From: a virus
Lineage: Duplodnaviria > Caudoviricetes
DNA length: 64,000 nt
Virus record (IMG/VR): IMGVR_UViG_3300037847_002819
Coordinates: 1 to 64,000 of that record
Reading direction: 5' to 3' (one strand)
Shown here: in pieces, positions 1 to 64,000 of the stretch
Position numbering within the stretch: the stretch's first letter is position 1
Layout: each line of letters begins with the position of its first letter
Position numbers and translations under genes: made by a program
The notes under the pieces: generated by a model
What the model was told of the DNA's origin: nothing
The model's input: the letters and a program-made list of their open reading frames with translations, nothing else
The model's database searches: none

Positions 1-248
1 AACTCAAAGTTATGGAATTCGTTTTCATAAATAATTGGTCTGTATGACCTCTTTACTTTATCATCAACAATACCTTCTATGTTTTTGATAATAGCACCGA
101 CTTGTGCTTGAGAAGGATATGTGGAAGAAGAAAATGCTGGAACTTGTAGCATATCAGAAACGGCATCCTTATCTGTATAAAATCCATTACCTGTTGAATA
201 GTCAACATTGATTGCGGTATAGTCACTAGGGGAGGATGCTACGGGCAT
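1..248 (-). CDS. Partial gene (runs off window), probable head-tail connector/adaptor protein
   Basis: ATG at 248 overlaps the stop of the upstream gene and reads MPVASSPSDYTAINVDYSTGNGFYTDKDAVSDMLQVPAFSSSTYPSQAQVGAIIKNIEGIVDD. The 'YT...V..ML' plus helical pattern resembles gp6/gp15-type adaptors, and it lies downstream of the capsid genes. Not in the ORF track. Confidence 0.5.
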   Translation of the reverse strand, partial: MPVASSPSDYTAINVDYSTGNGFYTDKDAVSDMLQVPAFSSSTYPSQAQVGAIIKNIEGIVDDKVKRSYRPIIYENEFHNFE

Positions 249-2071
249 TATATCACTAACTCCAATTCTTTTAATTTCTTATTAATTCTTTTAGCAAACA
301 AATTAATATCTTTTTTGACTTCATAATCCTTTTTACCGGAATAAGAAACTCTTGATTTTGGCTTTTTATCATCCGTTGCTTGCGGGGCTTTCCTTGTTCT
401 AGGTTTTGCCCTAAATGGTGCAACTTGCGAACCTCCGCCTGTTCCTTTAGGGACAACCGGAGGAACTAATTCTTCTTCTAACATTATGTAAAAACTATTA
501 ACATTGTAAGTAGTAACCATTGTCATTTTACCATCTTTCTTTTTTCGTTTATCTTCTTTAGTTACTCTCAGATATATTCTGTAATTATTTTTCAAATCAT
601 TCAATGCCCTTTTAACCATATTATTCTTTTTAACGAATGCCTTTGGGTTAGTAAACGCTTCTTTTTGTTCTGCGGCAGTTAAATTAGAAATAGGAGATTT
701 TATTCCTAGTTTTTCTTCAAACTCTTTATTCAACTCATTTCCTTTCTTTTGATATTCTTCTAACCAATTTTTCATTTTTGTCATGGCTTCGTTATCATAA
801 GCGTCTGTTGCTTCATCAAATATTTCTAAAAAGTATTCGGCTCTAGTAAGACCTGCATCTTTAGCGGCCTGTGATTCCTTTGTTGTTTTATACAGTTTTA
901 GGTATTCATCTTTGAATGTAAAATCATTATCTCTTCCTTTTCCTTTTATTAAATTAGTAGGAACAAAATTTAATTCTTCATCAGTTAATCTTTTACCTGC
1001 TTCAATTTTATTTCTGATAACATCGTATTTATCATCAAAGTCATTATATACATCTGTAAAGTCTTTAATTTCTTTTCTTAAACTAGCAGTTAAACTCATA
1101 TATTTTCTCGCTCTTTCTAACGATTCGTTTAAACTTTTTAATAATTTAGTTGAGTCCTCTAATTTTTTTTGCTGGCGTTCTTTATCTTCTTTTGAAGAAA
1201 CAGATTTTAAATCTCTAATTAACTCTTTAGTGTTATTAATTAATTCTTTAGTATTAGATACTTTATTTTCTAAAGACTCTTTCATCTCTTCTGCAAAATA
1301 AAGACTTCTAGTAAAAACATAAGGTAAGTCAAAACCTTGTTTTACTTCTCCTTTGGTATTTAATTTAACCCTGCTATAAAATTTATCATAAGATTGCATT
1401 AAATCCGAGGGAATTAACTTTCCTCTTTCTAACCCAAACTTCATAGATGTATCAATAGGTTTTAGTAAATTTATTTTACGACCTACCCGTTCAGCGTAAA
1501 TATAATCAAAGCCTAAACTATTAAGTTTTTCAGTTTTAGTTTTAGGTTTTCCTTTGTTTGGCAATTGTGACACTACATTTCTTTCATCGAATTCTAAAAC
1601 TTTAATTTCTTTTTTTCTTTCTGTTTTTTCTTTTATGCCATTTTTTTCTGCCTTTGAAAGAAAATTAAAATAATTATCAATATCTGCCCATCCCATTTCT
1701 ATTTCTTCTTCGAAATCAATGCGGCTAGTTTCACCTGTTATATCATCTAGGACTCTATCAGTTCCTAAATCCTGAATAGTGTAATTACCTACCTTATCTA
1801 AAAAATATATTTTGAAATCCATATCCAATTCTTTGATTTTGGTTTCTTTTATCTTTTTAATAGCGGCTTCGTTAATCGAATCAAATTCTTTTTTATCAAA
1901 ATTATCATTTATTTTAGGAATGCTTTCAATATAATCATCAATATCATTATAGTCCTTTTTCCTAGTTTCTAAATATTTACTACCGAAAATGAATTTCTTC
2001 ATTTCGTTTGTGGCGTATTTGGTAGTCCAATTGATAGCCCTACCGCCAGCACCACTGTAAATAATTTCCAT
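248..2071 (-). CDS. Hypothetical Lys/Glu-rich helical protein (607 aa)
   Basis: Long ORF, co-oriented and tightly packed in the late operon; coiled-coil-like segments. Confidence 0.75.
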   Translation of the reverse strand: MEIIYSGAGGRAINWTTKYATNEMKKFIFGSKYLETRKKDYNDIDDYIESIPKINDNFDKKEFDSINEAAIKKIKETKIKELDMDFKIYFLDKVGNYTIQDLGTDRVLDDITGETSRIDFEEEIEMGWADIDNYFNFLSKAEKNGIKEKTERKKEIKVLEFDERNVVSQLPNKGKPKTKTEKLNSLGFDYIYAERVGRKINLLKPIDTSMKFGLERGKLIPSDLMQSYDKFYSRVKLNTKGEVKQGFDLPYVFTRSLYFAEEMKESLENKVSNTKELINNTKELIRDLKSVSSKEDKERQQKKLEDSTKLLKSLNESLERARKYMSLTASLRKEIKDFTDVYNDFDDKYDVIRNKIEAGKRLTDEELNFVPTNLIKGKGRDNDFTFKDEYLKLYKTTKESQAAKDAGLTRAEYFLEIFDEATDAYDNEAMTKMKNWLEEYQKKGNELNKEFEEKLGIKSPISNLTAAEQKEAFTNPKAFVKKNNMVKRALNDLKNNYRIYLRVTKEDKRKKKDGKMTMVTTYNVNSFYIMLEEELVPPVVPKGTGGGSQVAPFRAKPRTRKAPQATDDKKPKSRVSYSGKKDYEVKKDINLFAKRINKKLKELELVI

Positions 2072-2082
2072 TGTGAATCAAC

Positions 2083-2736
2083 TCACATTAGCCATTTAGC
2101 CCAAGCCGCACCTTTTTGTATTGCTGAACCTAATCCTAATCCCGAAGAAGGTGGTTCGTAACTCATTTGACCATTAGCATCAATCCAATATGGGCGACCA
2201 TATCCATCTGTTCCATTTGGAGGAATAGGATAGCCCGAACCGTTATTTACTGCACTATTCACTTGATTATACTGTTGCATATTACCTGTTACACCAGCAA
2301 TTGCCGCACCAGCAGAAACCTGTGTATTTGGTGTTGAGAAGCCTTGAGATTCTAGGTATTGTTGTTTTGCCATCTTTCTTTGATTGATAACTTCTGTATT
2401 GATTGCTGAATCTAATAGTCTTGTTAAATCTAAATCAATGTTTTCTTTTGTAATTCTTTCAAATTCTGCCAAAGCACCGGATTGTAATTTCATTGTCCCT
2501 GATGTTGAATCTTGAACAAATACTAATTGCGTTAACATTTGACTAACTGACCTTGCTACTACATCTTCCATTAACTGTTCTAATGCAGCAAAAAATTGCT
2601 GACCATGATATTGGAAAAACTCTTCAACATGATTTTCTTGTAATGAAAGCAAATTACTAACATTTTTGAATTGTTGTTCTGATTGTGCTTGAACCGCACC
2701 CATTACTGCTCCATTACTTGTTCCAAACATTCCCAT
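2083..2736 (-). CDS. Gln-rich helical protein with C-terminal amphipathic/aromatic helix
   Basis: GGAGG RBS upstream; ends GLGLGSAIQKGAAWAKWLM. Confidence 0.75.
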   Translation of the reverse strand: MGMFGTSNGAVMGAVQAQSEQQFKNVSNLLSLQENHVEEFFQYHGQQFFAALEQLMEDVVARSVSQMLTQLVFVQDSTSGTMKLQSGALAEFERITKENIDLDLTRLLDSAINTEVINQRKMAKQQYLESQGFSTPNTQVSAGAAIAGVTGNMQQYNQVNSAVNNGSGYPIPPNGTDGYGRPYWIDANGQMSYEPPSSGLGLGSAIQKGAAWAKWLM

Positions 2737-2738
2737 AA

Positions 2739-3419
2739 TTATTCCTCCTTATTGTTGCTACTTAACAGATAATTTAATCTTTCCGTTGATAATCCTATTT
2801 CAACAACCAAACGGACAATTTCCGCCATAGTCGTTTCACTATCCGCTAAGGTGGGCGGTTTAATAAGCCATCCGGTTGAAGTAAGACTAGCAACATCTTC
2901 TTTGCTTAGGGTTACAAGAGGAGTTTTCTTCATAAGTTGAGGAGTTTTTAATTTAGGAATAAACGCTTTGAAGTCTAAGCCGTGTTCATCAGCAAGGATT
3001 TGTTGTTGTAGCATTTCCATTTGCTTATGAATTGCTGCGTGTTTAGGACAATAAGTGCCTCTCATCGGTCTTCCTTTAGTGACTTTATCTAAAGGAATAG
3101 GGGGTCTTAGAAAATCTCCAGCCTCCCAAACATGATGTGTTCCACAAACAATACATACATCTTTGAAATTAAACTTATGACCGTATTTTAGTTTCAGAAA
3201 ACTTTTCTTTTCTGGTAATAGAATCTTTTTTATTTCTTTTAATTGTTTTTTAGGTTTAATAGCATCGTATTTGTATTCTGTTATATTTCCACCTGCTCTA
3301 AATTGTTGTAGTTTAGGTAAAAACTTATTCATAGAAAATGAATTTAATTGACTTGGGTTGCTTGAATTAGGAGTTATTGAAACATTAGTTCCTATTAAGT
3401 TCGGTTGTTGATATGCCAT
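2739..3419 (-). CDS. Zn-binding protein (CxxC...CxxH)
   Basis: CIVCG and YCPKH motifs; GAGG RBS. Confidence 0.7.
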   Translation of the reverse strand: MAYQQPNLIGTNVSITPNSSNPSQLNSFSMNKFLPKLQQFRAGGNITEYKYDAIKPKKQLKEIKKILLPEKKSFLKLKYGHKFNFKDVCIVCGTHHVWEAGDFLRPPIPLDKVTKGRPMRGTYCPKHAAIHKQMEMLQQQILADEHGLDFKAFIPKLKTPQLMKKTPLVTLSKEDVASLTSTGWLIKPPTLADSETTMAEIVRLVVEIGLSTERLNYLLSSNNKEE

Positions 3420-3428
3420 ATTTATTCC

Positions 3429-4091
3429 TCAATAATCTTTTATCATTGTAGTGATTCCTTTATACACCATTTCGGGGTCTGATTTTGCTGATACTATGTA
3501 TTTGAATGTCGGTATTCCTTTATCATTTAGTTGCCTCATTCCGTATTTGAAAGGTTCAAAAATTTCATGTTTTTCAATAGACTTTTCTGATTTATGTTTT
3601 TCTCCCCATATATCATATTTATTAGCCCATATTCCTACTGCTAAAGGATAATCTTTTTCTTTTTTCTTTTTACCATTCGGCCATCTATCACTAATAATAA
3701 CATCAACTAAAAACTTCCACGCTACTTGGTGGTCTAAATTAACTCCGCTATCTAAGTGCCTATGGTCTATCATGAAAATAATGTATTTAGGTTTTCTCAT
3801 TCTCATATCTTTAGCCCATTCTTTCCAATATATCGCTTCTCCTCCTATATCAGAACTTCTTATAGTGTGCATATCCCCGTCTATCTTAATTGTTTTTCTT
3901 GTTGGTCTATGTAATCCAACAGTCCTTTCATTAATTTGCTGCACTTCTCCTCTTGTTCTTAATTGGTGACTTAATGTTGTTTTGCCTACCATTGTTGCTC
4001 CATAAACTCCGAAATTGATTGCGTGTATTTTTTTCCAAAAACCTATCATCGCTTCGCCGACAAGAATAGCGAAACCTGTCATCACTGACAA
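3429..4091 (-). CDS. Small GTPase, Arf/Sar1-like, with N-terminal hydrophobic/amphipathic helix
   Basis: G1 GATMVGKT, G3 DIGG, G4 NKYD, G5 SAK. The likely start is TTG at 4091 after a GGAGG RBS (the ORF track extends it to 4133). Confidence 0.85.
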   Translation of the reverse strand: MSVMTGFAILVGEAMIGFWKKIHAINFGVYGATMVGKTTLSHQLRTRGEVQQINERTVGLHRPTRKTIKIDGDMHTIRSSDIGGEAIYWKEWAKDMRMRKPKYIIFMIDHRHLDSGVNLDHQVAWKFLVDVIISDRWPNGKKKKEKDYPLAVGIWANKYDIWGEKHKSEKSIEKHEIFEPFKYGMRQLNDKGIPTFKYIVSAKSDPEMVYKGITTMIKDY

Positions 4092-4093
4092 GA

Positions 4094-4309
4094 TTAAACC
4101 TCCCAAGAATGCCAAAGGTTGTCTAATATCCAACCAACAACATTTATGTCAAAGACACCTAATATATTTCCTAGAAAGAAAAAGGATAAAGAGGCACAAG
4201 TGACCCAAAACCACATTCTCATTTTCATAAAAAACATATCAGCAGAATGCGCCCTGCTTTGATTATAAACATAGTCGGTTTCTGTAAAACCCATTATGTC
4301 ATTAAACAT
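4094..4309 (-). CDS. Small membrane protein (1 TM plus amphipathic helix)
   Basis: Hydrophobic stretch WFWVTCASLSFFFLGNILGVF; GAGGTGG RBS. Confidence 0.75.
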   Translation of the reverse strand: MFNDIMGFTETDYVYNQSRAHSADMFFMKMRMWFWVTCASLSFFFLGNILGVFDINVVGWILDNLWHSWEV

Positions 4310-4318
4310 TTAACCACC

Positions 4319-4708
4319 TCATTGTAGTTTAGCCAAAAAGTCATTTGAAATTGTGTTTTCGGTTTCATACATTGTGGTGCTAGGTGCAATAACTGATGTA
4401 TTGTATTGCTTCATAGTTTCTTGAAGTTTTTGTCTTTGTTGCTCATCCCTCGCCCTGCGTTCCCAATAAGCATTGATTCTTCTATCTAACAATCTTAATT
4501 CAATCTTATCGTTAAGTGATAAATCGAAGATTGCTTTCAAACACATGATACCTCCAACGGTAATTAATCCGAACAAGGTAGCATGGGCTAATGTAGTGTA
4601 AGGGAAATTAATCCCGTAGTTAGCATAAAAATATACATTAGCACCGCTAACAGTGCCAACGAATAGTATAGTCATAATTAGTCTAGTATCTTGATTTAGT
4701 GCCGCCAT
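4319..4708 (-). CDS. Membrane protein, 2 TM plus cytoplasmic coiled coil (holin-like topology)
   Basis: Two hydrophobic segments followed by a charged coiled coil (ERRARDEQQRQKLQE). Confidence 0.75.
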   Translation of the reverse strand: MAALNQDTRLIMTILFVGTVSGANVYFYANYGINFPYTTLAHATLFGLITVGGIMCLKAIFDLSLNDKIELRLLDRRINAYWERRARDEQQRQKLQETMKQYNTSVIAPSTTMYETENTISNDFLAKLQ

Positions 4709-4717
4709 CCGACCACC

Positions 4718-5017
4718 TCAGTTAAATTCAACAGAAACATTAGCGGTGGATGAACCTGTTTCAACCACTTCTAAGAATAATCCTGTATTGCACAAAACTC
4801 CATGCATATCATATTCATAATTATAATAGCCTGTTGTTGAATGCTCTATCATGGCAATTTTAGTTCCTGTATTATCAGTGCCATCATAGACATTGATAGT
4901 TACTGCCCCATTACTCACAATTTTAATAGCCGCATGAATACTAACTAATTTCGTTCTTCCTGTGACAATTAATTTATCAGCACCTAAAACACCGCTTGAC
5001 CTGCTTGAATATCCCAT
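4718..5017 (-). CDS. Small beta-rich putative virion protein
   Basis: Alternating hydrophobic beta-strand pattern; AGGTG RBS; downstream of the capsid genes. Confidence 0.6.
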   Translation of the reverse strand: MGYSSRSSGVLGADKLIVTGRTKLVSIHAAIKIVSNGAVTINVYDGTDNTGTKIAMIEHSTTGYYNYEYDMHGVLCNTGLFLEVVETGSSTANVSVEFN

Positions 5018-5072
5018 AGTATCACCTGTTTCAATTGAGGGAGACTACGCCTCTCTATTAATACTACCGATA

Positions 5073-5417
5073 TTATTCAGTAGTTAGAGAGGACTTAGTA
5101 GTAGTCTTCCTCGTAGTTTTCTTTGGTGTAGTCTTTTTAGGCACTACCTTTTTCTTAGGTAGTAGCGTTTCAACCAATTCTTTAGCAGTCACTTCTTTTC
5201 TTAGACCGATAGAAGCACTAGCCAATAGTTTTTCATCAGCACTTTCCAAATCAGAACGGTCACATTCTTCAAAAGTAAATAGATAGTTAGGGTCGCCAAT
5301 GCGATTAATCGCAAAGGCAACGCTAACTTCTATTTCTTTTTCTCTTGTGATTTCTTGTGTTGGTGTAACTTTTAATTTTGCTATTGATGAATTAGGGGTT
5401 AATTTAAGTTTAACCAA
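5073..5417 (-). CDS. Hypothetical protein with Lys/Thr-rich C-terminal tail
   Basis: GAGGTG RBS; tail PKKKVVPKKTTPKKTTRKTTTK. Confidence 0.7.
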   Translation of the reverse strand: MVKLKLTPNSSIAKLKVTPTQEITREKEIEVSVAFAINRIGDPNYLFTFEECDRSDLESADEKLLASASIGLRKEVTAKELVETLLPKKKVVPKKTTPKKTTRKTTTKSSLTTE

Positions 5418-5427
5418 TTAATTCACC

Positions 5428-5778
5428 TCAAATCAGTCCGTAAACTCTTACTCTAACGATTCCCAAATCAGAATTACCCGATTCAGCACCCGAAGAAGCA
5501 GTAGTCCCTACTAGAGCAAAAGACGATGTGCTTTCATAATCGCCATCACTGTTCAATTCCACAACAAATCTTTCAAGAGCAACACCGGAAGCAACTTCCG
5601 CACCGGTAATTACAACCGCAGTAATTGTGCTTAATCCCAAAGAAGAAGCGGTGATTATTTCACCATCTTCGGTATATGAAGTAATGTTGATATTCGCATC
5701 AACCATATATTCATCACCAACAACTCTCGGTCTTGTGTAGCCTTTATGGTCGGCTAACAATGTTACTGTATGTGTCAA
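5428..5778 (-). CDS. Putative capsid decoration/cement protein
   Basis: Small, acidic and beta-rich; second gene after the MCP; GAGGTG RBS. Confidence 0.55.
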   Translation of the reverse strand: MTHTVTLLADHKGYTRPRVVGDEYMVDANINITSYTEDGEIITASSLGLSTITAVVITGAEVASGVALERFVVELNSDGDYESTSSFALVGTTASSGAESGNSDLGIVRVRVYGLI

Positions 5779-5788
5779 TTAAAACACC

Positions 5789-6061
5789 TCACTGTCCGAT
5801 TGCAGTCCAAAAACCATCAGCACCCGCAACAGTTACAATAGTAACATCACCACTTGCCGTCATAGGTAAAGTTTCATTCACAGTAGGCGCAGAAGCGACA
5901 ACTGCCGCACCACTATGAGTTAGACTAATTGTATCAACTCTAGATAGTCCTGTCGCTATATCCCCACCTTCGTCTGAACCACCGTTTGTAAATGTTCCAA
6001 ACACAATCTTTCTGTTTCCTTCTAAATTCATTTCAAATGTAATTGCACTTTCAAAAGCCAT
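5789..6061 (-). CDS. Putative capsid decoration/cement protein
   Basis: Small, Gly/Thr/Ala-rich and beta-rich; immediately after the MCP; 'GGDIATGLSRVD' resembles the 'GEIITASSLGLSTI' segment of the adjacent gene. Confidence 0.55.
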   Translation of the reverse strand: MAFESAITFEMNLEGNRKIVFGTFTNGGSDEGGDIATGLSRVDTISLTHSGAAVVASAPTVNETLPMTASGDVTIVTVAGADGFWTAIGQ

Positions 6062-6084
6062 ATTATCCTCTCCTTATTTTTTCC

Positions 6085-7419
6085 TCACTGTATGTTAGTA
6101 ATTTTTCCTTGACCCTTGAAGAAAGAACAACCGACTTCACCGATTGTTCTATACAAAGCCCTGTTACCTAATGTTCCTACACCGAATGGGTTTCCATTAG
6201 CGATACCATCTTCAAAGTATTGAGTTGGCTTCATAACTGATAGCCATAGATGGTCTGTATCAAGGAATAATAGGTCAGATAGTTGAGTTGAAGCCAATCC
6301 TGTGCTAGTCATGTCTTTTACAGGAATTAGTGGAATATCGTAGTATGTTGCTACTCTAAATCCTACTTCTTGACCCTTTGTTCCACGAACACCGTTCACT
6401 GTTGGAACAATTTCTTTTCTATCCATAAATCTTTCTTGACTTTGCAATAGGTCTGCAATTGCTTGAATAGTGTCATATCCGGTTAGAATAACCTTTGGTG
6501 AACCACCAGCAAGTCTTAGGTTGCGAACCATGTTATTTAGCAAAGTTAGGCTTAGTGGCCTAACATCTGTTGCTGCATAAGAATTACCTTCATCAACTTC
6601 GGCATCAAGGAATGAAGCCGCATCACGGTTTGTTCCGTAAATGTGACTTACATTTGTTGCAGTAGCACTATCAGTCATTAGAGAAGATTGTGCGTCTAGT
6701 TTATCCAATTCATCCTTTGAAGTAATAACCTTCAACAATGAAGTATAATTGTTACCAATGTTAGGCAATAGTGCTGATTCACCATAAAACTCTAGTGGCA
6801 TAACAAGCATCTTGTTTTGGACTTCAGCGTGGTGCTTACCCATATCTTCACGCATTTGCGCTCTAATATCGCCAATTCCATCATCAATTTGTGCCATTTC
6901 CATAGCCAACTCGCTGAAATCAAATTGGTGTGCAACAACTTTAGGACTCATGTTCAATTGAGCATAAGTTGGTGCAATTGGCCCTAATCCATCTTGTGCA
7001 GTTGAAAGTCCAGCATTTTCTGGAACACCACCAATAGAATCTGCTCTAGGTGTATCTGAACCCAATTCTCCCAATGTTAGGGAAACATCTGCTTTATCAA
7101 CAGTAAATAGATTACCGCTACCACCAGCAGGTCTGCTCTTTAATACTCTCCAACCGCTTGAAGTGTATGGCCTCTTTGAAATCATAGACAATGCGTTAAC
7201 TTCACGGTTTAGCATAGACCAAACCTTTTGTCCATAAACGACATTGTATAGTGCTGATACATCAGAAACGGCTGAACCGCTAAATGACGGAGAACCGTCA
7301 TGTCCTGTGTGTATTCCACCAACCATACCTGCTTGCTTTAGCAAGGCATTTCCGGCTGGAAGATTCATTCCGTATGTTTGTGCTTCTAAATCTGCTATTG
7401 TGTTAATATATCCTGTCAT
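6085..7419 (-). CDS. Major capsid protein (HK97 fold)
   Basis: About 444 aa directly after the protease/scaffold; archaeal-caudovirus MCP-like segments (MREDMGKHHAEVQNKML, GFRVATYYDIPLIP, LLFLDTDHL); ATG at 7419 after GAGGTG. Confidence 0.9.
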   Translation of the reverse strand: MTGYINTIADLEAQTYGMNLPAGNALLKQAGMVGGIHTGHDGSPSFSGSAVSDVSALYNVVYGQKVWSMLNREVNALSMISKRPYTSSGWRVLKSRPAGGSGNLFTVDKADVSLTLGELGSDTPRADSIGGVPENAGLSTAQDGLGPIAPTYAQLNMSPKVVAHQFDFSELAMEMAQIDDGIGDIRAQMREDMGKHHAEVQNKMLVMPLEFYGESALLPNIGNNYTSLLKVITSKDELDKLDAQSSLMTDSATATNVSHIYGTNRDAASFLDAEVDEGNSYAATDVRPLSLTLLNNMVRNLRLAGGSPKVILTGYDTIQAIADLLQSQERFMDRKEIVPTVNGVRGTKGQEVGFRVATYYDIPLIPVKDMTSTGLASTQLSDLLFLDTDHLWLSVMKPTQYFEDGIANGNPFGVGTLGNRALYRTIGEVGCSFFKGQGKITNIQ

Positions 7420-7429
7420 CTTAATCACC

Positions 7430-8671
7430 TCAAATATTGTTCACCATTTTGTGAATATCGCTCCAATCCATTGATGCAATATCATCAATTGATGGCATTT
7501 TAATTACTGATTCTTCTTGTGCTTTTAGGATAGTTTCCTTTTCAGCAGTCAAAGACTTTCTTAGTTCGCTAAATTCTTCTTTAATGGAAGCAATTTCAGC
7601 CTGTGCGTCATATTGTGACTTTGCGAGAATGTTCTCACGGTTTGCAACTTCACTGCTAAAGCGAGTTTCAAAAGACTTGCGAAGGTTATCGTATGCTAGT
7701 TCCTCAAGTTTTTCTTGACGGAATGCTTCGTAAGCCTTCTCAATGTTTGCATTTGATAGGTTTAGTGTATCAAATTCATTGTTTTCAAATGCTTTTACAA
7801 CCGGCATATCGGAAGCAGTTGGCTTTCCGTTGTTAATGACGATTCTATCAGCAGGTTCACCAATTTGATTACCTGCACCATCAAGTGTTCTTAGGTATGC
7901 TTTGTCGGCAGAATCATCATAACGAGGGTTTGTTCCTTCTTTCTCATCATCTTCTTCATCACCTTTCATGTAATCGCCTTTGTCCATATCGTCAGCCATT
8001 TCCATGTATTCAGCATTTTCTTCCATCATTTCAGAATTGTTGTCCATAGACTCCTCTTCGTCTCCTTTTAGACTCTCAACTTCTTTTAGAAGAGTGTCTA
8101 ATTCATTTAGTGCTTTTTCTAGTTTATCACTCATTTTTTCATCTCCAATATCTTGTTTCAGAATATCAAACTTCGCTTCGGGATTAATGCCTTTTTCACA
8201 TATTGTTACTTCATGGAGTTCTAATTTACTTATTTCGTTATACTCCCCTAATTCACTGTGGCTTTTCTTTACTTTTTGTAATGCTTGTCCACCTATGCTA
8301 AAAGACCTTAATGTGCCTTTGCGAATACCTCTTCCAACCTCTTTGGCTTTTTCTATGTCATCCCTTAATTTAATTACTACAAAGAACCCTACATCATCAA
8401 CTTCCGATTTCCATAGTTTTCCGGTTTTATCCCTATAAGAGTCCACAACTTCTCCAACTTGAACATTTGAATGATTTGTCATTACATTTCTGAATTTTTT
8501 ATCTTCCATGAATTTTGTAACTGCGGTTTTTAATGCATTTAATGTAATTAAATCGTTTTGTTTATCCACGATTTCAATACTTGCATATCCTCCAATCATT
8601 AAATCATCGCTTTTTAGAATTCTGAAATCATCATTCCTTGTTGCCATGACACTAATGCTCATGTTCTTCAA
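7430..8671 (-). CDS. Prohead maturation protease fused to scaffolding domain
   Basis: HK97-type protease motifs GYASIEIVDKQND, NH(S), SFSIGG, LHEVTICEKGINPEA; acidic linker and coiled-coil C-terminus. Confidence 0.9.
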   Translation of the reverse strand: MKNMSISVMATRNDDFRILKSDDLMIGGYASIEIVDKQNDLITLNALKTAVTKFMEDKKFRNVMTNHSNVQVGEVVDSYRDKTGKLWKSEVDDVGFFVVIKLRDDIEKAKEVGRGIRKGTLRSFSIGGQALQKVKKSHSELGEYNEISKLELHEVTICEKGINPEAKFDILKQDIGDEKMSDKLEKALNELDTLLKEVESLKGDEEESMDNNSEMMEENAEYMEMADDMDKGDYMKGDEEDDEKEGTNPRYDDSADKAYLRTLDGAGNQIGEPADRIVINNGKPTASDMPVVKAFENNEFDTLNLSNANIEKAYEAFRQEKLEELAYDNLRKSFETRFSSEVANRENILAKSQYDAQAEIASIKEEFSELRKSLTAEKETILKAQEESVIKMPSIDDIASMDWSDIHKMVNNI

Positions 8672-8708
8672 CCCCTTGTAATTTCTTTCACTATATTAAA
8701 GACACGGT

Positions 8709-11234
8709 TCATTTAGGTGGAAGTGGCAATTTTTTATACTTATCTTCGTAAATATTCCATAGTCCAGCATCAGTGTCTTTATCTGCTGGCTTCTGTTTAT
8801 ACCCTGTCCAAGCCAGCCACATTTCCTTTCCATCCACTTCTATTACTCTAAAGTGCAGTTTAGTTTCAAACTTATTACCTCTCAAGAAATATTCGTGATA
8901 GCCTTCTTTCTGAACACCGAGTCCTATTTCTCCAGAATCTATAATTTTCTTCTTGGAAATGTTAGTTGCTATTTGGGCAGGGTATTTATTCGCCTTTCCA
9001 AACAATCTGAATATATCATCGTCTTTTTCTAAGTCTATTAACCAATTAAGTGTTTCATCTTCTAACTTAATTACTAAGTTTAAGTTTTCATCATCCCTTA
9101 GATATAATTTGAAATTACCCTCTTGAAGTTTTTTTGGAGTTTTATATTTTTTAATTTCCTCTTCATCTTGCATAATCTTATCGGGGTCTGCAATTAATTT
9201 CTTTTCTTTCTTATCAAAAGAAATACCATCTCTTTCATCCATCCAATTAGGTAGTCTATTCATTTTACTTTCTAGAATATCTTCATATATTTTAGAATGA
9301 TTTTTTACTAAGAAATCATGTAATTCTTTAGGAGTTTTTGCACCCCTTTCCTTTAGATACTGAAAGGCCGCAACAGTTAATCTAGACTGTTTTGTTTTCA
9401 TTATTGCTTCTGCTTGACTTTTCCATTCATCTAAATTTGCTAAAGCATTTTTAGACATTAAGTTACTTTCATCGAACCCATAAATAGTAAATCCATCCAT
9501 GTCACCTTTAATAATAACATTAGTTTCACCGTGAATATAATCAGTAACACTTACTCCCTTTTCTAATGCTTTTACATCATAATTCAAAGATTTCTTTGTA
9601 TCTTTAGATAACAACTCAAGTGTGACTAACTTATCAGGATATTCCACTTCTGGAACTTCTATTACTTTAGCAGAATAAATTGAATAAGTGTCTCCTTTCT
9701 TTTTTACCTCATCAACTTTTACACGAACAATATCTCCAATATCAACAGATATTTTAGTATTCAATGCTTTTCCTACATTCATATATTTAAGACCATTAAT
9801 TTCTTGTCCTTCATCAGTCGGCCCAGCCCCTAATGTATATGAATACAGTTTAGATTTAGTTTTCTTTTTATCTAACACAATCAAATCTAAATCAACAAAC
9901 TTCTTCCATTTAATCCATTTAGGATTTTTCTTAGTCCCTATGTAATATGTGGAAGTTGAATCTTTAATGACTACACCTTCGGCAGTAGGCATATCCATTA
10001 TTTCTTTTGAATACTGTTCAACTTCTTTAATCGAATCCGCTAATCGAGTATCTTTCTTAGAAGGGAAGTTTAGATATTCACTCGAATGAACAGAATAATT
10101 ATTGAACATTGTGTTCAATCTATCACTCAAAGGTTCATCTGCAATATTTTTGTCATTGTGTCGCATAATGTCAAACATATGCGCTTTTAGTTTAGCATCA
10201 GGATATTTACCCTTAAACACATGAGCAATAGTATCTGCTCTATGTAGTGCATCCTTTCCATCAAATAATATTAATTCACCATCTAGAATACAATCCCCGA
10301 AGTGTTTCTTCTTCATTTCTTCAACGATTTCTTTACACTTATCAGTAATATCTTTTTCATTATAGGAATAAACTTTAATCTTGTTGTCTATTTTATGAAC
10401 CTGTATTCTCATACCGTCATATTTTTCTTGAACAATGTATTCACCGCTAAATCCTTTTAACTCTTCCATGTCTTCAATGTCAAATATTCTATACATAGGT
10501 TTGTTAGGAGTAATAAAATCTGTCTTACCCTTTTCTGTTTCTGATTTTTCAATCATTTTTTTAGGTGTATCAGTTTCCATGTCAATATCTTCTAACTCTT
10601 CCCAATCTTCTTCATTGTGTTTAGAAAAGAATAATAGTTCTAACATAGCCATAGCAGACTTAACTTTCTTTTCCACCTTCTTTGAGTCTTTTCCATCCCC
10701 ATAATGCTCAATAATATAGAGGGGAATATCATCCACTTCTAGGTCAAGTCCCATAAGACCATCCGTAATGGTGTCAGGTTTCATGTCTTTAACGCTGTAA
10801 ATGGATGGATTAAGTGCTTTATTGTCATTTCTCATAGCATAATGCAAGAATTTAACCATTGTTTCCGGTGATTCTAATAACGCTTCAAGAACATTATCTT
10901 TGAAGTGTTTGGCAAAAGGGTCAGAAACCTCATCAGAAGCATATCGAAGTTTTTTCACTGCTTCGTATATCTTTTCAGCAATAGTAGTAGTTACATCGGA
11001 AGCATCTTCATTATTCAAATCCTTATCATCAATGTAGCGTTTCAATTCTTCTCCAAACTTCCCCGAATCATCATATTCCTCTTTGATGTATTCAATAGCA
11101 CTTCTCCATTTTGAACCATACTCTTTCGGGTCGGTTCTTGCAGAAAGATAGGCAACCCTAACTCTTTCAAACAATTGAAGTATTTGATTAGAAGCGTTAC
11201 CCTTCTTCTCAAATAGAAGGCCGGATTTAGGCAT
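8709..11234 (-). CDS. ATP-dependent DNA ligase-like multidomain protein in the head module, with a degenerate LigD phosphoesterase-like C-terminal domain
   Basis: Motif I EKYDGMR, III LDGEL, IIIa FDIM, IV EGVVIK, V WIKWK, followed by an OB fold. Confidence 0.85.
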   Translation of the reverse strand: MPKSGLLFEKKGNASNQILQLFERVRVAYLSARTDPKEYGSKWRSAIEYIKEEYDDSGKFGEELKRYIDDKDLNNEDASDVTTTIAEKIYEAVKKLRYASDEVSDPFAKHFKDNVLEALLESPETMVKFLHYAMRNDNKALNPSIYSVKDMKPDTITDGLMGLDLEVDDIPLYIIEHYGDGKDSKKVEKKVKSAMAMLELLFFSKHNEEDWEELEDIDMETDTPKKMIEKSETEKGKTDFITPNKPMYRIFDIEDMEELKGFSGEYIVQEKYDGMRIQVHKIDNKIKVYSYNEKDITDKCKEIVEEMKKKHFGDCILDGELILFDGKDALHRADTIAHVFKGKYPDAKLKAHMFDIMRHNDKNIADEPLSDRLNTMFNNYSVHSSEYLNFPSKKDTRLADSIKEVEQYSKEIMDMPTAEGVVIKDSTSTYYIGTKKNPKWIKWKKFVDLDLIVLDKKKTKSKLYSYTLGAGPTDEGQEINGLKYMNVGKALNTKISVDIGDIVRVKVDEVKKKGDTYSIYSAKVIEVPEVEYPDKLVTLELLSKDTKKSLNYDVKALEKGVSVTDYIHGETNVIIKGDMDGFTIYGFDESNLMSKNALANLDEWKSQAEAIMKTKQSRLTVAAFQYLKERGAKTPKELHDFLVKNHSKIYEDILESKMNRLPNWMDERDGISFDKKEKKLIADPDKIMQDEEEIKKYKTPKKLQEGNFKLYLRDDENLNLVIKLEDETLNWLIDLEKDDDIFRLFGKANKYPAQIATNISKKKIIDSGEIGLGVQKEGYHEYFLRGNKFETKLHFRVIEVDGKEMWLAWTGYKQKPADKDTDAGLWNIYEDKYKKLPLPPK

Positions 11235-11240
11235 AGGTCA

Positions 11241-11711
11241 TCACAATTTCCCATCAAAACGGCTTGTTCTCTTTTGTTTTTTAAGTGCATCAATCGCTTT
11301 TTTAACCAATGTCTCAATCATTTCTTCTTTATCAAAATACCTTTGCCTTGCCCTTCCTTGAGGTGCTACAAGCGGTAATAAAGATTTAAGGTCAACATCG
11401 TCAAAAGCCTTTCTTATTTCTTCGGCCACTTTATCTAACGCTTTTGTTACTTCATCCGGTAAATTTGATTCAGCCTTTTTGATTTTATGTTCAGTAGTTT
11501 CACCAGCAAGACCATACCCTTCTTTCTTTTGAGTTTGATTCTTAGGTTTTACATTAGTTACTTTAGGTCTTTTAATTTTCTCAACTTCTATTTCATCATC
11601 AAGAGGAAGCCTTTCGTGAACACTTTCTTGTTGCAATAATTCCTTTGCCCTTCTTGCTTTTTCAATCGCAAGACTAACAATTCTTTCTTCTTTAGTTACT
11701 CTTTCTGGCAT
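11241..11711 (-). CDS. Hypothetical head-module protein
   Basis: Co-oriented ORF between portal and protease. Confidence 0.7.
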   Translation of the reverse strand: MPERVTKEERIVSLAIEKARRAKELLQQESVHERLPLDDEIEVEKIKRPKVTNVKPKNQTQKKEGYGLAGETTEHKIKKAESNLPDEVTKALDKVAEEIRKAFDDVDLKSLLPLVAPQGRARQRYFDKEEMIETLVKKAIDALKKQKRTSRFDGKL

Positions 11712-11959
11712 TATTGCCCACCTACCTTTTCCATCATTTTATGAATATCCGACCAATCCATACTTGAAACATCACCAATAGCAGAAGCACTACCAATGGT
11801 ATTATTCATTTTAGGGCTTGGACTTGTTGTAACTACAAGACCGGATTTCATCAAAAGGTTGTCCTTATGATATACGGTCTGCTCTAGTTGTTCTATCTTA
11901 TCAGTTAAGGCTTTCAAAATCGCCAATACATCTTCATTTAATTCACTCATTTTTTCCAC
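11711..11959 (-). CDS. Putative accessory scaffolding protein
   Basis: N-terminal coiled coil; C-terminal SMDWSDIHKM is identical to the end of the protease/scaffold. Confidence 0.7.
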   Translation of the reverse strand: MEKMSELNEDVLAILKALTDKIEQLEQTVYHKDNLLMKSGLVVTTSPSPKMNNTIGSASAIGDVSSMDWSDIHKMMEKVGGQ

Positions 11960-12308
11960 CTTTTTTCTTTGGATAAATCATTTCTCGCAATTGACGATAC
12001 AAGGTTTCGTAATCCTTACGGAGTTTGGTAGCAGTGGCTACAATATCAAGGTTGCGCTCATCCATGCTTTTCATGCGTTTGTTGAGTTTTTTGTCCGACT
12101 TCATAAAATCTAAGTCTTTCAGAACATCTATCAACTCACCCATTTTAGTGAAGTCCTGTCCGAAAAATTCAGTAGGTTCTGCCGCTTGTAAAGTCTTTTT
12201 TAGTTTCTTAGTTTGCTTGCTATCTAAACTATTGAGAATAGTTTTTTCCGGAGATTTTTTCTCCTTTAGAATATATTCTTCCTGTTCATCATAATAATCC
12301 CATGTCAT
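11943..12308 (-). CDS. Hypothetical head-module protein
   Basis: Overlapping start/stop junctions; starts MTWDYY...YILKE. Confidence 0.7.
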   Translation of the reverse strand: MTWDYYDEQEEYILKEKKSPEKTILNSLDSKQTKKLKKTLQAAEPTEFFGQDFTKMGELIDVLKDLDFMKSDKKLNKRMKSMDERNLDIVATATKLRKDYETLYRQLREMIYPKKKGGKNE

Positions 12309-15300
12309 TCTTCTTTCCCCCTAGTTGATTCTTTAATATTTTCAATAGACTTTTTCCATCCTTCGCCTAACTTATCTAATTTTTTGATTTCTTTTTTAAA
12401 GTTAGGAATTAACCTGAGTTTTCTTTTTATGCTTCTTTTAGCATCTTGTATTTTTTCATTATATTCGGCTGCTAATGCTTCCTGTTTTTTGTCAGATAAA
12501 GGTTTTTTAGTTGCTCCTGATATAAACCCTTTCTTCTGTGCTTTTTCAAACAATTCTATAAAAGCCTCAATTTCAACTTCTATTATTCCGATTTGTCTCA
12601 TAGTTTTATCTATTAATTCATCATATTCATAGATTTTATCTTCTATTTCATTTAATTCTCTTGTTGCAATATAAAAATTACTTGCGGTTTGAGTCTTTGG
12701 TCTAGGTTTTCCGAATTTTGGAGTTTGTGGCCCTTTACCTCCAGATACTCGAACTGTTGGAGATTCTTTTATTTCTGCATCTAATTTTTCAGATATTTTT
12801 TTCCATGCATCAAATAACTTCTTTTCAGTTTCACTTAATTCATTACTAAATTTCTCCGACATTTGAACAAAATTATTTGCTCTATCAATATCAATATCAA
12901 ATTCTGGCATTTTTCCTTCGATTGGAAATGGTTTTGGTGTTGCTTGAAATATATTATAGAAATATTTTTTAAGTTTTATTCCTTCTTGCTTGAATTTTAA
13001 TTTTAATAATCTAGGAATTTCAAAATCAGTCTTTTTTTGGTTTTGTATATCTCTAATTGTTGATTCTTTAATTTCTTTCATAGTGTCAGCAATTCTTTGT
13101 TTTTTCTTAGAAACTAAAGCACCTGCTTGTTTATTGTAAATTTTTCTTCCAAGTTTATTAATAACATCTAAAATCTTTGTCTCTTCACCATTATACATCA
13201 TGGTTTTATTCAAAAATTTCATTATCGTTTTGTATGAATCCTCAATATCAGAAAATCCTGTATCGCTATCATCATAAGAAAAAGGTCTTAAACCAATCCC
13301 TGTATTGGTTTTATCAATCCAAGCAAATAAATCAGCATCCATAACAGTCTTTGCTTCACTGAAATATTTATCAAATTCGTCTGTTTTTATTTTATTCATC
13401 TGCTCTCGAAGTTTTTTATAGTTAGTAAACATAATGTCTTTATGTTTTCTTCCAATATCTTTAGCCCTTCTTTTCATAGCCTCTTTATTGCTACCTATTG
13501 GCTTATTTCTAGTCGTTGGACTATCATCAAATAAGGAAGAGAGTGCGGCTAATTCTTTAGGAACATATGACTTTTTAACCTTCCCACTACCAATATTTGA
13601 TTTAGGTTTCTTTTTAGGTTCTTCCCATTCTTTTGTTTTATCATTCCAAACCAACGGTTTTTCGGGGTTTACGCCAGCATATGTTGAAGGTCTTCTCATT
13701 CCTATTTCTTCCTTCTTTTGTTTTTTAGGTTTTTGAATAATGACTTTTCTTTTAGGCAAGGGTTTAGGATTTCTTTTTGTTTGTAGTAAATTAACAACAT
13801 CAATAAAGTATAATTCGTTAGAAGCAATAAATTTACTGAAGTCTTTATCCGGATTTTTAGATTTACTAAACACTTCTAATTTATCTGCAAAATTTTTCCA
13901 CATTGATTTTGTTGCAGCAGCAACTTTAGTTTCTGATTGTGGTAGTGCAGATTTAACTTTACTCTTTATATTTCCTTTATCTAATAATTCAGGGTCACTA
14001 AATAAAACTTCATATATTGCAGTCAATTCAAATTTTTCATTTTCCTTTCTTTGCTCATCAGTTAATTGAGAATCTTTTCCGGTTCTTCTTAAAGAAGTTC
14101 CTCTTTCTCTCTTTGTTTCTTCGGCTTCTTTCTTATCCTGTTCCCAATTCTTCATATTGAATCTTTTAGCAAGAGTGTTAATAACAGAAGTAATATTATC
14201 AATTTTTCTTCTAATTGCCGTATTACTTTCCATTTTAGAATATTTATTTTTAAGAGCCTTTAAGTTCTTGAGTATTCTTTGATAACTGTCTTGGAATTTT
14301 CTTTTGTTTTGTAATTCCCATGTATTCTTTTGTTTTTCTGACAAATCATCCCATTTCACTTCTTCATAAGTGCCGGTTTCATCATTATACATTTTAGGAA
14401 TTGGATATTTTACTTTTTTAAGAGACTCGAAGAAAGTTTTCATTTCTTCATCTTGTAATAAACTCTTTAGTTCCTTTAATTCAGATTCTCCTTCTAAATT
14501 ACCATATACTTCCATAAAAGAAATAGTATTCTTTTTATCAACAGGAGCAGGTTTATTTTCTAAAGCATTTTTTAATTTTTCATCTGCTTCTTTTGTTAGA
14601 ATAGCCCACTTCTCATCGAAGTATTGCAAGTCATCTTTTTTAAGAGATTCTAGCATTTTAATATTAAACTTTTTGACTGCCTCACGGAATTTTGTTTTTC
14701 CACCGGAACTAGAATAAAGTTTTCCTTCTGGTATTCTATATTCATCTTTGTCTTTTTTAAGTTCCTTTAACGCCAATATTTGACCTTTAATGCTTCTAAC
14801 AAATCCATTATAGTATTTATTAACTAAATCCTCAAAAGAGTCGTTACTAGTATCTAAATCAAAAAGTAATTTTTTGTAAGTTGAAATATCTAATTCTTTC
14901 ATTTTTTTACTCGACCTATTATGTAGTTCTAGTTTATTTTTCTTTCTTTGTGCAATATCTTCAGGTTTTATTAAATCCTCTAATTCTTTAATTTTTTCGG
15001 GAATATCTTTTCCAGCAAGAATATATCTTTCTTGCCAACCACTTTCAGGAGTTAAATTACCGAACATATCCGGACTAAAAGAAATGCCTAAATCTTCTAA
15101 TATTTTTTTAGTTTTCTCATTAACTGTTTTTATAGCACCTTTAGGAGCAAGACCTTTTTCCTTTCCAATGCCTTCTATAATTTCTAAATTCCAAAATCTA
15201 TTTTTATCTAACCATTCTTTACTTAATTCAAAATTAGTTAGTTTGTTACTTTTTTCTTTTTTTATTAGACCATCATAATATGCGACTATGTTTCTTCTTA

Positions 15301-15634
15301 GGTCGTCTCTAATTTCTCTAGACGCAGTATCTTCTATTTTACCTGCTTCTTTGCCTTTTCCCATCATTTGAGAAGCAACATACATTTGTGCTAACTGTTG
15401 CCATGATACTCTTTGTTCGGGTTTTTCTAATTTTAACCCTTTGAAAGTTCGTAGCAGTTCAGAATATGCTTTAGCCTCTTTTTCTAAACCTTTTAGCGGC
15501 TTTCCATTATCGTCTAGATAAGGATTGTTTTGTTGCTTTACCTTTTCCATCGCCTTTTCTATATCAGTCACTAACGACTTCAATAAAAAAGAAGGGTCAT
15601 CTTCTCGACCCGATAGAACCGCTTTCCATGACAT
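12305..15634 (-). CDS. Large Lys-rich putative internal virion protein (1109 aa)
   Basis: Long ORF with N-terminal MSWKAVL tag; helical/coiled coil. Confidence 0.75.
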   Translation of the reverse strand: MSWKAVLSGREDDPSFLLKSLVTDIEKAMEKVKQQNNPYLDDNGKPLKGLEKEAKAYSELLRTFKGLKLEKPEQRVSWQQLAQMYVASQMMGKGKEAGKIEDTASREIRDDLRRNIVAYYDGLIKKEKSNKLTNFELSKEWLDKNRFWNLEIIEGIGKEKGLAPKGAIKTVNEKTKKILEDLGISFSPDMFGNLTPESGWQERYILAGKDIPEKIKELEDLIKPEDIAQRKKNKLELHNRSSKKMKELDISTYKKLLFDLDTSNDSFEDLVNKYYNGFVRSIKGQILALKELKKDKDEYRIPEGKLYSSSGGKTKFREAVKKFNIKMLESLKKDDLQYFDEKWAILTKEADEKLKNALENKPAPVDKKNTISFMEVYGNLEGESELKELKSLLQDEEMKTFFESLKKVKYPIPKMYNDETGTYEEVKWDDLSEKQKNTWELQNKRKFQDSYQRILKNLKALKNKYSKMESNTAIRRKIDNITSVINTLAKRFNMKNWEQDKKEAEETKRERGTSLRRTGKDSQLTDEQRKENEKFELTAIYEVLFSDPELLDKGNIKSKVKSALPQSETKVAAATKSMWKNFADKLEVFSKSKNPDKDFSKFIASNELYFIDVVNLLQTKRNPKPLPKRKVIIQKPKKQKKEEIGMRRPSTYAGVNPEKPLVWNDKTKEWEEPKKKPKSNIGSGKVKKSYVPKELAALSSLFDDSPTTRNKPIGSNKEAMKRRAKDIGRKHKDIMFTNYKKLREQMNKIKTDEFDKYFSEAKTVMDADLFAWIDKTNTGIGLRPFSYDDSDTGFSDIEDSYKTIMKFLNKTMMYNGEETKILDVINKLGRKIYNKQAGALVSKKKQRIADTMKEIKESTIRDIQNQKKTDFEIPRLLKLKFKQEGIKLKKYFYNIFQATPKPFPIEGKMPEFDIDIDRANNFVQMSEKFSNELSETEKKLFDAWKKISEKLDAEIKESPTVRVSGGKGPQTPKFGKPRPKTQTASNFYIATRELNEIEDKIYEYDELIDKTMRQIGIIEVEIEAFIELFEKAQKKGFISGATKKPLSDKKQEALAAEYNEKIQDAKRSIKRKLRLIPNFKKEIKKLDKLGEGWKKSIENIKESTRGKEE

Positions 15635-15643
15635 ATTATCACA

Positions 15644-15871
15644 TCAGAAAGGTATGTTCTCTTTTTTTCCTCTTTTATGCTTTGGTAAGAGAACCACATC
15701 AGGAACATCGTTAGATGAATTAATCGGTTTATGCGAAGTGTCCGGTGGAAGTCCACCAATGGAATAATCACGGCTAACTGTTGCCTTTCGATTATCTGCC
15801 GCATTCTGCGCTCTAACCTTTGCTAGTTCTTTTTTCAATCTCATTTCTTTTTGTTTCAAATCTTCTGTCAT
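15644..15871 (-). CDS. Hypothetical protein
   Basis: Likely start ATG 15871 (MTEDLKQKE) just after the portal stop. Confidence 0.65.
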   Translation of the reverse strand: MTEDLKQKEMRLKKELAKVRAQNAADNRKATVSRDYSIGGLPPDTSHKPINSSNDVPDVVLLPKHKRGKKENIPF

Positions 15872-15872
15872 A

Positions 15873-17522
15873 TCAACCAACTCTCCTTTCGGTTCTTTTA
15901 TCCACATTTTCATTACCCGCATCTTTAGGTAATCCTGACATTCGCTTATCTGGCCCTACATTCATTGAGGCTTTATTCCTTGTGGCTGGAGGATTTTCCT
16001 GTGGTTTAGAACCTCCCGCTAATGCTTGTTCTTGCATTTGTCCTAATTGTGATGCATCAATATTTGTTCCCGCATATGGGTCTTTTTCAGCCGGTTTATC
16101 TTCTTTACCGCCTTCTCCCATTTCACCTTCAACGGGTTCTGGTTTTTCAAAGGTAAAGTTACCTTCTTCATCCATATCAACTTCAAATCCTAAATTCTTA
16201 ATAGAAGCCGCAATATTGACTTCTATTTCTCTTTTTCTTAATTCAGCAATTTCATCTTCTTCTTCTGATGGAGGGAGTTTTAGAACCCAATCTGTTATTC
16301 CAAATTGCTTAACTAAGTATGGAAATACATAATTATTATACACATTCTGCGCCATTTGAACTGCACGATTAGTAACTAGAATCTGCATACCTTCATTGTT
16401 CAAACCACCGCTTGTAGTGTTATCAGCCATGAAAACTTTACTGACACCATAGAATGCTGAAATCCTATCTCTTAAATCATCCTTTACAGACATATAATCC
16501 ATTTCTTTTAGACTGTCCATAAACTTAATCCATTCAATAGCACCTTTACCGCCACTATCTGATTCAACACCCATAACAGGAATAAAGTGAGGGTCGGACT
16601 CCATCTTCTCTTTAACACCACGCCAAAAGGCTCTCATTGAATCTAAATTACGAGTTTGAACCGCCAATAATCCTCTTGGCATTCTGCTCTTAGTATATGC
16701 TGAATTAACATAATTTTCCATAGCAATAAGAGTCATAATATGATTGTATAATGTAATTACAGGAGAGAAACCATAAAGTCGGCTAGGACTGTATTTACTA
16801 AAGTGTAATACTTCGCCTTCTAGGAAATATTGGTCGTCACCATTCGCTCTATTAACATAATGAACAGGGTATAGATTACCTCCACACTGTTCACAAGTAT
16901 GATGGGGTTCTGTATGTAATACATCTCTATGATTAATACAAGTAAATCCTTTTGTTCCCTTTACTCCATCTTCATCTGCATAGATAAACATGGTTACAGG
17001 GTCGCCTCTAAATATTTCTTTGATACGGTGCATTCTAATTTTACCATTACCGTCAATAAAGTATTCTTTGACAAGAACAATATATGCATCATCCATAGTA
17101 TTCAAATCGTCTTCTAATTCTTTCAATACATCTATGAATAATTGTTCTGATGGGTTAACATATCCTTCTAGGAACTTTTCAGCATATTCTAATTGCTTTA
17201 CATCGGGCATCTTCAAATCTTCTGAACCACATCTTGAGCATTGAGTTACAGGTCTGTTGTGTTTTTTACCACAACTTTTGCATATAGAATCGTATGCCTT
17301 TTCCCAAACATATCCTCTTCTATACACTTCTTGTTTTAATTGAGTAATACAGGTTCTAACAATAACTGATTGCTGAACCATAGAATAAATGATAGGCGCA
17401 GTCATCATGTAGTTATTCTGTCTTTCTTGAATACCCATGTTGAATATCTGCCTATCAGCAGGTTTAGGAGTGGAACGCCTAAATAATTGCCTAAACGAAA
17501 ATCGCCTCTTGCCATCAGCCAT
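15873..17522 (-). CDS. Portal protein with Zn-ribbon insertions
   Basis: Portal-like segments EVLHF..SRLYGFSPV, MPRGLL, ISAFYGVS; two Cys clusters; position between terminase and protease. Confidence 0.9.
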   Translation of the reverse strand: MADGKRRFSFRQLFRRSTPKPADRQIFNMGIQERQNNYMMTAPIIYSMVQQSVIVRTCITQLKQEVYRRGYVWEKAYDSICKSCGKKHNRPVTQCSRCGSEDLKMPDVKQLEYAEKFLEGYVNPSEQLFIDVLKELEDDLNTMDDAYIVLVKEYFIDGNGKIRMHRIKEIFRGDPVTMFIYADEDGVKGTKGFTCINHRDVLHTEPHHTCEQCGGNLYPVHYVNRANGDDQYFLEGEVLHFSKYSPSRLYGFSPVITLYNHIMTLIAMENYVNSAYTKSRMPRGLLAVQTRNLDSMRAFWRGVKEKMESDPHFIPVMGVESDSGGKGAIEWIKFMDSLKEMDYMSVKDDLRDRISAFYGVSKVFMADNTTSGGLNNEGMQILVTNRAVQMAQNVYNNYVFPYLVKQFGITDWVLKLPPSEEEDEIAELRKREIEVNIAASIKNLGFEVDMDEEGNFTFEKPEPVEGEMGEGGKEDKPAEKDPYAGTNIDASQLGQMQEQALAGGSKPQENPPATRNKASMNVGPDKRMSGLPKDAGNENVDKRTERRVG

Positions 17523-17533
17523 AAATTACACCC

Positions 17534-17683
17534 CTAGTTTTCATTAGATTTGGACTCTCTTATAGATGCTTTCATGTGTTTGGGGCGACCATGCTTTATC
17601 CAACATGATTCACAGAAACCGTATGGCCTATCATTCCGTTCACAATAACAACGACCACACCATTGGTAGTCTTTGTATTTCAT
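17534..17683 (-). CDS. Small Zn-finger protein (49 aa)
   Basis: Manual translation MKYKDYQWCGRCYC...FCESCWIKHG; ATGA overlap with the upstream stop. Confidence 0.6.
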   Translation of the reverse strand: MKYKDYQWCGRCYCERNDRPYGFCESCWIKHGRPKHMKASIRESKSNEN

Positions 17684-18147
17684 CTCATGTCCTCCATTTT
17701 TTGTAAGAACCTTTTAATTTCTCGACCCTCTCTAATTAGAGAGTTACTTGACATTAATAACTCACTGACTAATTTAGAATCCCTCAACCATTTATCATAT
17801 ATCTTTTCTATTTTATCTGATGTAGTATCTTTGTAGTCTGCTTTATCTTCAAACGATTCTAAAATCTTCTTTACATCATCTGTTCTAATATGTTGCAAAT
17901 TTAAAGTTCCATAAGAATGTCTTTTCCAATATCCCTTTCTGAACAAAGCGGCTAATTGTGCATACACATATTCTTTATTCATTCCTTCGGGAACTTTAAT
18001 TCCTATGTTGTATTTACCTTGAACCTCACTAAATTTTCTCATGGGTTTTCCGACATTCTGTTCAGAACCTCTTTTTTGTAGCCAAAAATCCGCTTCGGGG
18101 TAATTTGTTTTAACAACAAAATTAGCCTTTAGCAAATCTTCCCACAT
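17680..18147 (-). CDS. Tagged protein with a type I R-M HsdS/TRD-like domain
   Basis: MWEDLLKA tag; ...EYVYAQL...GYWKRHSYGTLNLQHIRTDDVKKI resembles the TRD C-terminal 'yly.....G....nI...di..i' pattern. Confidence 0.6.
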   Translation of the reverse strand: MWEDLLKANFVVKTNYPEADFWLQKRGSEQNVGKPMRKFSEVQGKYNIGIKVPEGMNKEYVYAQLAALFRKGYWKRHSYGTLNLQHIRTDDVKKILESFEDKADYKDTTSDKIEKIYDKWLRDSKLVSELLMSSNSLIREGREIKRFLQKMEDMR

Positions 18148-18638
18148 TAACAATTCCACCTTCTTCTAGCGGCCTTTGCTTTTTCACTGTATGTCCCATC
18201 ATCACGCTTAAATCCTCTTGACCTTGAACAGAAGTTCTTGCGCCTTTTCCATGCTTTACTACCACGCTTCAATTTACTTGGTTTAGTAGTAACAGGGGCT
18301 TTTAGATTAGAGCCTTGTTCACGCTTAAACTTAGCACGACCTTTAGCACTTAGTCCACCTGTTCTTGCATGAATCTTTTTATTATAACCCTTGAACGGCT
18401 TCTTTTTCAAAATTTCTTGCCATTTTAGCATCGCTTCAGGCACATTCCTACTTCTGTCAAAATCACTTCCAGAAGTTGAAAAAGCCCTATATTTTCTTTT
18501 TAATTCATTAATAATTTGTTGTTCCGATTTGATGTTCATTCTGTTATTAATTTCTTTTTCAAATTCTAAAACCGCTTTATCGGGTAAATTTCCTAACTCA
18601 AAACTCTGTCGCAAATTTTTTATTCTAGAACTAGTCAT
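18147..18638 (-). CDS. Basic protein, C-terminal DUF6321-like domain
   Basis: GGLSAKGRAKF...SNLKAPV...RRKNFCSR...ARRRWNC; internal LKWQEILKK tag. Confidence 0.65.
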   Translation of the reverse strand: MTSSRIKNLRQSFELGNLPDKAVLEFEKEINNRMNIKSEQQIINELKRKYRAFSTSGSDFDRSRNVPEAMLKWQEILKKKPFKGYNKKIHARTGGLSAKGRAKFKREQGSNLKAPVTTKPSKLKRGSKAWKRRKNFCSRSRGFKRDDGTYSEKAKAARRRWNC

Positions 18639-19036
18639 TGTTTTTCCCTCTTCATTTGATTCTTTTTGGATTTCTCATCCTTTGTAATCGGGCCACCTTT
18701 AGCCCATGTATAACAAGTCCTATCTTCATGGCATTTGAAATCGTGCATCCAACAATAACCTAATCCGCCTTTTACATCTTCAATTGGCATACAATCTTTC
18801 ATTCTTGGACTAATATCAAAAGCAATACAATTAGAACACTTTGATTTTTTGGCTACTTTAACTGATGTATTCCAATGCTCCGCAACATCTTCCCAATATT
18901 TTTCATCATCTAAATTAAGTGGCCCATATCGAATATCTTCGTCTTTAATGGCAGCATTTCTATTCTTAGTGTTTAATTTAAGATTCTTAGTTGCCGCAGG
19001 GCAAGTTAATTGTTTGAGGATAATTTCCCAACTCAT
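18635..19036 (-). CDS. Tagged Cys-rich protein
   Basis: MSWEIILKQ; CPAAT, CSNC, GYCWMHDFKC, RTCYTW. Confidence 0.75.
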   Translation of the reverse strand: MSWEIILKQLTCPAATKNLKLNTKNRNAAIKDEDIRYGPLNLDDEKYWEDVAEHWNTSVKVAKKSKCSNCIAFDISPRMKDCMPIEDVKGGLGYCWMHDFKCHEDRTCYTWAKGGPITKDEKSKKNQMKREKQ

Positions 19037-19353
19037 ATAATTTCCCTCTTTTGTCCTTTTCCTTTGCCTTTTACTTCATCAGCAGGTAATGTTTTTATTT
19101 TGCTTTTTTGTTCTTCTATTTCTTTTTTTATTTCTATAAGAACATCTTGCAATTCCTTAACCATTTTCATTTGTTTATCAAAACCGTATATATCTCTCGT
19201 TGTGCTTGTTGAAGATGCAATCAACTCAGAATGAACATCTTCATACCTTTTTTCTAACTCGCTCAATAGCCTGTTAATGGGCTTATTGTGCCTTTCAATA
19301 AATTTCCTTCGGCGGTAACTTTTTCCTCTTTTAATTACATTTTCCCAACTCAT
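19033..19353 (-). CDS. Tagged coiled-coil protein
   Basis: MSWENVIKR; ATGA overlaps. Confidence 0.7.
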   Translation of the reverse strand: MSWENVIKRGKSYRRRKFIERHNKPINRLLSELEKRYEDVHSELIASSTSTTRDIYGFDKQMKMVKELQDVLIEIKKEIEEQKSKIKTLPADEVKGKGKGQKREII

Positions 19354-19745
19354 GCAGTAAATCCTCTCCCTCGACTTGGTTTGTGTGTGTAAATATCTCC
19401 GTCACTGTGTCGGTATATTACTTTCTTTCTTTGCATAGCACCCAATATTCTTAGTAATTCTTTTCTAGGTGCAATTCCTCTTAGGTTTTTCATTCCTAAT
19501 GCTCCGCCTTCTTTTTTAATTTCTGCAAGTATTTCTCTTTCTATTTGAGAATCAGATTTCATTTTCTTAGCGACCTTTTTATCTCTAAGTAATTTGAAAT
19601 CCTCTCCGCTAATTTCACCATCATTATTAGCGTCAATTTCTTTTTGCCTACCTGTTAATTTTTCAAAGGTAGGTTTATCTTCATCATCTAATTTTTCTGA
19701 ACCGCAGTGTGCTTTTTCTGCTTTTAGAATATCTTTCCAACTCAT
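19350..19745 (-). CDS. Tagged protein with EF-hand-like loop and winged-helix-like domain
   Basis: MSWKDILKA; DANNDGEISGEDF. Confidence 0.7.
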   Translation of the reverse strand: MSWKDILKAEKAHCGSEKLDDEDKPTFEKLTGRQKEIDANNDGEISGEDFKLLRDKKVAKKMKSDSQIEREILAEIKKEGGALGMKNLRGIAPRKELLRILGAMQRKKVIYRHSDGDIYTHKPSRGRGFTA

Positions 19746-20083
19746 GCTCTCATCCTCTTTGTTTTTTCTTTACTAGATTCTTTTCTTGCTAAAGCGACTT
19801 TGTGTGCAGCATTTAATCTCTTTTTTGTTTCTGGATTTTTTGCTCTTTTAGCCGCTACTCTTGCTCTTTGTTCAACTAAATTAATTATTTGTGATTGTCT
19901 TTTATGTGGCTTGTTCTTGAATGCCGAACTATTGAATGTTTCTCTCACATCGCTTGCGGTCTTAAACTTAACGGGAACAGTGTCTTTCGGGTTTTCATCA
20001 GTGTATAATCTTCTATCAGAACCTTTTGGTTTTTTACCCGTTCCTTTCTTGGGGTCTTTTTTTAGAACTTTTCGCCAACCCAC
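19742..20083 (-). CDS. Tagged basic protein
   Basis: MGWRKVLKK; KDPKKGTGKKPKGSDRRLYTDENPKDTV. Confidence 0.75.
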   Translation of the reverse strand: MGWRKVLKKDPKKGTGKKPKGSDRRLYTDENPKDTVPVKFKTASDVRETFNSSAFKNKPHKRQSQIINLVEQRARVAAKRAKNPETKKRLNAAHKVALARKESSKEKTKRMRA

Positions 20084-20473
20084 TTAATCACCTAAAAAAT
20101 CACCTAGATTCATTCCTCTTTCTCTTTTTCTGTTACTCTTAGGACTGTATCTTTTTGAGCCTTTCCAATCTTGTTCAATCGCTTCGTTCATATATTGAGC
20201 AAGAAGACCTTCATGAAACTCTATCCATTTTGGAGTAGGTTTGAAGTTATCATCATTCTGTATTCTTTTGATAGTTCTTTCTTCGAACCTTTTTAGTTTA
20301 TCACTTGGATAATTGTCTGTAAAATACTTCCAACTAATTTTACCATCCTTAACCATATTGCCCCTAATACTACCATAAGGAAGTTTATCATAGTCCACTT
20401 TCATATGAGGAACAGTCCAATTAGAAGGATTTGTCCAATCTGTCTCTTCTTTTAGTATATCTTTCCATTTCAT
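20084..20473 (-). CDS. Tagged hypothetical protein
   Basis: MKWKDILKE. Confidence 0.7.
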   Translation of the reverse strand: MKWKDILKEETDWTNPSNWTVPHMKVDYDKLPYGSIRGNMVKDGKISWKYFTDNYPSDKLKRFEERTIKRIQNDDNFKPTPKWIEFHEGLLAQYMNEAIEQDWKGSKRYSPKSNRKRERGMNLGDFLGD

Positions 20474-20477
20474 ATTA

Positions 20478-20945
20478 TCACTTCTGACTAAACTTCTTTC
20501 CTGTTGGTATGTGTTGCTTACCTCTTTTAGTTCCTTCTCTTTTCTTTTTATCTTGGTAATTTAATGTTGATTGTGAAGTGCTTTGAAACTTTTTCTTAGG
20601 CATAAATCTCCCTGTTGATTTAGGAGGGGGAGTTTCGCCTCTTGCTCTCGCTTTGTGTTGTTTTTGACTTCCCCATTCTTCATCAGTCCATTCGTCTAAA
20701 TCCTCTTGGACTTTTGCTTTGGCTTTTGAAATATCATTTCTAATTTCCTCCAAACTTAATGGTTTAATCATAGCACCTTTTTGCTTTCTTCCTGTTCTAT
20801 CTCCCAAAATAGGATGATATTTTATAAAGCGATATGCCCTTCCTTCTGATATAAATAAATATTTTTTCCCGTTTGATAGAGTCCTTACTCTAGGTTTTTC
20901 TTCCCTTTTCAATATACTACGCCAATTAATCCCGATAGCCACCAC
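20478..20945 (-). CDS. Tagged basic protein, resembling the C-terminal half of DUF5872
   Basis: NWRSILKR; QEDLDEWTDEEWG...GRFMPKK...GKQH. Confidence 0.6.
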   Translation of the reverse strand: MVAIGINWRSILKREEKPRVRTLSNGKKYLFISEGRAYRFIKYHPILGDRTGRKQKGAMIKPLSLEEIRNDISKAKAKVQEDLDEWTDEEWGSQKQHKARARGETPPPKSTGRFMPKKKFQSTSQSTLNYQDKKKREGTKRGKQHIPTGKKFSQK

Positions 20946-21132
20946 CCGCCCGTTTATACGCTTGTGCTAACATTTGTGCTTTTCTTGCAGACCATTGACC
21001 AGCCGCACCACCCTTAGTTCCCGCTTTTATTCGTTGAAATATTCTCTTACGCATAGCAGGTTTAGTATAATTACCTGCTTGATTAACAGTTGACTTTTTC
21101 TTTTTCTTTTTCAAAACTTCTTCCCAAGTCAT
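20926..21132 (-). CDS. Tagged basic protein, resembling the N-terminal half of DUF5872
   Basis: MTWEEVLKK; NYTKPAMRKRIF...GGAAGQWSARKAQMLAQAYKRAGGGY. Confidence 0.7.
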   Translation of the reverse strand: MTWEEVLKKKKKKSTVNQAGNYTKPAMRKRIFQRIKAGTKGGAAGQWSARKAQMLAQAYKRAGGGYRD

Positions 21133-21134
21133 AA

Positions 21135-22784
21135 TTATTCCTCCTCATATTCTGGAAAATCTTCCGGTTGCATTACTTTACCATTCTCATCAACATAGTG
21201 CCACATAAACCCTTTAGCAGTGTAACCTGTTTCATCTTCTAAAAAGTTATTTATTGCATCATCTATGTATTCTTGTGTCATAGCCCAATCATCGGGAAAG
21301 CCCAAATCAGCAATAGGAACGGCCATGTATGTTGGTAAATCGCTTTCATCTAATCTAACAGATTCACCTTCGATATATTCTGCATCATCCCAATCAACTT
21401 CTGTAATTACAAATGTCTTTACTTGTTGTTTAGCAATAATTCCTCCGATGCCTTCTAACTCATCCATAAGGCTCATTTTACAATTGCCTTGTAATTTAGA
21501 AATATCATCAACATATATTCCCTCTTTGGAAAAGTCAAACCCAACATGGTCTTTGTGGTTCTCCCACTTCATCAGTTTGAATATTTCTTCACACCTGCCC
21601 TTATACCAATCAGCCTTCTTGTATGACTTCTTCATGCGGATTAATTCTAGCAACAATTCAGCATTACCCTTCTTCATTCTAAAGTGTGGCAAGCACTTTG
21701 TCAATAGGTTATACACATCATCTTGCGAATAAAAGTTAAGGCGATTTACAGGTCTTGTATCTTGTGGGGATTTTTGGTCTAAGTGTAATTTACCAAAACC
21801 AATAGACTTGTGCATTTCATTCATAAACACCTTGCCTCTCTCTCCTGTTGCCACTAACCCTACTCTTGGATTATGGTTTCTATCCATAGTAATGTAGCCG
21901 TCTGAATCAATAAATGCGGCAGTATAAGCCCATACATTTTTCTTTAATTCACTAGGTAATTTGTAATATGACCCATCATAATGACCTACTTCTAATTTTT
22001 TAATCATCTTAGAAATAGTGTTTGATGAATTCATTTTGTGTAATTGATTCGGCATTTTATCATGTATGCTTAATAGCCCAATTCCCGGATTTTCACATAT
22101 TGCTTTCATAATAAAGTCTAATGTTCTTTCTTTCTTTGATTTAACTAAAGATTGGTCACTAACCTTTTTTAATTCTTCTCTAAACTCTTTCTTTGCTAAT
22201 CTAGATTCTTTCTCTAATTTAGCATATTCAGGACTAAAAGCCATTCCTTCCTTTTTCAAATCAATTTCCCATAATTTACAAAGAGAGTCAACAACAACTC
22301 TTCTCTCTTTAACTTCTGAAATTTTATTTAATTTAGATAAATCTTTTTCGTTGAATCTCATCTTTAATAGCGGAACTTTGTAGGGTTTAATCCAATAAAT
22401 AGAATCAATGCATTTATTGATGTGGTCTGCATAACCATCAATAACGGTATCAATTGCTTCAGACATTCTAATTCTAGAATCGCCTTTTAATTTCCTTCTT
22501 GCTTTACGCATCTTTCTAACTAAATCTGGAATGTTTTGTCCATCAACAACATATTCAGACGGGAAGGTGGATAACCTTTTTCTAGCATCAGTGGCATTTA
22601 TGTTAAGATTCTTTGAAAGAGTAGTTACCGCTTCATAATCTGACATGACATAATCAGAAACGCCTGTCAATTTAATATTCAAATCACTTTCAACTTGAGT
22701 GACTTCTTCTTCCTTTTCACGCTCTAATTCAGCAAGACGCTTCATTCTTTCTGCGGCTTCATCGTATTCATCTGCTGATACCAT
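21135..22784 (-). CDS. Multidomain protein with LAGLIDADG endonuclease domain
   Basis: AYTAAFIDSDGYI motif preceded by helical and wHTH-like regions; acidic C-terminal extra domain. Confidence 0.8.
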   Translation of the reverse strand: MVSADEYDEAAERMKRLAELEREKEEEVTQVESDLNIKLTGVSDYVMSDYEAVTTLSKNLNINATDARKRLSTFPSEYVVDGQNIPDLVRKMRKARRKLKGDSRIRMSEAIDTVIDGYADHINKCIDSIYWIKPYKVPLLKMRFNEKDLSKLNKISEVKERRVVVDSLCKLWEIDLKKEGMAFSPEYAKLEKESRLAKKEFREELKKVSDQSLVKSKKERTLDFIMKAICENPGIGLLSIHDKMPNQLHKMNSSNTISKMIKKLEVGHYDGSYYKLPSELKKNVWAYTAAFIDSDGYITMDRNHNPRVGLVATGERGKVFMNEMHKSIGFGKLHLDQKSPQDTRPVNRLNFYSQDDVYNLLTKCLPHFRMKKGNAELLLELIRMKKSYKKADWYKGRCEEIFKLMKWENHKDHVGFDFSKEGIYVDDISKLQGNCKMSLMDELEGIGGIIAKQQVKTFVITEVDWDDAEYIEGESVRLDESDLPTYMAVPIADLGFPDDWAMTQEYIDDAINNFLEDETGYTAKGFMWHYVDENGKVMQPEDFPEYEEE

Positions 22785-22794
22785 TTAATTCACC

Positions 22795-24228
22795 TCAGAA
22801 GTTCATTCCCAAAAAGCCGTTAGTCTTCGCATACTTGTTAGTTTTAACCGGCTCAAATAAGCCCAAGTCATCCAGCAGTATGAATGTTTCACTCATAGTA
22901 TGTGTTGCGGCATTTGCTAATGCTAGACTCATCACCATATCGTCATGCGCTCCAATACCCTCAAACTTTCCTTTATCAGTAATAGCAAACATTGACAATT
23001 CTTCTATCAGTGTCATAGTAACTCTTCGGCTTTCTTCATTACCATAAGGTAGTCGAATCTTCTCGTTTTCAAAATTCATTTGAAGGCTAAGAATAATTTC
23101 TTCCTTTCGTTTTCTAGTGGTATTGAAATCATGCACATTCAAATCAGACACATTCCTTAACTCCTGTGTAAATGATTTAGCAAAGGTGTTTGTTTCAAAG
23201 AGGACTACTTCGGGATGGAACATTTTTCCTATTAGACGAACCTTTTCTATGTTCTCTCTAAACTCAACATTCTTTGAACGGTCAACAAATACTATTGTCT
23301 TATTGTCATGTTCATCAACTTCTAATACAGTAATTACATTGTAGTCTCCATCTGTTGAAATAGCAGGGTCAACTCCAACATAATACTTGAATCCCTCTCG
23401 TCTTTGAGGCTTCAAAACATAATCTTTGTTCTTGGCTTTCTCTAAATAATCCGGATTGAATAGAGAAGTTCCTGTTGAAATAGGCACACACATATATTCT
23501 CTTGTGAACATAAGCGAACCTACTTCCGCCTTTCTCGCCATTAACGCATCATAATTCCATCTCTCCGGCCATAACGGTTCATTCAAAGAATTAAGACATG
23601 GGTATGTTCTAACAGTGTAAGCATCGTTTTCTGATAACTGTTGGTAAATATCTGTATAACTAAATGGAGTTCCAATTACTCTTAGAGAAGCGGTGTGGTG
23701 AAGTGTCGGAATCATATCACCATAAAACCAATCTGTAACCTTCTGAATACCTGTCATACTAAACTCTTTCAAAGGGTCGTCAATTACTATTTCTTGAGGG
23801 TGCAATCCACGAATCTGTGAACCTACTGAACGCTCTAAGATTTGATTACCATTAGTTAGTGTAATGTTTCCAATAGCCCATCCCCTAGCAGGTTTGTATT
23901 TCTTTAACATGGGATGGTTAAACATCTTGTCAATATCTCTCATGTGAACCAATGTCTGTTTTTGGTTAGATGAAATGTAAAGCATTTGATATGGTGGCTC
24001 TTCGAAAATTAATTTCCAAACAACCCAACTGTGCATAAATACAGATTTTCCGTGGTCACGACTACAAATAATAACTGTTCTTTGAGTTTCATTCATTAGG
24101 TCATGCCATTCACTAATATAAGAAGGAAAGTCAAAACCTAATACATTCTGAAAGAAGTATGGAAAAGAGTTTTTGGATAACTCCATATCCATCTGATGTT
24201 CAAAATTAAAAGGTTCTAATTCTGTCAT
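22795..24228 (-). CDS. terL: Terminase large subunit
   Basis: Walker A SRDHGKS, Walker B IVIDD, motif III IGTP, RNase H nuclease GVDPA and HDDMVMSLALA. Confidence 0.95.
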   Translation of the reverse strand: MTELEPFNFEHQMDMELSKNSFPYFFQNVLGFDFPSYISEWHDLMNETQRTVIICSRDHGKSVFMHSWVVWKLIFEEPPYQMLYISSNQKQTLVHMRDIDKMFNHPMLKKYKPARGWAIGNITLTNGNQILERSVGSQIRGLHPQEIVIDDPLKEFSMTGIQKVTDWFYGDMIPTLHHTASLRVIGTPFSYTDIYQQLSENDAYTVRTYPCLNSLNEPLWPERWNYDALMARKAEVGSLMFTREYMCVPISTGTSLFNPDYLEKAKNKDYVLKPQRREGFKYYVGVDPAISTDGDYNVITVLEVDEHDNKTIVFVDRSKNVEFRENIEKVRLIGKMFHPEVVLFETNTFAKSFTQELRNVSDLNVHDFNTTRKRKEEIILSLQMNFENEKIRLPYGNEESRRVTMTLIEELSMFAITDKGKFEGIGAHDDMVMSLALANAATHTMSETFILLDDLGLFEPVKTNKYAKTNGFLGMNF

Positions 24229-24998
24229 TCAATACTGCCTCCTAAACTCTCAACCTTTTGTTTTAATTTCTGAGCCTTTTTATGTAATTGGTATCTAAGT
24301 AATTGTTGATAATAAGCAGCAAGAGCCTTTTGTTTAGCGTGAGTGAATGGATGAGAAACAATTTCTTTGAACATTCGGTCATACTCATTTAATATTTCCA
24401 TTTGCATATTTCTTAAAGTGCTTTCATTTCTTGCTTGTGTTACAGGAGGATATTTGCTTAAAGGATTCCAAACTTTCAATAAAACAAACCATGTGTCTGA
24501 ATTTTTCAAATATATTTTTCTGACTATTGTTCCGCCTCTATCTTTAGCGGCTTCTAAAGCAGATTTTACTTCTGTTGGCACATCTTCATTACCTTGAATT
24601 AATCCATTCTTCACTTCTATTGGTTTGAATTTTAATTTATTCAATAGTTTTACTCCTTGCTTACTTGCGCCATTTGCTAAAATCGGCCTATCACCATGTT
24701 TGTCCACAACATATTTTGTAACGAAACTACCTGCACCTTTTTTGTAACTCACTGCTCCTAAAGATAAATACACTCCCTCGAATCTTCCTATCCCATATGA
24801 ACCAACAGGTTTTCCTTCAAAATATGCAATCCACCATTCACCATCCACTTCTTCAAATATAGTGTTCTTTAGTTGTTTGTATCTTTCTGCTCTTGTTTGC
24901 CAATCAATTCCAGCATCAGCAAATATTTTCTTTGTCTCGCTTTCACTAAAACTTCTATCGCTAATAGTGTATTTAAAGCGTTTAGTCAAATAAATCAC
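24225..24998 (-). CDS. GNAT-fold acetyltransferase-like domain plus helical C-terminal domain
   Basis: WIAYFEGKPVGS, motif A-like KKGAGSFV, motif B-like GVKLLNKLKF. Confidence 0.55.
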   Translation of the reverse strand: MIYLTKRFKYTISDRSFSESETKKIFADAGIDWQTRAERYKQLKNTIFEEVDGEWWIAYFEGKPVGSYGIGRFEGVYLSLGAVSYKKGAGSFVTKYVVDKHGDRPILANGASKQGVKLLNKLKFKPIEVKNGLIQGNEDVPTEVKSALEAAKDRGGTIVRKIYLKNSDTWFVLLKVWNPLSKYPPVTQARNESTLRNMQMEILNEYDRMFKEIVSHPFTHAKQKALAAYYQQLLRYQLHKKAQKLKQKVESLGGSIE

Positions 24999-27649
24999 CT
25001 AAAGTTTGCTTTAATAACATAAATATGTTCAGTGCTTATTCCATAAGATTTACTGATTGAGTCAAAAGAATCTATATCATTAACTATGCTAGACATTTCA
25101 CTTGCGCTAATATCTAAATTATATTCCTTTTCCATTTTGTTAATCATTTCTTCCATATGTTCTATATTGTCAATTCTTTTTCTAGAATAAAATACAGGTT
25201 GATTTTTAATTAGTCTTATAGCATCGTGGACAGATAGAATCTTTGTTATTATTTCACTCTTCTTAATTTCTTTCAAATCTTCTAAAAGTTTCTTTCTTTG
25301 GTTTTCATCAGGAATGGCGTTCTCTCCATGCTTACTCTCTAATAAATCAATAATTGTTTTTAGAACAGTAATGTCTTCAAAACTATCTTTTTTAGATTTT
25401 CTATAAGAATCCATAATGCCGATATTATTTCCCCATTCACTGTTCATAAATGTCTCTTCTGTTCTTCCTGAAATACTTTTAATAGAACCTAATATTGCTG
25501 CTACATCTCTTTGAATGCTTTCTTTCATTTCATTATTCAATTTCTTATCTTTAGGGTCTATGCTTCTAGCAGTTTTGTATAATGCTTTAGAAAACCTAAC
25601 TGCTTCGCTTTTTATATCATTGAAGTTTTGTAGGGCATCTCCCTGTGTTAAAAGATTAGGAAAAGCGGTTAATCTAGGAATATCTTCTTCATCAACAAAT
25701 GCCTCTTTTGTGGTTAAGAACTTTTTATTGATGGCTTGGAATATTTTGAATTTAGGGTCTAATTTTTTAGTTGCGGCAATATATCGCATAGCATAGTTTC
25801 CTTTGAATGGTAATTTAATTCCGGCATCTAAATGCGATTGTTGCGGAGTAATGAAAACCTTTGCCATTAAGTCAACCAATTCATTTATTTTTCTATTTAC
25901 TTCTTTGTTCTTTTTCTTCAATGTTGTAAAGTTTTGTCTAGGAGAACCTGTCCTTCCAGCAACATTTCTGTAATATTTGAAATATTGAATTTTTGTAGGG
26001 TCACGGATTCTTCCTCCTTCATCAAACTTTGATGGAGTAGTAGTTCCAGCACCCATCATATCAAGACCTATGCTTATCGGTTGCGTTCCCTTTTCCTCTT
26101 GAAGCAAGTTAGCAAACAATTCTAAAAATCTATCAATGTCTGATGATACCTTACCTGCTTTGCTTTTCAATTCAGTATAGTGAATCCTCATTACTTCGTT
26201 ATTAGCCGCAAAAATAGGCAGGTGAAATGTCTTTTCTCCCTTCGCTAAACTTTCTATTGTTTCTAATTCATCTAAGAATGTCTCGAAAAGGGCTTCTTCA
26301 TCATCTTCGCTAATGTCTAGAAGAGTTCTCTTTTCCTTTAGGTAATCTATAATTTCACTTTGTTCTCCCCTCAAAGCCATTAGTCCATCTAAATCATCCT
26401 TTACTACTAGAATTCCTAGAGGGTCATACGCCATCTTTTCTGCGTGTTCTATTAATTCTTTTACCTCGCTAACATCAAAAACATCTCTTAATGATTTATC
26501 CTGTATTGATAACCTATCTGCTCTATCTGCTCTTTTGCTTTGGGGGTCAATTGCGGTTTCAGTTTGAGTTCCTTCATCTTCTTGCGTTACCAATGAATCC
26601 TTTCCTTCTTCTCCCGCATCATCATCATCATCACCGAATTGCTTATCTTCGTCTTTTATTTCTTGTCCTAAAAACTTCACATCATAATTGAATATTTTTA
26701 TAAATTTCATTAGGAATTCATATGACCTAGCCTTAATGTCAGAAAATCCTATTTGCTTACTCTCGAAAGGAAAAACATATTCTAAATCCGGTTCGTCTGA
26801 ACCCGCCATAAATTCAATAAACTTTCTAACATCTTTATCTGCTTTATCTAACTCAGGATTTCCTTCTTTCAATAATTCGACCAACTCTTCTAATTTATCA
26901 ATCATCATATCTTGGTCTTTTGCTACGCTTTTCCAAAATTTGTATGTAGCCCTTCTTGTCTTTGCATCTCTCGCTCGCTGCGTATCGCTGCCAAAAATCT
27001 TCTTCAAATGAATTTCATGTCTATGAATCTTAAATCTAGTAGTTCCTCTTTTGGATAGCATTCTAAGTCTATCAGCCATAGCATTAATGTTATTTCTAAT
27101 TGTGTCAGGTATTGGCATACCTTCAATGAAAACATATGTTTTGAAGTCTGATTCTAAATCATTAACATCAACCTTTTTCCCATCTCCTATTGAAAGAAGG
27201 TCGGCAGAAAATTGATTTGATAAAATATCTTGAACAGTTAATTTAGAACCATCATATCTTACAAATTTCAAATCTTCAAGAATATCACCAATGGTATCTC
27301 TCAAATGTTCTTGAAGGTTGATTGTTTTTGAACTAGCCCCTCTTTCTTTTGCGGCATCTTTTGTTTCTAATTCCATTAGATACTCTTTAACTTCCTGTCT
27401 CATTTTTGACATGATTTCTCTTCTTTGTTTCAAAGAAGGAGTTTCACCATTTTTATTCTTATACTCTTCACTAATAGATTTCTTATATGTTCTAATCTTA
27501 GTTTTAATATCTTCATCTATTCTTTCTGCGGCTTGCTTCTTTGCAGTTTTTCCACTACCACGAACAATTCTTCTAAATTCTTTTTCAGCAGCATTTAGAA
27601 TTGTTGAAACAACATTAGCCTTCAAATATTCTTTCAAAGTTTCTGTCAT
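24995..27649 (-). CDS. Large hypothetical protein (884 aa), putative internal virion protein
   Basis: Long ORF in the late operon. Confidence 0.75.
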   Translation of the reverse strand: MTETLKEYLKANVVSTILNAAEKEFRRIVRGSGKTAKKQAAERIDEDIKTKIRTYKKSISEEYKNKNGETPSLKQRREIMSKMRQEVKEYLMELETKDAAKERGASSKTINLQEHLRDTIGDILEDLKFVRYDGSKLTVQDILSNQFSADLLSIGDGKKVDVNDLESDFKTYVFIEGMPIPDTIRNNINAMADRLRMLSKRGTTRFKIHRHEIHLKKIFGSDTQRARDAKTRRATYKFWKSVAKDQDMMIDKLEELVELLKEGNPELDKADKDVRKFIEFMAGSDEPDLEYVFPFESKQIGFSDIKARSYEFLMKFIKIFNYDVKFLGQEIKDEDKQFGDDDDDAGEEGKDSLVTQEDEGTQTETAIDPQSKRADRADRLSIQDKSLRDVFDVSEVKELIEHAEKMAYDPLGILVVKDDLDGLMALRGEQSEIIDYLKEKRTLLDISEDDEEALFETFLDELETIESLAKGEKTFHLPIFAANNEVMRIHYTELKSKAGKVSSDIDRFLELFANLLQEEKGTQPISIGLDMMGAGTTTPSKFDEGGRIRDPTKIQYFKYYRNVAGRTGSPRQNFTTLKKKNKEVNRKINELVDLMAKVFITPQQSHLDAGIKLPFKGNYAMRYIAATKKLDPKFKIFQAINKKFLTTKEAFVDEEDIPRLTAFPNLLTQGDALQNFNDIKSEAVRFSKALYKTARSIDPKDKKLNNEMKESIQRDVAAILGSIKSISGRTEETFMNSEWGNNIGIMDSYRKSKKDSFEDITVLKTIIDLLESKHGENAIPDENQRKKLLEDLKEIKKSEIITKILSVHDAIRLIKNQPVFYSRKRIDNIEHMEEMINKMEKEYNLDISASEMSSIVNDIDSFDSISKSYGISTEHIYVIKANFR

Positions 27650-36780: not shown

Positions 36781-37269
36781 ATGGAAATAGAAAAATGGAA
36801 TGATAAAGTTGCCATGATTATTGCATGGTTAAAGGAAAATGACGCAGGTGCTATGGGACAGGTTATTCAAGTTAATATTGAAGCCGGTAATGAAGCACAA
36901 ACAGATGAAGATAGGAATAGATTTTGGGAGGCAGTTAGAGCCTTGTGTAAAACACTTCCAAATAGCCCTATTAAGAAAGGTCGTGGTTCAACACTACCTA
37001 ATGAAGTCCAAGCGGTTTTAGATTCAATATCTGATGAAGTCGCTCAAGCCGCTAGTGATTTTTTTGCTATTGGTGACATGAATATGCTTCTTTTGAAGCA
37101 TGGAAAGAGTGGCGGTGGTTTATTCACTGCTGACGAGTATTCTGCATATATGTCACAAACAGTAGTTAATTCTCTCAAGAGGAGATACAAAGACAAAATT
37201 TGGGATGGTAGTCGTCAAGGACTATTAACCCAAGCATTCCCCGTTGAGGAGGTTGACGAGGAAGAATGA
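36781..37269 (+). CDS. Paralog family protein, copy 1
   Basis: Shares DEDRNRFWEAVRALCKTLPNSPIKKGRGSTL with copy 2; HGKSGG and WDGS motifs. Confidence 0.9.
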   Translation: MEIEKWNDKVAMIIAWLKENDAGAMGQVIQVNIEAGNEAQTDEDRNRFWEAVRALCKTLPNSPIKKGRGSTLPNEVQAVLDSISDEVAQAASDFFAIGDMNMLLLKHGKSGGGLFTADEYSAYMSQTVVNSLKRRYKDKIWDGSRQGLLTQAFPVEEVDEEE

Positions 37270-37305
37270 TTGATGCTTTAATCCCCAAGCCCCAGATTCA
37301 CCAAA

Positions 37306-37395
37306 TAACCCGCATAGGACTGATAATTCCGATTCTTATATTTATTATCTGTATGATTAATCAGCCTATGCGGGTTATGCCTTATTTTTTTATTT
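37306..37395 (+). terminator. Long hairpin plus T-tract
   Basis: ATAACCCGCATAGG...CCTATGCGGGTTAT followed by TTTTTTT. Confidence 0.65.
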
Positions 37396-37439
37396 TAGGG
37401 TAGTAAAACCAAAGTGTATTCATTACATGAATATTTATT

Positions 37440-37499
37440 ACCATATGGTTGTATCTTTGAGCAACCCTACATATAGTAGCACATCGAATAGTAGTGGCT
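37440..37499 (+). promoter_or_regulatory. Archaeal-type promoter, copy 2
   Basis: ACCATATGGT..CTTTG..CCCTACATATAG..TCGAATAGTAGTGGCT. Confidence 0.7.
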
Positions 37500-37548
37500 C
37501 AAAGGGATTGAGTCGGTATTGATGGAGTCAATACAGGAGATGAAAAGA

Positions 37549-38079
37549 ATGGAACAAGAAAAGTGGATAACAAAGTCTAACGAAATTAGAGCATGGCTTG
37601 AGCATAATGATGCAGGGGCTATGGGAGCAGTAATAACAGTAAATCTAGATGCTGGCGATTCAGCCGCATCCGATGAAGACAGAAATCGTTTTTGGGAAGC
37701 AGTTCGGGCATTATGCAAGACCCTCCCAAACTCGCCAATAAAGAAAGGTCGTGGCTCAACGCTAGACCCAGCAATTCAAGCCGTTGTGGATTCTGTGAGC
37801 AATCGCATTCAAAATGCTTTTGTCACAATTTCTGACGCTGAATTGCTACTTGAAGTAATGCTACCACATGGTAAAACAGGTGGCGCATACGCTAACATTG
37901 AAGCATTGGCTTCTGATATGGCAACAAAGGCTGTAAGAGTCCTAAAGGCGGCATTGAAAGATGGTCGCTGGGATGGAACAATGAGCGATAGTGGACTAAC
38001 AGGCATGACTCCGCCTATGAAGTCTGATTCCTCTAACGAGGAAGCAACGGAAGAATCCCAAGAGGAGGAAACCGTCTGA
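37549..38079 (+). CDS. Paralog family protein, copy 2
   Basis: ATG 37549 (MEQEKW) after AGGAGA aligns with MEIEKW of copy 1. Confidence 0.9.
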   Translation: MEQEKWITKSNEIRAWLEHNDAGAMGAVITVNLDAGDSAASDEDRNRFWEAVRALCKTLPNSPIKKGRGSTLDPAIQAVVDSVSNRIQNAFVTISDAELLLEVMLPHGKTGGAYANIEALASDMATKAVRVLKAALKDGRWDGTMSDSGLTGMTPPMKSDSSNEEATEESQEEETV

Positions 38080-38170
38080 TACCGATTCAATCCCTTTAAG
38101 CCCCATACGATTCCTACGGGCATCCGGTAACACCTGTTAAAATTACAATTGAATCTGAACATAGGTCAAT

Positions 38171-38248
38171 GCGGAAGAGTAGGAAAGGGGAAACAGTGAG
38201 AAAACCAAAGGACACTCACTGTTTCCCCTTCCGCCCACTATTTTTTTT
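38171..38248 (+). terminator. Hairpin plus T-tract
   Basis: AAGGGGAAACAGTGAG / CTCACTGTTTCCCCTT, then TTTTTTTT. Confidence 0.7.
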
Positions 38249-38467
38249 AATAGGGTTGTGTCAAATACTGCGTATTACCAAAGTATGACACAACCATATG
38301 GTAGCGACTTTGTGCTACCTTATCTGTTAAAAAAATAAAGATGGATTTTTATACAGAATCCTAACTGTTGCCGCCATCTCAGGCTCAGGCTTAGGCGACT
38401 ATACCACCGTATAGTCTCGTTACATTTTGTCCGGTGGGGAACGCATAAAACCACATTCTTTGGACTA

Positions 38468-38626
38468 TCATACATATCTTCTTTTAGAAGTCAAGGGTTT
38501 ATCCGGATTTAAAGCACACCCAATGGCAACTTTATCTTTATTCCGTTCATTCATTTTAGCGACATAACCTGCCCACCAAACTTCTCCAGCCCTAATTTCT
38601 GCTCTCATTTTACTTCTTCTATTCAT
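38468..38626 (-). CDS. Small hypothetical protein (52 aa)
   Basis: MNRRSKMRAEIRAGEVWWAGY...; GGAGA RBS; abuts the upstream stop. Confidence 0.5.
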   Translation of the reverse strand: MNRRSKMRAEIRAGEVWWAGYVAKMNERNKDKVAIGCALNPDKPLTSKRRYV

Positions 38627-38776
38627 TTAATCATCTCCATAATTATCCGGTTCATTATCCTTAACATAAGTATCATACAACATAACCCATTCACAGTCGT
38701 TACAACAAATGAAAACACTACCTGCATAACTCTCTTCTAATTCAGTATTTGCACTACCGCAAGCATCACAAGTCAT
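38627..38776 (-). CDS. Small Zn-ribbon protein (49 aa)
   Basis: MTCDACGS...CNDCEW; ATGA overlap. Confidence 0.65.
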   Translation of the reverse strand: MTCDACGSANTELEESYAGSVFICCNDCEWVMLYDTYVKDNEPDNYGDD

Positions 38777-39009
38777 TCTTCCTCATCCCCCATATATTCT
38801 AGGTATTCTTCAAACTGCACATATGATACGGTTGCAATCGTTAATGCGTTAATGTTCATTGTATGTGAAGTATTAGGATTCTGATAACCTTCATTACGCC
38901 TCTTCCATACATGAAACATTATTTCTTTATCCTCGAAATAACTAACCACTCGCTTTTCAATCGTATTGTCCGGATGGACTATTGTTCCCCACTTTACTTT
39001 GGTTTCCAT
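38773..39009 (-). CDS. Hypothetical protein, probably leaderless
   Basis: ATG 39009 lies about 20 nt downstream of CCTTACATATAG and the box at 39056. Confidence 0.65.
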   Translation of the reverse strand: METKVKWGTIVHPDNTIEKRVVSYFEDKEIMFHVWKRRNEGYQNPNTSHTMNINALTIATVSYVQFEEYLEYMGDEEE

Positions 39010-39100
39010 GTTGTTACAAATTAAACGACTATATGTAAGGTTTGACAAAGTTCAAACCATATGGTTGAGTAATGGTTCTTTTGAATTAATGGATAACCAT

Positions 39101-39480
39101 AAAAAAAATTTAGGCGAATCCAGCGAGAGAGATAGCCACCGGCTTAGTTTTCGACTCTCTCGCTGAATTCTAAAGGGTGTCAGCCTAGAAGATACCGTTT
39201 CCGGTTCTAGGAAGGTGAGTGGATTATCTTGCACCACTAAGTTTGTAACTCAATTTACTGCTTGTTCAATTGAGGGTCACACAACCTTCTAATGTATTCA
39301 TCAATTGGTGATTGATGCCCTTTTGGGGAACATACGCTTCAAGAACCACTACCATACTATCCAATAGGACTTCCGATAATGGGTGAAACCCGCACCACAC
39401 GGTTAAGAAGTGCATTACGCCGCTACTAGCGTTGTTCTGCCACTGACTATCCAGCAAAGGTAGCGAACCCTTGCTGAACA
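39101..39480 (-). ncRNA. Candidate ~380-nt structured non-coding RNA
   Basis: Own box/TATA promoter (39500-39537), multiple stems including a GAAA tetraloop, a terminal stem plus T8, and no credible ORF. Confidence 0.55.
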
Positions 39481-39601
39481 ATACTATATTCATCAATACT
39501 TTATCTAGGGTTTATTCAAAAGACTCAACCATATGGTAAGATGTGCGAATCTTTTGATGCTTCGCAGATATTACCATAAAAAAAATAGGTGATGGCCGAT
39601 T

Positions 39602-39991
39602 TTACTCGGCCACCACCATTAATCCATGACTAGGTAGTGTTTTCAACAATCCCCAAATTGCCTCCAAATATCTAGGGTGTAATTGTTCCTTCCACAAACT
39701 AACAGTAAATTGGACTACATCATACAGATTGCTTTCATACACAATCCGATAATCAATCACATTATCAATTCCTTCGTTTATAACTCTGATTTTGAATTTG
39801 GTCATAGAATCCTCATTTGTTTGTTCCTCTTCGTATCTGCTTGGAATACCTTGTTCTGCACGATTACATTCACCACAGGTAGCGATGATTTCATAATCTG
39901 CATATTCATCTTCACAATCACCTAGTCCATAGTGACCTATTGATATTGATTCTCCACAGTTGTTCTTGCATGATATATTTGTCCATGTCAT
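39602..39991 (-). CDS. Zn-binding hypothetical protein, probably leaderless
   Basis: CKNNC and CGEC; ATG about 20 nt after a TATA-like CCTTATGATAAAG. Confidence 0.7.
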   Translation of the reverse strand: MTWTNISCKNNCGESISIGHYGLGDCEDEYADYEIIATCGECNRAEQGIPSRYEEEQTNEDSMTKFKIRVINEGIDNVIDYRIVYESNLYDVVQFTVSLWKEQLHPRYLEAIWGLLKTLPSHGLMVVAE

Positions 39992-40114
39992 ATTAATATC
40001 AATTCAATTACTTTATCATAAGGTAAGTTTCAAAGACTTACCATATGGTTGTAACTTTGAGGATTAGCGTAGCCAACCCTATATGAAATAGGGTAATTCA
40101 TAGTATTGGTTCTT

Positions 40115-40384
40115 ATGGGATTAAGCATAGAAATTGAATTAGAGAACGGGCAGTGGAGTGGGACTCTCACTATGTCTGCTTGTGAAGCCGCAAAAAACTA
40201 CCAACCAGAAGTTTTACGATTTTTGGCAAAAGAGTTGAAGAAGAATAGAAGCCTAGTTATCACAACAATGCATATGCGTGATAGCAGAATTCGAGTAAAC
40301 GGAGTTTGGAATTCAGCGCAGTTGAACAGATTCTCCCGTTTCCACGACCAAATGTTTAGAGAATACAACAAAAACGAGTCGTGA
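40115..40384 (+). CDS. Hypothetical protein
   Basis: Downstream of the bidirectional box at 40040 and CCCTATATGAA; followed by a hairpin/T-tract. Confidence 0.65.
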   Translation: MGLSIEIELENGQWSGTLTMSACEAAKNYQPEVLRFLAKELKKNRSLVITTMHMRDSRIRVNGVWNSAQLNRFSRFHDQMFREYNKNES

Positions 40385-40396
40385 AATTAAGAATTA

Positions 40397-40456
40397 GGGG
40401 TGTCGAATCCGGAGTTAGTTGTTTTATCCGGATTCGGCATCCCGCACCATTTTTTT
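40397..40456 (+). terminator. Hairpin plus T-tract
   Basis: GGGGTGTCGAATCCGGA / TCCGGATTCGGCATCCC, then TTTTTTT. Confidence 0.65.
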
Positions 40457-40660
40457 AGGGTTCTCGTTCTTCACTTCGTTACCCCAAAGTCCCACTATCA
40501 CCAAGAAAGATACTATTAGAGAGCGATTAGTTGAAGGTGATTTATTGATTCTAAAATATCAACACATTATTTTGGATTGTTTTCAATTGACCGTATAAGA
40601 AATATGTATAGTCATAAAATACTCATATGATATACCATATAATATATGATGCAAAAAATG

Positions 40661-40968
40661 TTTCCACTCAATTTTCCAACCGGAATCGGAAATAAAAATT
40701 AAGAAACTTAGGGGTTGTGCAACATAACCCCTAAGAAATTAATATTATTCTATTATTCCATTATTCCATACCATACATACACAATCCTACCCCCTCTCTT
40801 TGATTTGCCCTCTCTCTCTATGAGATAGTGACCCCCCATTTTGAGTGGAATAATGGAATAATGCCAAACCCTCTAGAAACTCAAGGGTTGTGCAACATAA
40901 CCTTGAAGTTTCTAATTCCATTATTTTTCCGAATAATTTTCCGGTGGAATAATGTATTTGAGTGAAAA
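40661..40968. repeat. Nested inverted-repeat locus; candidate replication origin or packaging site
   Basis: Two hairpins with core GGTTGTGCAACATAACC (40707-40735, 40874-40914); TTATTCCA x2 vs TGGAATAA x2; outer TTTCCACTCAA/TTGAGTGAAAA. Confidence 0.75.
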
Positions 40969-41032
40969 TTAATTATCGCTTATTAAACACTAATTCTGAA
41001 CAGGTTCGCAAGTAGCCGAAAATACAGATAAT

Positions 41033-41066
41033 TGACTCCCTTTATATGGTGTTAGCATATGGAGAG
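41033..41066 (+). promoter_or_regulatory. Promoter, second class (TGACTCCCTTTATATG-N5-AGCA-ATGGA-AG)
   Basis: Near-identical copy with the same spacing at 47772-47805. Confidence 0.75.
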
Positions 41067-41101
41067 TCTGCCCCCAAAATGGCGGGGTAGGATATGATAA
41101 T

Positions 41102-41578
41102 ATGGATGATGTAAAGTGGGACAGTATCGTTATTGAAACGAATGAATACCTAGAAACAGATGCGATTGATGGTGCGTTGAAACAAGTGGTTCAACTACAC
41201 CTTGAAGTCGGTCAAAATAACCCGAATGAAAGAGATGCTGCGGCAAATGCGCTAAAGGCACTATTGAAAGGCCGTGATGGTTCACCATTTGGCCGCAAAG
41301 GTGCAAAGAGCGCAGTTCCAACAAGTGTTAGAGTAGTAATTGACCGCATTTGCGGTGTCGTTGAAGAAGCGGCAGTTAACTACTACAACCATGATGGAAT
41401 TATGGCGGCTCTTTGTCTTCGTCATGCTAAATCCGGTGGAGGACAATATGAGTCTGCTGAAGATTATGCAAAGGCACAGGCAAAGAAAGCACGAACCCAA
41501 CTAAGTAAGATGTTCAAAGAACAAACTTGGGATGGGAGCGTTGAGTCGCTTTTGTCAAGTGAATCTTCTGAAGAATGA
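41102..41578 (+). CDS. Paralog family protein, copy 3 (divergent)
   Basis: KW, GAL..V, SP, HAKSGGG and WDGS motifs shared with copies 1 and 2. Confidence 0.85.
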   Translation: MDDVKWDSIVIETNEYLETDAIDGALKQVVQLHLEVGQNNPNERDAAANALKALLKGRDGSPFGRKGAKSAVPTSVRVVIDRICGVVEEAAVNYYNHDGIMAALCLRHAKSGGGQYESAEDYAKAQAKKARTQLSKMFKEQTWDGSVESLLSSESSEE

Positions 41579-41625
41579 ATTTAATTTAATTCTGAAAGAT
41601 TTGGTTTAACCCTAATGGGTCTTTT

Positions 41626-41666
41626 GCCCCTCACAGGAGTTCGCTCTTGTGGGGGGCTTTTTTTAT
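41626..41666 (+). terminator. Hairpin plus T-tract
   Basis: GCCCCTCACAGGAG-TTCG-CTCTTGTGGGGGGC-TTTTTTT. Confidence 0.75.
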
Positions 41667-41709
41667 TGTATGATAAGAGGCAATAGATTCAGATTAATTT
41701 ATTAAAAAA

Positions 41710-41894
41710 CGGACTTCGGGCGACCTGACCCTCACTATAAGTAGTCCGGCCACCCTAGACAACGGTGAAAAGGGTTGTCGCACTAATCGCTCTTGACAAG
41801 CAATTGTGTGACATTCTTTCATTATGGAAGAAGTTGAGAGACATGGGGCTTTAGGAGAATATGTCTGATTTATCAGATTGTCTCTCCTTCTTCC
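41710..41894 (+). ncRNA. Structured RNA element directly upstream of the tRNA
   Basis: Stems CGGACT/AGTCCG, GACAAC/GTTGTC, GGAAGAAG-GAGAGACA/TGTCTCTC-CTTCTTCC; no plus-strand ORF. Confidence 0.4.
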
Positions 41895-41899
41895 GCTTT

Positions 41900-42061
41900 G
41901 GGCTATTGGCGCAGTCAGGTAGCGCAACGGGCTTTTAATGAGGTTTTATCGAAGTAATAAATGAGGACTTGCTCAATTTTCGATTATGTGTTATACTTTC
42001 TCATAACTCATTTTCCTCAAAAGATACCCGTTGGTCGTGGGTTCGAACCCCACATAGCCCG
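41900..42061 (+). tRNA. trnK: tRNA-Lys(UUU) with an 88-nt intron (41938-42025) at canonical position 37/38
   Basis: Acceptor GGGCTAT/ATAGCCC, D-stem GCGC/GCGC, anticodon stem ACGGG/CCCGT, T-arm GTGGG-TTCGAAC-CCCAC. Canonical BHB: CTTT/AAAG helix, two 3-nt bulges, TGAGG/CCTCA. Confidence 0.93.
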
Positions 42062-42152
42062 CTTATTCAAGTGTAAATTTTTACACATTTTCACCGCCTA
42101 AGAAATTGGGCGTTTTCACATTCCCTAAAAATAACAATAGGAGGAAATAAAA

Positions 42153-43586
42153 ATGATAACAGGAACAAAAGAGCAAGAAGCAATTTGGAATGAAATAGCA
42201 AATGGCACAAGTCACATTATTGTTGACGCAGGTGCAGGTGTTGGTAAAACATTTACAATTGTTGAAGGAGCAAATAGAGACAATGGACAAAAGAAAGCAT
42301 TTTTGTGTTTTAATAAATCCATTCAGAAAGAATTAGCAGAAAGACTGCCAGATGATGTGGAAGCAAAGACTTTCCATGCATTAGGTTTTGCTGCATTAAG
42401 AAGTGCTGGAATTAGAACTAAGGTCAATAATTTCAAATTGAGAAATATTATTGATGATATGCTTGGTCGTGATTTTTACGCACAACCATTAACTAAACTA
42501 ATTAGTTTGATTAAAGGTTCAATGGTTGACGGTGACGATAAGAAGTCTATTTACAGATTGATTGATGAATATAATATTGAATTCAAATCAGACCGTGAAG
42601 AGTTAATCGCTATTGATAGTATTCCAGCCATTCTTAATCAATGCAAGAGAAATACTGCTATGATTGATTTTGATGACATGATTTGGCTACCTTTAGTATT
42701 AGATATGCCATTACCTGTTTTTGATACATTATATGTTGATGAAGCGCAAGATTTCAATGAAATGCAAAGAGAATTGATTTCTAGATGTGTTGCAAACGGC
42801 AGATGTATTATTGTGGGCGACCCTAATCAAGCAATTTATGGTTTCCGAGGAGCAGATTCAAATTCAATGGATATGTTTGTCAAGAGGCTAGAAAAAGGTG
42901 ATAGAGAAATCAAGCGTTTTTCTTTGAGTTTGACTTGGAGATGTCCTAAAACAGTCGTTGCAGAAGCAAACAGATATGTCAAGAATTTTACTTGCCGTTC
43001 TGATGCAATAGATGGAATGGTTGTTGAGAATGCACCGTTTAATCCACAGGCAAACGATATGGTTCTATGCAGATATAATGCACCTTTGGTTTCAGCGTTT
43101 TACGATTTAATTTTACAGGGCAAGTCTGCCTATGTTCTAGGTCGTGACATGACTAAAGGACTGATTAATGCAGTTAGAAAAATTACTAAGAATGATAATA
43201 TGGGTTCAGAAGAGTTTTCTGAATTACTAGCACAAGACTTCAAATTTACTTATGATAAGTTGGTTGCGGCTGATAAGGTCAATCAAGCAAACAACCTTGA
43301 AGATAAGTATGAATGTTTGAAGATTTTTGCTTCTATGGCTACTACTGTTGGTGGAATTGTAAATGAAATCAAGAGAGTATTCGATAATAATGAAGAAGGA
43401 GAGATTATGCTTTCCACTGTTCACAAGGCTAAAGGTCTTGAGGCTGATAATGTATATATCTTGGCTACGGACAGAATGCCTCATCCAAAGGCATCTAATC
43501 CTAGAGAAGAAAGAAACATTTGCTATGTAGCAATTACAAGAGCCAAAAGAAATTTGTTTTATTGTGGGCCAAAACCAAAGAATTGA
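42153..43586 (+). CDS. UvrD/Rep-family SF1 helicase
   Basis: AGAGVGKT, VDEAQD, VGDPNQAIYGFRGA, STVHKAKGLE, EERNICYVAITRAK. Confidence 0.93.
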   Translation: MITGTKEQEAIWNEIANGTSHIIVDAGAGVGKTFTIVEGANRDNGQKKAFLCFNKSIQKELAERLPDDVEAKTFHALGFAALRSAGIRTKVNNFKLRNIIDDMLGRDFYAQPLTKLISLIKGSMVDGDDKKSIYRLIDEYNIEFKSDREELIAIDSIPAILNQCKRNTAMIDFDDMIWLPLVLDMPLPVFDTLYVDEAQDFNEMQRELISRCVANGRCIIVGDPNQAIYGFRGADSNSMDMFVKRLEKGDREIKRFSLSLTWRCPKTVVAEANRYVKNFTCRSDAIDGMVVENAPFNPQANDMVLCRYNAPLVSAFYDLILQGKSAYVLGRDMTKGLINAVRKITKNDNMGSEEFSELLAQDFKFTYDKLVAADKVNQANNLEDKYECLKIFASMATTVGGIVNEIKRVFDNNEEGEIMLSTVHKAKGLEADNVYILATDRMPHPKASNPREERNICYVAITRAKRNLFYCGPKPKN

Positions 43587-43597
43587 GGTGAATAAAA

Positions 43598-43798
43598 ATG
43601 AGTAAATATGGAATAATGACAAAAGCACTAGATGAATGGAGTATAACAAAGGAGGTGTTGTGGGATAGTCTGAAGAAAAGAGTAATCTTTTTGACAGACG
43701 AAACCACTGACCTTTCTAAGATTAATACAGATTATGTTGTAACTTTTACTAGTTATGCAGATTGGGCTGGGAAGTTTATGAATGGTGATTTAAGATGA
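43598..43798 (+). CDS. Hypothetical protein
   Basis: GAGGTG RBS. Confidence 0.65.
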   Translation: MSKYGIMTKALDEWSITKEVLWDSLKKRVIFLTDETTDLSKINTDYVVTFTSYADWAGKFMNGDLR

Positions 43799-43935
43799 AT
43801 GGAAGAGAAGTAAGAATAATGCTTATGACTTGTAAAGGATGCGAAGCAACGGCAAGATACAATATTCATAGTAGTGTTGCTTTTGTTGATGCTAGTCGTG
43901 CTTTGAAAGCAAAATGCACTTGTAAGGAGGAATAA
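43795..43935 (+). CDS. Small Cys-containing protein (46 aa)
   Basis: MNGREVRIMLMTCKGC...KCTCKEE; ATGA overlap. Confidence 0.55.
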   Translation: MNGREVRIMLMTCKGCEATARYNIHSSVAFVDASRALKAKCTCKEE

Positions 43936-43937
43936 AT

Positions 43938-44378
43938 ATGGGATATAGAAGTGAAGTAAGTATAGTAACAAGAAAGGACAATAAAGAATTGTGTGACATA
44001 TTAAAAGCAGAATACGAGCAAGACAAGGATTTGTGGGATATATTCGAAGAAGGCACTATTAAAATGTATAATGGACAAAAGGAAGAAATTTTGTATGTCC
44101 AATGCGATTATGTTAAATGGTATGATGGATATAAAACAGTTGATGATATTATGTCTGCAATTAGCCGTATTGAAGATGAAGAAAGTTATGGATTCGTTAG
44201 AATAGGAGAAGAATGGAATGATGTTGAAACAATGGGTTATCCTTATGACTATGGTTTAACTATTCATAGATATGCTGAATTCAGTGCTAATTTTTTAACA
44301 GATGAAGAAATCTGTATATGTAACAACCTAGACCATCAAACATTAAATGTTGATTGTCCGGTAAATAAGGAGGAATAA
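43938..44378 (+). CDS. Hypothetical phage-type protein (MGYRS...KWY...RIGEE)
   Basis: GGAGG RBS; motif pattern recalled from phage hypothetical proteins. Confidence 0.7.
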   Translation: MGYRSEVSIVTRKDNKELCDILKAEYEQDKDLWDIFEEGTIKMYNGQKEEILYVQCDYVKWYDGYKTVDDIMSAISRIEDEESYGFVRIGEEWNDVETMGYPYDYGLTIHRYAEFSANFLTDEEICICNNLDHQTLNVDCPVNKEE

Positions 44379-44380
44379 AT

Positions 44381-44629
44381 ATGGTAGGATTATGGAATAT
44401 GGAAAGTAAAAGACCGGTATGTGCTTATTGTAAAATACAATCAGTAACGGATTGTGATAAAACAGGTGCGCCAATATGTTCAAAACATTCGGCAATAGTG
44501 CCTAATGGTGCAGAAGTTAATGTTTATGCAAGAAAACACGCACCAAGAAGTCACAAAAAGAAGATGGAAGCCTTAGCAATTAAGAGAGGTTTATTTAATC
44601 CGGAGGATGGTGAGCAATTTGAGTTTTGA
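44381..44629 (+). CDS. Zn-finger protein
   Basis: CAYC, CDKTG, CSKH. Confidence 0.7.
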   Translation: MVGLWNMESKRPVCAYCKIQSVTDCDKTGAPICSKHSAIVPNGAEVNVYARKHAPRSHKKKMEALAIKRGLFNPEDGEQFEF

Positions 44630-44945
44630 AAAAGAATGGAATAAGAAGGCGAAGAAGATTTACAAGAACGCAGTTAATCATGGTTTTTGGAAAGATGAAG
44701 TAAATGATGGTGAAAGAATGGCATTGATTCATGCTGAAATTTCAGAAGCATTAGAGGCTTTGCGTGAAGGTAATCCTTCTTCGAATAAGATTATGGAGTT
44801 TAGTAATCTTGAAGAAGAATTAGCAGATGCGGTAATCCGAATCATGGATTATGCTTTTGGTAAAGACTTAGATGTTGCAGGTGCTATTGTTGCTAAGATG
44901 GAATATAACGAAAGCCGTGAATTTATGCATGGTAAGACTTTTTGA
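44607..44945 (+). CDS. MazG-like nucleotide pyrophosphohydrolase
   Basis: LIHAEISEALEA, EEELADAVIRIMD, KMEYNESR..HGK. Confidence 0.88.
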   Translation: MVSNLSFEKEWNKKAKKIYKNAVNHGFWKDEVNDGERMALIHAEISEALEALREGNPSSNKIMEFSNLEEELADAVIRIMDYAFGKDLDVAGAIVAKMEYNESREFMHGKTF

Positions 44946-44954
44946 GGTGATATT

Positions 44955-45098
44955 ATGCATAAATTACACAAAGAGTATTTAATTGAATGGGCTTCACAAT
45001 ATATTGATGATGTTACTGATTTAGAAATAAAAGGTGATGTTGTAAGATTGATTGTGGGCGGTAAATTGGTGGGTATTATTACCTATCAAAAAATATGA
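44955..45098 (+). CDS. Small hypothetical protein (47 aa)
   Basis: GAGGTG RBS; MHKLHKEYLIEW... Confidence 0.55.
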   Translation: MHKLHKEYLIEWASQYIDDVTDLEIKGDVVRLIVGGKLVGIITYQKI

Positions 45099-45385
45099 GT
45101 CCATATTCTCTCGGACTTATGTTCGGTGGGCGGATAGTAATATGAGAGAATAAGGTCACAGGGGGTTTGCTAATAAAAAGAAGACATTTAGCGATGCATC
45201 TATCTCGTTTATTGTTGATGAAGGAGTTTAGTCAAGGGTTTTCATACATACTTCGGTATTCCTTGACTCTAGCCGTATAAGCAACACAATCTTCTTTTCC
45301 CCCGATAGCAGGTTTTCTAAGTAATAACAAGAAGTTTAATTCTATTTAGATAGTGGTAATATTACCATGACTTGTTCCCTGCGCC
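45097..45385 (+). ncRNA. Candidate ~290-nt structured RNA with 5' pseudoknot
   Basis: ORF-free gap in a dense operon; several stems and a cUUCGg tetraloop (see findings). Confidence 0.5.
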
Positions 45386-45391
45386 TTTTAG

Positions 45392-45622
45392 GTGATACTA
45401 ATGAAAATAATAGATTTTTTTAGAAGATTAAGAAAAGAGCCGGTAATACCTGTTCCTAAATGTAGTAGGTGTGGTTTAGCATCATCCTACGAAATGATGA
45501 CTTCTTTCGTGCATAGCGGAGAAGTTATTGAATTCAAACTATGCGAAAGTTGTTTAGAAGAATACAACGCAAAATATAATTCGAGGTGGATTCCACCACC
45601 CATAACAAAAAGGGAGGAATAA
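45392..45622 (+). CDS. Zn-finger protein
   Basis: CSRC and LCESC. Confidence 0.7.
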   Translation: MILMKIIDFFRRLRKEPVIPVPKCSRCGLASSYEMMTSFVHSGEVIEFKLCESCLEEYNAKYNSRWIPPPITKREE

Positions 45623-45624
45623 AA

Positions 45625-45846
45625 ATGAATATAGAAATAGAATATGGAAATACAATATACAATAATGATAAGATAGCAAAATACACTAAGTTTCAATTCG
45701 ACACACTGAATGACTTAGAACAATTTTGGGTAATTAGAACAGATGAAGGCGATTGGAAGGCTGATTTGAAAAGTTTAGTAATTACTCATCAAATGTGGGT
45801 TGATTCAAAAGAGTTTTTTATGGAAGCGGGGCGTGAAGAAGAATGA
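45625..45846 (+). CDS. Hypothetical protein
   Basis: ATG 45625 after GGAGG. Confidence 0.65.
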   Translation: MNIEIEYGNTIYNNDKIAKYTKFQFDTLNDLEQFWVIRTDEGDWKADLKSLVITHQMWVDSKEFFMEAGREEE

Positions 45847-46148
45847 GTGAATGTTTAGAATGTCAAGGTAAAGGGTATGTTATTGAACCCGACCATCAGC
45901 ACGATTGCATGATTAAGCGAGAATGTATAACTTGCATGATGGATGATAATTATAGAGAACACTTAGCCTTTGAAATGGCAAAGTTGATTAGTGGCTTGAG
46001 CAATCAGAAACTAGCGCAAACAGTGGCTAGTCTATTGGTTAATCATAGCAAATATATTAGTAACTCACAAGATTTCTTGCATGATATTGAGAATTATATT
46101 GCTCATAAGAATGTAAGTAACTTGTTTGCATTAGCGGGAGGAATTTGA
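45843..46148 (+). CDS. Zn-finger protein (DnaJ-type CxxCxGxG)
   Basis: CLECQGKG...CITC. Confidence 0.7.
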   Translation: MSECLECQGKGYVIEPDHQHDCMIKRECITCMMDDNYREHLAFEMAKLISGLSNQKLAQTVASLLVNHSKYISNSQDFLHDIENYIAHKNVSNLFALAGGI

Positions 46149-46400
46149 ATGAAAACGAATGTTGAATTTAGAATAGTAAATACAAGTGAATTACCACCGA
46201 TTGTAATTTCACAGAATGAAAATGATGAGCCGAAAGTTGTATTGAATACCTATCATAGAATATGGATTAGTCTTAATAGAAAGATTATTGCAGGTATTAT
46301 AGATAACTTACCGGAGAAGATAGATATGATACTAACAGGCTATCTTCAAGAACAAAGACAGTTTGAAAAAGACGATTTAGAGATGATGAATGATGGTTGA
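46149..46400 (+). CDS. Hypothetical protein
   Basis: Tightly packed ORF. Confidence 0.7.
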   Translation: MKTNVEFRIVNTSELPPIVISQNENDEPKVVLNTYHRIWISLNRKIIAGIIDNLPEKIDMILTGYLQEQRQFEKDDLEMMNDG

Positions 46401-47661
46401 AACAATAGTAGCAAAGAGAAGTTTAGGACAAGGCCGTTGGGATAGAAAACTAATGGAAAGAATGGTTGAATTATCTGTTGCTGATAATTATGAAGAAGCA
46501 AAAGAAGAATGGATTGCCACAGGTTCAGTTTGGTGGGGCGGTGATGAAGATGCTCCCGAATGGGTTAGAAACTCACAAATGGGAAGAGGTAAATGTCTTT
46601 GCGGTCATAGTGTAGTTTATCATTTTGAAATTGTTAATACTGAAAATGGTATTGTTGAATGTGTTGGTTCAGACCATATCAATACTTATCTAATTATGAA
46701 AGAAATTGCTAACAGAACCGGAAGAGATATTGAAGATATTACAGAAGGTGAAATTGATACTTGGATTCAAGAGCGAACAAAAACAATGATGGCTAAAGCA
46801 TGGATGCACCAAAACGGTGAACAGTTTAATATGATATATGAAAAAATCAAAGAGGCTGATATTCTAATTAATGTTAAAGGACAACCTAATTTGTTTTGGG
46901 ATAGTAACGATAACCGTTACAGATATACTTCTGCCCTTAGAAAAAAGGGAGTTGGTTCACCAACAGATAGGTATTATCAAATGGCTTCTATTGTTTGGCG
47001 TTGGGAACACCCTAACAACAAAAGGGCGCAATCAAGAACAAGAGGCTATCCAACAGATAAGTTGTGGCAAGATATGATTATTTTTGATGCTATGTTCACT
47101 ATTAAACACAAAGAAAGGTTTGATAGTTTAATGAACCATGCTCAAGAAAGAACAGAACATTATCTTAGACAACAGGAAATAAGAAGGCAAAGAGAAGCCC
47201 AAAGGCGATTAGAATTAGAAGAAAGACAAAGAGCGTGGGAAGCCGGAAGAGAAGAAAGAGAGCGTCAAGCCGAAATCGCTAGACAAGATAGAGAAAGGCG
47301 ACAAAAGGAACAAGAAAGAAAAGCAACCGAAAGGGCTAAACTAATCCTAAGCACATCAGCAAATGAAACATTTATGCAAATGTGTATGTATTATGGTTTA
47401 AGACCTTTTGATGTATCTTTGGCAGAAACCGCTTGGGAATATAAATTCTTATCCAGCGTTAAAACACAATTGTCCGAGAGAAGAGAATTAACAGGAAGTC
47501 AATTATCTTCATTAAAAGGAATTTGTGATAAAATGATAACTCCAGCCCAAATCAAATACTTGGAAGATTTGGGCTATTGCCCCGAAGAAAATTCGGAATG
47601 GAGAACGGGATTAACCCGAAAAGAGGCAAGTAATGAAATAGAAAGAATGAAAGAGGAATGA
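46390..47661 (+). CDS. Zn-binding domain plus long charged helix protein
   Basis: CLCGH...EIVNTENG...VGSDHI; E/R-rich single-alpha-helix region. Confidence 0.75.
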   Translation: MMVETIVAKRSLGQGRWDRKLMERMVELSVADNYEEAKEEWIATGSVWWGGDEDAPEWVRNSQMGRGKCLCGHSVVYHFEIVNTENGIVECVGSDHINTYLIMKEIANRTGRDIEDITEGEIDTWIQERTKTMMAKAWMHQNGEQFNMIYEKIKEADILINVKGQPNLFWDSNDNRYRYTSALRKKGVGSPTDRYYQMASIVWRWEHPNNKRAQSRTRGYPTDKLWQDMIIFDAMFTIKHKERFDSLMNHAQERTEHYLRQQEIRRQREAQRRLELEERQRAWEAGREERERQAEIARQDRERRQKEQERKATERAKLILSTSANETFMQMCMYYGLRPFDVSLAETAWEYKFLSSVKTQLSERRELTGSQLSSLKGICDKMITPAQIKYLEDLGYCPEENSEWRTGLTRKEASNEIERMKEE

Positions 47662-47774
47662 ATATGGGATTATTGAAAGAATTAGTAGTAGGAACAATAG
47701 CCGTAGTAGCGGCTTCAACAATGATTTGGCCTTTGGCCGCTTTAGCAATAGGGGGAGACGAGAATGAAGAATGA
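47658..47774 (+). CDS. 38-aa single-TM microprotein
   Basis: LVVGTIAVVAASTMIWPLAALAIGG; ATGA overlap. Confidence 0.55.
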   Translation: MNMGLLKELVVGTIAVVAASTMIWPLAALAIGGDENEE

Positions 47775-47805
47775 CTCCCTTTATATGCAGTCAGCACATG
47801 GAAAG
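47772..47805 (+). promoter_or_regulatory. Promoter, second class, driving the Ubl gene
   Basis: TGACTCCCTTTATATGCAGTCAGCACATGGAAAG matches 41033-41066. Confidence 0.75.
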
Positions 47806-47825
47806 AATAAGACGGAGATGATAGA

Positions 47826-48026
47826 ATGATTAAGTTAACAATTTTGAACGAAACAGGACACACAGAATTAGTTATGGCTTCCGAAGAAGTCATTGAGCAG
47901 ATTGATACACACCCTACACATTGGGTTTTCATCAATGGTGAAATGATGGCTAGAGAAGAAATAGCAGGTATTAATTGGGACACTGTTGAGTCAGTTGATT
48001 TAACGCCAGCAATCGTTGGCGGTTGA
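47826..48026 (+). CDS. Ubiquitin-like beta-grasp protein (ThiS/MoaD/SAMP type)
   Basis: 66 aa, VFINGE motif, ends VDLTPAIVGG (C-terminal di-Gly). Confidence 0.85.
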   Translation: MIKLTILNETGHTELVMASEEVIEQIDTHPTHWVFINGEMMAREEIAGINWDTVESVDLTPAIVGG

Positions 48027-48057
48027 TTTTATTAACCCGACTATATTTGCGACATTT

Positions 48058-48099
48058 GGGGGGAGAATGGGGCTTAGTGCCTTGTTCTCTCCCCTTTTT
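48058..48099 (+). terminator. Hairpin plus T-tract after Ubl
   Basis: GGGGGGAGAATGGGGC...GCCTTGTTCTCTCCCC-TTTTT. Confidence 0.7.
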
Positions 48100-48104
48100 G
48101 CAGT

Positions 48105-48485
48105 GTGGTTAATATGAATTTGAAACATTTTATGTCTCCCGATGCTCTTAAAATTTTATTTGAACTGAATGGTTGGAATTTGACAAAACCATTCATCCGT
48201 GATGAAGTAGCGGTTTTTACACCGGACTTCTATCCCGAAGGTTATGTTATTGGTCGTGGTAAATACGGCCAAATATACGCTTCGGGTGAAACAAAAATTC
48301 TATTCAAGGATAAGGAATATTCTTCTGTAAGTATTTTATTAGAAGAATATCCTTTCGCAGTTAATAACTTTGATGAGTGGGAATTCATCATTGAGAAAGA
48401 GTGGGTAATTAGTAAAAAAGGTGAGTGGCTTTCATCCTTTTCAACTCTATTTGAATTACCTAAAGCCAGCAAATATAGGTGTTAA
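48105..48485 (+). CDS. Hypothetical protein
   Basis: 126-aa ORF overlapping the RNR start region. Confidence 0.65.
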   Translation: MVNMNLKHFMSPDALKILFELNGWNLTKPFIRDEVAVFTPDFYPEGYVIGRGKYGQIYASGETKILFKDKEYSSVSILLEEYPFAVNNFDEWEFIIEKEWVISKKGEWLSSFSTLFELPKASKYRC

Positions 48486-48487
48486 AG

Positions 48488-50350
48488 ATGTCAAATACAG
48501 CAATAGAAACATTGTCTGATATTACAGTGCATATGAAATATGCAAGGTATTTACCAGCAAAGAAAAGAAGAGAAACTTGGAATGAAATAGTTGAAAGAAA
48601 CAGAAATATGCATATTAAAAAATATCCAGAATTAACAGAAGAAATAGGTGAAATATATGAAAAATTCGTCAAAACAAAGAAAATCCTCCCTTCTATGCGG
48701 TCTATGCAATTTGGGGGCAAACCTATCGAAATTAGTCCAAATAGGGTTTATAATTGCGCTTATATGCCTATTGATTCCCTTTTATCTTTTAGCGAGGCTA
48801 TGTTCCTACTTCTCGGTGGAACGGGGGTTGGATATTCAGTCCAACGCCATCATATTGAGCAATTACCGGAAATCATTCAACCTAATCCCGAAAGAAAACG
48901 CAGGTATCTTATTAGTGATTCTATTGAAGGATGGGCTGATTCAATTAAAATCCTTTTGGAGTGTTATACCGGAAATAGGAGTAGTAGTCCTATTTTTGAT
49001 TATTCTGATATTAGACCAAAAGGAAGCCTATTAAGGACTAGTGGCGGAAAAGCGCCGGGTTTTCAGCCATTAAGGGAATGTTTAGTTAAAATAGAAGGAA
49101 TGCTTCAAAATAAAAATAATGGCTCTAAATTAGATTCAATTGAAGCACATGATATTATGTGTTATTTAGCAGATGCAGTATTAGCAGGTGGTATTAGGAG
49201 AGCCGCTATGATTAGTTTATTTAGTGCAGATGATTCTAAAATGATTAGTTGTAAGTCTGGTAATTGGTGGGAAAATAATCCACAAAGAGGTCGTGCAAAT
49301 AATTCAGCAGTTATTCTTAGACATAGAGTGACTAAAGACTTCTTTATGGGTCTATGGGAAAGAATACAACATAGTGGTAGTGGTGAACCGGCAGTTTATT
49401 TCAGTAATGATAAAGATTGGGGAACAAACCCATGTTGTGAAATTGCTTTGCGACCATATCAGTTTTGTAATCTAACAGAAGTAAATGCTTCTGATATTAC
49501 AGACCAAGCAGATTTAGAAGCAAGAGTAAAAGCGGCTTCATTCATAGGAACGCTTCAAGCAGGTTATACTGATTTCCATTACCTTAGAGAAATATGGAAA
49601 AAGAACACTGAAAAAGATTCTTTGCTCGGTGTATCTATGACAGGTATTGCTTCTAATGTTGTTGAACCTTTAGATTTAGAAATGGCTTCGTTTGCCGCTA
49701 AACAGGAAAACAAGAGGATTTCTAAAATCATTGGTGTAAAACCTGCGGCTAGAATTACTTGTGTAAAACCTGCTGGAACTACTTCTCTCGTTTTAGGAAC
49801 AAGTAGTGGTATTCATGCTTGGCACGACAATTATTACATTCGAAGAATTAGAGTAGGTAAGAATGAAGCAATCTATTCTTATCTATCATCTAATCATCCG
49901 GAATTGGTTGAAGATGAATACTTCAATCCGGAGGAACAAGCAGTTATTTCTATTCCTCAAAAGTCTCCCGATGATGCTATCACAAGACATGAATCAGTAT
50001 TTGATTTATTGGAGCGTGTTAAGAATTTTAGTATTCGTTGGGTTAGAACAGGCCATATTGATGGTTTGAATAGCCATAATGTGTCTGCAACAATATCTGT
50101 TAAAGATGATGAATGGGATGATGTTGGCGAATGGTTATGGATGAATAGACACTACTACAATGGTTTGTCTGTATTACCTTATGATGGAGGAACATACAAA
50201 CAAGCACCATTTGAAACAATAGATAAGGAAACATATGATGAAATGATGTTAGCCTTAACTAAGATTGATTTAACTAAAATTACCGAAGAACAAGACGATA
50301 CTAACTTAACAGGCGAATTGGCTTGTGCTGGTGGGGCTTGTGAAATCTAG
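48488..50350 (+). CDS. nrdJ: Class II (B12-dependent) ribonucleotide reductase
   Basis: YNC, GTGVG, RRAAMI, TNPCCEI, FCNL, VKPAGT and C-terminal CAGGAC; no R2 subunit nearby. Confidence 0.93.
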   Translation: MSNTAIETLSDITVHMKYARYLPAKKRRETWNEIVERNRNMHIKKYPELTEEIGEIYEKFVKTKKILPSMRSMQFGGKPIEISPNRVYNCAYMPIDSLLSFSEAMFLLLGGTGVGYSVQRHHIEQLPEIIQPNPERKRRYLISDSIEGWADSIKILLECYTGNRSSSPIFDYSDIRPKGSLLRTSGGKAPGFQPLRECLVKIEGMLQNKNNGSKLDSIEAHDIMCYLADAVLAGGIRRAAMISLFSADDSKMISCKSGNWWENNPQRGRANNSAVILRHRVTKDFFMGLWERIQHSGSGEPAVYFSNDKDWGTNPCCEIALRPYQFCNLTEVNASDITDQADLEARVKAASFIGTLQAGYTDFHYLREIWKKNTEKDSLLGVSMTGIASNVVEPLDLEMASFAAKQENKRISKIIGVKPAARITCVKPAGTTSLVLGTSSGIHAWHDNYYIRRIRVGKNEAIYSYLSSNHPELVEDEYFNPEEQAVISIPQKSPDDAITRHESVFDLLERVKNFSIRWVRTGHIDGLNSHNVSATISVKDDEWDDVGEWLWMNRHYYNGLSVLPYDGGTYKQAPFETIDKETYDEMMLALTKIDLTKITEEQDDTNLTGELACAGGACEI

Positions 50351-50358
50351 GTGATTAG

Positions 50359-50703
50359 ATGAAAACTCGCAGGATTCGGCCTATCCGTCATTTGAGTTTT
50401 GATGACTTTGTAAGAGTCATTATTTCTTATGATGATGTATGGTCTAATTCTGCGAAAAAGAAGATTAAATTAGCACTTGACGCTTGTGCAGGTTTAGAAG
50501 ATGAAACAGACAAAAAGTATAGACTTTGGCAGACTGTTAAAATAGTATTATGGGAAATACCCGAAGCGGTGGAAAGAGGCTTTGCTGACTATGCTAGAAA
50601 AGCATTTGCAGAAAGACATGAAGCCCTTCAATACCATAATAAAAACCAAACTGATTTCTATAATAATTATATTTACGGAATAATGAAAGGGTGGTATAAA
50701 TGA
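50359..50703 (+). CDS. Hypothetical protein
   Basis: AGGTG RBS. Confidence 0.7.
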   Translation: MKTRRIRPIRHLSFDDFVRVIISYDDVWSNSAKKKIKLALDACAGLEDETDKKYRLWQTVKIVLWEIPEAVERGFADYARKAFAERHEALQYHNKNQTDFYNNYIYGIMKGWYK

Positions 50704-50867
50704 AAGAAAAAGACCCCGAATATACAAAGAGTCATTGGTCGTATAAAAAAAGAGTCGCTACTAAATGTAGGATTTGTGGAGGCCAACTGCTTTTACCGGA
50801 AGATATGAAAAAAGAAATTCACAAAGAATGTGTTAATAATATAAATGATAATAGTTATATGATGTGA
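50700..50867 (+). CDS. Small Zn-finger protein (55 aa)
   Basis: KCRICGG...HKEC; ATGA overlap. Confidence 0.6.
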   Translation: MKEKDPEYTKSHWSYKKRVATKCRICGGQLLLPEDMKKEIHKECVNNINDNSYMM

Positions 50868-50871
50868 TAAA

Positions 50872-52119
50872 ATGAATGAATTAAAAATAAGAATACGAAG
50901 ACCTGACGATTCCCAAGAATTTTGGAGAACAACGATTAAAAGTAATTTGATTAAATCGGCATACGATGTTCAAATTCAATCTAATAGAAATGCGAAAGAC
51001 CCTGTTCATTCTGCTATTACGACTTTCTTTTCTAGTAACTTAAAATCTTCAAGAGGATATTATAATAGACACTATAAATATATGAGATTACCTTCACAGG
51101 ACTTCAACGAAGTTATTGATATTGGAGGTTGTTTGATAGCATTAGGAAGAAGGGGTAATAGATATACTCTAAATGGTAAAACGGAAAGTTTGCATACTAT
51201 TGCTTCTGCTTTGGCTAGAGTTACTTTCAAGTCCTGTTTTGAAAAAGATGTGGCTAAACTAATGAAAGGACTGTATGCTACTCTAAGTATTCCCGAAGAT
51301 GTAAAGTATTGTTTAGAGAATAGAGTGCCATTTCATTTCTTCGATAATTTTCAGAAAACCGAAGTTAGATTGAATTGTCAACAGATTAGCGATAGCGAAG
51401 TTGCAATTGAAGTTAGTGATGGAGTTTGGGGAACAATGACTAATAAAGAATTAGAATCCTTCTGTGCTTTTTATCTTCATGGTAAAAAGAGAAGTAAAAA
51501 ATGGATGTTTTGTTCTCCTGAGATTCTTTATGAAAGAACAGTAGGAGTTAAACCAAAAATTTCAGATAGAAAACTAATGATTGAATTTCTAAAGCAAAAT
51601 AGACAACAGGATATTGTCGAAGATAGGGCTAAGTTATTGGTTAAAGAAACGGCAGAAAAATATCCCGACAGAATCAAAGTCGTTTATGATGATGATAAAG
51701 AAGTATCAGCCATGTATGTTCGTGGAAAAGGTTGGGATTGGAAACTTACTAACACTAAATTCAAATCAGATATTCAGATGGTTTCGACATTTGTTTACTC
51801 AACACCCGATACTGATGAATACTTCGCACAAAGAATTGAGAAGTGGGAAGAAGAATGTTTGGGAATTAATAATGATGCTGTTAATAATGGTTCTGAAGAA
51901 GAAATTAAATTACCGCCAAAACCAACTAATGAACCTCAATGGAAAGGGCCGATTTGTATTGATAATATGTCTGGTGGTTCTTCTTTAGGCGACCAATTTG
52001 TAGCAAGAGCATTAGCACTTCTTAATGATACTTTAACAGTAAAAATAGTTAACACGATTAAAAGGTATATATGTAATGATGAAAATAGTATAAGAGTTGA
52101 TTTTGATGAAATGCAGTGA
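50872..52119 (+). CDS. Hypothetical protein (415 aa); C-terminal GPICID motif, candidate E2-like domain
   Basis: Long ORF; WKGPICIDN...LGDQFVARALALLND. The function is speculative. Confidence 0.6.
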   Translation: MNELKIRIRRPDDSQEFWRTTIKSNLIKSAYDVQIQSNRNAKDPVHSAITTFFSSNLKSSRGYYNRHYKYMRLPSQDFNEVIDIGGCLIALGRRGNRYTLNGKTESLHTIASALARVTFKSCFEKDVAKLMKGLYATLSIPEDVKYCLENRVPFHFFDNFQKTEVRLNCQQISDSEVAIEVSDGVWGTMTNKELESFCAFYLHGKKRSKKWMFCSPEILYERTVGVKPKISDRKLMIEFLKQNRQQDIVEDRAKLLVKETAEKYPDRIKVVYDDDKEVSAMYVRGKGWDWKLTNTKFKSDIQMVSTFVYSTPDTDEYFAQRIEKWEEECLGINNDAVNNGSEEEIKLPPKPTNEPQWKGPICIDNMSGGSSLGDQFVARALALLNDTLTVKIVNTIKRYICNDENSIRVDFDEMQ

Positions 52120-53005
52120 ATGTGGTTGTTTAGTCTTTAATTATAATGAAAGACTAGGAGAGACAGAATGTAGTGATTGCGGATTAGTAATCGTAACAGA
52201 TTTGTTTGAAGAAAGTGTCAGAATGATAGATGATGGAAAGGTTGTCCATTCTGCTGAAAGGGGAGAATTAGGTTCTGTAATAACAGGAAAGGGTTCGTTT
52301 AAGTTTAATAGAAGAGGTAACAATAATGTTATTCCTAGACATATTACTGCTGGTTTGCAGACTTGTAATATGATTCTATCTTCTATCCAAATAAACCATC
52401 CTCTTAAAGATAGAGTTAAGGAATGTTACTTAGAAGCACAAAAGAAAGGTTTGTTTGGAAAAATCAAACTAGAGGCTAGATGCACTGCTACTGTCTTCTA
52501 TGTTCTGAAAGAAAATAGAACACCTGTTCCTATGAAAAAATTATGTTCTGAATATTCGTGTTCAACTAAAGTAGTGAATAGATTAGTGCGGAAAATGATT
52601 CACCACTTCAAAAGTAAGAATATACTTTATGGAGCAGACCCCTCTTTTATGTTAAAGCAGACCTGTTCTAGAATAACAGATGATGTAATGTTTTATTCTA
52701 ATGCTATGGATTTGATGTTAAAGTTAGAACCTATCATAGAAGACCATTGTTATCATAAATCAAAGGCATATTACGCAAGTGTATGTTGGGTGGCGACAAA
52801 TATGTTTAGATATTATGGTGTAACTAAGAATGATATTTCTGAAAGCACAGATATTTCCTTATCAGCAATAGGAAAGACAAGTAAAAAATTAATCCAAATG
52901 TTAGGATTCGATAAAATGTCCGAAATTAAAGGGCGAGATATAATAGAATATGGTGATATAAATGACAATAAGAATGAGAGATGTAATACCGACAAGCGAG
53001 CATAG
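52106..53005 (+). CDS. tfb: Transcription initiation factor IIB (TFB) homolog
   Basis: N-terminal Zn ribbon CSECG...GETECSDCGLVI followed by two cyclin-like repeats. Confidence 0.88.
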   Translation: MKCSECGCLVFNYNERLGETECSDCGLVIVTDLFEESVRMIDDGKVVHSAERGELGSVITGKGSFKFNRRGNNNVIPRHITAGLQTCNMILSSIQINHPLKDRVKECYLEAQKKGLFGKIKLEARCTATVFYVLKENRTPVPMKKLCSEYSCSTKVVNRLVRKMIHHFKSKNILYGADPSFMLKQTCSRITDDVMFYSNAMDLMLKLEPIIEDHCYHKSKAYYASVCWVATNMFRYYGVTKNDISESTDISLSAIGKTSKKLIQMLGFDKMSEIKGRDIIEYGDINDNKNERCNTDKRA

Positions 53006-53137
53006 ATATTGGAAAAAGGATTTTCTAAATACTTATGTGACTACCAATAATAAAAGAAAAGAGTATTGTAAATATCAAACTCTTTTGGGTCGTAAAGACT
53101 CGTTTAAGATATATGAAGAAGCAAGGAGGAAGTTTAA

Positions 53138-53773
53138 GTGAATATATTTGCACTATCAAGAAATCCGCAAGAAGCGGCACTAGAAATGTTAGACAAGCAC
53201 ATAGTTAAAATGCCAACGGAAACTTGCCAAATGTTACATACAAATGTTTTGTATTTTGACTACATTGAACATTATGGTGAAGAACCTACTTTAGCGCAAG
53301 TAAAGCAGTTTCATAGAGATATTAATTCAAAACTAATGAAACCTGCTATGTTGAATCATCCTTCAACAATATGGGCTAGACAGAACCCTCATAATACTCG
53401 ATGGTTATATGAGCATGGTAAAGCATTATGTGAAGAATATACCTATCGCTACGGCAAGGTTCATGGTTCGCAATCTAGAATATTAGATATAGCATATACG
53501 ATTGATGAAGATTCTAATTGGTCGTTTGCTACACCTGTAACTATTGCTATGGATGATAAGTATAGATTAGTCAAAGATAACAGGATTCCCGATTGGGACT
53601 TCGTAATTAATAGTTACAGACATTATTACCTTCAAGGTAAATGGAGGTTTGCTGAATGGAGGGCAAATAGAATGCCAACATGGTGGCCTAAAGACCACTA
53701 CAAAAACAAATACAATGAAGGAATAGACAATTATAATAAAAGATGGAATGCAAAATTGGAGAGATTAGAATGA
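53138..53773 (+). CDS. Pyrimidine-dimer DNA glycosylase / endonuclease V-like family protein
   Basis: MNIF..., DKHIVKMPTETCQML, NHPSTIWAR, EYTYRYGKVH. Confidence 0.8.
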   Translation: MNIFALSRNPQEAALEMLDKHIVKMPTETCQMLHTNVLYFDYIEHYGEEPTLAQVKQFHRDINSKLMKPAMLNHPSTIWARQNPHNTRWLYEHGKALCEEYTYRYGKVHGSQSRILDIAYTIDEDSNWSFATPVTIAMDDKYRLVKDNRIPDWDFVINSYRHYYLQGKWRFAEWRANRMPTWWPKDHYKNKYNEGIDNYNKRWNAKLERLE

Positions 53774-54330
53774 AGAGAAAAATATTGATTATAGGAGTGG
53801 GTGGTATTGGGAGTTTCCTAGTGCCACTATTAGATAAAGTAGGAATGTATGATATTTCAGTGGCAGACCCCGATAAGGTCGAAACTAAGAATTTAACATA
53901 TCAAAACTTTACAGAAGAAGATGTTAATTTTCACAAAGTAAGTAGGATGAATGCTCGATATAATAGTGTTAATAATGCGAGCAAATTTCCTATCCTAACT
54001 TCTAAACAAATGCAAGGATATGATTTAGTCGTATGTTGTGTTGATAATTTATCAGTTAGAAGAACCTTGTATAATTCAAATATTAAATGGTTGGATTTAA
54101 GAGCGCAAGGTCGTAATGGGGCTTTCGTTACTTCTGATGCAGACCCTAAAATGTATGATTCTTTATTAGCAGGGCCAGATGGTTCATTTTCTTGTCAAGG
54201 AAATTCATGGGATGGTAGCAATAGTGGCGTTCATTTCATGCAAGTTGTTATTGCAGGTATTGGCGCACAATGGATTCAAAGATGGTTTAACAAAGAAGAT
54301 GTAAAATCCTTTATGGTAATTAATGTATAG
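53770..54330 (+). CDS. ThiF/MoeB/E1-like adenylating enzyme
   Basis: GVGGIGS, DPDKVETKNLTYQ, K, CVDNLSVRR; Cys in FSCQG at the E1 thioester position. Confidence 0.9.
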   Translation: MKRKILIIGVGGIGSFLVPLLDKVGMYDISVADPDKVETKNLTYQNFTEEDVNFHKVSRMNARYNSVNNASKFPILTSKQMQGYDLVVCCVDNLSVRRTLYNSNIKWLDLRAQGRNGAFVTSDADPKMYDSLLAGPDGSFSCQGNSWDGSNSGVHFMQVVIAGIGAQWIQRWFNKEDVKSFMVINV

Positions 54331-54341
54331 GAGGAATAAAA

Positions 54342-55421
54342 ATGAAAGGAGAGAAATGGACAACAGGACAAATAATGAGAGGCGCATATTTGCGCTTAGT
54401 GGAAAAAAGAACTTGGCCGCAAATTAAAACACAGATGGAAAAAGAAGGCTTTCCTGTTAGAAGTGTTGATAATTATGGTGCTACAATTAGAAGATGTATC
54501 AATCAATATAACATATCTTTTGATGATGAACCTAAAACAAGTGATTGGAGAAGTGACCCTGCCACAAGAAAACAATGCAGGTATATTGCTTCTATGACAC
54601 TACCCGATGGTAAAAATAGCGAAATCACTAAATTAACAAATGAGTTAATAGAAGCCTCAAAGCGTGGTGAATTTGATAAAGAGGCCGCTAATGAGCAGAT
54701 TAAACTATTAGAAACTACTCTATTAGAGGCTCAATCTTTCAATGTTAAAGCGAAGAATAATACTAACTTGTTATACAGTGGTGTTGCTACCCGTTGGACT
54801 CCAAAAGAAGATGCTCTTTTGGTTAATTGGATGAATGAGCATAAAGACGGAGAACAGGGTTTTCCTCCTAATCTGAATAGAACCCCTAGAGCGTGTCGTG
54901 AAAGATGGTTGAGAAGCCTAAAACATCTAACTCCTTCTATTAAGACTGTTAGAAAGAATGGCACATATACTCTTCAAGATGAAACACCTTTGGAGCAAAC
55001 ATTGGTGTATTATGAAGAACCTAAGAATACAAGTAAAAGACCTAAAAATTGGACTCGCTTGAATAATGAAAGTATTGAATATCCTAATACTAACAAACCG
55101 TGGACATATGATGAATCATTAGAAGCATTGGTAATGTGGCATTCTATGTCAATTGATGATGCGAGAGAAAAGTTTGGTCGCCCATATTGGGTGATAGCAA
55201 AACATATCGAGAAGCATTTTGATTTTACATATGCTGAAAGTAAATCGTTGCTTATGGAGGCCGCAGGTATCAAGAATCAATTAGAGGCTAATAAGTTAGC
55301 AGAAAAGAAACCTTCGCTTAGGAAGCGTTGGAGAGACAAGAGAAACGCTAAAAAGCAAAGGCGACTAGAGAAGAAACTAGCAAAGACCCAAAGAAAATTG
55401 GAGAAGATGGAGTTGGAATAA
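54342..55421 (+). CDS. Myb/SANT-like repeat DNA-binding protein
   Basis: KWTTGQ, RWTPKEDALL...NRTPRACRERW, PWTYDES. Confidence 0.7.
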   Translation: MKGEKWTTGQIMRGAYLRLVEKRTWPQIKTQMEKEGFPVRSVDNYGATIRRCINQYNISFDDEPKTSDWRSDPATRKQCRYIASMTLPDGKNSEITKLTNELIEASKRGEFDKEAANEQIKLLETTLLEAQSFNVKAKNNTNLLYSGVATRWTPKEDALLVNWMNEHKDGEQGFPPNLNRTPRACRERWLRSLKHLTPSIKTVRKNGTYTLQDETPLEQTLVYYEEPKNTSKRPKNWTRLNNESIEYPNTNKPWTYDESLEALVMWHSMSIDDAREKFGRPYWVIAKHIEKHFDFTYAESKSLLMEAAGIKNQLEANKLAEKKPSLRKRWRDKRNAKKQRRLEKKLAKTQRKLEKMELE

Positions 55422-55910
55422 ATGAATGGTAAATTTAATACAGTAATGAAAAGAATAGATTTAGAAGCAAATAGATTAAAGGCTGAATTATACATAGATG
55501 CTTATTATGAACAAGGTATGGAAATAAAAGATTTATTTGAACATATTTGGTTTGCTTCAACAGAAATACTGAATGGTTTAGAGGTTCAAGTTGTTATTGA
55601 TTCTAATGACGCTATTCATATTTCGTCAGGTTCAGCAGGTTATGTTGATTTTCAAATTGACCCTGTTGGAATGAAATTACCGATTAAGTGCTGGATTCAC
55701 ACACACCCATTCGGTAGTGCTTATTTCAGTGGAACTGATATTAGAACAGTTAGTATTTGGCAACCATTAATGAAGACTGCTTATGTGTTAGGTGGAGATG
55801 GGCATTATGGTTCTTGGAATCAAAAAGAACCTTATCTATTAGATATATACCGTAACCATGAATATGAAAGAACACAAGTTTGGGTTAGAAAAGGAGATGA
55901 AGAAGAATGA
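55422..55910 (+). CDS. JAB/MPN+ (JAMM) metalloprotease, deubiquitinase-like
   Basis: Upstream Glu (GLEVQ) and WIHTHPFGSAYFSGTD (HxH-x7-S-x2-D). Confidence 0.88.
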   Translation: MNGKFNTVMKRIDLEANRLKAELYIDAYYEQGMEIKDLFEHIWFASTEILNGLEVQVVIDSNDAIHISSGSAGYVDFQIDPVGMKLPIKCWIHTHPFGSAYFSGTDIRTVSIWQPLMKTAYVLGGDGHYGSWNQKEPYLLDIYRNHEYERTQVWVRKGDEEE

Positions 55911-56221
55911 GATTTAGAAGAATTAAAAGTGGAAATAATGCAATTAGACAATACAAAGGAAAGCCGTTCAATAAAGAAACGCAGTATGGCGAATCGGATG
56001 CTAAGGCAGTCGCTAGAATAACTCTAAGTGAAAGAAAGCGAAGACATATGTCAAAACACCCTAATGATGAAAATACTACTAATCCAAACAAGGGAGTTTA
56101 TTGGGGCAAGAAAGGTAAGTCTCACAAAGACTTAATGGAATTCCATAAGAATCATATTTGGACATATATTGATGCTGATATGAATAAGGGATGGGTTAAC
56201 ATCAGTGGTGAAGAAGAATGA
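55907..56221 (+). CDS. Basic hypothetical protein
   Basis: ATGA overlap. Confidence 0.65.
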   Translation: MRFRRIKSGNNAIRQYKGKPFNKETQYGESDAKAVARITLSERKRRHMSKHPNDENTTNPNKGVYWGKKGKSHKDLMEFHKNHIWTYIDADMNKGWVNISGEEE

Positions 56222-56490
56222 TACAATGGATGCTTAGGAAGACAATATGGTTTATGGGTCTTGTTTATGTTACATTAGACAAGTTTGTAAAATATGAAGA
56301 TAGTGATAAAATCTTAGGTATTAAGATTGATGATGATTTTCAAAGAATGACAAGAAGAGAATTATGTAATTATGTCGAATTTAAGTTTGGCTGGGATGAA
56401 GGTTCTTTTTGGGGATTGCAGTCCACACAGAAAATTAGAGTATGTTGCCAAGTGGCAAGAAATAATAGATTCAAAGGTGAAGAAGAATGA
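56218..56490 (+). CDS. Hypothetical protein
   Basis: ATGA overlap. Confidence 0.65.
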   Translation: MIQWMLRKTIWFMGLVYVTLDKFVKYEDSDKILGIKIDDDFQRMTRRELCNYVEFKFGWDEGSFWGLQSTQKIRVCCQVARNNRFKGEEE

Positions 56491-56662
56491 ATACAAAAGT
56501 AAAGGCAGAAGTGTTAGATGAAATAATAAGTTATTTGGATATTATGAGAGAGAACAGTCAACATCATCAAGATGAATATGACGCTATTCAGTTTTTGCTA
56601 AATAACAGAACAAAAACAATTTGGCAGTTGCCATTTGAAATAACCCCTTTAGGTGATGCGGA

Positions 56663-56878
56663 ATGAAAGCAGTAGGAGAATATGTAATTGTAAAAATAGA
56701 AGAAACAAAAAGCGAAAGTGGTATTTTAACTAAAGCCGCTAATCAAGGAAGAGTGATAGATTGTAAGGTTGATACTAGCCTTAGAGATAAGATTGTTCTT
56801 TTTAACGATAAGAGAGACTATACAAGACAAAACGATATTTTGTTTATTCCCTATGAGTTTATCTTGGCGGTGGTATAA
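56663..56878 (+). CDS. groES: Co-chaperonin GroES (Cpn10), short
   Basis: MKAVGEYVIVK, mobile-loop SESGIL, GRVI, ends ILAVV; upstream of GroEL. Confidence 0.8.
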   Translation: MKAVGEYVIVKIEETKSESGILTKAANQGRVIDCKVDTSLRDKIVLFNDKRDYTRQNDILFIPYEFILAVV

Positions 56879-57027
56879 TGTGCGATAATTGCGGTCAAAA
56901 TGCAACTAGATACAAAGCGTTTGGTGCTACCGGCTGGAGATATTTTTGTAGTGAAAGATGCTACGCTAGATTTAATGCTATGCCTATTCAAGAAGAAGGA
57001 TATTATGGATTGGAGAGATTAGAATGA
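56878..57027 (+). CDS. Small TRASH/YHS-like Zn-finger protein (49 aa)
   Basis: MCDNCG...YFCSERC; overlaps both neighbours. Confidence 0.6.
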   Translation: MCDNCGQNATRYKAFGATGWRYFCSERCYARFNAMPIQEEGYYGLERLE

Positions 57028-58541
57028 TAATTAATGGAGAAGAAGTAAAAGAGAAATTAAAAGAAGGGATTGATTTAGTAGCAAATACTGTTAAACCAAC
57101 ATTAGGGCCACAAGCAAAAACAGTTATTTTGCAAGGTAATCCTCCTGTTATAATTAATGACGGAGTTACAATTACTAAGTATGTATCAAGTAATGACCCT
57201 TATGTTCAAATGGGAGTCCAAATGGTGCAAAACTTAGCAAGTAAAGCACAGGATAATTCGGGCGATGGAACAACAACGGCCTGTATTATTGCTCAAGCAC
57301 TTGTTGAGAATATTCAGAAACAAGAGAATTATAACATTAGAGTGCTTCAAAATGAATTACAAGAGGCTCAAGAAATTATTGCGTCTTATCTGATAGATAA
57401 CGCAATACCTATTCTTGATGATGATATTCTGAATGTTGCTACTATTGCGGCTAATAATGATGATGAGTTAGGTTCTCTAATTCAAGAGGCTATCAATGCG
57501 GTAGGTCGTGACGGTATCATTACAGTTGAAGAATCCAAAACTCATAAGACACAAATAGTTACAAGAAGTGGTTTAGAGTTTGATGAAGGTTATCTAAGTC
57601 ATATGATGTGTAATGGAGATGATGGTAAAGTAACATTTGATAATCCCGTTATCTTTTCATCTAATCTAAACATTAGACACTTTCAAGAAATACTTCCGTT
57701 GCTAGAATTATGTGCTAAGAATAAGAAACCATTGGTAATCATTTGTCGTGGTATGGAAGGCACTGCACTAAGTAATGTAATTATGAATGTTCTTCAAAAG
57801 ACAATTGAAGTAGCAGTGGTAAAAGCACCAAACTTCGGTGATGCTCAATTAGATGAGTTAGACGATATTGTAACTGTTTGTGGCGGTAAAATGTTTAACG
57901 AAGAAAGTAAAGATGAGCCGTCTATGGCTACTTTGGATGAGTTAGGAACTGCTGATAAAATAATCATATCTAAAGATAATACTGTTATTATTGGTGGAGG
58001 TAATGCTGGTTCTGATTCAAAAGAACAGAAGGTTTCCTCTCTAAAAGAATTGTATGAATCAACTGATGATAGGTATGACAAGATGCGCTACAAAAAGCGA
58101 ATAGCAAGATTGAATGGCGGTATTGCTACTATTCAAGTTGGTGCATCTTCACAAATGGAAATGCGTGAAACTAAAGAAAGATTAGATGATGCGCTTAATG
58201 CTACTAAAGCAGCACTTGACGAAGGTATTGTTATTGGTGGAGGTAAGGCACTTCTTAATGCTAGAGATTCTTTAGATGTAGCAAAGAAGGGTCATCATGT
58301 AGTGTATGAATCGTTAATTGCCCCGTTTATGACTTTATGTGATAACAGTAGTGTTGATGATTTGCATTATCTTCCTTTAGAAACAAATGAATCAATAAAT
58401 GCTATGACGGGTGAAGTAGGAAATATGTTTGAATTGGGTATTGTTGACCCTGTAAAGGTAACTAGAAACAGTTTCCTTGCGGCTATGTCAATAGCAAAAC
58501 TTTTCCTAACTACCGAAGTAGCAGTTTTGAGAGAGGAATGA
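57024..58541 (+). CDS. groEL: Group I chaperonin GroEL
   Basis: VKPTLGP, INDGVTI, GDGTTT, GIITVEE, FDEGYLS, VKAPNFGD, GIVDPVKV. Confidence 0.95.
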   Translation: MIINGEEVKEKLKEGIDLVANTVKPTLGPQAKTVILQGNPPVIINDGVTITKYVSSNDPYVQMGVQMVQNLASKAQDNSGDGTTTACIIAQALVENIQKQENYNIRVLQNELQEAQEIIASYLIDNAIPILDDDILNVATIAANNDDELGSLIQEAINAVGRDGIITVEESKTHKTQIVTRSGLEFDEGYLSHMMCNGDDGKVTFDNPVIFSSNLNIRHFQEILPLLELCAKNKKPLVIICRGMEGTALSNVIMNVLQKTIEVAVVKAPNFGDAQLDELDDIVTVCGGKMFNEESKDEPSMATLDELGTADKIIISKDNTVIIGGGNAGSDSKEQKVSSLKELYESTDDRYDKMRYKKRIARLNGGIATIQVGASSQMEMRETKERLDDALNATKAALDEGIVIGGGKALLNARDSLDVAKKGHHVVYESLIAPFMTLCDNSSVDDLHYLPLETNESINAMTGEVGNMFELGIVDPVKVTRNSFLAAMSIAKLFLTTEVAVLREE

Positions 58542-58945
58542 ATATGAAGAAAAGAGCCGTAACTGTAACTTTACCTGCTCCTCATGCGGCAGAAGTTAAA
58601 TGTCCTATTTGTGAAGGTAACAAGTGTAAAGTTTGCAAAATGACAGGAAAGTTATCTATTCAAGTAGCACCAAAGATACCTATTCAAAGAGCGCATATTA
58701 TCAAATATGTCATTGAGAATATACATGATGTTGCTAACGAAATAACTAGAAATTATGGCTTAGTCCCAGAAGTAAATACTATTGAGGTCATTGAAATAAA
58801 TGAAGGCCAATACGAAATAGTGCAAGTATCATCACTAGGCGGTGCTTGTTGGGTAGTAAATCGTTTAGATGAATTAGATACACCAAGATACTTTACTTCA
58901 AGAAAGGAGTTAGAGAAATTCAAGGAGGGATGGTTCAGTGAGTGA
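58538..58945 (+). CDS. Zn-finger protein
   Basis: CPICEGNKCKVC. Confidence 0.7.
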   Translation: MNMKKRAVTVTLPAPHAAEVKCPICEGNKCKVCKMTGKLSIQVAPKIPIQRAHIIKYVIENIHDVANEITRNYGLVPEVNTIEVIEINEGQYEIVQVSSLGGACWVVNRLDELDTPRYFTSRKELEKFKEGWFSE

Positions 58946-59135
58946 GCCAATGGAAATAAAAGGAAGGATTGTTAGAAATGCCAACGATGAAGTCCTTGTT
59001 AAAAGAGGAATTTATTGGAACATAGAAGTTATGGATATTAGATGGTATAAGAATGACAAACCAACAAAAGGTATTCGTCTAAATATAGAGGAAGCCAAAA
59101 CATTACTGAACATATTAAAGAGGGAATTAGAATGA
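58938..59135 (+). CDS. PC4-like ssDNA-binding protein
   Basis: VMDIRWY...PTKGIRLNIEE pattern. Confidence 0.75.
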   Translation: MSEPMEIKGRIVRNANDEVLVKRGIYWNIEVMDIRWYKNDKPTKGIRLNIEEAKTLLNILKRELE

Positions 59136-59413
59136 AATTTAGAATTAGTGAAGTGCAAGCGAAAGCGAGTGTTAGAAAAGCGAATAAGCATAGGCAATTT
59201 GAAATGGGTGCTTTAGATAGACATAGAAGATATTCAACTGAATTGATTGATTTGTGGTCTGCATTCATAGAATTAGAAATGCCCGTTGGTGCGGGTGAAG
59301 GAAGAGGTTCAAGAGTAACTAAGGAACATATTGATAAATCTTGGAGTAAGTTTCAAGGTCATATGTTGAAATTATTATTATTGAATAGACTGTTTGGAGA
59401 TGAAGAAGAATGA
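59132..59413 (+). CDS. Divergent histone-fold-like protein
   Basis: ISEVQAKASVRKA...ALD...long helix...RVTKEHI. Confidence 0.45.
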   Translation: MKFRISEVQAKASVRKANKHRQFEMGALDRHRRYSTELIDLWSAFIELEMPVGAGEGRGSRVTKEHIDKSWSKFQGHMLKLLLLNRLFGDEEE

Positions 59414-59778
59414 ATTTGAATAAGATATTTTTAGATGTAACGAATGATAAAAGATTTGTTGAATGGGCAAAAGCGATGAAAAAGAAAATTAAGAACAACC
59501 CTGCGGCATTGGCTCATTTTGAGCAAAATTATGCCGTAGTTAGGAATGGTATGTTCTTACCAAGAGCATCATTTGTGATGTATTGGGAAATGTTTAATTC
59601 CGACAATTTGGCTAGATTAGCACCTGCTATCAGTCAAGCCTCGATGATTCATATGCTACATCGTTTAATGGAACAAAATAAAAATGAAGAGTCAGCAGTA
59701 ATGCAGACTATGATGATTAATTATGTTAGAATGATGAACAGTATAGAACAAGGGGCGGCTTCTGATGAAGAAGAATGA
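59410..59778 (+). CDS. Hypothetical protein
   Basis: ATGA overlap. Confidence 0.7.
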   Translation: MNLNKIFLDVTNDKRFVEWAKAMKKKIKNNPAALAHFEQNYAVVRNGMFLPRASFVMYWEMFNSDNLARLAPAISQASMIHMLHRLMEQNKNEESAVMQTMMINYVRMMNSIEQGAASDEEE

Positions 59779-59998
59779 ATGGATTTACTTAGCAAATGCT
59801 ATGTGGACTTATGCTGAAAAGCATGAAGGTAAAATTAGCCGCCTTCTAAAAGAATTGGTTAAAATAGTAAATAAAAATATGGAGATGATTATAAATGACA
59901 ATGAACAGACTAGCGAGACTATTAGAAAGCACAGACCAGAAAACACCAACACAACAAGTTTCGATGATAACGGAACAAGTGGGAACATTCAAGAATAA
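59765..59998 (+). CDS. Hypothetical protein
   Basis: Short ORF; its 3' part overlaps the ligase start. Confidence 0.5.
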   Translation: MKKNEWIYLANAMWTYAEKHEGKISRLLKELVKIVNKNMEMIINDNEQTSETIRKHRPENTNTTSFDDNGTSGNIQE

Positions 59999-61424
59999 AC
60001 CAGCACTATTCGCAATTTTGGCTAGAGAATATCCTAATAATAACATAGGATTATCAAGAGCGAAAAAGTGGATGGCTAAGATATACGATGTTTTTGAAGA
60101 TGAAATAGAAATTGAATACAAAGCACATGATGATTTAGGAGATGCTATCTATTACTTGGATATATCAGCAGAAACAAAAGAACAAACTCCGCTATCAAGT
60201 GTATTGAGTTTGCTTTCTATGGATTGTGATGGTATCAAAACTGAATCTTTCAAAACTATACAACACGCTATTATTAATATGAGTGCATTAGAATGTCGTT
60301 GGTTTATCCGCTATTGGCTAAAGACACCACGCAACGGAATCAATAGTGGTATTGTTAAGAAAGTAATAGCAAAACACTACAACAAGAAGGTATCAGAAGT
60401 TAAGAAGCATTGTAACTTTAACACTATTTCTGATGTGGTAAGATATTATGAATCTAATTCTGAACCACCTACTAATCTAGAACATGGGTCTTTTGTAGCA
60501 CCTATGTTAGCAAAAGAAATACCTATGAACAAATGGCCTGTTAATAGAATCGTTGATTACAAATATGATGGTAATAGGTATCAGATTCACAAAGAAGGAG
60601 ACAGTGTAATTATCTTTAACCGCAAAGGAAATATTGTTACTCCGCAGTTTCAAGATGTAGTCGAACAAGTTAGAAAATACAATGTTCACACTTGTATTCT
60701 TGATGGGGAAATATATCCTATTAATGAAGATGGTTCACCTGCTGAACATAAACTAATGGGAACAAGAGTCCATTCTAAGAATCACGAAGAAGCAAGAGAA
60801 AGGGTCAAAGTAAAATGGGTTATTTTCGATTGCCTAAAGTTTGGTAAGGACACCATTATGGACTTGCCGTATTCTGATAGATTAATAGCGATTAAAACAT
60901 TACCCGACCAAGCACATAGAATGACAGGAACAGATACCTTAGCATTTTACAATAGAGCAATCAATGACGGCTTTGAAGGCATTATAGTTAAGGATGCCTC
61001 TTTGCCTTATGAATCCGGTAAAAGAAGTGTTGGTTGGGCTAAATACAAACCCCCTAGAATTAATCTAGATGTAGTTGTTCTTAGTGCAAAGTATGGTGAA
61101 GGAAGAAGGGCAAATGTATTTGCTTCATTCGCTATGGGAGTTAGAAGTGAACATGGTGATTATGTTCCTTTAGGTTCTATTGGTAGTGGTTTCAGTGATT
61201 CGCAGTTAGTTAGATTGACAAATGATTTAAGAAGAAATATTGATAGTCATTCTAATGGCACATATCACTTCATCCCAAGAATTGTTCTTGAAGTAACTGC
61301 TGATTTAATTTCACAAGATGCTCAAGGTAATTGGGGATTAAGGTTTCCAAGACTAGTTAGAATTAGAGATGATAAGTTTGTAGCAGATATTAATACATTT
61401 GATGATTTAATGGAGATGGTGTGA
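59895..61424 (+). CDS. lig: ATP-dependent DNA ligase (replicative type)
   Basis: N-terminal DBD, PMLA, KYDGNR, LDGEI, FDCL, EGIIVK, WAKYK, LRFPR. Confidence 0.95.
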   Translation: MTMNRLARLLESTDQKTPTQQVSMITEQVGTFKNKPALFAILAREYPNNNIGLSRAKKWMAKIYDVFEDEIEIEYKAHDDLGDAIYYLDISAETKEQTPLSSVLSLLSMDCDGIKTESFKTIQHAIINMSALECRWFIRYWLKTPRNGINSGIVKKVIAKHYNKKVSEVKKHCNFNTISDVVRYYESNSEPPTNLEHGSFVAPMLAKEIPMNKWPVNRIVDYKYDGNRYQIHKEGDSVIIFNRKGNIVTPQFQDVVEQVRKYNVHTCILDGEIYPINEDGSPAEHKLMGTRVHSKNHEEARERVKVKWVIFDCLKFGKDTIMDLPYSDRLIAIKTLPDQAHRMTGTDTLAFYNRAINDGFEGIIVKDASLPYESGKRSVGWAKYKPPRINLDVVVLSAKYGEGRRANVFASFAMGVRSEHGDYVPLGSIGSGFSDSQLVRLTNDLRRNIDSHSNGTYHFIPRIVLEVTADLISQDAQGNWGLRFPRLVRIRDDKFVADINTFDDLMEMV

Positions 61425-61858
61425 TGGGTGATGAATATGCAAAGCCGCATGATAAATATGTTGCAGATGAAAAGGGAAATATATTTTCAATAGAACAGTT
61501 AAACAAAAGGCAAACTGAAAGAATGTTGGAGTTATACAAGAAACGAATGAAGATTTCTATTAATAAACTAAGACATTTACATCATAGGATATATGATATT
61601 ATAGGCAAAAAATATCCCAAAGATGCGGCATTCAGAAGGGCAAAAATAGATAAGAAGATTAGTAAAGAGGCTGGTTTTGTATTGAACGATGACCTTCGTA
61701 ATGTTCATGCTAAAATAAAAGAGGCAGATATACAACATCAAGAAATCCTTAGACATAAGACATTTGTTAACATGGCTATTGTTCAATTAGAAAATGGTGC
61801 AGACCATGATTTGATTTTGAACCTGTTAAAACAAACACAAAGGAGTGAACCCGAATGA
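61421..61858 (+). CDS. Hypothetical helical protein
   Basis: Overlapping junctions. Confidence 0.7.
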   Translation: MMGDEYAKPHDKYVADEKGNIFSIEQLNKRQTERMLELYKKRMKISINKLRHLHHRIYDIIGKKYPKDAAFRRAKIDKKISKEAGFVLNDDLRNVHAKIKEADIQHQEILRHKTFVNMAIVQLENGADHDLILNLLKQTQRSEPE

Positions 61859-62301
61859 TACAGAAAGGACAATTGACAGTTATTGATATGGAGACATATA
61901 CTTGCATTGATGTAAAGGATGGATATGCTTATTTGAAAAATGTTCTTCACGAACAAGGCAGACCGAAAAAGATGCTTCAACATCTTGTTCCATACTTTAC
62001 AGAAGATGGTGAGTTTATAGAACCTAAACAACCGGAGAAGAAGAAATACTCTTCTAGAATCAGTCTTAAACAATTGATTAATAATAGCACTGAAATGCCG
62101 GTCAGTAGGTCTTTTGTTAGTTTATTGTCTGAATGGTTAGAAAGTGCTATTTCCGATATGGTAGTGTGGGCTGAAGATAATGCGAATGCTAAAAATCATC
62201 AAAGGATTTCAGCGCAACATTTGTATTGGTGGGAGTTGAGTCACACTCAAGAACCTAACGGGCATTGGCCTTCACAGGAAGATTATGTAAAGGAAAGGTG
62301 A
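61855..62301 (+). CDS. Protein with C-terminal archaeal histone fold
   Basis: SLKQLINNSTEMPVSRSFVSLLSEWLESAISDMVVWAEDNANAKNHQRISAQHL follows the HMf alpha1-L1-alpha2-L2-alpha3 pattern. Confidence 0.65.
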   Translation: MIQKGQLTVIDMETYTCIDVKDGYAYLKNVLHEQGRPKKMLQHLVPYFTEDGEFIEPKQPEKKKYSSRISLKQLINNSTEMPVSRSFVSLLSEWLESAISDMVVWAEDNANAKNHQRISAQHLYWWELSHTQEPNGHWPSQEDYVKER

Positions 62302-62305
62302 TTAT

Positions 62306-62662
62306 TTGCTTCAAGATGAACATATCCAAGAATGGATTAAAGAGTATGGAGGAGTTACTTCCTATACTTATCTTGTTTATGGAGAAGTTGATAATAGAGA
62401 TTTAATGATGATTCAACAAGGATTAACTCTTAGGTTAGTGCATAAAGGTCACGACCACATAATGTTATTTATTGAAGAAATAATTGATGAAGAGTTAGCG
62501 AATGCTTTAGGGCAATATAGAGGAACGCAAATCAATGTTGTTTTTCGAGGAGATAATTCAGATGTTGAAGACTTGATAACTTCAACAATTTCAGAAGGAT
62601 TAGAATATTTGAGATTGAAGCATGACTTTGTAGGAGTTATGGGAGCGAATGAATATGTATAG
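62306..62662 (+). CDS. Hypothetical acidic protein
   Basis: AGGTG RBS, TTG start. Confidence 0.65.
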   Translation: MLQDEHIQEWIKEYGGVTSYTYLVYGEVDNRDLMMIQQGLTLRLVHKGHDHIMLFIEEIIDEELANALGQYRGTQINVVFRGDNSDVEDLITSTISEGLEYLRLKHDFVGVMGANEYV

Positions 62663-63053
62663 TAAAGATATGATAGTAGGAATTATGTTAAGTGTAGGAA
62701 AACCGGAAATACAAATCATAAGAGATGATAATTCTAACATAGGTTATAGAGTTAGATTGATGGTTAAGTTAAGAGGAAGAGAAAAGTTTGTTGAGGCAGT
62801 GTCGAGAACACTTCTTCAACACGAAATAAAATCTTCTGTAATACAACAGGAATCTAAATCAAGACCTGCACCAATACTAAAAATTGGTGGCATTAAAAAT
62901 ATGTATAGATTGATGGTTTTAATCCATCCTCATCTTATTGATAAGAATGACCTATGGACTCCGTTTAGGAAAGCAGTAGGAATAGTTTCAGATAATAAAC
63001 ACTTAACGCTAGAAGGTATGGAAGAATTATTCCGTATAAAGGGATTGATATAA
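62649..63053 (+). CDS. LAGLIDADG-fold protein, probably catalytically degenerate
   Basis: IVGIMLSVG in place of LAGLIDADG; GYRVRL; ends KHLTLEGMEEL. Confidence 0.65.
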   Translation: MNMYSKDMIVGIMLSVGKPEIQIIRDDNSNIGYRVRLMVKLRGREKFVEAVSRTLLQHEIKSSVIQQESKSRPAPILKIGGIKNMYRLMVLIHPHLIDKNDLWTPFRKAVGIVSDNKHLTLEGMEELFRIKGLI

Positions 63054-63904
63054 TGGGTATGAGTAATTTGAATAACAATAGACCAATACTAATAACAGGA
63101 AAAACAGGAACAGGAAAAACAACAAAGGCAAAAGGTATGTTACCCAACGCTTTAGTTGTATATGCAAACGAAATGAACATTCAAGATTTAGGTTCTTTAC
63201 CTAAAGAGAATGGTATTATTATAGAAGATGTGCATTACAAACCTAATAAAGATTCTATTCTCAATGTTATTAGAAGGTATAGAGGTGAAATAGTTTTAAC
63301 TTCGTTAAATGAGAAAGATGTTCCAAAGGAAATCAAGGCTAAGTGCCAAATCAAGAGAGCAGGTTCTCATAATTATTTAGCCGAATCAATCAAAGAATTA
63401 GCACCGCATTGTCAAGAACCGTTTGCTTTAGATATGGACACCTACTCTTTAGTTATGTTCTATCTAAAAGAAACTGATAGAGACATTGTTTCGGAAGTAT
63501 TGAAACACAATAAACCAGCCGACACACAGATTATGTCTTGGCTTGTTGAAAACATTCACCCTAATAAGATATTATTTATTGATGGTGTAGTAAAAAGAAG
63601 ATGGAGTCAAAACTATTTCTATGAGATGTTGGCTTATTGCCATAGCGGTAATGTCTATGGAAGAATCAATATGCCATCAAGAGGTAGTTATTCTAAGATA
63701 CCTAGACTTCTAAAAAGAATAGGTATCAAGAATGGAGATAAAAGAATCTTTACACAAATGAAAAATGATGATGAGTTTGTAAAGTATGTTAAAACTAAGT
63801 TTAACAATGCTGATTGTAGGATTCTTAACTTAGGCGAAAAGAAAAGAAGAAAAAGAAAGGAAAAAATAAAAGTAAAAATGAATACATTGGAGGAATATTT
63901 ATGA
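63053..63904 (+). CDS. AAA+ ATPase, replication factor C (clamp loader)-like
   Basis: ILITGKTGTGKTT, Walker B IIIEDV, IVLTS. Confidence 0.7.
   Translation: MGMSNLNNNRPILITGKTGTGKTTKAKGMLPNALVVYANEMNIQDLGSLPKENGIIIEDVHYKPNKDSILNVIRRYRGEIVLTSLNEKDVPKEIKAKCQIKRAGSHNYLAESIKELAPHCQEPFALDMDTYSLVMFYLKETDRDIVSEVLKHNKPADTQIMSWLVENIHPNKILFIDGVVKRRWSQNYFYEMLAYCHSGNVYGRINMPSRGSYSKIPRLLKRIGIKNGDKRIFTQMKNDDEFVKYVKTKFNNADCRILNLGEKKRRKRKEKIKVKMNTLEEYL

Positions 63905-64000: not shown

Follow-up and report, generated by a model that had tools for sequence, protein, structure and literature searches.

A predicted Arf-like small GTPase in a conserved and portable gene block of a magrovirus, a candidate for action on the archaeal host membrane

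Marine Group II archaea are abundant in the ocean, and a small gene block in one of their viruses raises the question of how tailed viruses of this group act on, or break, the membrane of the host. The block lies in the first 64,000 nucleotides (the window) of record IMGVR_UViG_3300037847_002819, a magrovirus (virus of Poseidoniales, Marine Group II archaea) of 95,889 bp and 100% completeness that also encodes a capsid protein, a prohead protease, a portal and a thermosome-like chaperonin. It comprises the genes for two membrane proteins of 129 and 71 aa, a small GTPase of 220 aa, a Cys/His protein of 226 aa and a Gln-rich protein of 217 aa, and is a candidate for this membrane function. Among the named homologs of the GTPase, the best is annotated as hypothetical and comes from Poseidoniales virus YSH_150918 (77% identity), and in the papers searched no GTPase is reported for these viruses.

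A preliminary description of this DNA had noted five clustered genes; all were recovered as open reading frames on the minus strand, with the coordinates it gave (Table 1). The gaps between them measure 2–9 nt (4309/4319, 4091/4094, 3419/3429 and 2736/2739) and a GGAGG/GGTGG-like motif is found 5' of each gene; judged from this spacing, the five genes may be co-transcribed. For the GTPase, the program-made list of reading frames opens at a TTG at 4133, and relatives use the TTG at 4091, which has GGAGGT 6 nt upstream; the N-terminus quoted in the preliminary description is exactly that of the resulting 220-aa form. Most homologs are 217–222 aa long among the 120 matches listed. In the window, the block is situated inside the morphogenesis operon, after the capsid gene and between the head genes and a head-tail connector-like gene.

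Table 1. Positions of the block genes, their flanking genes and the sequence elements of the GTPase in the window
Feature	Position	Strand	Remarks
Charged, fast-evolving 607-aa protein, next downstream	248..2071	-	K+R 20%, D+E 17.5%; cassette membership uncertain
Gln-rich protein, 217 aa	2083..2736	-	N-terminal M-G-x-F/L-G, central helical region
Cys/His protein, 226 aa, orphan family	2739..3419	-	C89-x2-C92 ... C124-P-x-H127
Arf-like small GTPase (predicted), 220 aa	3429..4091	-	TTG start at 4091; 329 homologs at E<=1e-3
G5, SAK	3483..3491	-	Residues 201-203; aligned with G5 Ser-Ala of Arl3
G4, NKYD	3612..3623	-	Residues 157-160
Polybasic loop, KKKKEK	3654..3671	-	Within an insertion before beta-5
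G3, DIGG, and Glu85	3837..3851	-	DIGG residues 81-84; Glu85 at the catalytic Gln/His position
G1/P-loop, GATMVGKT	3978..4001	-	Residues 31-38
N-terminal hydrophobic helix, then Lys-Lys	4035..4091	-	Residues 1-19; model and hydropathy
Single-pass membrane protein, 71 aa	4094..4309	-	Kyte-Doolittle peak 1.75 from residue 44
Membrane protein, 129 aa	4319..4708	-	Two hydrophobic segments, then charged C-terminal half; hydropathy
Conserved 99-aa upstream neighbour	4718..5017	-	In 79 of 80 close loci; cassette membership uncertain

The motifs G1, G3, G4 and G5 had been reported for the GTPase and all four are present; G1, G3 and G4 are intact in every one of the 158 complete homologous reading frames of the fetched loci. 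The replacement of the catalytic Gln/His after DxxG by Glu had also been read correctly. This Glu is found in 81 of 81 close homologs, and the 77 distant homologs carry Gln (52), Glu (18) or Asp (7). The insertion before beta-5 contains basic residues in relatives too (alignment A1), and its polybasic loop might act as a lipid-binding element.

From profile and structure comparison, and not from phylogeny, the protein is likely an Arf-like GTPase, though a very divergent one. The family profile searched against the PDB gave Arl3 as its best single-domain match (2.9e-12, 49.8 bits), followed by the Asgard ArfR structure 8oun (1.1e-10), Arf1 (1e-9, 41.5 bits), Sar1 (6e-9) and KRas (7e-9, 38.8 bits). 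An AlphaFold2 model (pLDDT 91, pTM 0.88) was compared by VIA, where ranks 1–35 are all Arf/Arl chains (Z 17.9–19.0, about 160 residues aligned, rmsd 2.2–2.6 A in most rows), led by Arf6 (Z 19.0, rmsd 2.4 A, 162 residues) and followed by SRbeta (17.8), ArfR 8oum (17.7) and Sar1 (17.6). A Trp 11 residues after the G3 Asp in switch II marks the Arf-SRbeta-Galpha group; here it is near-invariant, being kept by at least 90% of the 25 sequences of alignment A1 (as W89, with D78 as the Asp), and its counterparts in Arl3 and G-alpha(q) (miniGq) are Trp as well. The closest family-bearing ESM Atlas clusters likewise carry Arf. Thus, the membership in the Arf/Sar1/SRbeta/G-alpha kind that had been proposed is supported, whereas a specific kinship to Sar1, seen earlier in an alignment by eye, was not borne out, as Sar1 is no closer than Arf/Arl by profile or by structure. 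Placement among MglA or Roc had been named as evidence against the proposal, and the GTPase was placed with neither.

Some of the comparisons are less discriminating, and they could also suit a generic Ras-superfamily/TRAFAC GTPase that only resembles Arf and has a cytosolic role in translation, signalling, defence or counter-defence, next to unrelated neighbours. By Foldseek E-value, Rab1 and KRas come out on top with Arf6 at rank 7, so that Rab, Ras and Arf are not separated; a wide VIA search ties Arf6, a Loki RagA-like protein, SRbeta, mimivirus Rab and Sar1 within 1 Z; and the profile margin of Arl3 and Arf1 over KRas is small. The window GTPase has no Pfam Arf match at E<=0.1, its own best matches being Roc (17.7 bits) and MMR_HSR1 (16.2 bits), both below their cut-offs, and as a single sequence it found nothing in the PDB. 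A relative 59% identical to it (P0121) reaches 16.8 bits for Pfam Arf against a cut-off of 22.3. Among 20 distant representatives scanned singly, Arf (PF00025) is the best Pfam family and passes its cut-off in six (P0161 with 57 bits, P0169, P0178, P0182, P0181 and P0158), but the model also matches in 13 of 14 control prokaryote genomes, so that passing this cut-off is unspecific. The relevance to the origin of Arf-family GTPases that had been suggested is not supported, the nearest relatives of the GTPase that were found being other viral or metagenomic proteins. Against a generic cytosolic GTPase stand the purely Arf/Arl composition of the best 35 structural rows, the conservation of a hydrophobic N-terminal helix and the result of PADLOC, where the only matches among seven proteins, BrxA (E 0.0046, 14.5 bits) and Cas85f (E 0.01), are sub-significant and none concerns the GTPase. 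Together with the conserved gene order described below, these make this explanation very unlikely.

The N-terminal helix had been described as amphipathic. A helix exists, spanning residues 2–19 in the model of a 217-aa form that starts three residues later, but it is hydrophobic rather than amphipathic (Eisenberg <H> 0.67, muH 0.16; Kyte-Doolittle mean 1.53 over residues 1–19). In the window lineage, it would serve as a hydrophobic anchor. The 18-residue segment before beta-1 (11–29 residues before G1) has a median Kyte-Doolittle value of 1.63 in 82 close homologs and of 0.93 in 77 distant ones; being much less hydrophobic there, a fixed transmembrane anchor is not a trait of the whole family. 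Altogether, the GTPase is probably associated with the membrane.

Several known GTPases share parts of this architecture. The eukaryotic Arf family (Arf1, Arf6, Arl1, Arl3, Arl6, Arl8 and Arl2) has the same G-domain fold, gives the best structural and profile scores and resembles the viral protein in the helix before beta-1, the Trp at G3-Asp+11 and an NKxD G4 motif. However, identity in structural alignments is only 17–23%, the viral helix is hydrophobic, not amphipathic and not myristoylated, Glu stands in place of the catalytic Gln, and a basic insertion precedes beta-5 in a protein of 220 aa, compared to 159–174 residues in most matched chains. Neither an ArfGAP nor a Sec7 partner is present beside the viral GTPase. 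Sar1 would belong to the same clade and has the same general architecture, with His after DxxG in place of the viral Glu; a Sec23/24-like or Sec12-like partner is absent from the viral surroundings. In SRbeta (Z 17.8, rmsd 2.4 A, 164 residues), an N-terminal membrane anchor precedes an Arf-like G domain, which is the topology suggested for the window lineage. Four of the 25 sequences in alignment A1 match Pfam SRPRB, the best with 22.5 bits, so that none reaches the cut-off of 25. An SRX or longin partner of the viral GTPase was not recognised and, to our knowledge, archaea have no SRbeta.

Giant viruses also encode small GTPases, acquired from their eukaryotic hosts. These are Rab, Ras and Ran proteins, and in BFVD they come nearest to the magrovirus protein among viral structures (best E 2.9e-10); mimivirus Rab (5XC5), e.g., scores Z 17.7. 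They come from viruses of eukaryotes and from other families, unlike the Arf-like protein of the magrovirus, and among the 50 BFVD matches listed none is named as a protein of a phage or an archaeal virus. In prokaryotes, GTPases of Arf type that have an N-terminal helix have been described for Asgard archaea, namely the ArfR proteins GerdArfR1 (8OUM/8OUN) and HodArfR1 (8OUK) (10.1101/2024.02.28.582541). Their helix is reported to be amphipathic and to fold back when GDP is bound, and an interswitch toggle with a two-residue register shift is coupled to helix release (10.1101/2024.02.28.582541). The ArfR proteins score Z 17.7 and 17.5 against the viral GTPase, not above eukaryotic Arf/Arl, and they are cellular proteins with genomic partners unlike those of the viral block.

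The genes upstream of the GTPase encode the two small membrane proteins. For the 129-aa protein, two transmembrane segments had been proposed, of which one is strong (Kyte-Doolittle 19-residue peak 1.91 from residue 43) but the other only borderline (1.55 from residue 10). It has no Pfam family and one weak PHROG match without a function, and it aligns with its positional counterpart in a distant lineage over 80 columns (hhalign probability 38.6%, E 3.2e-4). The place of the 71-aa gene is taken in distant lineages by a membrane reading frame of 54–91 aa that has no detectable sequence similarity to it (hhalign probability 1.3%). Within 1.5 kb upstream of the GTPase, 76 of the 79 close loci and 63 of the 75 distant ones have at least two membrane reading frames.

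Such an arrangement recalls the holin-antiholin cassettes of tailed phages, in which small membrane proteins, one with two segments and a charged tail and one single-pass, occur together in a late block. By hydropathy alone, the topology fits that of holins (small, 1–3 membrane segments, charged C-terminal tail). In other lineages, packaging genes follow the block at a distance of about 9 kb, an arrangement also found for some lysis cassettes, e.g. that of lambda. In contrast to these cassettes, neither protein matches a holin family in Pfam or PHROGs and the block has no endolysin. We know of no precedent for a GTPase-controlled lysis system and of no lysis cassette with a GTPase.

Downstream of the GTPase follow the two orphan proteins. 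The 226-aa protein had been called a Zn-finger protein; the motif C-x2-C...C-x2-H exists, and all 18 sequences of alignment A2 keep C89, C124 and H127 (as well as G93, G116, T122 and P125), but the second Cys is not invariant. The protein is at most a putative metal binder. All of its 624 homologs are free of Pfam domains and lie on contigs of at most about 109 kb. The protein itself gave no Pfam match at E<=0.1 and no PDB profile match below E 0.2, and its model, a poor one (pLDDT 63.5), gave no fold match (best VIA Z 4.2, none by Foldseek at E<=1e-3). An ArfGAP zinc finger is a Cys4 finger with short spacing and an Arg finger. It was considered for this protein and is not supported, as the motif here is C-x2-C-x31-C-x2-H with a variable second Cys, and there was no family match.

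The 217-aa protein is indeed Gln-rich, as had been stated, with 10.6% Gln compared to 3.3% in the long reading frames of the window. It has no Pfam family, and in alignment A3 it groups with the Gln/Met/Gly-rich proteins that occupy its position in distant lineages. Its closest family-bearing Atlas clusters are T7_gp14 (0.82, with the family on 16% of members) and P22_gp7 (0.81, 13%), scores that are below the 0.9 lead level of the tool, where such rows are often due to chance. Since T7_gp14 and P22_gp7 are families of ejection proteins, and since the block of the window sits in the morphogenesis operon between head genes and the connector-like gene, a role in the virion or its assembly has to be considered: the products of the block might be packaged, e.g. 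for insertion into the membrane during DNA delivery, or form a membrane platform for assembly, with the GTPase as an assembly or delivery factor. With its long tail and a 729-aa tape-measure-like gene, the virus would have no need for podovirus-style ejection proteins, however, and we know of no GTPase that is packaged in a tailed virion. As the block also moves relative to the head genes in other genomes, a role in the virion is distinctly unlikely.

Conserved linkage of the GTPase gene to the membrane-protein, Cys/His and Gln-rich genes had been suggested as a check, and the linkage persists where the GTPases share only about 30% identity. The order is constant across 80 close loci; all of them have the 71-aa gene next to the GTPase on its upstream side, 79 have the 129-aa gene at its position, 74 the Cys/His gene and 72 the Gln-rich gene. 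Identical gene order was found in two further viral lineages, whose GTPases are only about 30% identical. In three of these genomes (G001–G003), the portal and capsid genes lie downstream of the block and share its strand, with the capsid gene about 20–23 kb away, and in two (G002 and G003) the block lies about 9 kb upstream of a homolog of window reading frame 21135–22784, among the packaging genes. An order that is kept while the genome position differs identifies the block as a portable unit. That it is kept at about 30% identity in three lineages, and that the block moves as a unit, argues against unrelated neighbours, and the five genes probably work together. Throughout, block and structural genes are encoded on one and the same strand, a pattern that suits a late function better than an early one. 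The GTPase has a median identity of 82% and the capsid protein one of 72%, a comparison biased by the choice of loci by GTPase similarity.

The closest functional precedent acts on the archaeal cytoplasmic membrane. ArvA, a small GTPase whose N-terminal helix is amphipathic, is required for vesicles of Haloferax volcanii and shares an operon with ArvB and the Zn-ribbon protein ArvC in the production of euryarchaeal extracellular vesicles (PMC10927574). The viral block likewise has a Cys/His gene immediately downstream of its GTPase, and in the distant lineages the N-terminal helix has a lower hydrophobicity and comes closer to a surface-seeking one. By this precedent, the block might tubulate or vesiculate the host membrane without lysis, in order to shed receptors, exclude superinfecting viruses or build an assembly platform. 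The block differs from ArvABC in its two additional membrane proteins and the Gln-rich protein, and the two GTPases were compared by description only. Identity with ArvABC was rejected: models of ArvB (OapB, PF09846) and ArvC (OapC, PF09845), which both match Haloferax volcanii and Methanosarcina acetivorans, found nothing in five viral records searched in six frames at E<=0.1. Moreover, an exhaustive search with the GTPase as a single sequence yielded only 70 representatives, none of them named in the library searched, compared to about 1,666 members of the ArvA family, for which the groups named are Halobacteriota, Methanobacteriota and DPANN, while 'Poseidoniales' is absent from the main text (PMC10927574). 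The strand shared with the structural genes also suits a late function better than an early one, and non-lytic membrane remodelling is fairly unlikely as the role of the block.

A system of GTP-timed lysis, budding or membrane compartments had been proposed earlier and is hypothetical as yet. The best reading overall, which we put forward tentatively, is that the GTPase works as a membrane-anchored GTP switch through which the small membrane proteins are controlled late in infection, with egress as the most likely purpose. Egress in particular, as the role of the block, is possible rather than probable. The hydrophobic helix would hold the GTPase at the host cytoplasmic membrane, perhaps aided by the adjacent Lys-Lys and the polybasic loop, and the retained nucleotide motifs suggest that the protein binds and probably hydrolyses GTP. 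One nucleotide state might then recruit or release the two integral membrane proteins and the soluble Cys/His and Gln-rich proteins, by which the membrane action of these products would be switched on late in infection. For egress, the 129-aa and 71-aa proteins would breach the membrane like a holin pair, and the GTPase would set the time or the place. A full Arf-type, GTP-driven viral machine, in which the anchored GTPase gates or shapes a lesion made by the two small membrane proteins with two orphan partners, is a doubtful proposal. If true, tailed archaeal viruses of hosts bounded only by a membrane and an S-layer would have their first described egress system, and viruses of prokaryotes their first membrane device controlled by a small GTPase. 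Beyond eukaryotes and Asgard archaea, Arf-like GTPases would then also have a large reservoir in viruses that has so far gone unseen.

Two flanking genes might extend the block. The 99-aa gene upstream is preceded by an AT-rich spacer of 55 nt, and no counterpart was seen in the distant lineages. The 607-aa protein downstream has tblastn matches in only six of 80 close loci, and its slot is filled by a charged reading frame of 407–813 aa in all 10 loci inspected.

The window is low in G+C (about 30–39%) and carries nearly all reading frames of its first 36 kb on the minus strand; the whole record is rated 100% complete at 95,889 bp. Among the matches listed, the best named relative of the GTPase is a hypothetical protein from Poseidoniales virus YSH_150918 (77% identity). 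This kinship and the gene content identify the record as a magrovirus, one of the tailed viruses that infect Marine Group II archaea. The gene order runs from packaging genes over portal, protease, capsid and four small genes to the five-gene cassette, followed by a charged 607-aa gene, a connector-like gene and the tail genes. One of the two DNA ligases is an 841-aa form located between the portal region and the prohead protease. The first ORF (3–248) is cut by the window start; if the linear record is circularly permuted, it presumably continues at the end of the record.

Features of the cassette and of its viral surroundings (window positions unless stated otherwise)
Feature	Position	Strand	Remarks
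129-aa membrane protein	4319–4708	minus	Kyte-Doolittle peaks 1.55 and 1.91
71-aa membrane protein	4094–4309	minus	single Kyte-Doolittle peak 1.75
GTPase, 220 aa	3429–4091	minus	G1, G3, G4 and G5 motifs
Cys/His protein, 226 aa	2739–3419	minus	C-x2-C ... C-P-x-H
Gln-rich protein, 217 aa	2083–2736	minus	Gln 10.6% vs 3.3% background
Capsid protein	6085–7428		PHROG major head protein, E 4e-23
Prohead protease	7430–8671
Portal	15873–17522		Pfam Phage_portal, score exactly at cut-off
Two ATP-dependent DNA ligases	8709–11234 and 59895–61424
UvrD-type helicase, ribonucleotide reductase, thermosome-like chaperonin			window genes, library matches
Tail module	77740–95777 of the whole record (G000), beyond the window	minus	547-aa ORF, 729-aa tape-measure-like ORF, 2,340-aa ORF

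The five cassette ORFs lie head to tail with gaps of 2–9 nt, and a GGAGG- or GGTGG-like motif precedes each of them. From 5417 to 2071, only one gap is sizeable (5018–5072, 55 nt). It is AT-rich, includes an ATTAATA stretch and lies upstream of a 99-aa gene, and it is possibly an archaeal promoter for this gene and the cassette. A mechanical ORF list starts the GTPase at TTG 4133. As homologs are mostly 217–222 aa long (among the matches listed) and TTG 4091 has GGAGGT 6 nt upstream, the start was assigned to TTG 4091, which is the N-terminus used in the preliminary description.

A word-indexed search identified 329 GTPase homologs at E ≤ 1e-3 among 442 candidates, and the JGI name 'GTPase SAR1 family protein' was attached to 4 of 120 listed homologs. 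The family is narrow, since an exhaustive search of 1.84 billion representatives found just 70 relatives at E ≤ 1e-3, some of them full-length, with 28–39% identity. Viral stretches of IMG/VR encoding relatives fell to 251 loci close to the window GTPase, 81 related to the distant representative P0134 (second lineage) and four related to P0137 (third lineage); the best 80 of the 251 close loci, 80 loci for P0134 and the four for P0137 were compared. For three further distant representatives (P0161, P0132 and P0142), no related loci were found in the viral contigs searched. Among 810 candidates, no fused or longer form of the GTPase was detected at E ≤ 1e-3, a result that carries little weight. 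tblastn searches of the GenBank phage collection, from which very near records may have been withheld, gave no match at E ≤ 0.01 with the window GTPase, P0134 or P0161.

All nucleotide-binding motifs reported earlier are present in the 220-aa protein, namely G1 (GATMVGKT), G3 (DIGG, then Glu85), G4 (NKYD) and G5 (SAK), and G1, G3 and G4 are intact in each of the 158 complete homologous ORFs from the fetched loci. The replacement of the catalytic Gln/His by Glu, also noted before, was confirmed at Glu85 and extends to 81/81 close homologs. The 77 distant homologs have 52 Gln, 18 Glu and 7 Asp directly after DxxG. Acidic residues are thus a recurrent and tolerated state at the catalytic position of the viral GTPases, and Gln is likely to be the older state. 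In Ras, intrinsic hydrolysis increases when the corresponding Gln is replaced by Glu; if this effect holds here, Glu85 could, speculatively, render the viral switch self-timing.

Taken alone, the window GTPase is too divergent for family libraries. Pfam gave Roc with 17.7 bits and MMR_HSR1 with 16.2 bits, both below cut-offs, NCBIfam small_GTP reached 17.8 bits against a cut-off of 42.5, and a single-sequence search of the PDB with it returned no match. A profile built from a 25-sequence alignment of the viral family (A1) matched Arl3 in the PDB at 2.9e-12 (49.8 bits), followed by the Asgard Arf-type GTPase ArfR (8oun, 1.1e-10), Arf1 (about 1e-9), Sar1 (6e-9) and KRas (about 7e-9); its nominal top match was a tandem miniGq construct with two stretches of about 25 bits each. 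Six of 20 distant representatives (P0161 with 57 bits, P0169, P0178, P0182, P0181 and P0158) passed the Pfam cut-off for Arf with Arf as best family, a cut-off that is unspecific by itself, as the model also matches in 13 of 14 control prokaryote genomes.

The AlphaFold2 model of the GTPase (pLDDT 91, pTM 0.88) consists of a helix at residues 2–19 and a Ras-type alpha/beta domain. With Foldseek the families could not be told apart, as Rab1, KRas and Arf6 each scored near 1e-9, and a wide VIA search gave a tie of Arf6 (Z 18.6), a Loki RagA-like protein (17.9), SRbeta (17.8), a mimivirus Rab (17.7) and Sar1 (17.6). In a second VIA look at Foldseek's 1,000 best chains, ranks 1–35 were all Arf or Arl (Z 17.9–19.0), and SRbeta, ArfR, mimivirus Rab and Sar1 came after them. 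A Trp 11 residues past the G3 Asp is near-invariant in the family alignment and aligns with a Trp of Arl3 and G-alpha(q); we take it to mark the Arf/Sar1/G-alpha group and not Ras or Rab. The ESM Atlas ranked viral clusters first, and then clusters in which Arf is the commonest family. Together, the profile scores, the Arf matches of distant members, the second VIA look, the Trp and the Atlas make it quite probable that the viral protein is a very divergent Arf-type GTPase, and not MglA or Roc. Of the Sar1/Arf-like identity originally proposed, the kinship with the Arf type was retained, with Arl3 as best profile match and Arf/Arl at the top of the structural ranking, and a specific relation to Sar1 was not, Sar1 being no closer.

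Residues 1–19 of the GTPase are about as hydrophobic as the weaker segment of the 129-aa protein (Kyte-Doolittle 1.53 vs 1.55), and Lys-Lys comes next. With <H> 0.67 and muH 0.16, its hydrophobic moment is low, so that the N-terminal helix of the preliminary description is supported but not its amphipathic character; in sequence, it resembles the SRbeta membrane anchor more closely than the amphipathic Arf helix. Its median Kyte-Doolittle value is 1.63 in 82 close homologs, 0.93 in 77 distant ones and 0.82 for the third lineage (four loci), which argues for a conserved helix whose depth in the membrane probably differs among lineages. The insertion before beta-5 contains a Lys-rich loop (KKKKEK), which is basic in relatives also and would face acidic lipids.

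The cassette is well conserved. By tblastn over the best 80 of the 251 close loci, the 71-aa gene was found in 80, the 129-aa gene and the 99-aa upstream gene in 79 each, the Cys/His gene in 74 and the Gln-rich gene in 72; gene order is constant, and contig ends account for many of the missing genes. At least two membrane ORFs are located within 1.5 kb upstream of the GTPase in 76/79 close and 63/75 distant loci. The Cys/His gene directly follows the GTPase in 53 of the 67 close loci with enough downstream sequence. In 14 of the 67, an extra ORF of 173–201 aa without the Cys/His motif lies between them, at about 6670–7270 in locus coordinates (L019, L022, L023, L029, L031, L033–L035, L039, L042, L050, L072, L074 and L075), and an insertion of 300–1,000 nt separates the 71-aa gene from the GTPase in loci such as L017, L019 and L042. 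Two junctions of the cassette thus accept insertions. In the close set, conservation within the region is highest for the GTPase, with a median identity of 82% vs 72% for the capsid protein and a higher value in 43 of 73 loci, a figure that is inflated because the loci were picked by GTPase similarity.

Downstream of the cassette, the 607-aa protein (248–2071) is highly charged (K+R 20%, D+E 17.5%) and fast-evolving, with a tblastn match in just 6/80 close loci. The slot before the conserved connector-like gene is always filled by a charged ORF of 407–813 aa (10 of 10 loci inspected). A Syntaxin-like identity of the 607-aa protein was discarded, as Syntaxin_2 scored 19.2 bits against a cut-off of 26.5 and is probably coiled-coil noise.

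In the P0134 lineage, the GTPase is 25–34% identical to that of the window. There, the order is a 147–202-aa membrane protein, a 54–91-aa membrane protein, the GTPase, a 292–357-aa protein and a 190–224-aa Gln/Met/Gly-rich protein, which begins with M-G-L-F-G or similar and is often followed by a membrane protein of about 80–88 aa. The 292–357-aa protein had a tblastn match to the Cys/His protein in 31/80 loci and is its true homolog, and the Gln-rich proteins of window and lineage align. Similarity of the larger membrane proteins between close and distant sets is weak (hhalign probability 38.6%, E 3.2e-4), and for the smaller ones it was undetectable by hhalign (probability 1.3%). The third lineage (L162–L165, G+C 45–52%) has the same layout. 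Linkage of the five genes, a point raised in the preliminary description, is therefore conserved in the same order in close loci and in two distant lineages; that the GTPase is a cytosolic regulator with unrelated neighbours is highly improbable. In the distant lineage, several small proteins upstream of the cassette (L093:2746–4108) have an A-W-x-x-x-K-like motif at or near the N-terminus, which is absent from the cassette proteins, and Pfam GP88 proteins occur just upstream of the cassette at L081:3166–4353 (E 5.8e-9) and L083:3507–5561 (E 2.4e-5).

Three distant viral records (G001–G003) encode capsid proteins with 45–46% identity to that of the window, portals with 43–47% and homologs of ORF 21135–22784, which has no Pfam match in the window, with 29–30%; by these identities, they belong to related viruses. 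In none of them is the cassette beside the capsid gene. In G003, all on the plus strand, the GTPase lies near 15.8 kb, the homolog of ORF 21135–22784 at 25.9 kb, the portal at 27.1 kb and the capsid gene at 39.2 kb, and G002 and G001 have the same order on the minus strand. The different position relative to capsid and packaging genes indicates that the block has moved as a unit, while its internal arrangement and its location on the same strand as the structural genes were kept. From this movement, as the strongest argument, we infer joint action of the five genes and their expression alongside the late genes.

In an alignment of 18 Cys/His proteins (A2), C89, G93, G116, T122, C124, P125 and H127 are invariant, whereas Asp replaces the second Cys in some members of the P0134 lineage. 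The protein belongs to an orphan family of 624 members, none named and none with a Pfam domain, on contigs that do not exceed about 109 kb. Its poor model (pLDDT 63.5) reached a best VIA Z of 4.2, Foldseek with this model found nothing at E ≤ 1e-3, and a PDB profile search found nothing below E 0.2. An ArfGAP identity was rejected owing to wrong spacing, the unconserved second Cys and the lack of any family match. For the predicted complex of GTPase and Cys/His protein, calculated from A1 and A2, both uncontrolled runs were under the mark and count neither for nor against an association. The Gln-rich protein was assigned to no family, and its only ESM Atlas rows with a family were T7_gp14 (0.82) and P22_gp7 (0.81), scores that often arise by chance. 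As a rival reading, a role of the module in the virion, DNA delivery or assembly is doubtful. PADLOC gave no significant defence match for the seven proteins tested.

A membrane-anchored GTP switch would, in the mechanism proposed here, control the membrane proteins of the module late in infection. Egress is tentatively put forward as its leading role, since the module travels with late genes, encodes two small membrane proteins of holin-like topology and would have to breach a host envelope of membrane and S-layer only. A further reason is that the sole egress discussion among the magrovirus papers searched, on a putative holin-based system (PMC11706807), covers only another order of Poseidoniales viruses, Adrikavirales.

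The nearest functional precedent is the euryarchaeal ArvA-ArvB-ArvC operon. Its small GTPase ArvA has an amphipathic helix at the N-terminus; knock-out of ArvA lowers extracellular-vesicle production of Haloferax volcanii about three-fold and its overexpression causes a 3.5-fold rise, whereas loss of the Zn-ribbon protein ArvC increases vesiculation (PMC10927574). The viral block likewise couples an Arf-like GTPase to a Cys/His protein, a pairing that recalls this operon and might point to ArvA-like non-lytic vesiculation or receptor shedding. However, the Pfam models OapB (ArvB) and OapC (ArvC) match in none of five viral records and both match in Haloferax volcanii, and such a role is considered unlikely. 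Asgard ArfR has fold and helix in common with the viral GTPase but is cellular, not viral. In BFVD, the nearest viral structures among the best 50 rows are Rab, Ras and Ran proteins of giant viruses of eukaryotes, and no row among them carries the name of a phage or archaeal virus protein.

The magrovirus GTPase is not described in the main texts searched, and supplementary tables may list the gene. The word 'GTPase' does not occur in the main texts of PMC5434244, PMC11706807, PMC10160649, PMC8651126 and PMC7318539, the ArfR preprint (10.1101/2024.02.28.582541) does not mention viruses, and the available part of PMC10927574 refers to viruses just as infection conditions and describes no virus-encoded GTPase. 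The literature search returned no paper joining Caudoviricetes with an Arf-like GTPase, and, by title and abstract, no Poseidoniales GTPase paper on viruses. A conserved, portable module of an Arf-type switch and membrane proteins is a concrete and clonable candidate for egress. It would add viruses of prokaryotes to the carriers of Arf-like GTPases with an N-terminal membrane helix, joining Asgard archaea (ArfR) and Euryarchaeota (ArvA), and bears on the spread of GTPase-driven membrane remodelling beyond eukaryotes. A vesiculation or DNA-delivery device instead of a lysis device would be new as well.

In the cellular genome contigs searched, a set that did not cover Poseidoniales genomes, the sole match was on a 12.2-kb contig of a MAG titled Maricaulis sp. 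(G005; loci L161, L166 and L167). At least three contigs of this MAG (C57, C77 and C139) carry magrovirus-type capsid genes with 67%, 66% and 52% identity, and on this basis the GTPase copy is read as a mis-binned virus contig and not as a bacterial gene. P0161 was absent from 400 other genomes of the phylum of the MAG at E ≤ 1e-5, and two of the three capsid-bearing contigs also encode the GTPase. The capsid match on one of them (G005:C57:4232–5587) holds one in-frame TAG, for which a sequencing error, a disrupted gene and stop-codon recoding are all conceivable.

What the first reader, a model, noticed from the sequence alone, without database searches (positions are those of the whole stretch)
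47826..55910. Virus-encoded ubiquitin-like conjugation set: Ubl (GG) + E1 + JAB protease, dispersed through the early region
Seen: a beta-grasp protein ending in GG (47826), a ThiF/E1 with a Cys at the thioester position but no Zn-binding CxxC pairs (53770), and an intact JAMM protease (55422). No thiamine, molybdopterin or tRNA-thiolation genes appear in the window. The Ubl already ends at GG, so JAB is not needed for maturation, which points to deconjugation. Established: archaeal SAMPylation uses an E1 (UbaA) and JAMM proteases, and bacterial Bil and CBASS Cap2/Cap3 systems use E1/E2/JAB in antiviral defence. Inference: the virus has its own reversible protein-tagging system, to direct host proteins to the proteasome or to counter Ubl-based defence.
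Basis: partly seen in the sequence, partly recalled or inferred. Interest (0 to 1): 0.86.

Follow-up and report, generated by a model that had tools for sequence, protein, structure and literature searches.

The report
Virus-encoded ubiquitin-like tagging module
An abundant ocean virus that probably infects archaea carries its own small ubiquitin-like protein, the enzyme that activates it, a protease that trims or removes it and a likely fourth partner; the host archaea and an unrelated group of marine phages carry related sets, so this looks like an undescribed, widespread protein-tagging system.

Summary
47826-48026 encodes a 66-aa beta-grasp protein ending in Gly-Gly. 53770-54330 encodes a 187-aa ThiF-type E1 with an invariant Ser-Cys-Gln and no CxxC pairs. 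55422-55910 encodes a JAMM protease with an intact motif. No thiamine, molybdopterin, tRNA-thiolation or sulfur-donor family was found in the whole 95.9-kb genome.

The three genes belong together:
- They co-occur in 73 of 73 related viral contigs with enough flank.
- They form a tight Ubl-JAB-E1 operon in 14 of 14 loci of a distant phage lineage.
- Ubl-E1 and Ubl-JAB fusions exist.

New points:
- The 50872 protein is a fourth constant partner, with an invariant Cys and a modestly supported E2-like predicted fold.
- Most family members carry tails, tandem repeats or fusions after Gly-Gly, so JAB probably also matures the Ubl.
- Poseidoniales host genomes carry a homologous Ubl, E1 and JAB. Viral E1s form a clade of their own beside them.
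- The Ubl family has no Pfam model.

Best reading: a self-contained Ubl activation and conjugation cascade, target unknown (0.6). Sulfur carriage is the main rival. Proteasome targeting is unlikely to be the general purpose. One paper had already noted the ThiF gene alone in archaeal viruses.

The parts
47826..48026 (+). Ubl: 66-aa beta-grasp protein ending Val-Gly-Gly. It belongs to a Pfam-unannotated family with invariant His12 and Gly65-Gly66 and nearly invariant Gly11 and Trp33.
   Evidence: ORF. AF2 pLDDT 90.5 with beta-grasp topology. Fold matches to ubiquitin-like and MoaD-like proteins. Family alignment A2. A profile search found 208 representatives at E<=1e-3. No Pfam family for 40 of 40 members apart from one ThiF-unrelated ThiS hit at E 0.097.
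50700..50867 (+). Possible accessory: a 55-aa Cys-rich (zinc-ribbon-like) protein directly upstream of the 50872 gene.
   Evidence: Conserved next to the 50872 homologue in L001, L002, L003, L004 and L008. A zinc-ribbon-like small protein (cluster c6) also precedes the c0 protein in 12 of 14 phage loci. Homology between the two small proteins was not tested, so its membership in the module is uncertain.
50872..52119 (+). Fourth partner: 415-aa protein. Its C-terminal domain (about 245-415) is a candidate E2-like (UBC-fold) domain with invariant Cys362 in an Ile-Cys-Ile ... Asp ... Arg..Ala-Leu.Asn-Asp motif.
53770..54330 (+). E1: minimal ThiF-type adenylating enzyme, 187 aa (the ORF is open from 53743), with invariant Ser-Cys-Gln and no zinc CxxC pairs.
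   Evidence: Pfam ThiF E 3e-17. It matches the E1 part of PADLOC E1-E2 models. Best solved relatives are a ThiF-type protein (9egc), UBA5, Cap2 and MccB. 739 homologous clusters, mostly 185-187 aa. Invariant residues. Tree.
55422..55910 (+). JAB/JAMM metalloprotease, 162 aa. Probable Ubl-processing and deconjugating peptidase.
   Evidence: Prok-JAB E 2e-4, below the cut-off. Motif conserved in 16 of 16 sequences. 46-47% identical over about 79 residues to the JAB encoded beside the E1 in Poseidoniales genomes (E 1e-20). A Ubl-JAB fusion, P0259, matches Prok-JAB at 2.7e-7.

Best explanation
The window belongs to a magrovirus-like tailed virus. It encodes a self-contained ubiquitin-like activation and conjugation module of four proteins.

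Proposed steps:
1. Where the Ubl is made with a tail, as a tandem repeat or as a fusion, the JAMM protease cuts after Gly-Gly. In this genome the Ubl is already mature. (Inferred.)
2. The 187-aa E1, probably a homodimer like other minimal E1s, adenylates the C-terminal Gly with ATP. (Inferred from the ThiF family.)
3. The Ubl is taken up as a thioester on the invariant Ser-Cys-Gln cysteine. (Inferred.)
4. It is passed to the invariant Cys362 of the E2-like C-terminal domain of the 50872 protein. (Inferred; the weakest step.)
5. It ends on lysines of targets that are still unknown, viral or host.
6. The JAMM protease can reverse this.

Shown here: the fold and Gly-Gly end of the Ubl, the family membership and conserved residues of the E1 and JAB, the constant association of all four genes, the fusions, and the homologous cellular set in Poseidoniales.

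Not shown: any chemistry, any target.
For: Components: see the observation check.

Linkage:
- Loci picked by the window-type Ubl alone: 80 loci. All 73 with at least 9 kb downstream carry the 50872 homologue, E1 and JAB. So do 2 of the 3 with 7-9 kb; the third ends before the expected place.
- Loci picked by a distant Ubl type (26% identical to the window's): 14 of 14 (about 11 distinct) have Ubl, then JAB, then E1 on one strand within about 2 kb, directly after the c0 protein.
- Fusions: two Ubl units plus ThiF (P0130), Ubl plus ThiF (P0178), Ubl plus Prok-JAB (P0259), and Ubl plus a Cys-motif domain (P0129, P0186, P0143, P0157).

Need for processing: tails, tandem repeats and fusions after Gly-Gly.

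E2-like partner. Host operon L114 reads Cys-motif protein, Ubl, E1, JAB.

No sulfur partner in the complete genome.

Parallels in print: Type I Bub uses a Ubl-E2 fusion cut by a JAB-E1 fusion; Bil uses Ubl, E2, JAB and E1 (passages of PMC11601596).
Against: - No experiment exists, and no target is known.
- The Arg of the usual Asn-Leu-x-Arg-Gln motif is an invariant Tyr in the viral E1s and a His in the Ubl-E1 fusions P0130 and P0178, which group with the host E1s. ATP handling may therefore differ.
- The hhalign probability between the 50872 and c0 families is only 15%. To the Ubl-X fusions only the short motif aligns (E 0.02-0.03).
- Co-occurrence inside each virus lineage is syntenic inheritance, so there are only about three independent lineages.
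Confidence: 0.6

Rival explanations
1. Sulfur-carrier system. The E1 adenylates the Ubl, and a host sulfur donor converts it to a thiocarboxylate. This supplies sulfur for a thiolated nucleoside, cofactor or other small molecule that the virus needs. JAB only matures precursors. The 50872 protein is the sulfur acceptor enzyme or has no part.
For: ThiF and MoeB models are the best named hits of the E1. MoaD, CysO, TtuB and Urm1 are among the best fold matches of the Ubl. JAB, E1 and ThiS/MoaD neighbourhoods tied to sulfur metabolism are known in prokaryotes (Iyer et al. 2006, PMC1779556, passages). Known Ubls such as SAMP, Urm1 and TtuB do both jobs (recalled).
Against: The complete viral genome has no rhodanese, cysteine desulfurase, PP-loop ATPase, MoaE or ThiG, while the control genomes matched. 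The E1 has no rhodanese domain. A constant Cys-bearing partner is predicted to be UBC-like. The neighbours are replication and transcription genes, not sulfur metabolism. Host enzymes could still supply the missing steps.
Confidence: 0.2
2. E2-independent conjugation, like archaeal SAMPylation. The E1 alone transfers the Ubl. The 50872 protein is the main substrate, an adaptor that chooses targets, or a scaffold, and its invariant Cys has another role such as metal binding or structure.
For: SAMP/UbaA and TtuB/TtuC work without an E2 (recalled). All evidence for a UBC fold is modest. In some genomes the Ubl is fused to the Cys-motif domain, as expected for a substrate as well as for an E2.
Against: The Cys and its surrounding motif are invariant across host, magrovirus, phage and fusion forms, which fits a catalytic residue. 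About 30 of 50 structure rows over residues 245-410 are UBC-superfamily chains. Ubl-E2 fusions are the rule in Type I Bub.
Confidence: 0.25
3. Interference with the host's own homologous system. This reading concerns purpose and is compatible with the best explanation. The virus uses its diverged copies to compete with, hijack or undo the Poseidoniales Ubl pathway or a Ubl-based defence. For example, the viral JAB might strip host conjugates, or a viral Ubl might act as a decoy.
For: Poseidoniales genomes carry a homologous E1-JAB operon. 5 of 5 genomes tested have the Ubl. The viral JAB is 46-47% identical to the host JAB over its core. Bacterial Ubl systems (Bil, CBASS Cap2/Cap3) act in defence against phages (PMC11601596 passages).
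Against: The module is core in this virus group (73 of 73), whereas counter-defence genes are usually variable (recalled). Viral E1s form their own old clade with phage E1s rather than nesting inside host E1s. The host genes lie among housekeeping genes, not in an evident defence island. The phage lineage with the same module has different, probably bacterial, hosts.
Confidence: 0.2

Closest known systems
Type I Bub (bacterial ubiquitination-like) operons: BubAB, BubCD, BubE (PMC11601596, passages read)
   Same: A minimal homodimer-type E1 related to UBA5. A JAMM peptidase that cuts a Ubl precursor. Ubl fused to the E2 in one polypeptide, as in the Ubl-X fusions of this family. Ubls with 1-3 beta-grasp units.
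   Different: Here the four parts are separate genes in the virus. The E1 keeps a conserved Cys, whereas BubCD has none. The putative E2 keeps a Cys, whereas Bub E2s use Ser. No DUF6527 protease was looked for. No sequence-profile link to Bub proteins was found. The module is encoded by viruses and by archaea.
Bil system (BilA Ubl, BilB E2, BilC JAB, BilD E1)
   Same: The same four roles: Ubl, E2, JAMM and E1. The JAMM both matures and reverses.
   Different: [quoted passage not shown] Bil is a bacterial defence that tags phage tails; this module is viral and core. The PADLOC matches cover only the E1 part of E1-E2 models.
Archaeal SAMPylation (SAMP1-3, UbaA, HvJAMM1)
   Same: Archaeal setting, a Gly-Gly beta-grasp modifier, a ThiF-type E1 and a JAMM protease that removes conjugates.
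   Different: UbaA is about 270 aa with zinc-binding Cys pairs (recalled). The window E1 scores 30.6 bits against the UbaA model's cut-off of 450. SAMPs belong to the ThiS and MoaD families, and this Ubl matches neither. SAMPylation has no E2.
CBASS Cap2 / Cap3
   Same: An E1 domain related by sequence (Cap2 chains at E about 4e-5). A JAMM antagonist or processor.
   Different: Cap2 is an E1-E2 fusion that conjugates the cyclase itself, with no separate Ubl. It is a host defence system.
Phage lambda / T1 tail assembly proteins I and K (Iyer et al. 2006, PMC1779556, passages read)
   Same: A phage-encoded beta-grasp Ubl with a conserved C-terminal Gly, together with a JAB peptidase.
   Different: No E1. 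It lies in the tail module. The Ubl carries a C-terminal domain and acts in assembly.
ThiF/MoeB genes noted in archaeal viruses (RaFAH paper, PMC8276007, passage read) and three E1-like genes of the Asgard virus Nidhogg (bioRxiv 10.1101/2021.07.29.454249, passages read)
   Same: Virus-encoded ThiF-type E1 homologues, discussed as a way to use ubiquitin-like modification.
   Different: Those texts describe the E1 gene alone and assume host Ubls. In the passages I read they report no viral Ubl, JAMM protease or E2-like partner.

Membership tests
ThiF / E1 superfamily (PF00899) | Profile match above the curated cut-off | tested here: met
   63 bits against a cut-off of 28.1, E 3e-17.
ThiF / E1 superfamily (PF00899) | Gly-rich nucleotide-binding loop, conserved Lys and the Asp of the Asp-Asn motif | tested here: met
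   GxGGIGS, Lys57 and Val-Asp-Asn 92-94 are invariant in 17 of 17 viral and phage E1s.
ThiF / E1 superfamily (PF00899) | Arg of the Asn-Leu-x-Arg-Gln motif (the feature is recalled) | tested here: not met
   It aligns to an invariant Tyr (Asn-Leu-x-Tyr-Gln-Asn-Phe). It is a His in the fusions P0130 and P0178, which group with the host E1s.
ThiF / E1 superfamily (PF00899) | Catalytic Cys after the adenylation core (crossover-loop position) | tested here: inconclusive
   An invariant Ser-Cys-Gln lies about 50 residues after the Asp-Asn motif in the viral, phage and fusion E1s aligned. Its position in a structure was not tested.
ThiF / E1 superfamily (PF00899) | Two CxxC zinc-binding pairs (MoeB / ThiF / UbaA type; recalled) | tested here: not met
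   No CxxC in the 187-aa sequence.
JAMM / MPN+ metalloprotease (Prok-JAB PF14464) | Profile match above the curated cut-off | tested here: not met
   The window protein scores 21.6 bits against a cut-off of 25. The JAB part of the family's Ubl-JAB fusion P0259 scores 30.9 bits.
JAMM / MPN+ metalloprotease (Prok-JAB PF14464) | Glu ... His-x-His ... Ser-x-x-Asp metal and catalytic motif | tested here: met
   The His-x-His-Pro ... Ser..Asp motif is present in 16 of 16 aligned sequences. A conserved Glu (Leu-Glu-Val-Gln-Val-Val) lies about 37 residues upstream in all 6 magrovirus-type sequences. It aligns to the AMSH-LP active-site stretch (E 0.24).
Ubiquitin-like beta-grasp modifiers or sulfur carriers (ubiquitin, ThiS, MoaD) | Beta-grasp fold | tested here: met
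Ubiquitin-like beta-grasp modifiers or sulfur carriers (ubiquitin, ThiS, MoaD) | C-terminal Gly-Gly exposed or exposable | tested here: met
   The window protein ends in Gly-Gly. 138 of 142 complete domains of the family have Gly-Gly at the domain end.
Ubiquitin-like beta-grasp modifiers or sulfur carriers (ubiquitin, ThiS, MoaD) | Sequence membership in the ThiS, MoaD or ubiquitin Pfam families | tested here: not met
   No hit for the window protein at E<=0.1. Among 40 family members there was only one ThiS hit, at E 0.097.
UBC / E2 fold (for residues 245-415 of the 50872 protein) | UBC fold: N-terminal helix, four-strand meander, Cys loop, C-terminal helices | tested here: inconclusive
UBC / E2 fold (for residues 245-415 of the 50872 protein) | Catalytic Cys at the E2 active-site position | tested here: inconclusive
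   The Cys is invariant in 38 of 38 aligned sequences and in the host and fusion forms. Residue-level superposition on an E2 was not available.
UBC / E2 fold (for residues 245-415 of the 50872 protein) | Sequence-profile match to an E2 family, and a His-Pro-Asn motif | tested here: not met
   No Pfam, PADLOC or NCBIfam hit. UQ_con found nothing, but its control genomes also gave nothing. A profile against PDB sequences gives only weak guanylate-kinase-domain rows. No His-Pro-Asn was seen before the Cys (read).
Bil system | [quoted passage not shown] | tested here: not met
   The E1 is a single 187-aa adenylation domain.
Type I Bub | DUF6527 serine protease BubE in the operon | not tested
   I did not search for this family.
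SAMP / UbaA system | E1 equivalog to UbaA | tested here: not met
   NF047750 scores 30.6 bits against a cut-off of 450.

The most novel reading that the evidence does not exclude
An old, previously unrecognised four-part ubiquitin-like conjugation cascade is shared by Poseidoniales archaea, their magroviruses and a lineage of marine bacteriophages. Its parts are a Ubl with a Gly-His ... Trp ... Gly-Gly signature, often encoded as polyubiquitin-like tandem repeats; a 187-aa E1; a Cys-bearing UBC-like protein; and a JAMM protease. The viruses run their own orthogonal copy as a core step of infection. That would be the first complete Ubl conjugation system encoded by viruses of prokaryotes. Its repeated placement beside class II ribonucleotide reductase in virus, phage and host may point to its target.
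Probability: 0.4. Interest if true: 0.9.

Novelty: new variant of a known kind. Interest (0 to 1): 0.78.

Why it matters
Ubiquitin-like conjugation in prokaryotes has so far been described as a host activity: SAMPylation, and the Bil, CBASS and Bub systems.

A complete set carried as a core module by one of the most abundant groups of ocean viruses, and as a compact operon by unrelated phages, would show that viruses of prokaryotes tag proteins with their own modifier, as eukaryotic viruses exploit ubiquitin.

It also uncovers an uncharacterised homologous system in Marine Group II archaea, including tandem 'poly-Ubl' genes. That bears on how ubiquitin-type precursors and E1-E2 cascades evolved.

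All four proteins are small and could be tested directly in vitro.

Tried and rejected
Searches and tests that gave nothing usable:

- Complex prediction of two E1 copies, the Ubl and residues 240-415 of the 50872 protein gave no verdict (score 0.00, controls not run). It counts neither way.
- Foldseek on the whole 50872 model gave no significant match.
- The ESM Atlas gave no usable hit for residues 240-415.
- A profile of the 50872/c0 alignment against PDB sequences gave only weak guanylate-kinase-domain rows (E 0.0026-1.1). I take these as chance resemblance around a Gly..Cys-Ile-x-Asp stretch.
- BLASTP of the 50872 protein against the Ubl-X fusions was not significant. hhalign aligned only the short motif.
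- The phage JAB and the window JAB are barely alike beyond the motif in a pairwise comparison.
- The window Ubl and the phage-type Ubl have no match in 50,697 deposited phage records. The phage-type E1 matched one unannotated record.
- Viral-contig scans with the tandem Ubl P0122 and the fusion P0186 found no relatives.
- The first genome scan, with the phage-type Ubl alignment, found none. The patterns were narrow, so this is weak evidence of absence.
- The X domain of P0186 was not found in five host genomes; only its Ubl part matched.
- The putative TFB-like protein (52097-53005) has only a weak zinc-ribbon hit and no PDB sequence match. I do not rely on it.
- No RNA holder was listed for 47826-55910.

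Literature:
- No paper held both 'magrovirus' and 'ubiquitin'.
- The main texts of PMC5434244 and PMC11706807 do not contain ubiquitin, JAB, ThiF or MoeB. Their supplements are closed and may list these genes.
- Burroughs et al. 2009, on the E1-like superfamily, is not held and may describe related phage E1s.
- The PDB codes 9egb, 9egc and 9egd gave no relevant paper.

Readings rejected:
- Chance ORFs: excluded by conservation.
- A thiamine or molybdopterin role: no partner genes.
- A recent capture of the host E1: viral E1s form their own clade.

Full report
WHAT THE WINDOW IS. The window is the first 64 kb of a 95,889-base virus record rated 100% complete. It encodes a capsid protein, a portal, a prohead protease and a terminase of tailed viruses. 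It also has two ATP-dependent ligase-like genes, a GroEL-type chaperonin and a class II ribonucleotide reductase. Outside the window lies a family B polymerase gene in two pieces. Passages of Philosof et al. [quoted passage not shown] The virus is therefore magrovirus-like, and Marine Group II archaea (Poseidoniales) are the presumed hosts. Earlier notes of this scan say the same. I checked this only through these gene traits.

THE THREE GENES.
- The E1 (53743/53770-54330) matches ThiF at E 3e-17. It matches the E1 part of PADLOC E1-E2 models. Among solved chains it matches a ThiF-type protein (9egc, E 1e-9), UBA5, Cap2, MccB, Uba4 and ThiF. Its 739 homologous clusters are nearly all 185-187 aa, and a GGAGAG lies just before the ATG at 53770, so that is the likely start. 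Invariant residues are the Gly-rich loop, two Asp, a Lys, Val-Asp-Asn, Trp-x-Asp-x-Arg and Ser-Cys-Gln. The usual Arg of Asn-Leu-x-Arg-Gln is an invariant Tyr. There is no CxxC pair.
- The JAB (55422-55910) scores just under the Prok-JAB cut-off. It keeps Glu ... His-x-His-Pro ... Ser-x-x-Asp, as do all 16 sequences aligned.
- The whole genome lacks PP-loop ATPase, rhodanese, cysteine desulfurase, MoaE and ThiG, while the control genomes matched.

DO THEY BELONG TOGETHER? There are three lines of evidence.
1. Loci picked by the window-type Ubl alone. Of 80 viral loci, all 73 with at least 9 kb downstream carry the 50872 homologue, the E1 and the JAB. Two of the three with 7-9 kb do as well, and the third ends 8.3 kb after the Ubl, before the expected JAB. 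Of four short loci, three show only the 50872 homologue and one shows all. Some contigs occur twice in this set. Spacing varies: the E1 lies 2.3-7.0 kb after the Ubl. The genes stay in the genome but are not fixed neighbours.
2. A second lineage. The first E1 search brought in two loci with a 36%-identical E1. There a 79-aa protein ending in Val-Gly-Gly, a 151-aa JAB and the E1 overlap one another in that order. The two Ubls are homologous (26% identity, full length, E 2e-6). Searching with that Ubl type gave 14 loci, about 11 of them distinct. All have Ubl, then JAB, then E1 on one strand within about 2 kb. The conserved frame is zinc-ribbon protein, 700-754-aa protein, Ubl, JAB, E1..., sigma-70 factor, family A polymerase. 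These are bacteriophage-like genomes.
3. Fusions. A profile of the Ubl against 1.84 billion representatives found 208 proteins at E<=1e-3. Among the best 150 are two Ubl units fused to ThiF (P0130), Ubl fused to ThiF (P0178), Ubl fused to Prok-JAB (P0259), and Ubl fused to a further domain X (P0129, P0136, P0186, P0143, P0157). The ThiF and JAB parts were confirmed by Pfam for P0130 and P0259.

Within each virus lineage the co-occurrence is inherited synteny. The independent units are therefore the lineages and the fusions, not the 87 loci.

THE UBL FAMILY. Forty diverse members share an invariant His and Gly-Gly and nearly invariant Gly and Trp. No Pfam family covers them. Of the 150 representatives, 149 have a domain and 14 have two or three tandem units. 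Of 142 domains whose end is reached, 138 end in Gly-Gly, 3 in Ala-Gly and 1 in Gly-Cys. Only 38 proteins stop there: 53 have 1-5 more residues, 12 have 6-30, 23 have more than 30, and 16 units are followed by another unit. Close relatives of the window virus (L002/L008) end in Gly-Gly-Gln-Glu. At the family level a protease that cuts after Gly-Gly is therefore needed, and the JAB is the obvious candidate. In this genome the Ubl is already mature, so reversal may be its main task here.

A FOURTH PARTNER. The 415-aa protein at 50872-52119 has 480 homologous clusters, none with a name or a Pfam domain, and accompanies the trio in 73 of 73 loci. Profile comparison aligns it over 231 columns with the 700-754-aa protein that directly precedes the Ubl in the phage lineage (E 0.0017, but probability only 15%). 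Across 38 sequences of both families, 13 positions are invariant, including Ile-Cys-Ile at 361-363 and Asp374, Arg379, Ala382, Asn385 and Asp386. The same Cys motif aligns in the X domain of the Ubl-X fusions and in host proteins encoded upstream of the Ubl or E1. For the fusions the profile E-values are only 0.02-0.03.

THE HOST HAS A HOMOLOGOUS SET. A scan of one genome per prokaryote species with the E1 alignment returned 80 loci. The best, at 55% identity, is a magrovirus-like contig in a bin titled Altibacter, with all four genes. The next 15 are mostly bins titled Poseidoniales, Poseidoniaceae, Euryarchaeota or Methanobacteriota, plus one titled Salipiger and one titled Micrarchaeota.
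- In 12 of these 15 an E1 of 209-238 aa is followed at once by a JAB-type ORF, mostly 177-187 aa, with a His-Thr-His-Pro ... Ser..Asp motif very like the viral one, and usually by an 80-aa protein.
- The exceptions are L113, which is phage-like (c0 protein, then E1); L116, which is cut; and L120, which has masked sequence.
- The neighbours are cellular: a glycosyltransferase, a fatty-acid oxidation enzyme and a class II ribonucleotide reductase by Pfam, and others by eye. One contig is 168 kb.
- The Ubl lies directly upstream in L114 and L120. L114 reads Cys-motif protein, Ubl, E1, JAB.
- In five such genomes searched whole, 5 of 5 have the Ubl, and two have it as a tandem pair in one frame.
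- The window JAB is 46-47% identical to host JABs over about 79 residues (E 1e-20).

In a FastTree of 59 E1 domains (midpoint root, 19 other ThiF proteins included), host-type E1s (15, support 0.97) and virus-type E1s (25, support 0.995: magrovirus, phage lineage and L113) are sister clades (support 0.88). The viral genes are thus old relatives of the host system, not a recent capture. The rooting is only by midpoint.

HOW IT MOST LIKELY WORKS. The best-supported reading is a four-step cascade: JAB matures precursors and reverses conjugates; the E1 adenylates Gly66 and holds the Ubl on its Cys; the E2-like domain takes it on Cys362; targets unknown. All chemical steps are inferred from family knowledge.

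The main rival is a sulfur-carrier role, which the composition alone cannot exclude. Against it stand the missing partners, the Cys-bearing UBC-like partner, the tandem and fused precursors and the replication-gene setting.

Proteasome targeting cannot be the shared purpose, since the phage lineage has a sigma-70 factor. A counter-defence or host-interference role is possible, given the host homologues, but the module is core rather than variable.

One recurring neighbour may be a lead. Class II ribonucleotide reductase lies just after the Ubl in the window, two genes before it in the phage lineage, and within 1-2 kb of the E1-JAB pair in 6 of the 15 host-type loci (Pfam-confirmed for one). 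I did not test this against chance.

WHAT IS KNOWN. Iyer et al. 2006 (passages) describe phage Ubl-JAB pairs only in tail assembly. The RaFAH paper (passage) notes a MoeB/ThiF gene as one of the most prevalent auxiliary genes of archaeal viruses and links it to ubiquitination. The Asgard-virus preprint (passages) reports three E1-like genes. The Bil and Bub texts treat host systems; the Bil preprint has no mention of prophage or phage-encoded systems. My searches found no description of a viral Ubl, JAB or E2-like partner, nor of the Poseidoniales set. Subscription papers and supplements were out of reach.

VERDICT. This is a new variant of a known kind: a new Ubl family and a minimal E1 / JAB / putative E2 set, encoded by viruses and mirrored in their hosts. 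Interest 0.78.

Noticed in passing
window 55890-58541 (gene ends at 55910, 56221, 56490, 56666): Several consecutive genes end in Gly-Glu-Glu-Glu and overlap the next start by four bases (ATGA). The DNA reads GGTGAAGAAGA-ATG, so the acidic tails come from a GGTGA ribosome-binding-like site embedded in the upstream gene. Many homologues in other contigs also end in Glu-Glu-Glu.
   Followed up: partly
window 48479-50350; L006 3130-6507; L114 9116-12811: Class II ribonucleotide reductase lies beside the Ubl module in the magrovirus, in the phage lineage and in 6 of 15 host-type loci. Chance was not tested. The phage copy is 1125 aa with what looks like an inserted element (by eye only).
   Followed up: partly
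L107-L121 (genome bins titled Poseidoniales and similar): There is a cellular operon of E1 (209-238 aa), JAB (177-187 aa) and an 80-aa protein without a Pfam domain. The Ubl gene is often elsewhere in the genome, in two genomes as a tandem pair, next to what look by eye like a clamp-loader-type ATPase or ribosomal protein L15e.
   Followed up: partly
window 56663-56878 and 57024-58541: A 71-aa ORF directly upstream of the GroEL-type chaperonin is conserved in relatives and sits where a GroES would, but has no Pfam hit. The 2017 magrovirus paper expected no co-chaperonin.
   Followed up: no
G000 69406-69915 and 71024-71482 (outside the window): The family B DNA polymerase is matched in two separate pieces about 1.1 kb apart, with one TAA inside the second match.
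   Followed up: no
window 8709-11234 and 59895-61424: There are two ATP-dependent DNA-ligase-like genes in one genome. The first is an 841-aa protein with large unexplained flanks.
   Followed up: no
phage records H3-H30: crAss-like Bacteroides phages and two Moraxella phages carry ThiF-like genes (25-32% identity), annotated as 'thiamine biosynthesis protein' or left unannotated. I did not check whether they have Ubl or JAB partners.
   Followed up: no
L072 and L075: One 184,733-base viral contig carries the Ubl twice, about 93 kb apart, which suggests an assembled concatemer of two genome copies.
   Followed up: no
window 53138-53773 and 54342-55421: A pyrimidine-dimer DNA glycosylase gene overlaps the E1 ORF start. 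A 359-aa protein with a weak Myb-like hit separates the E1 from the JAB.
   Followed up: no
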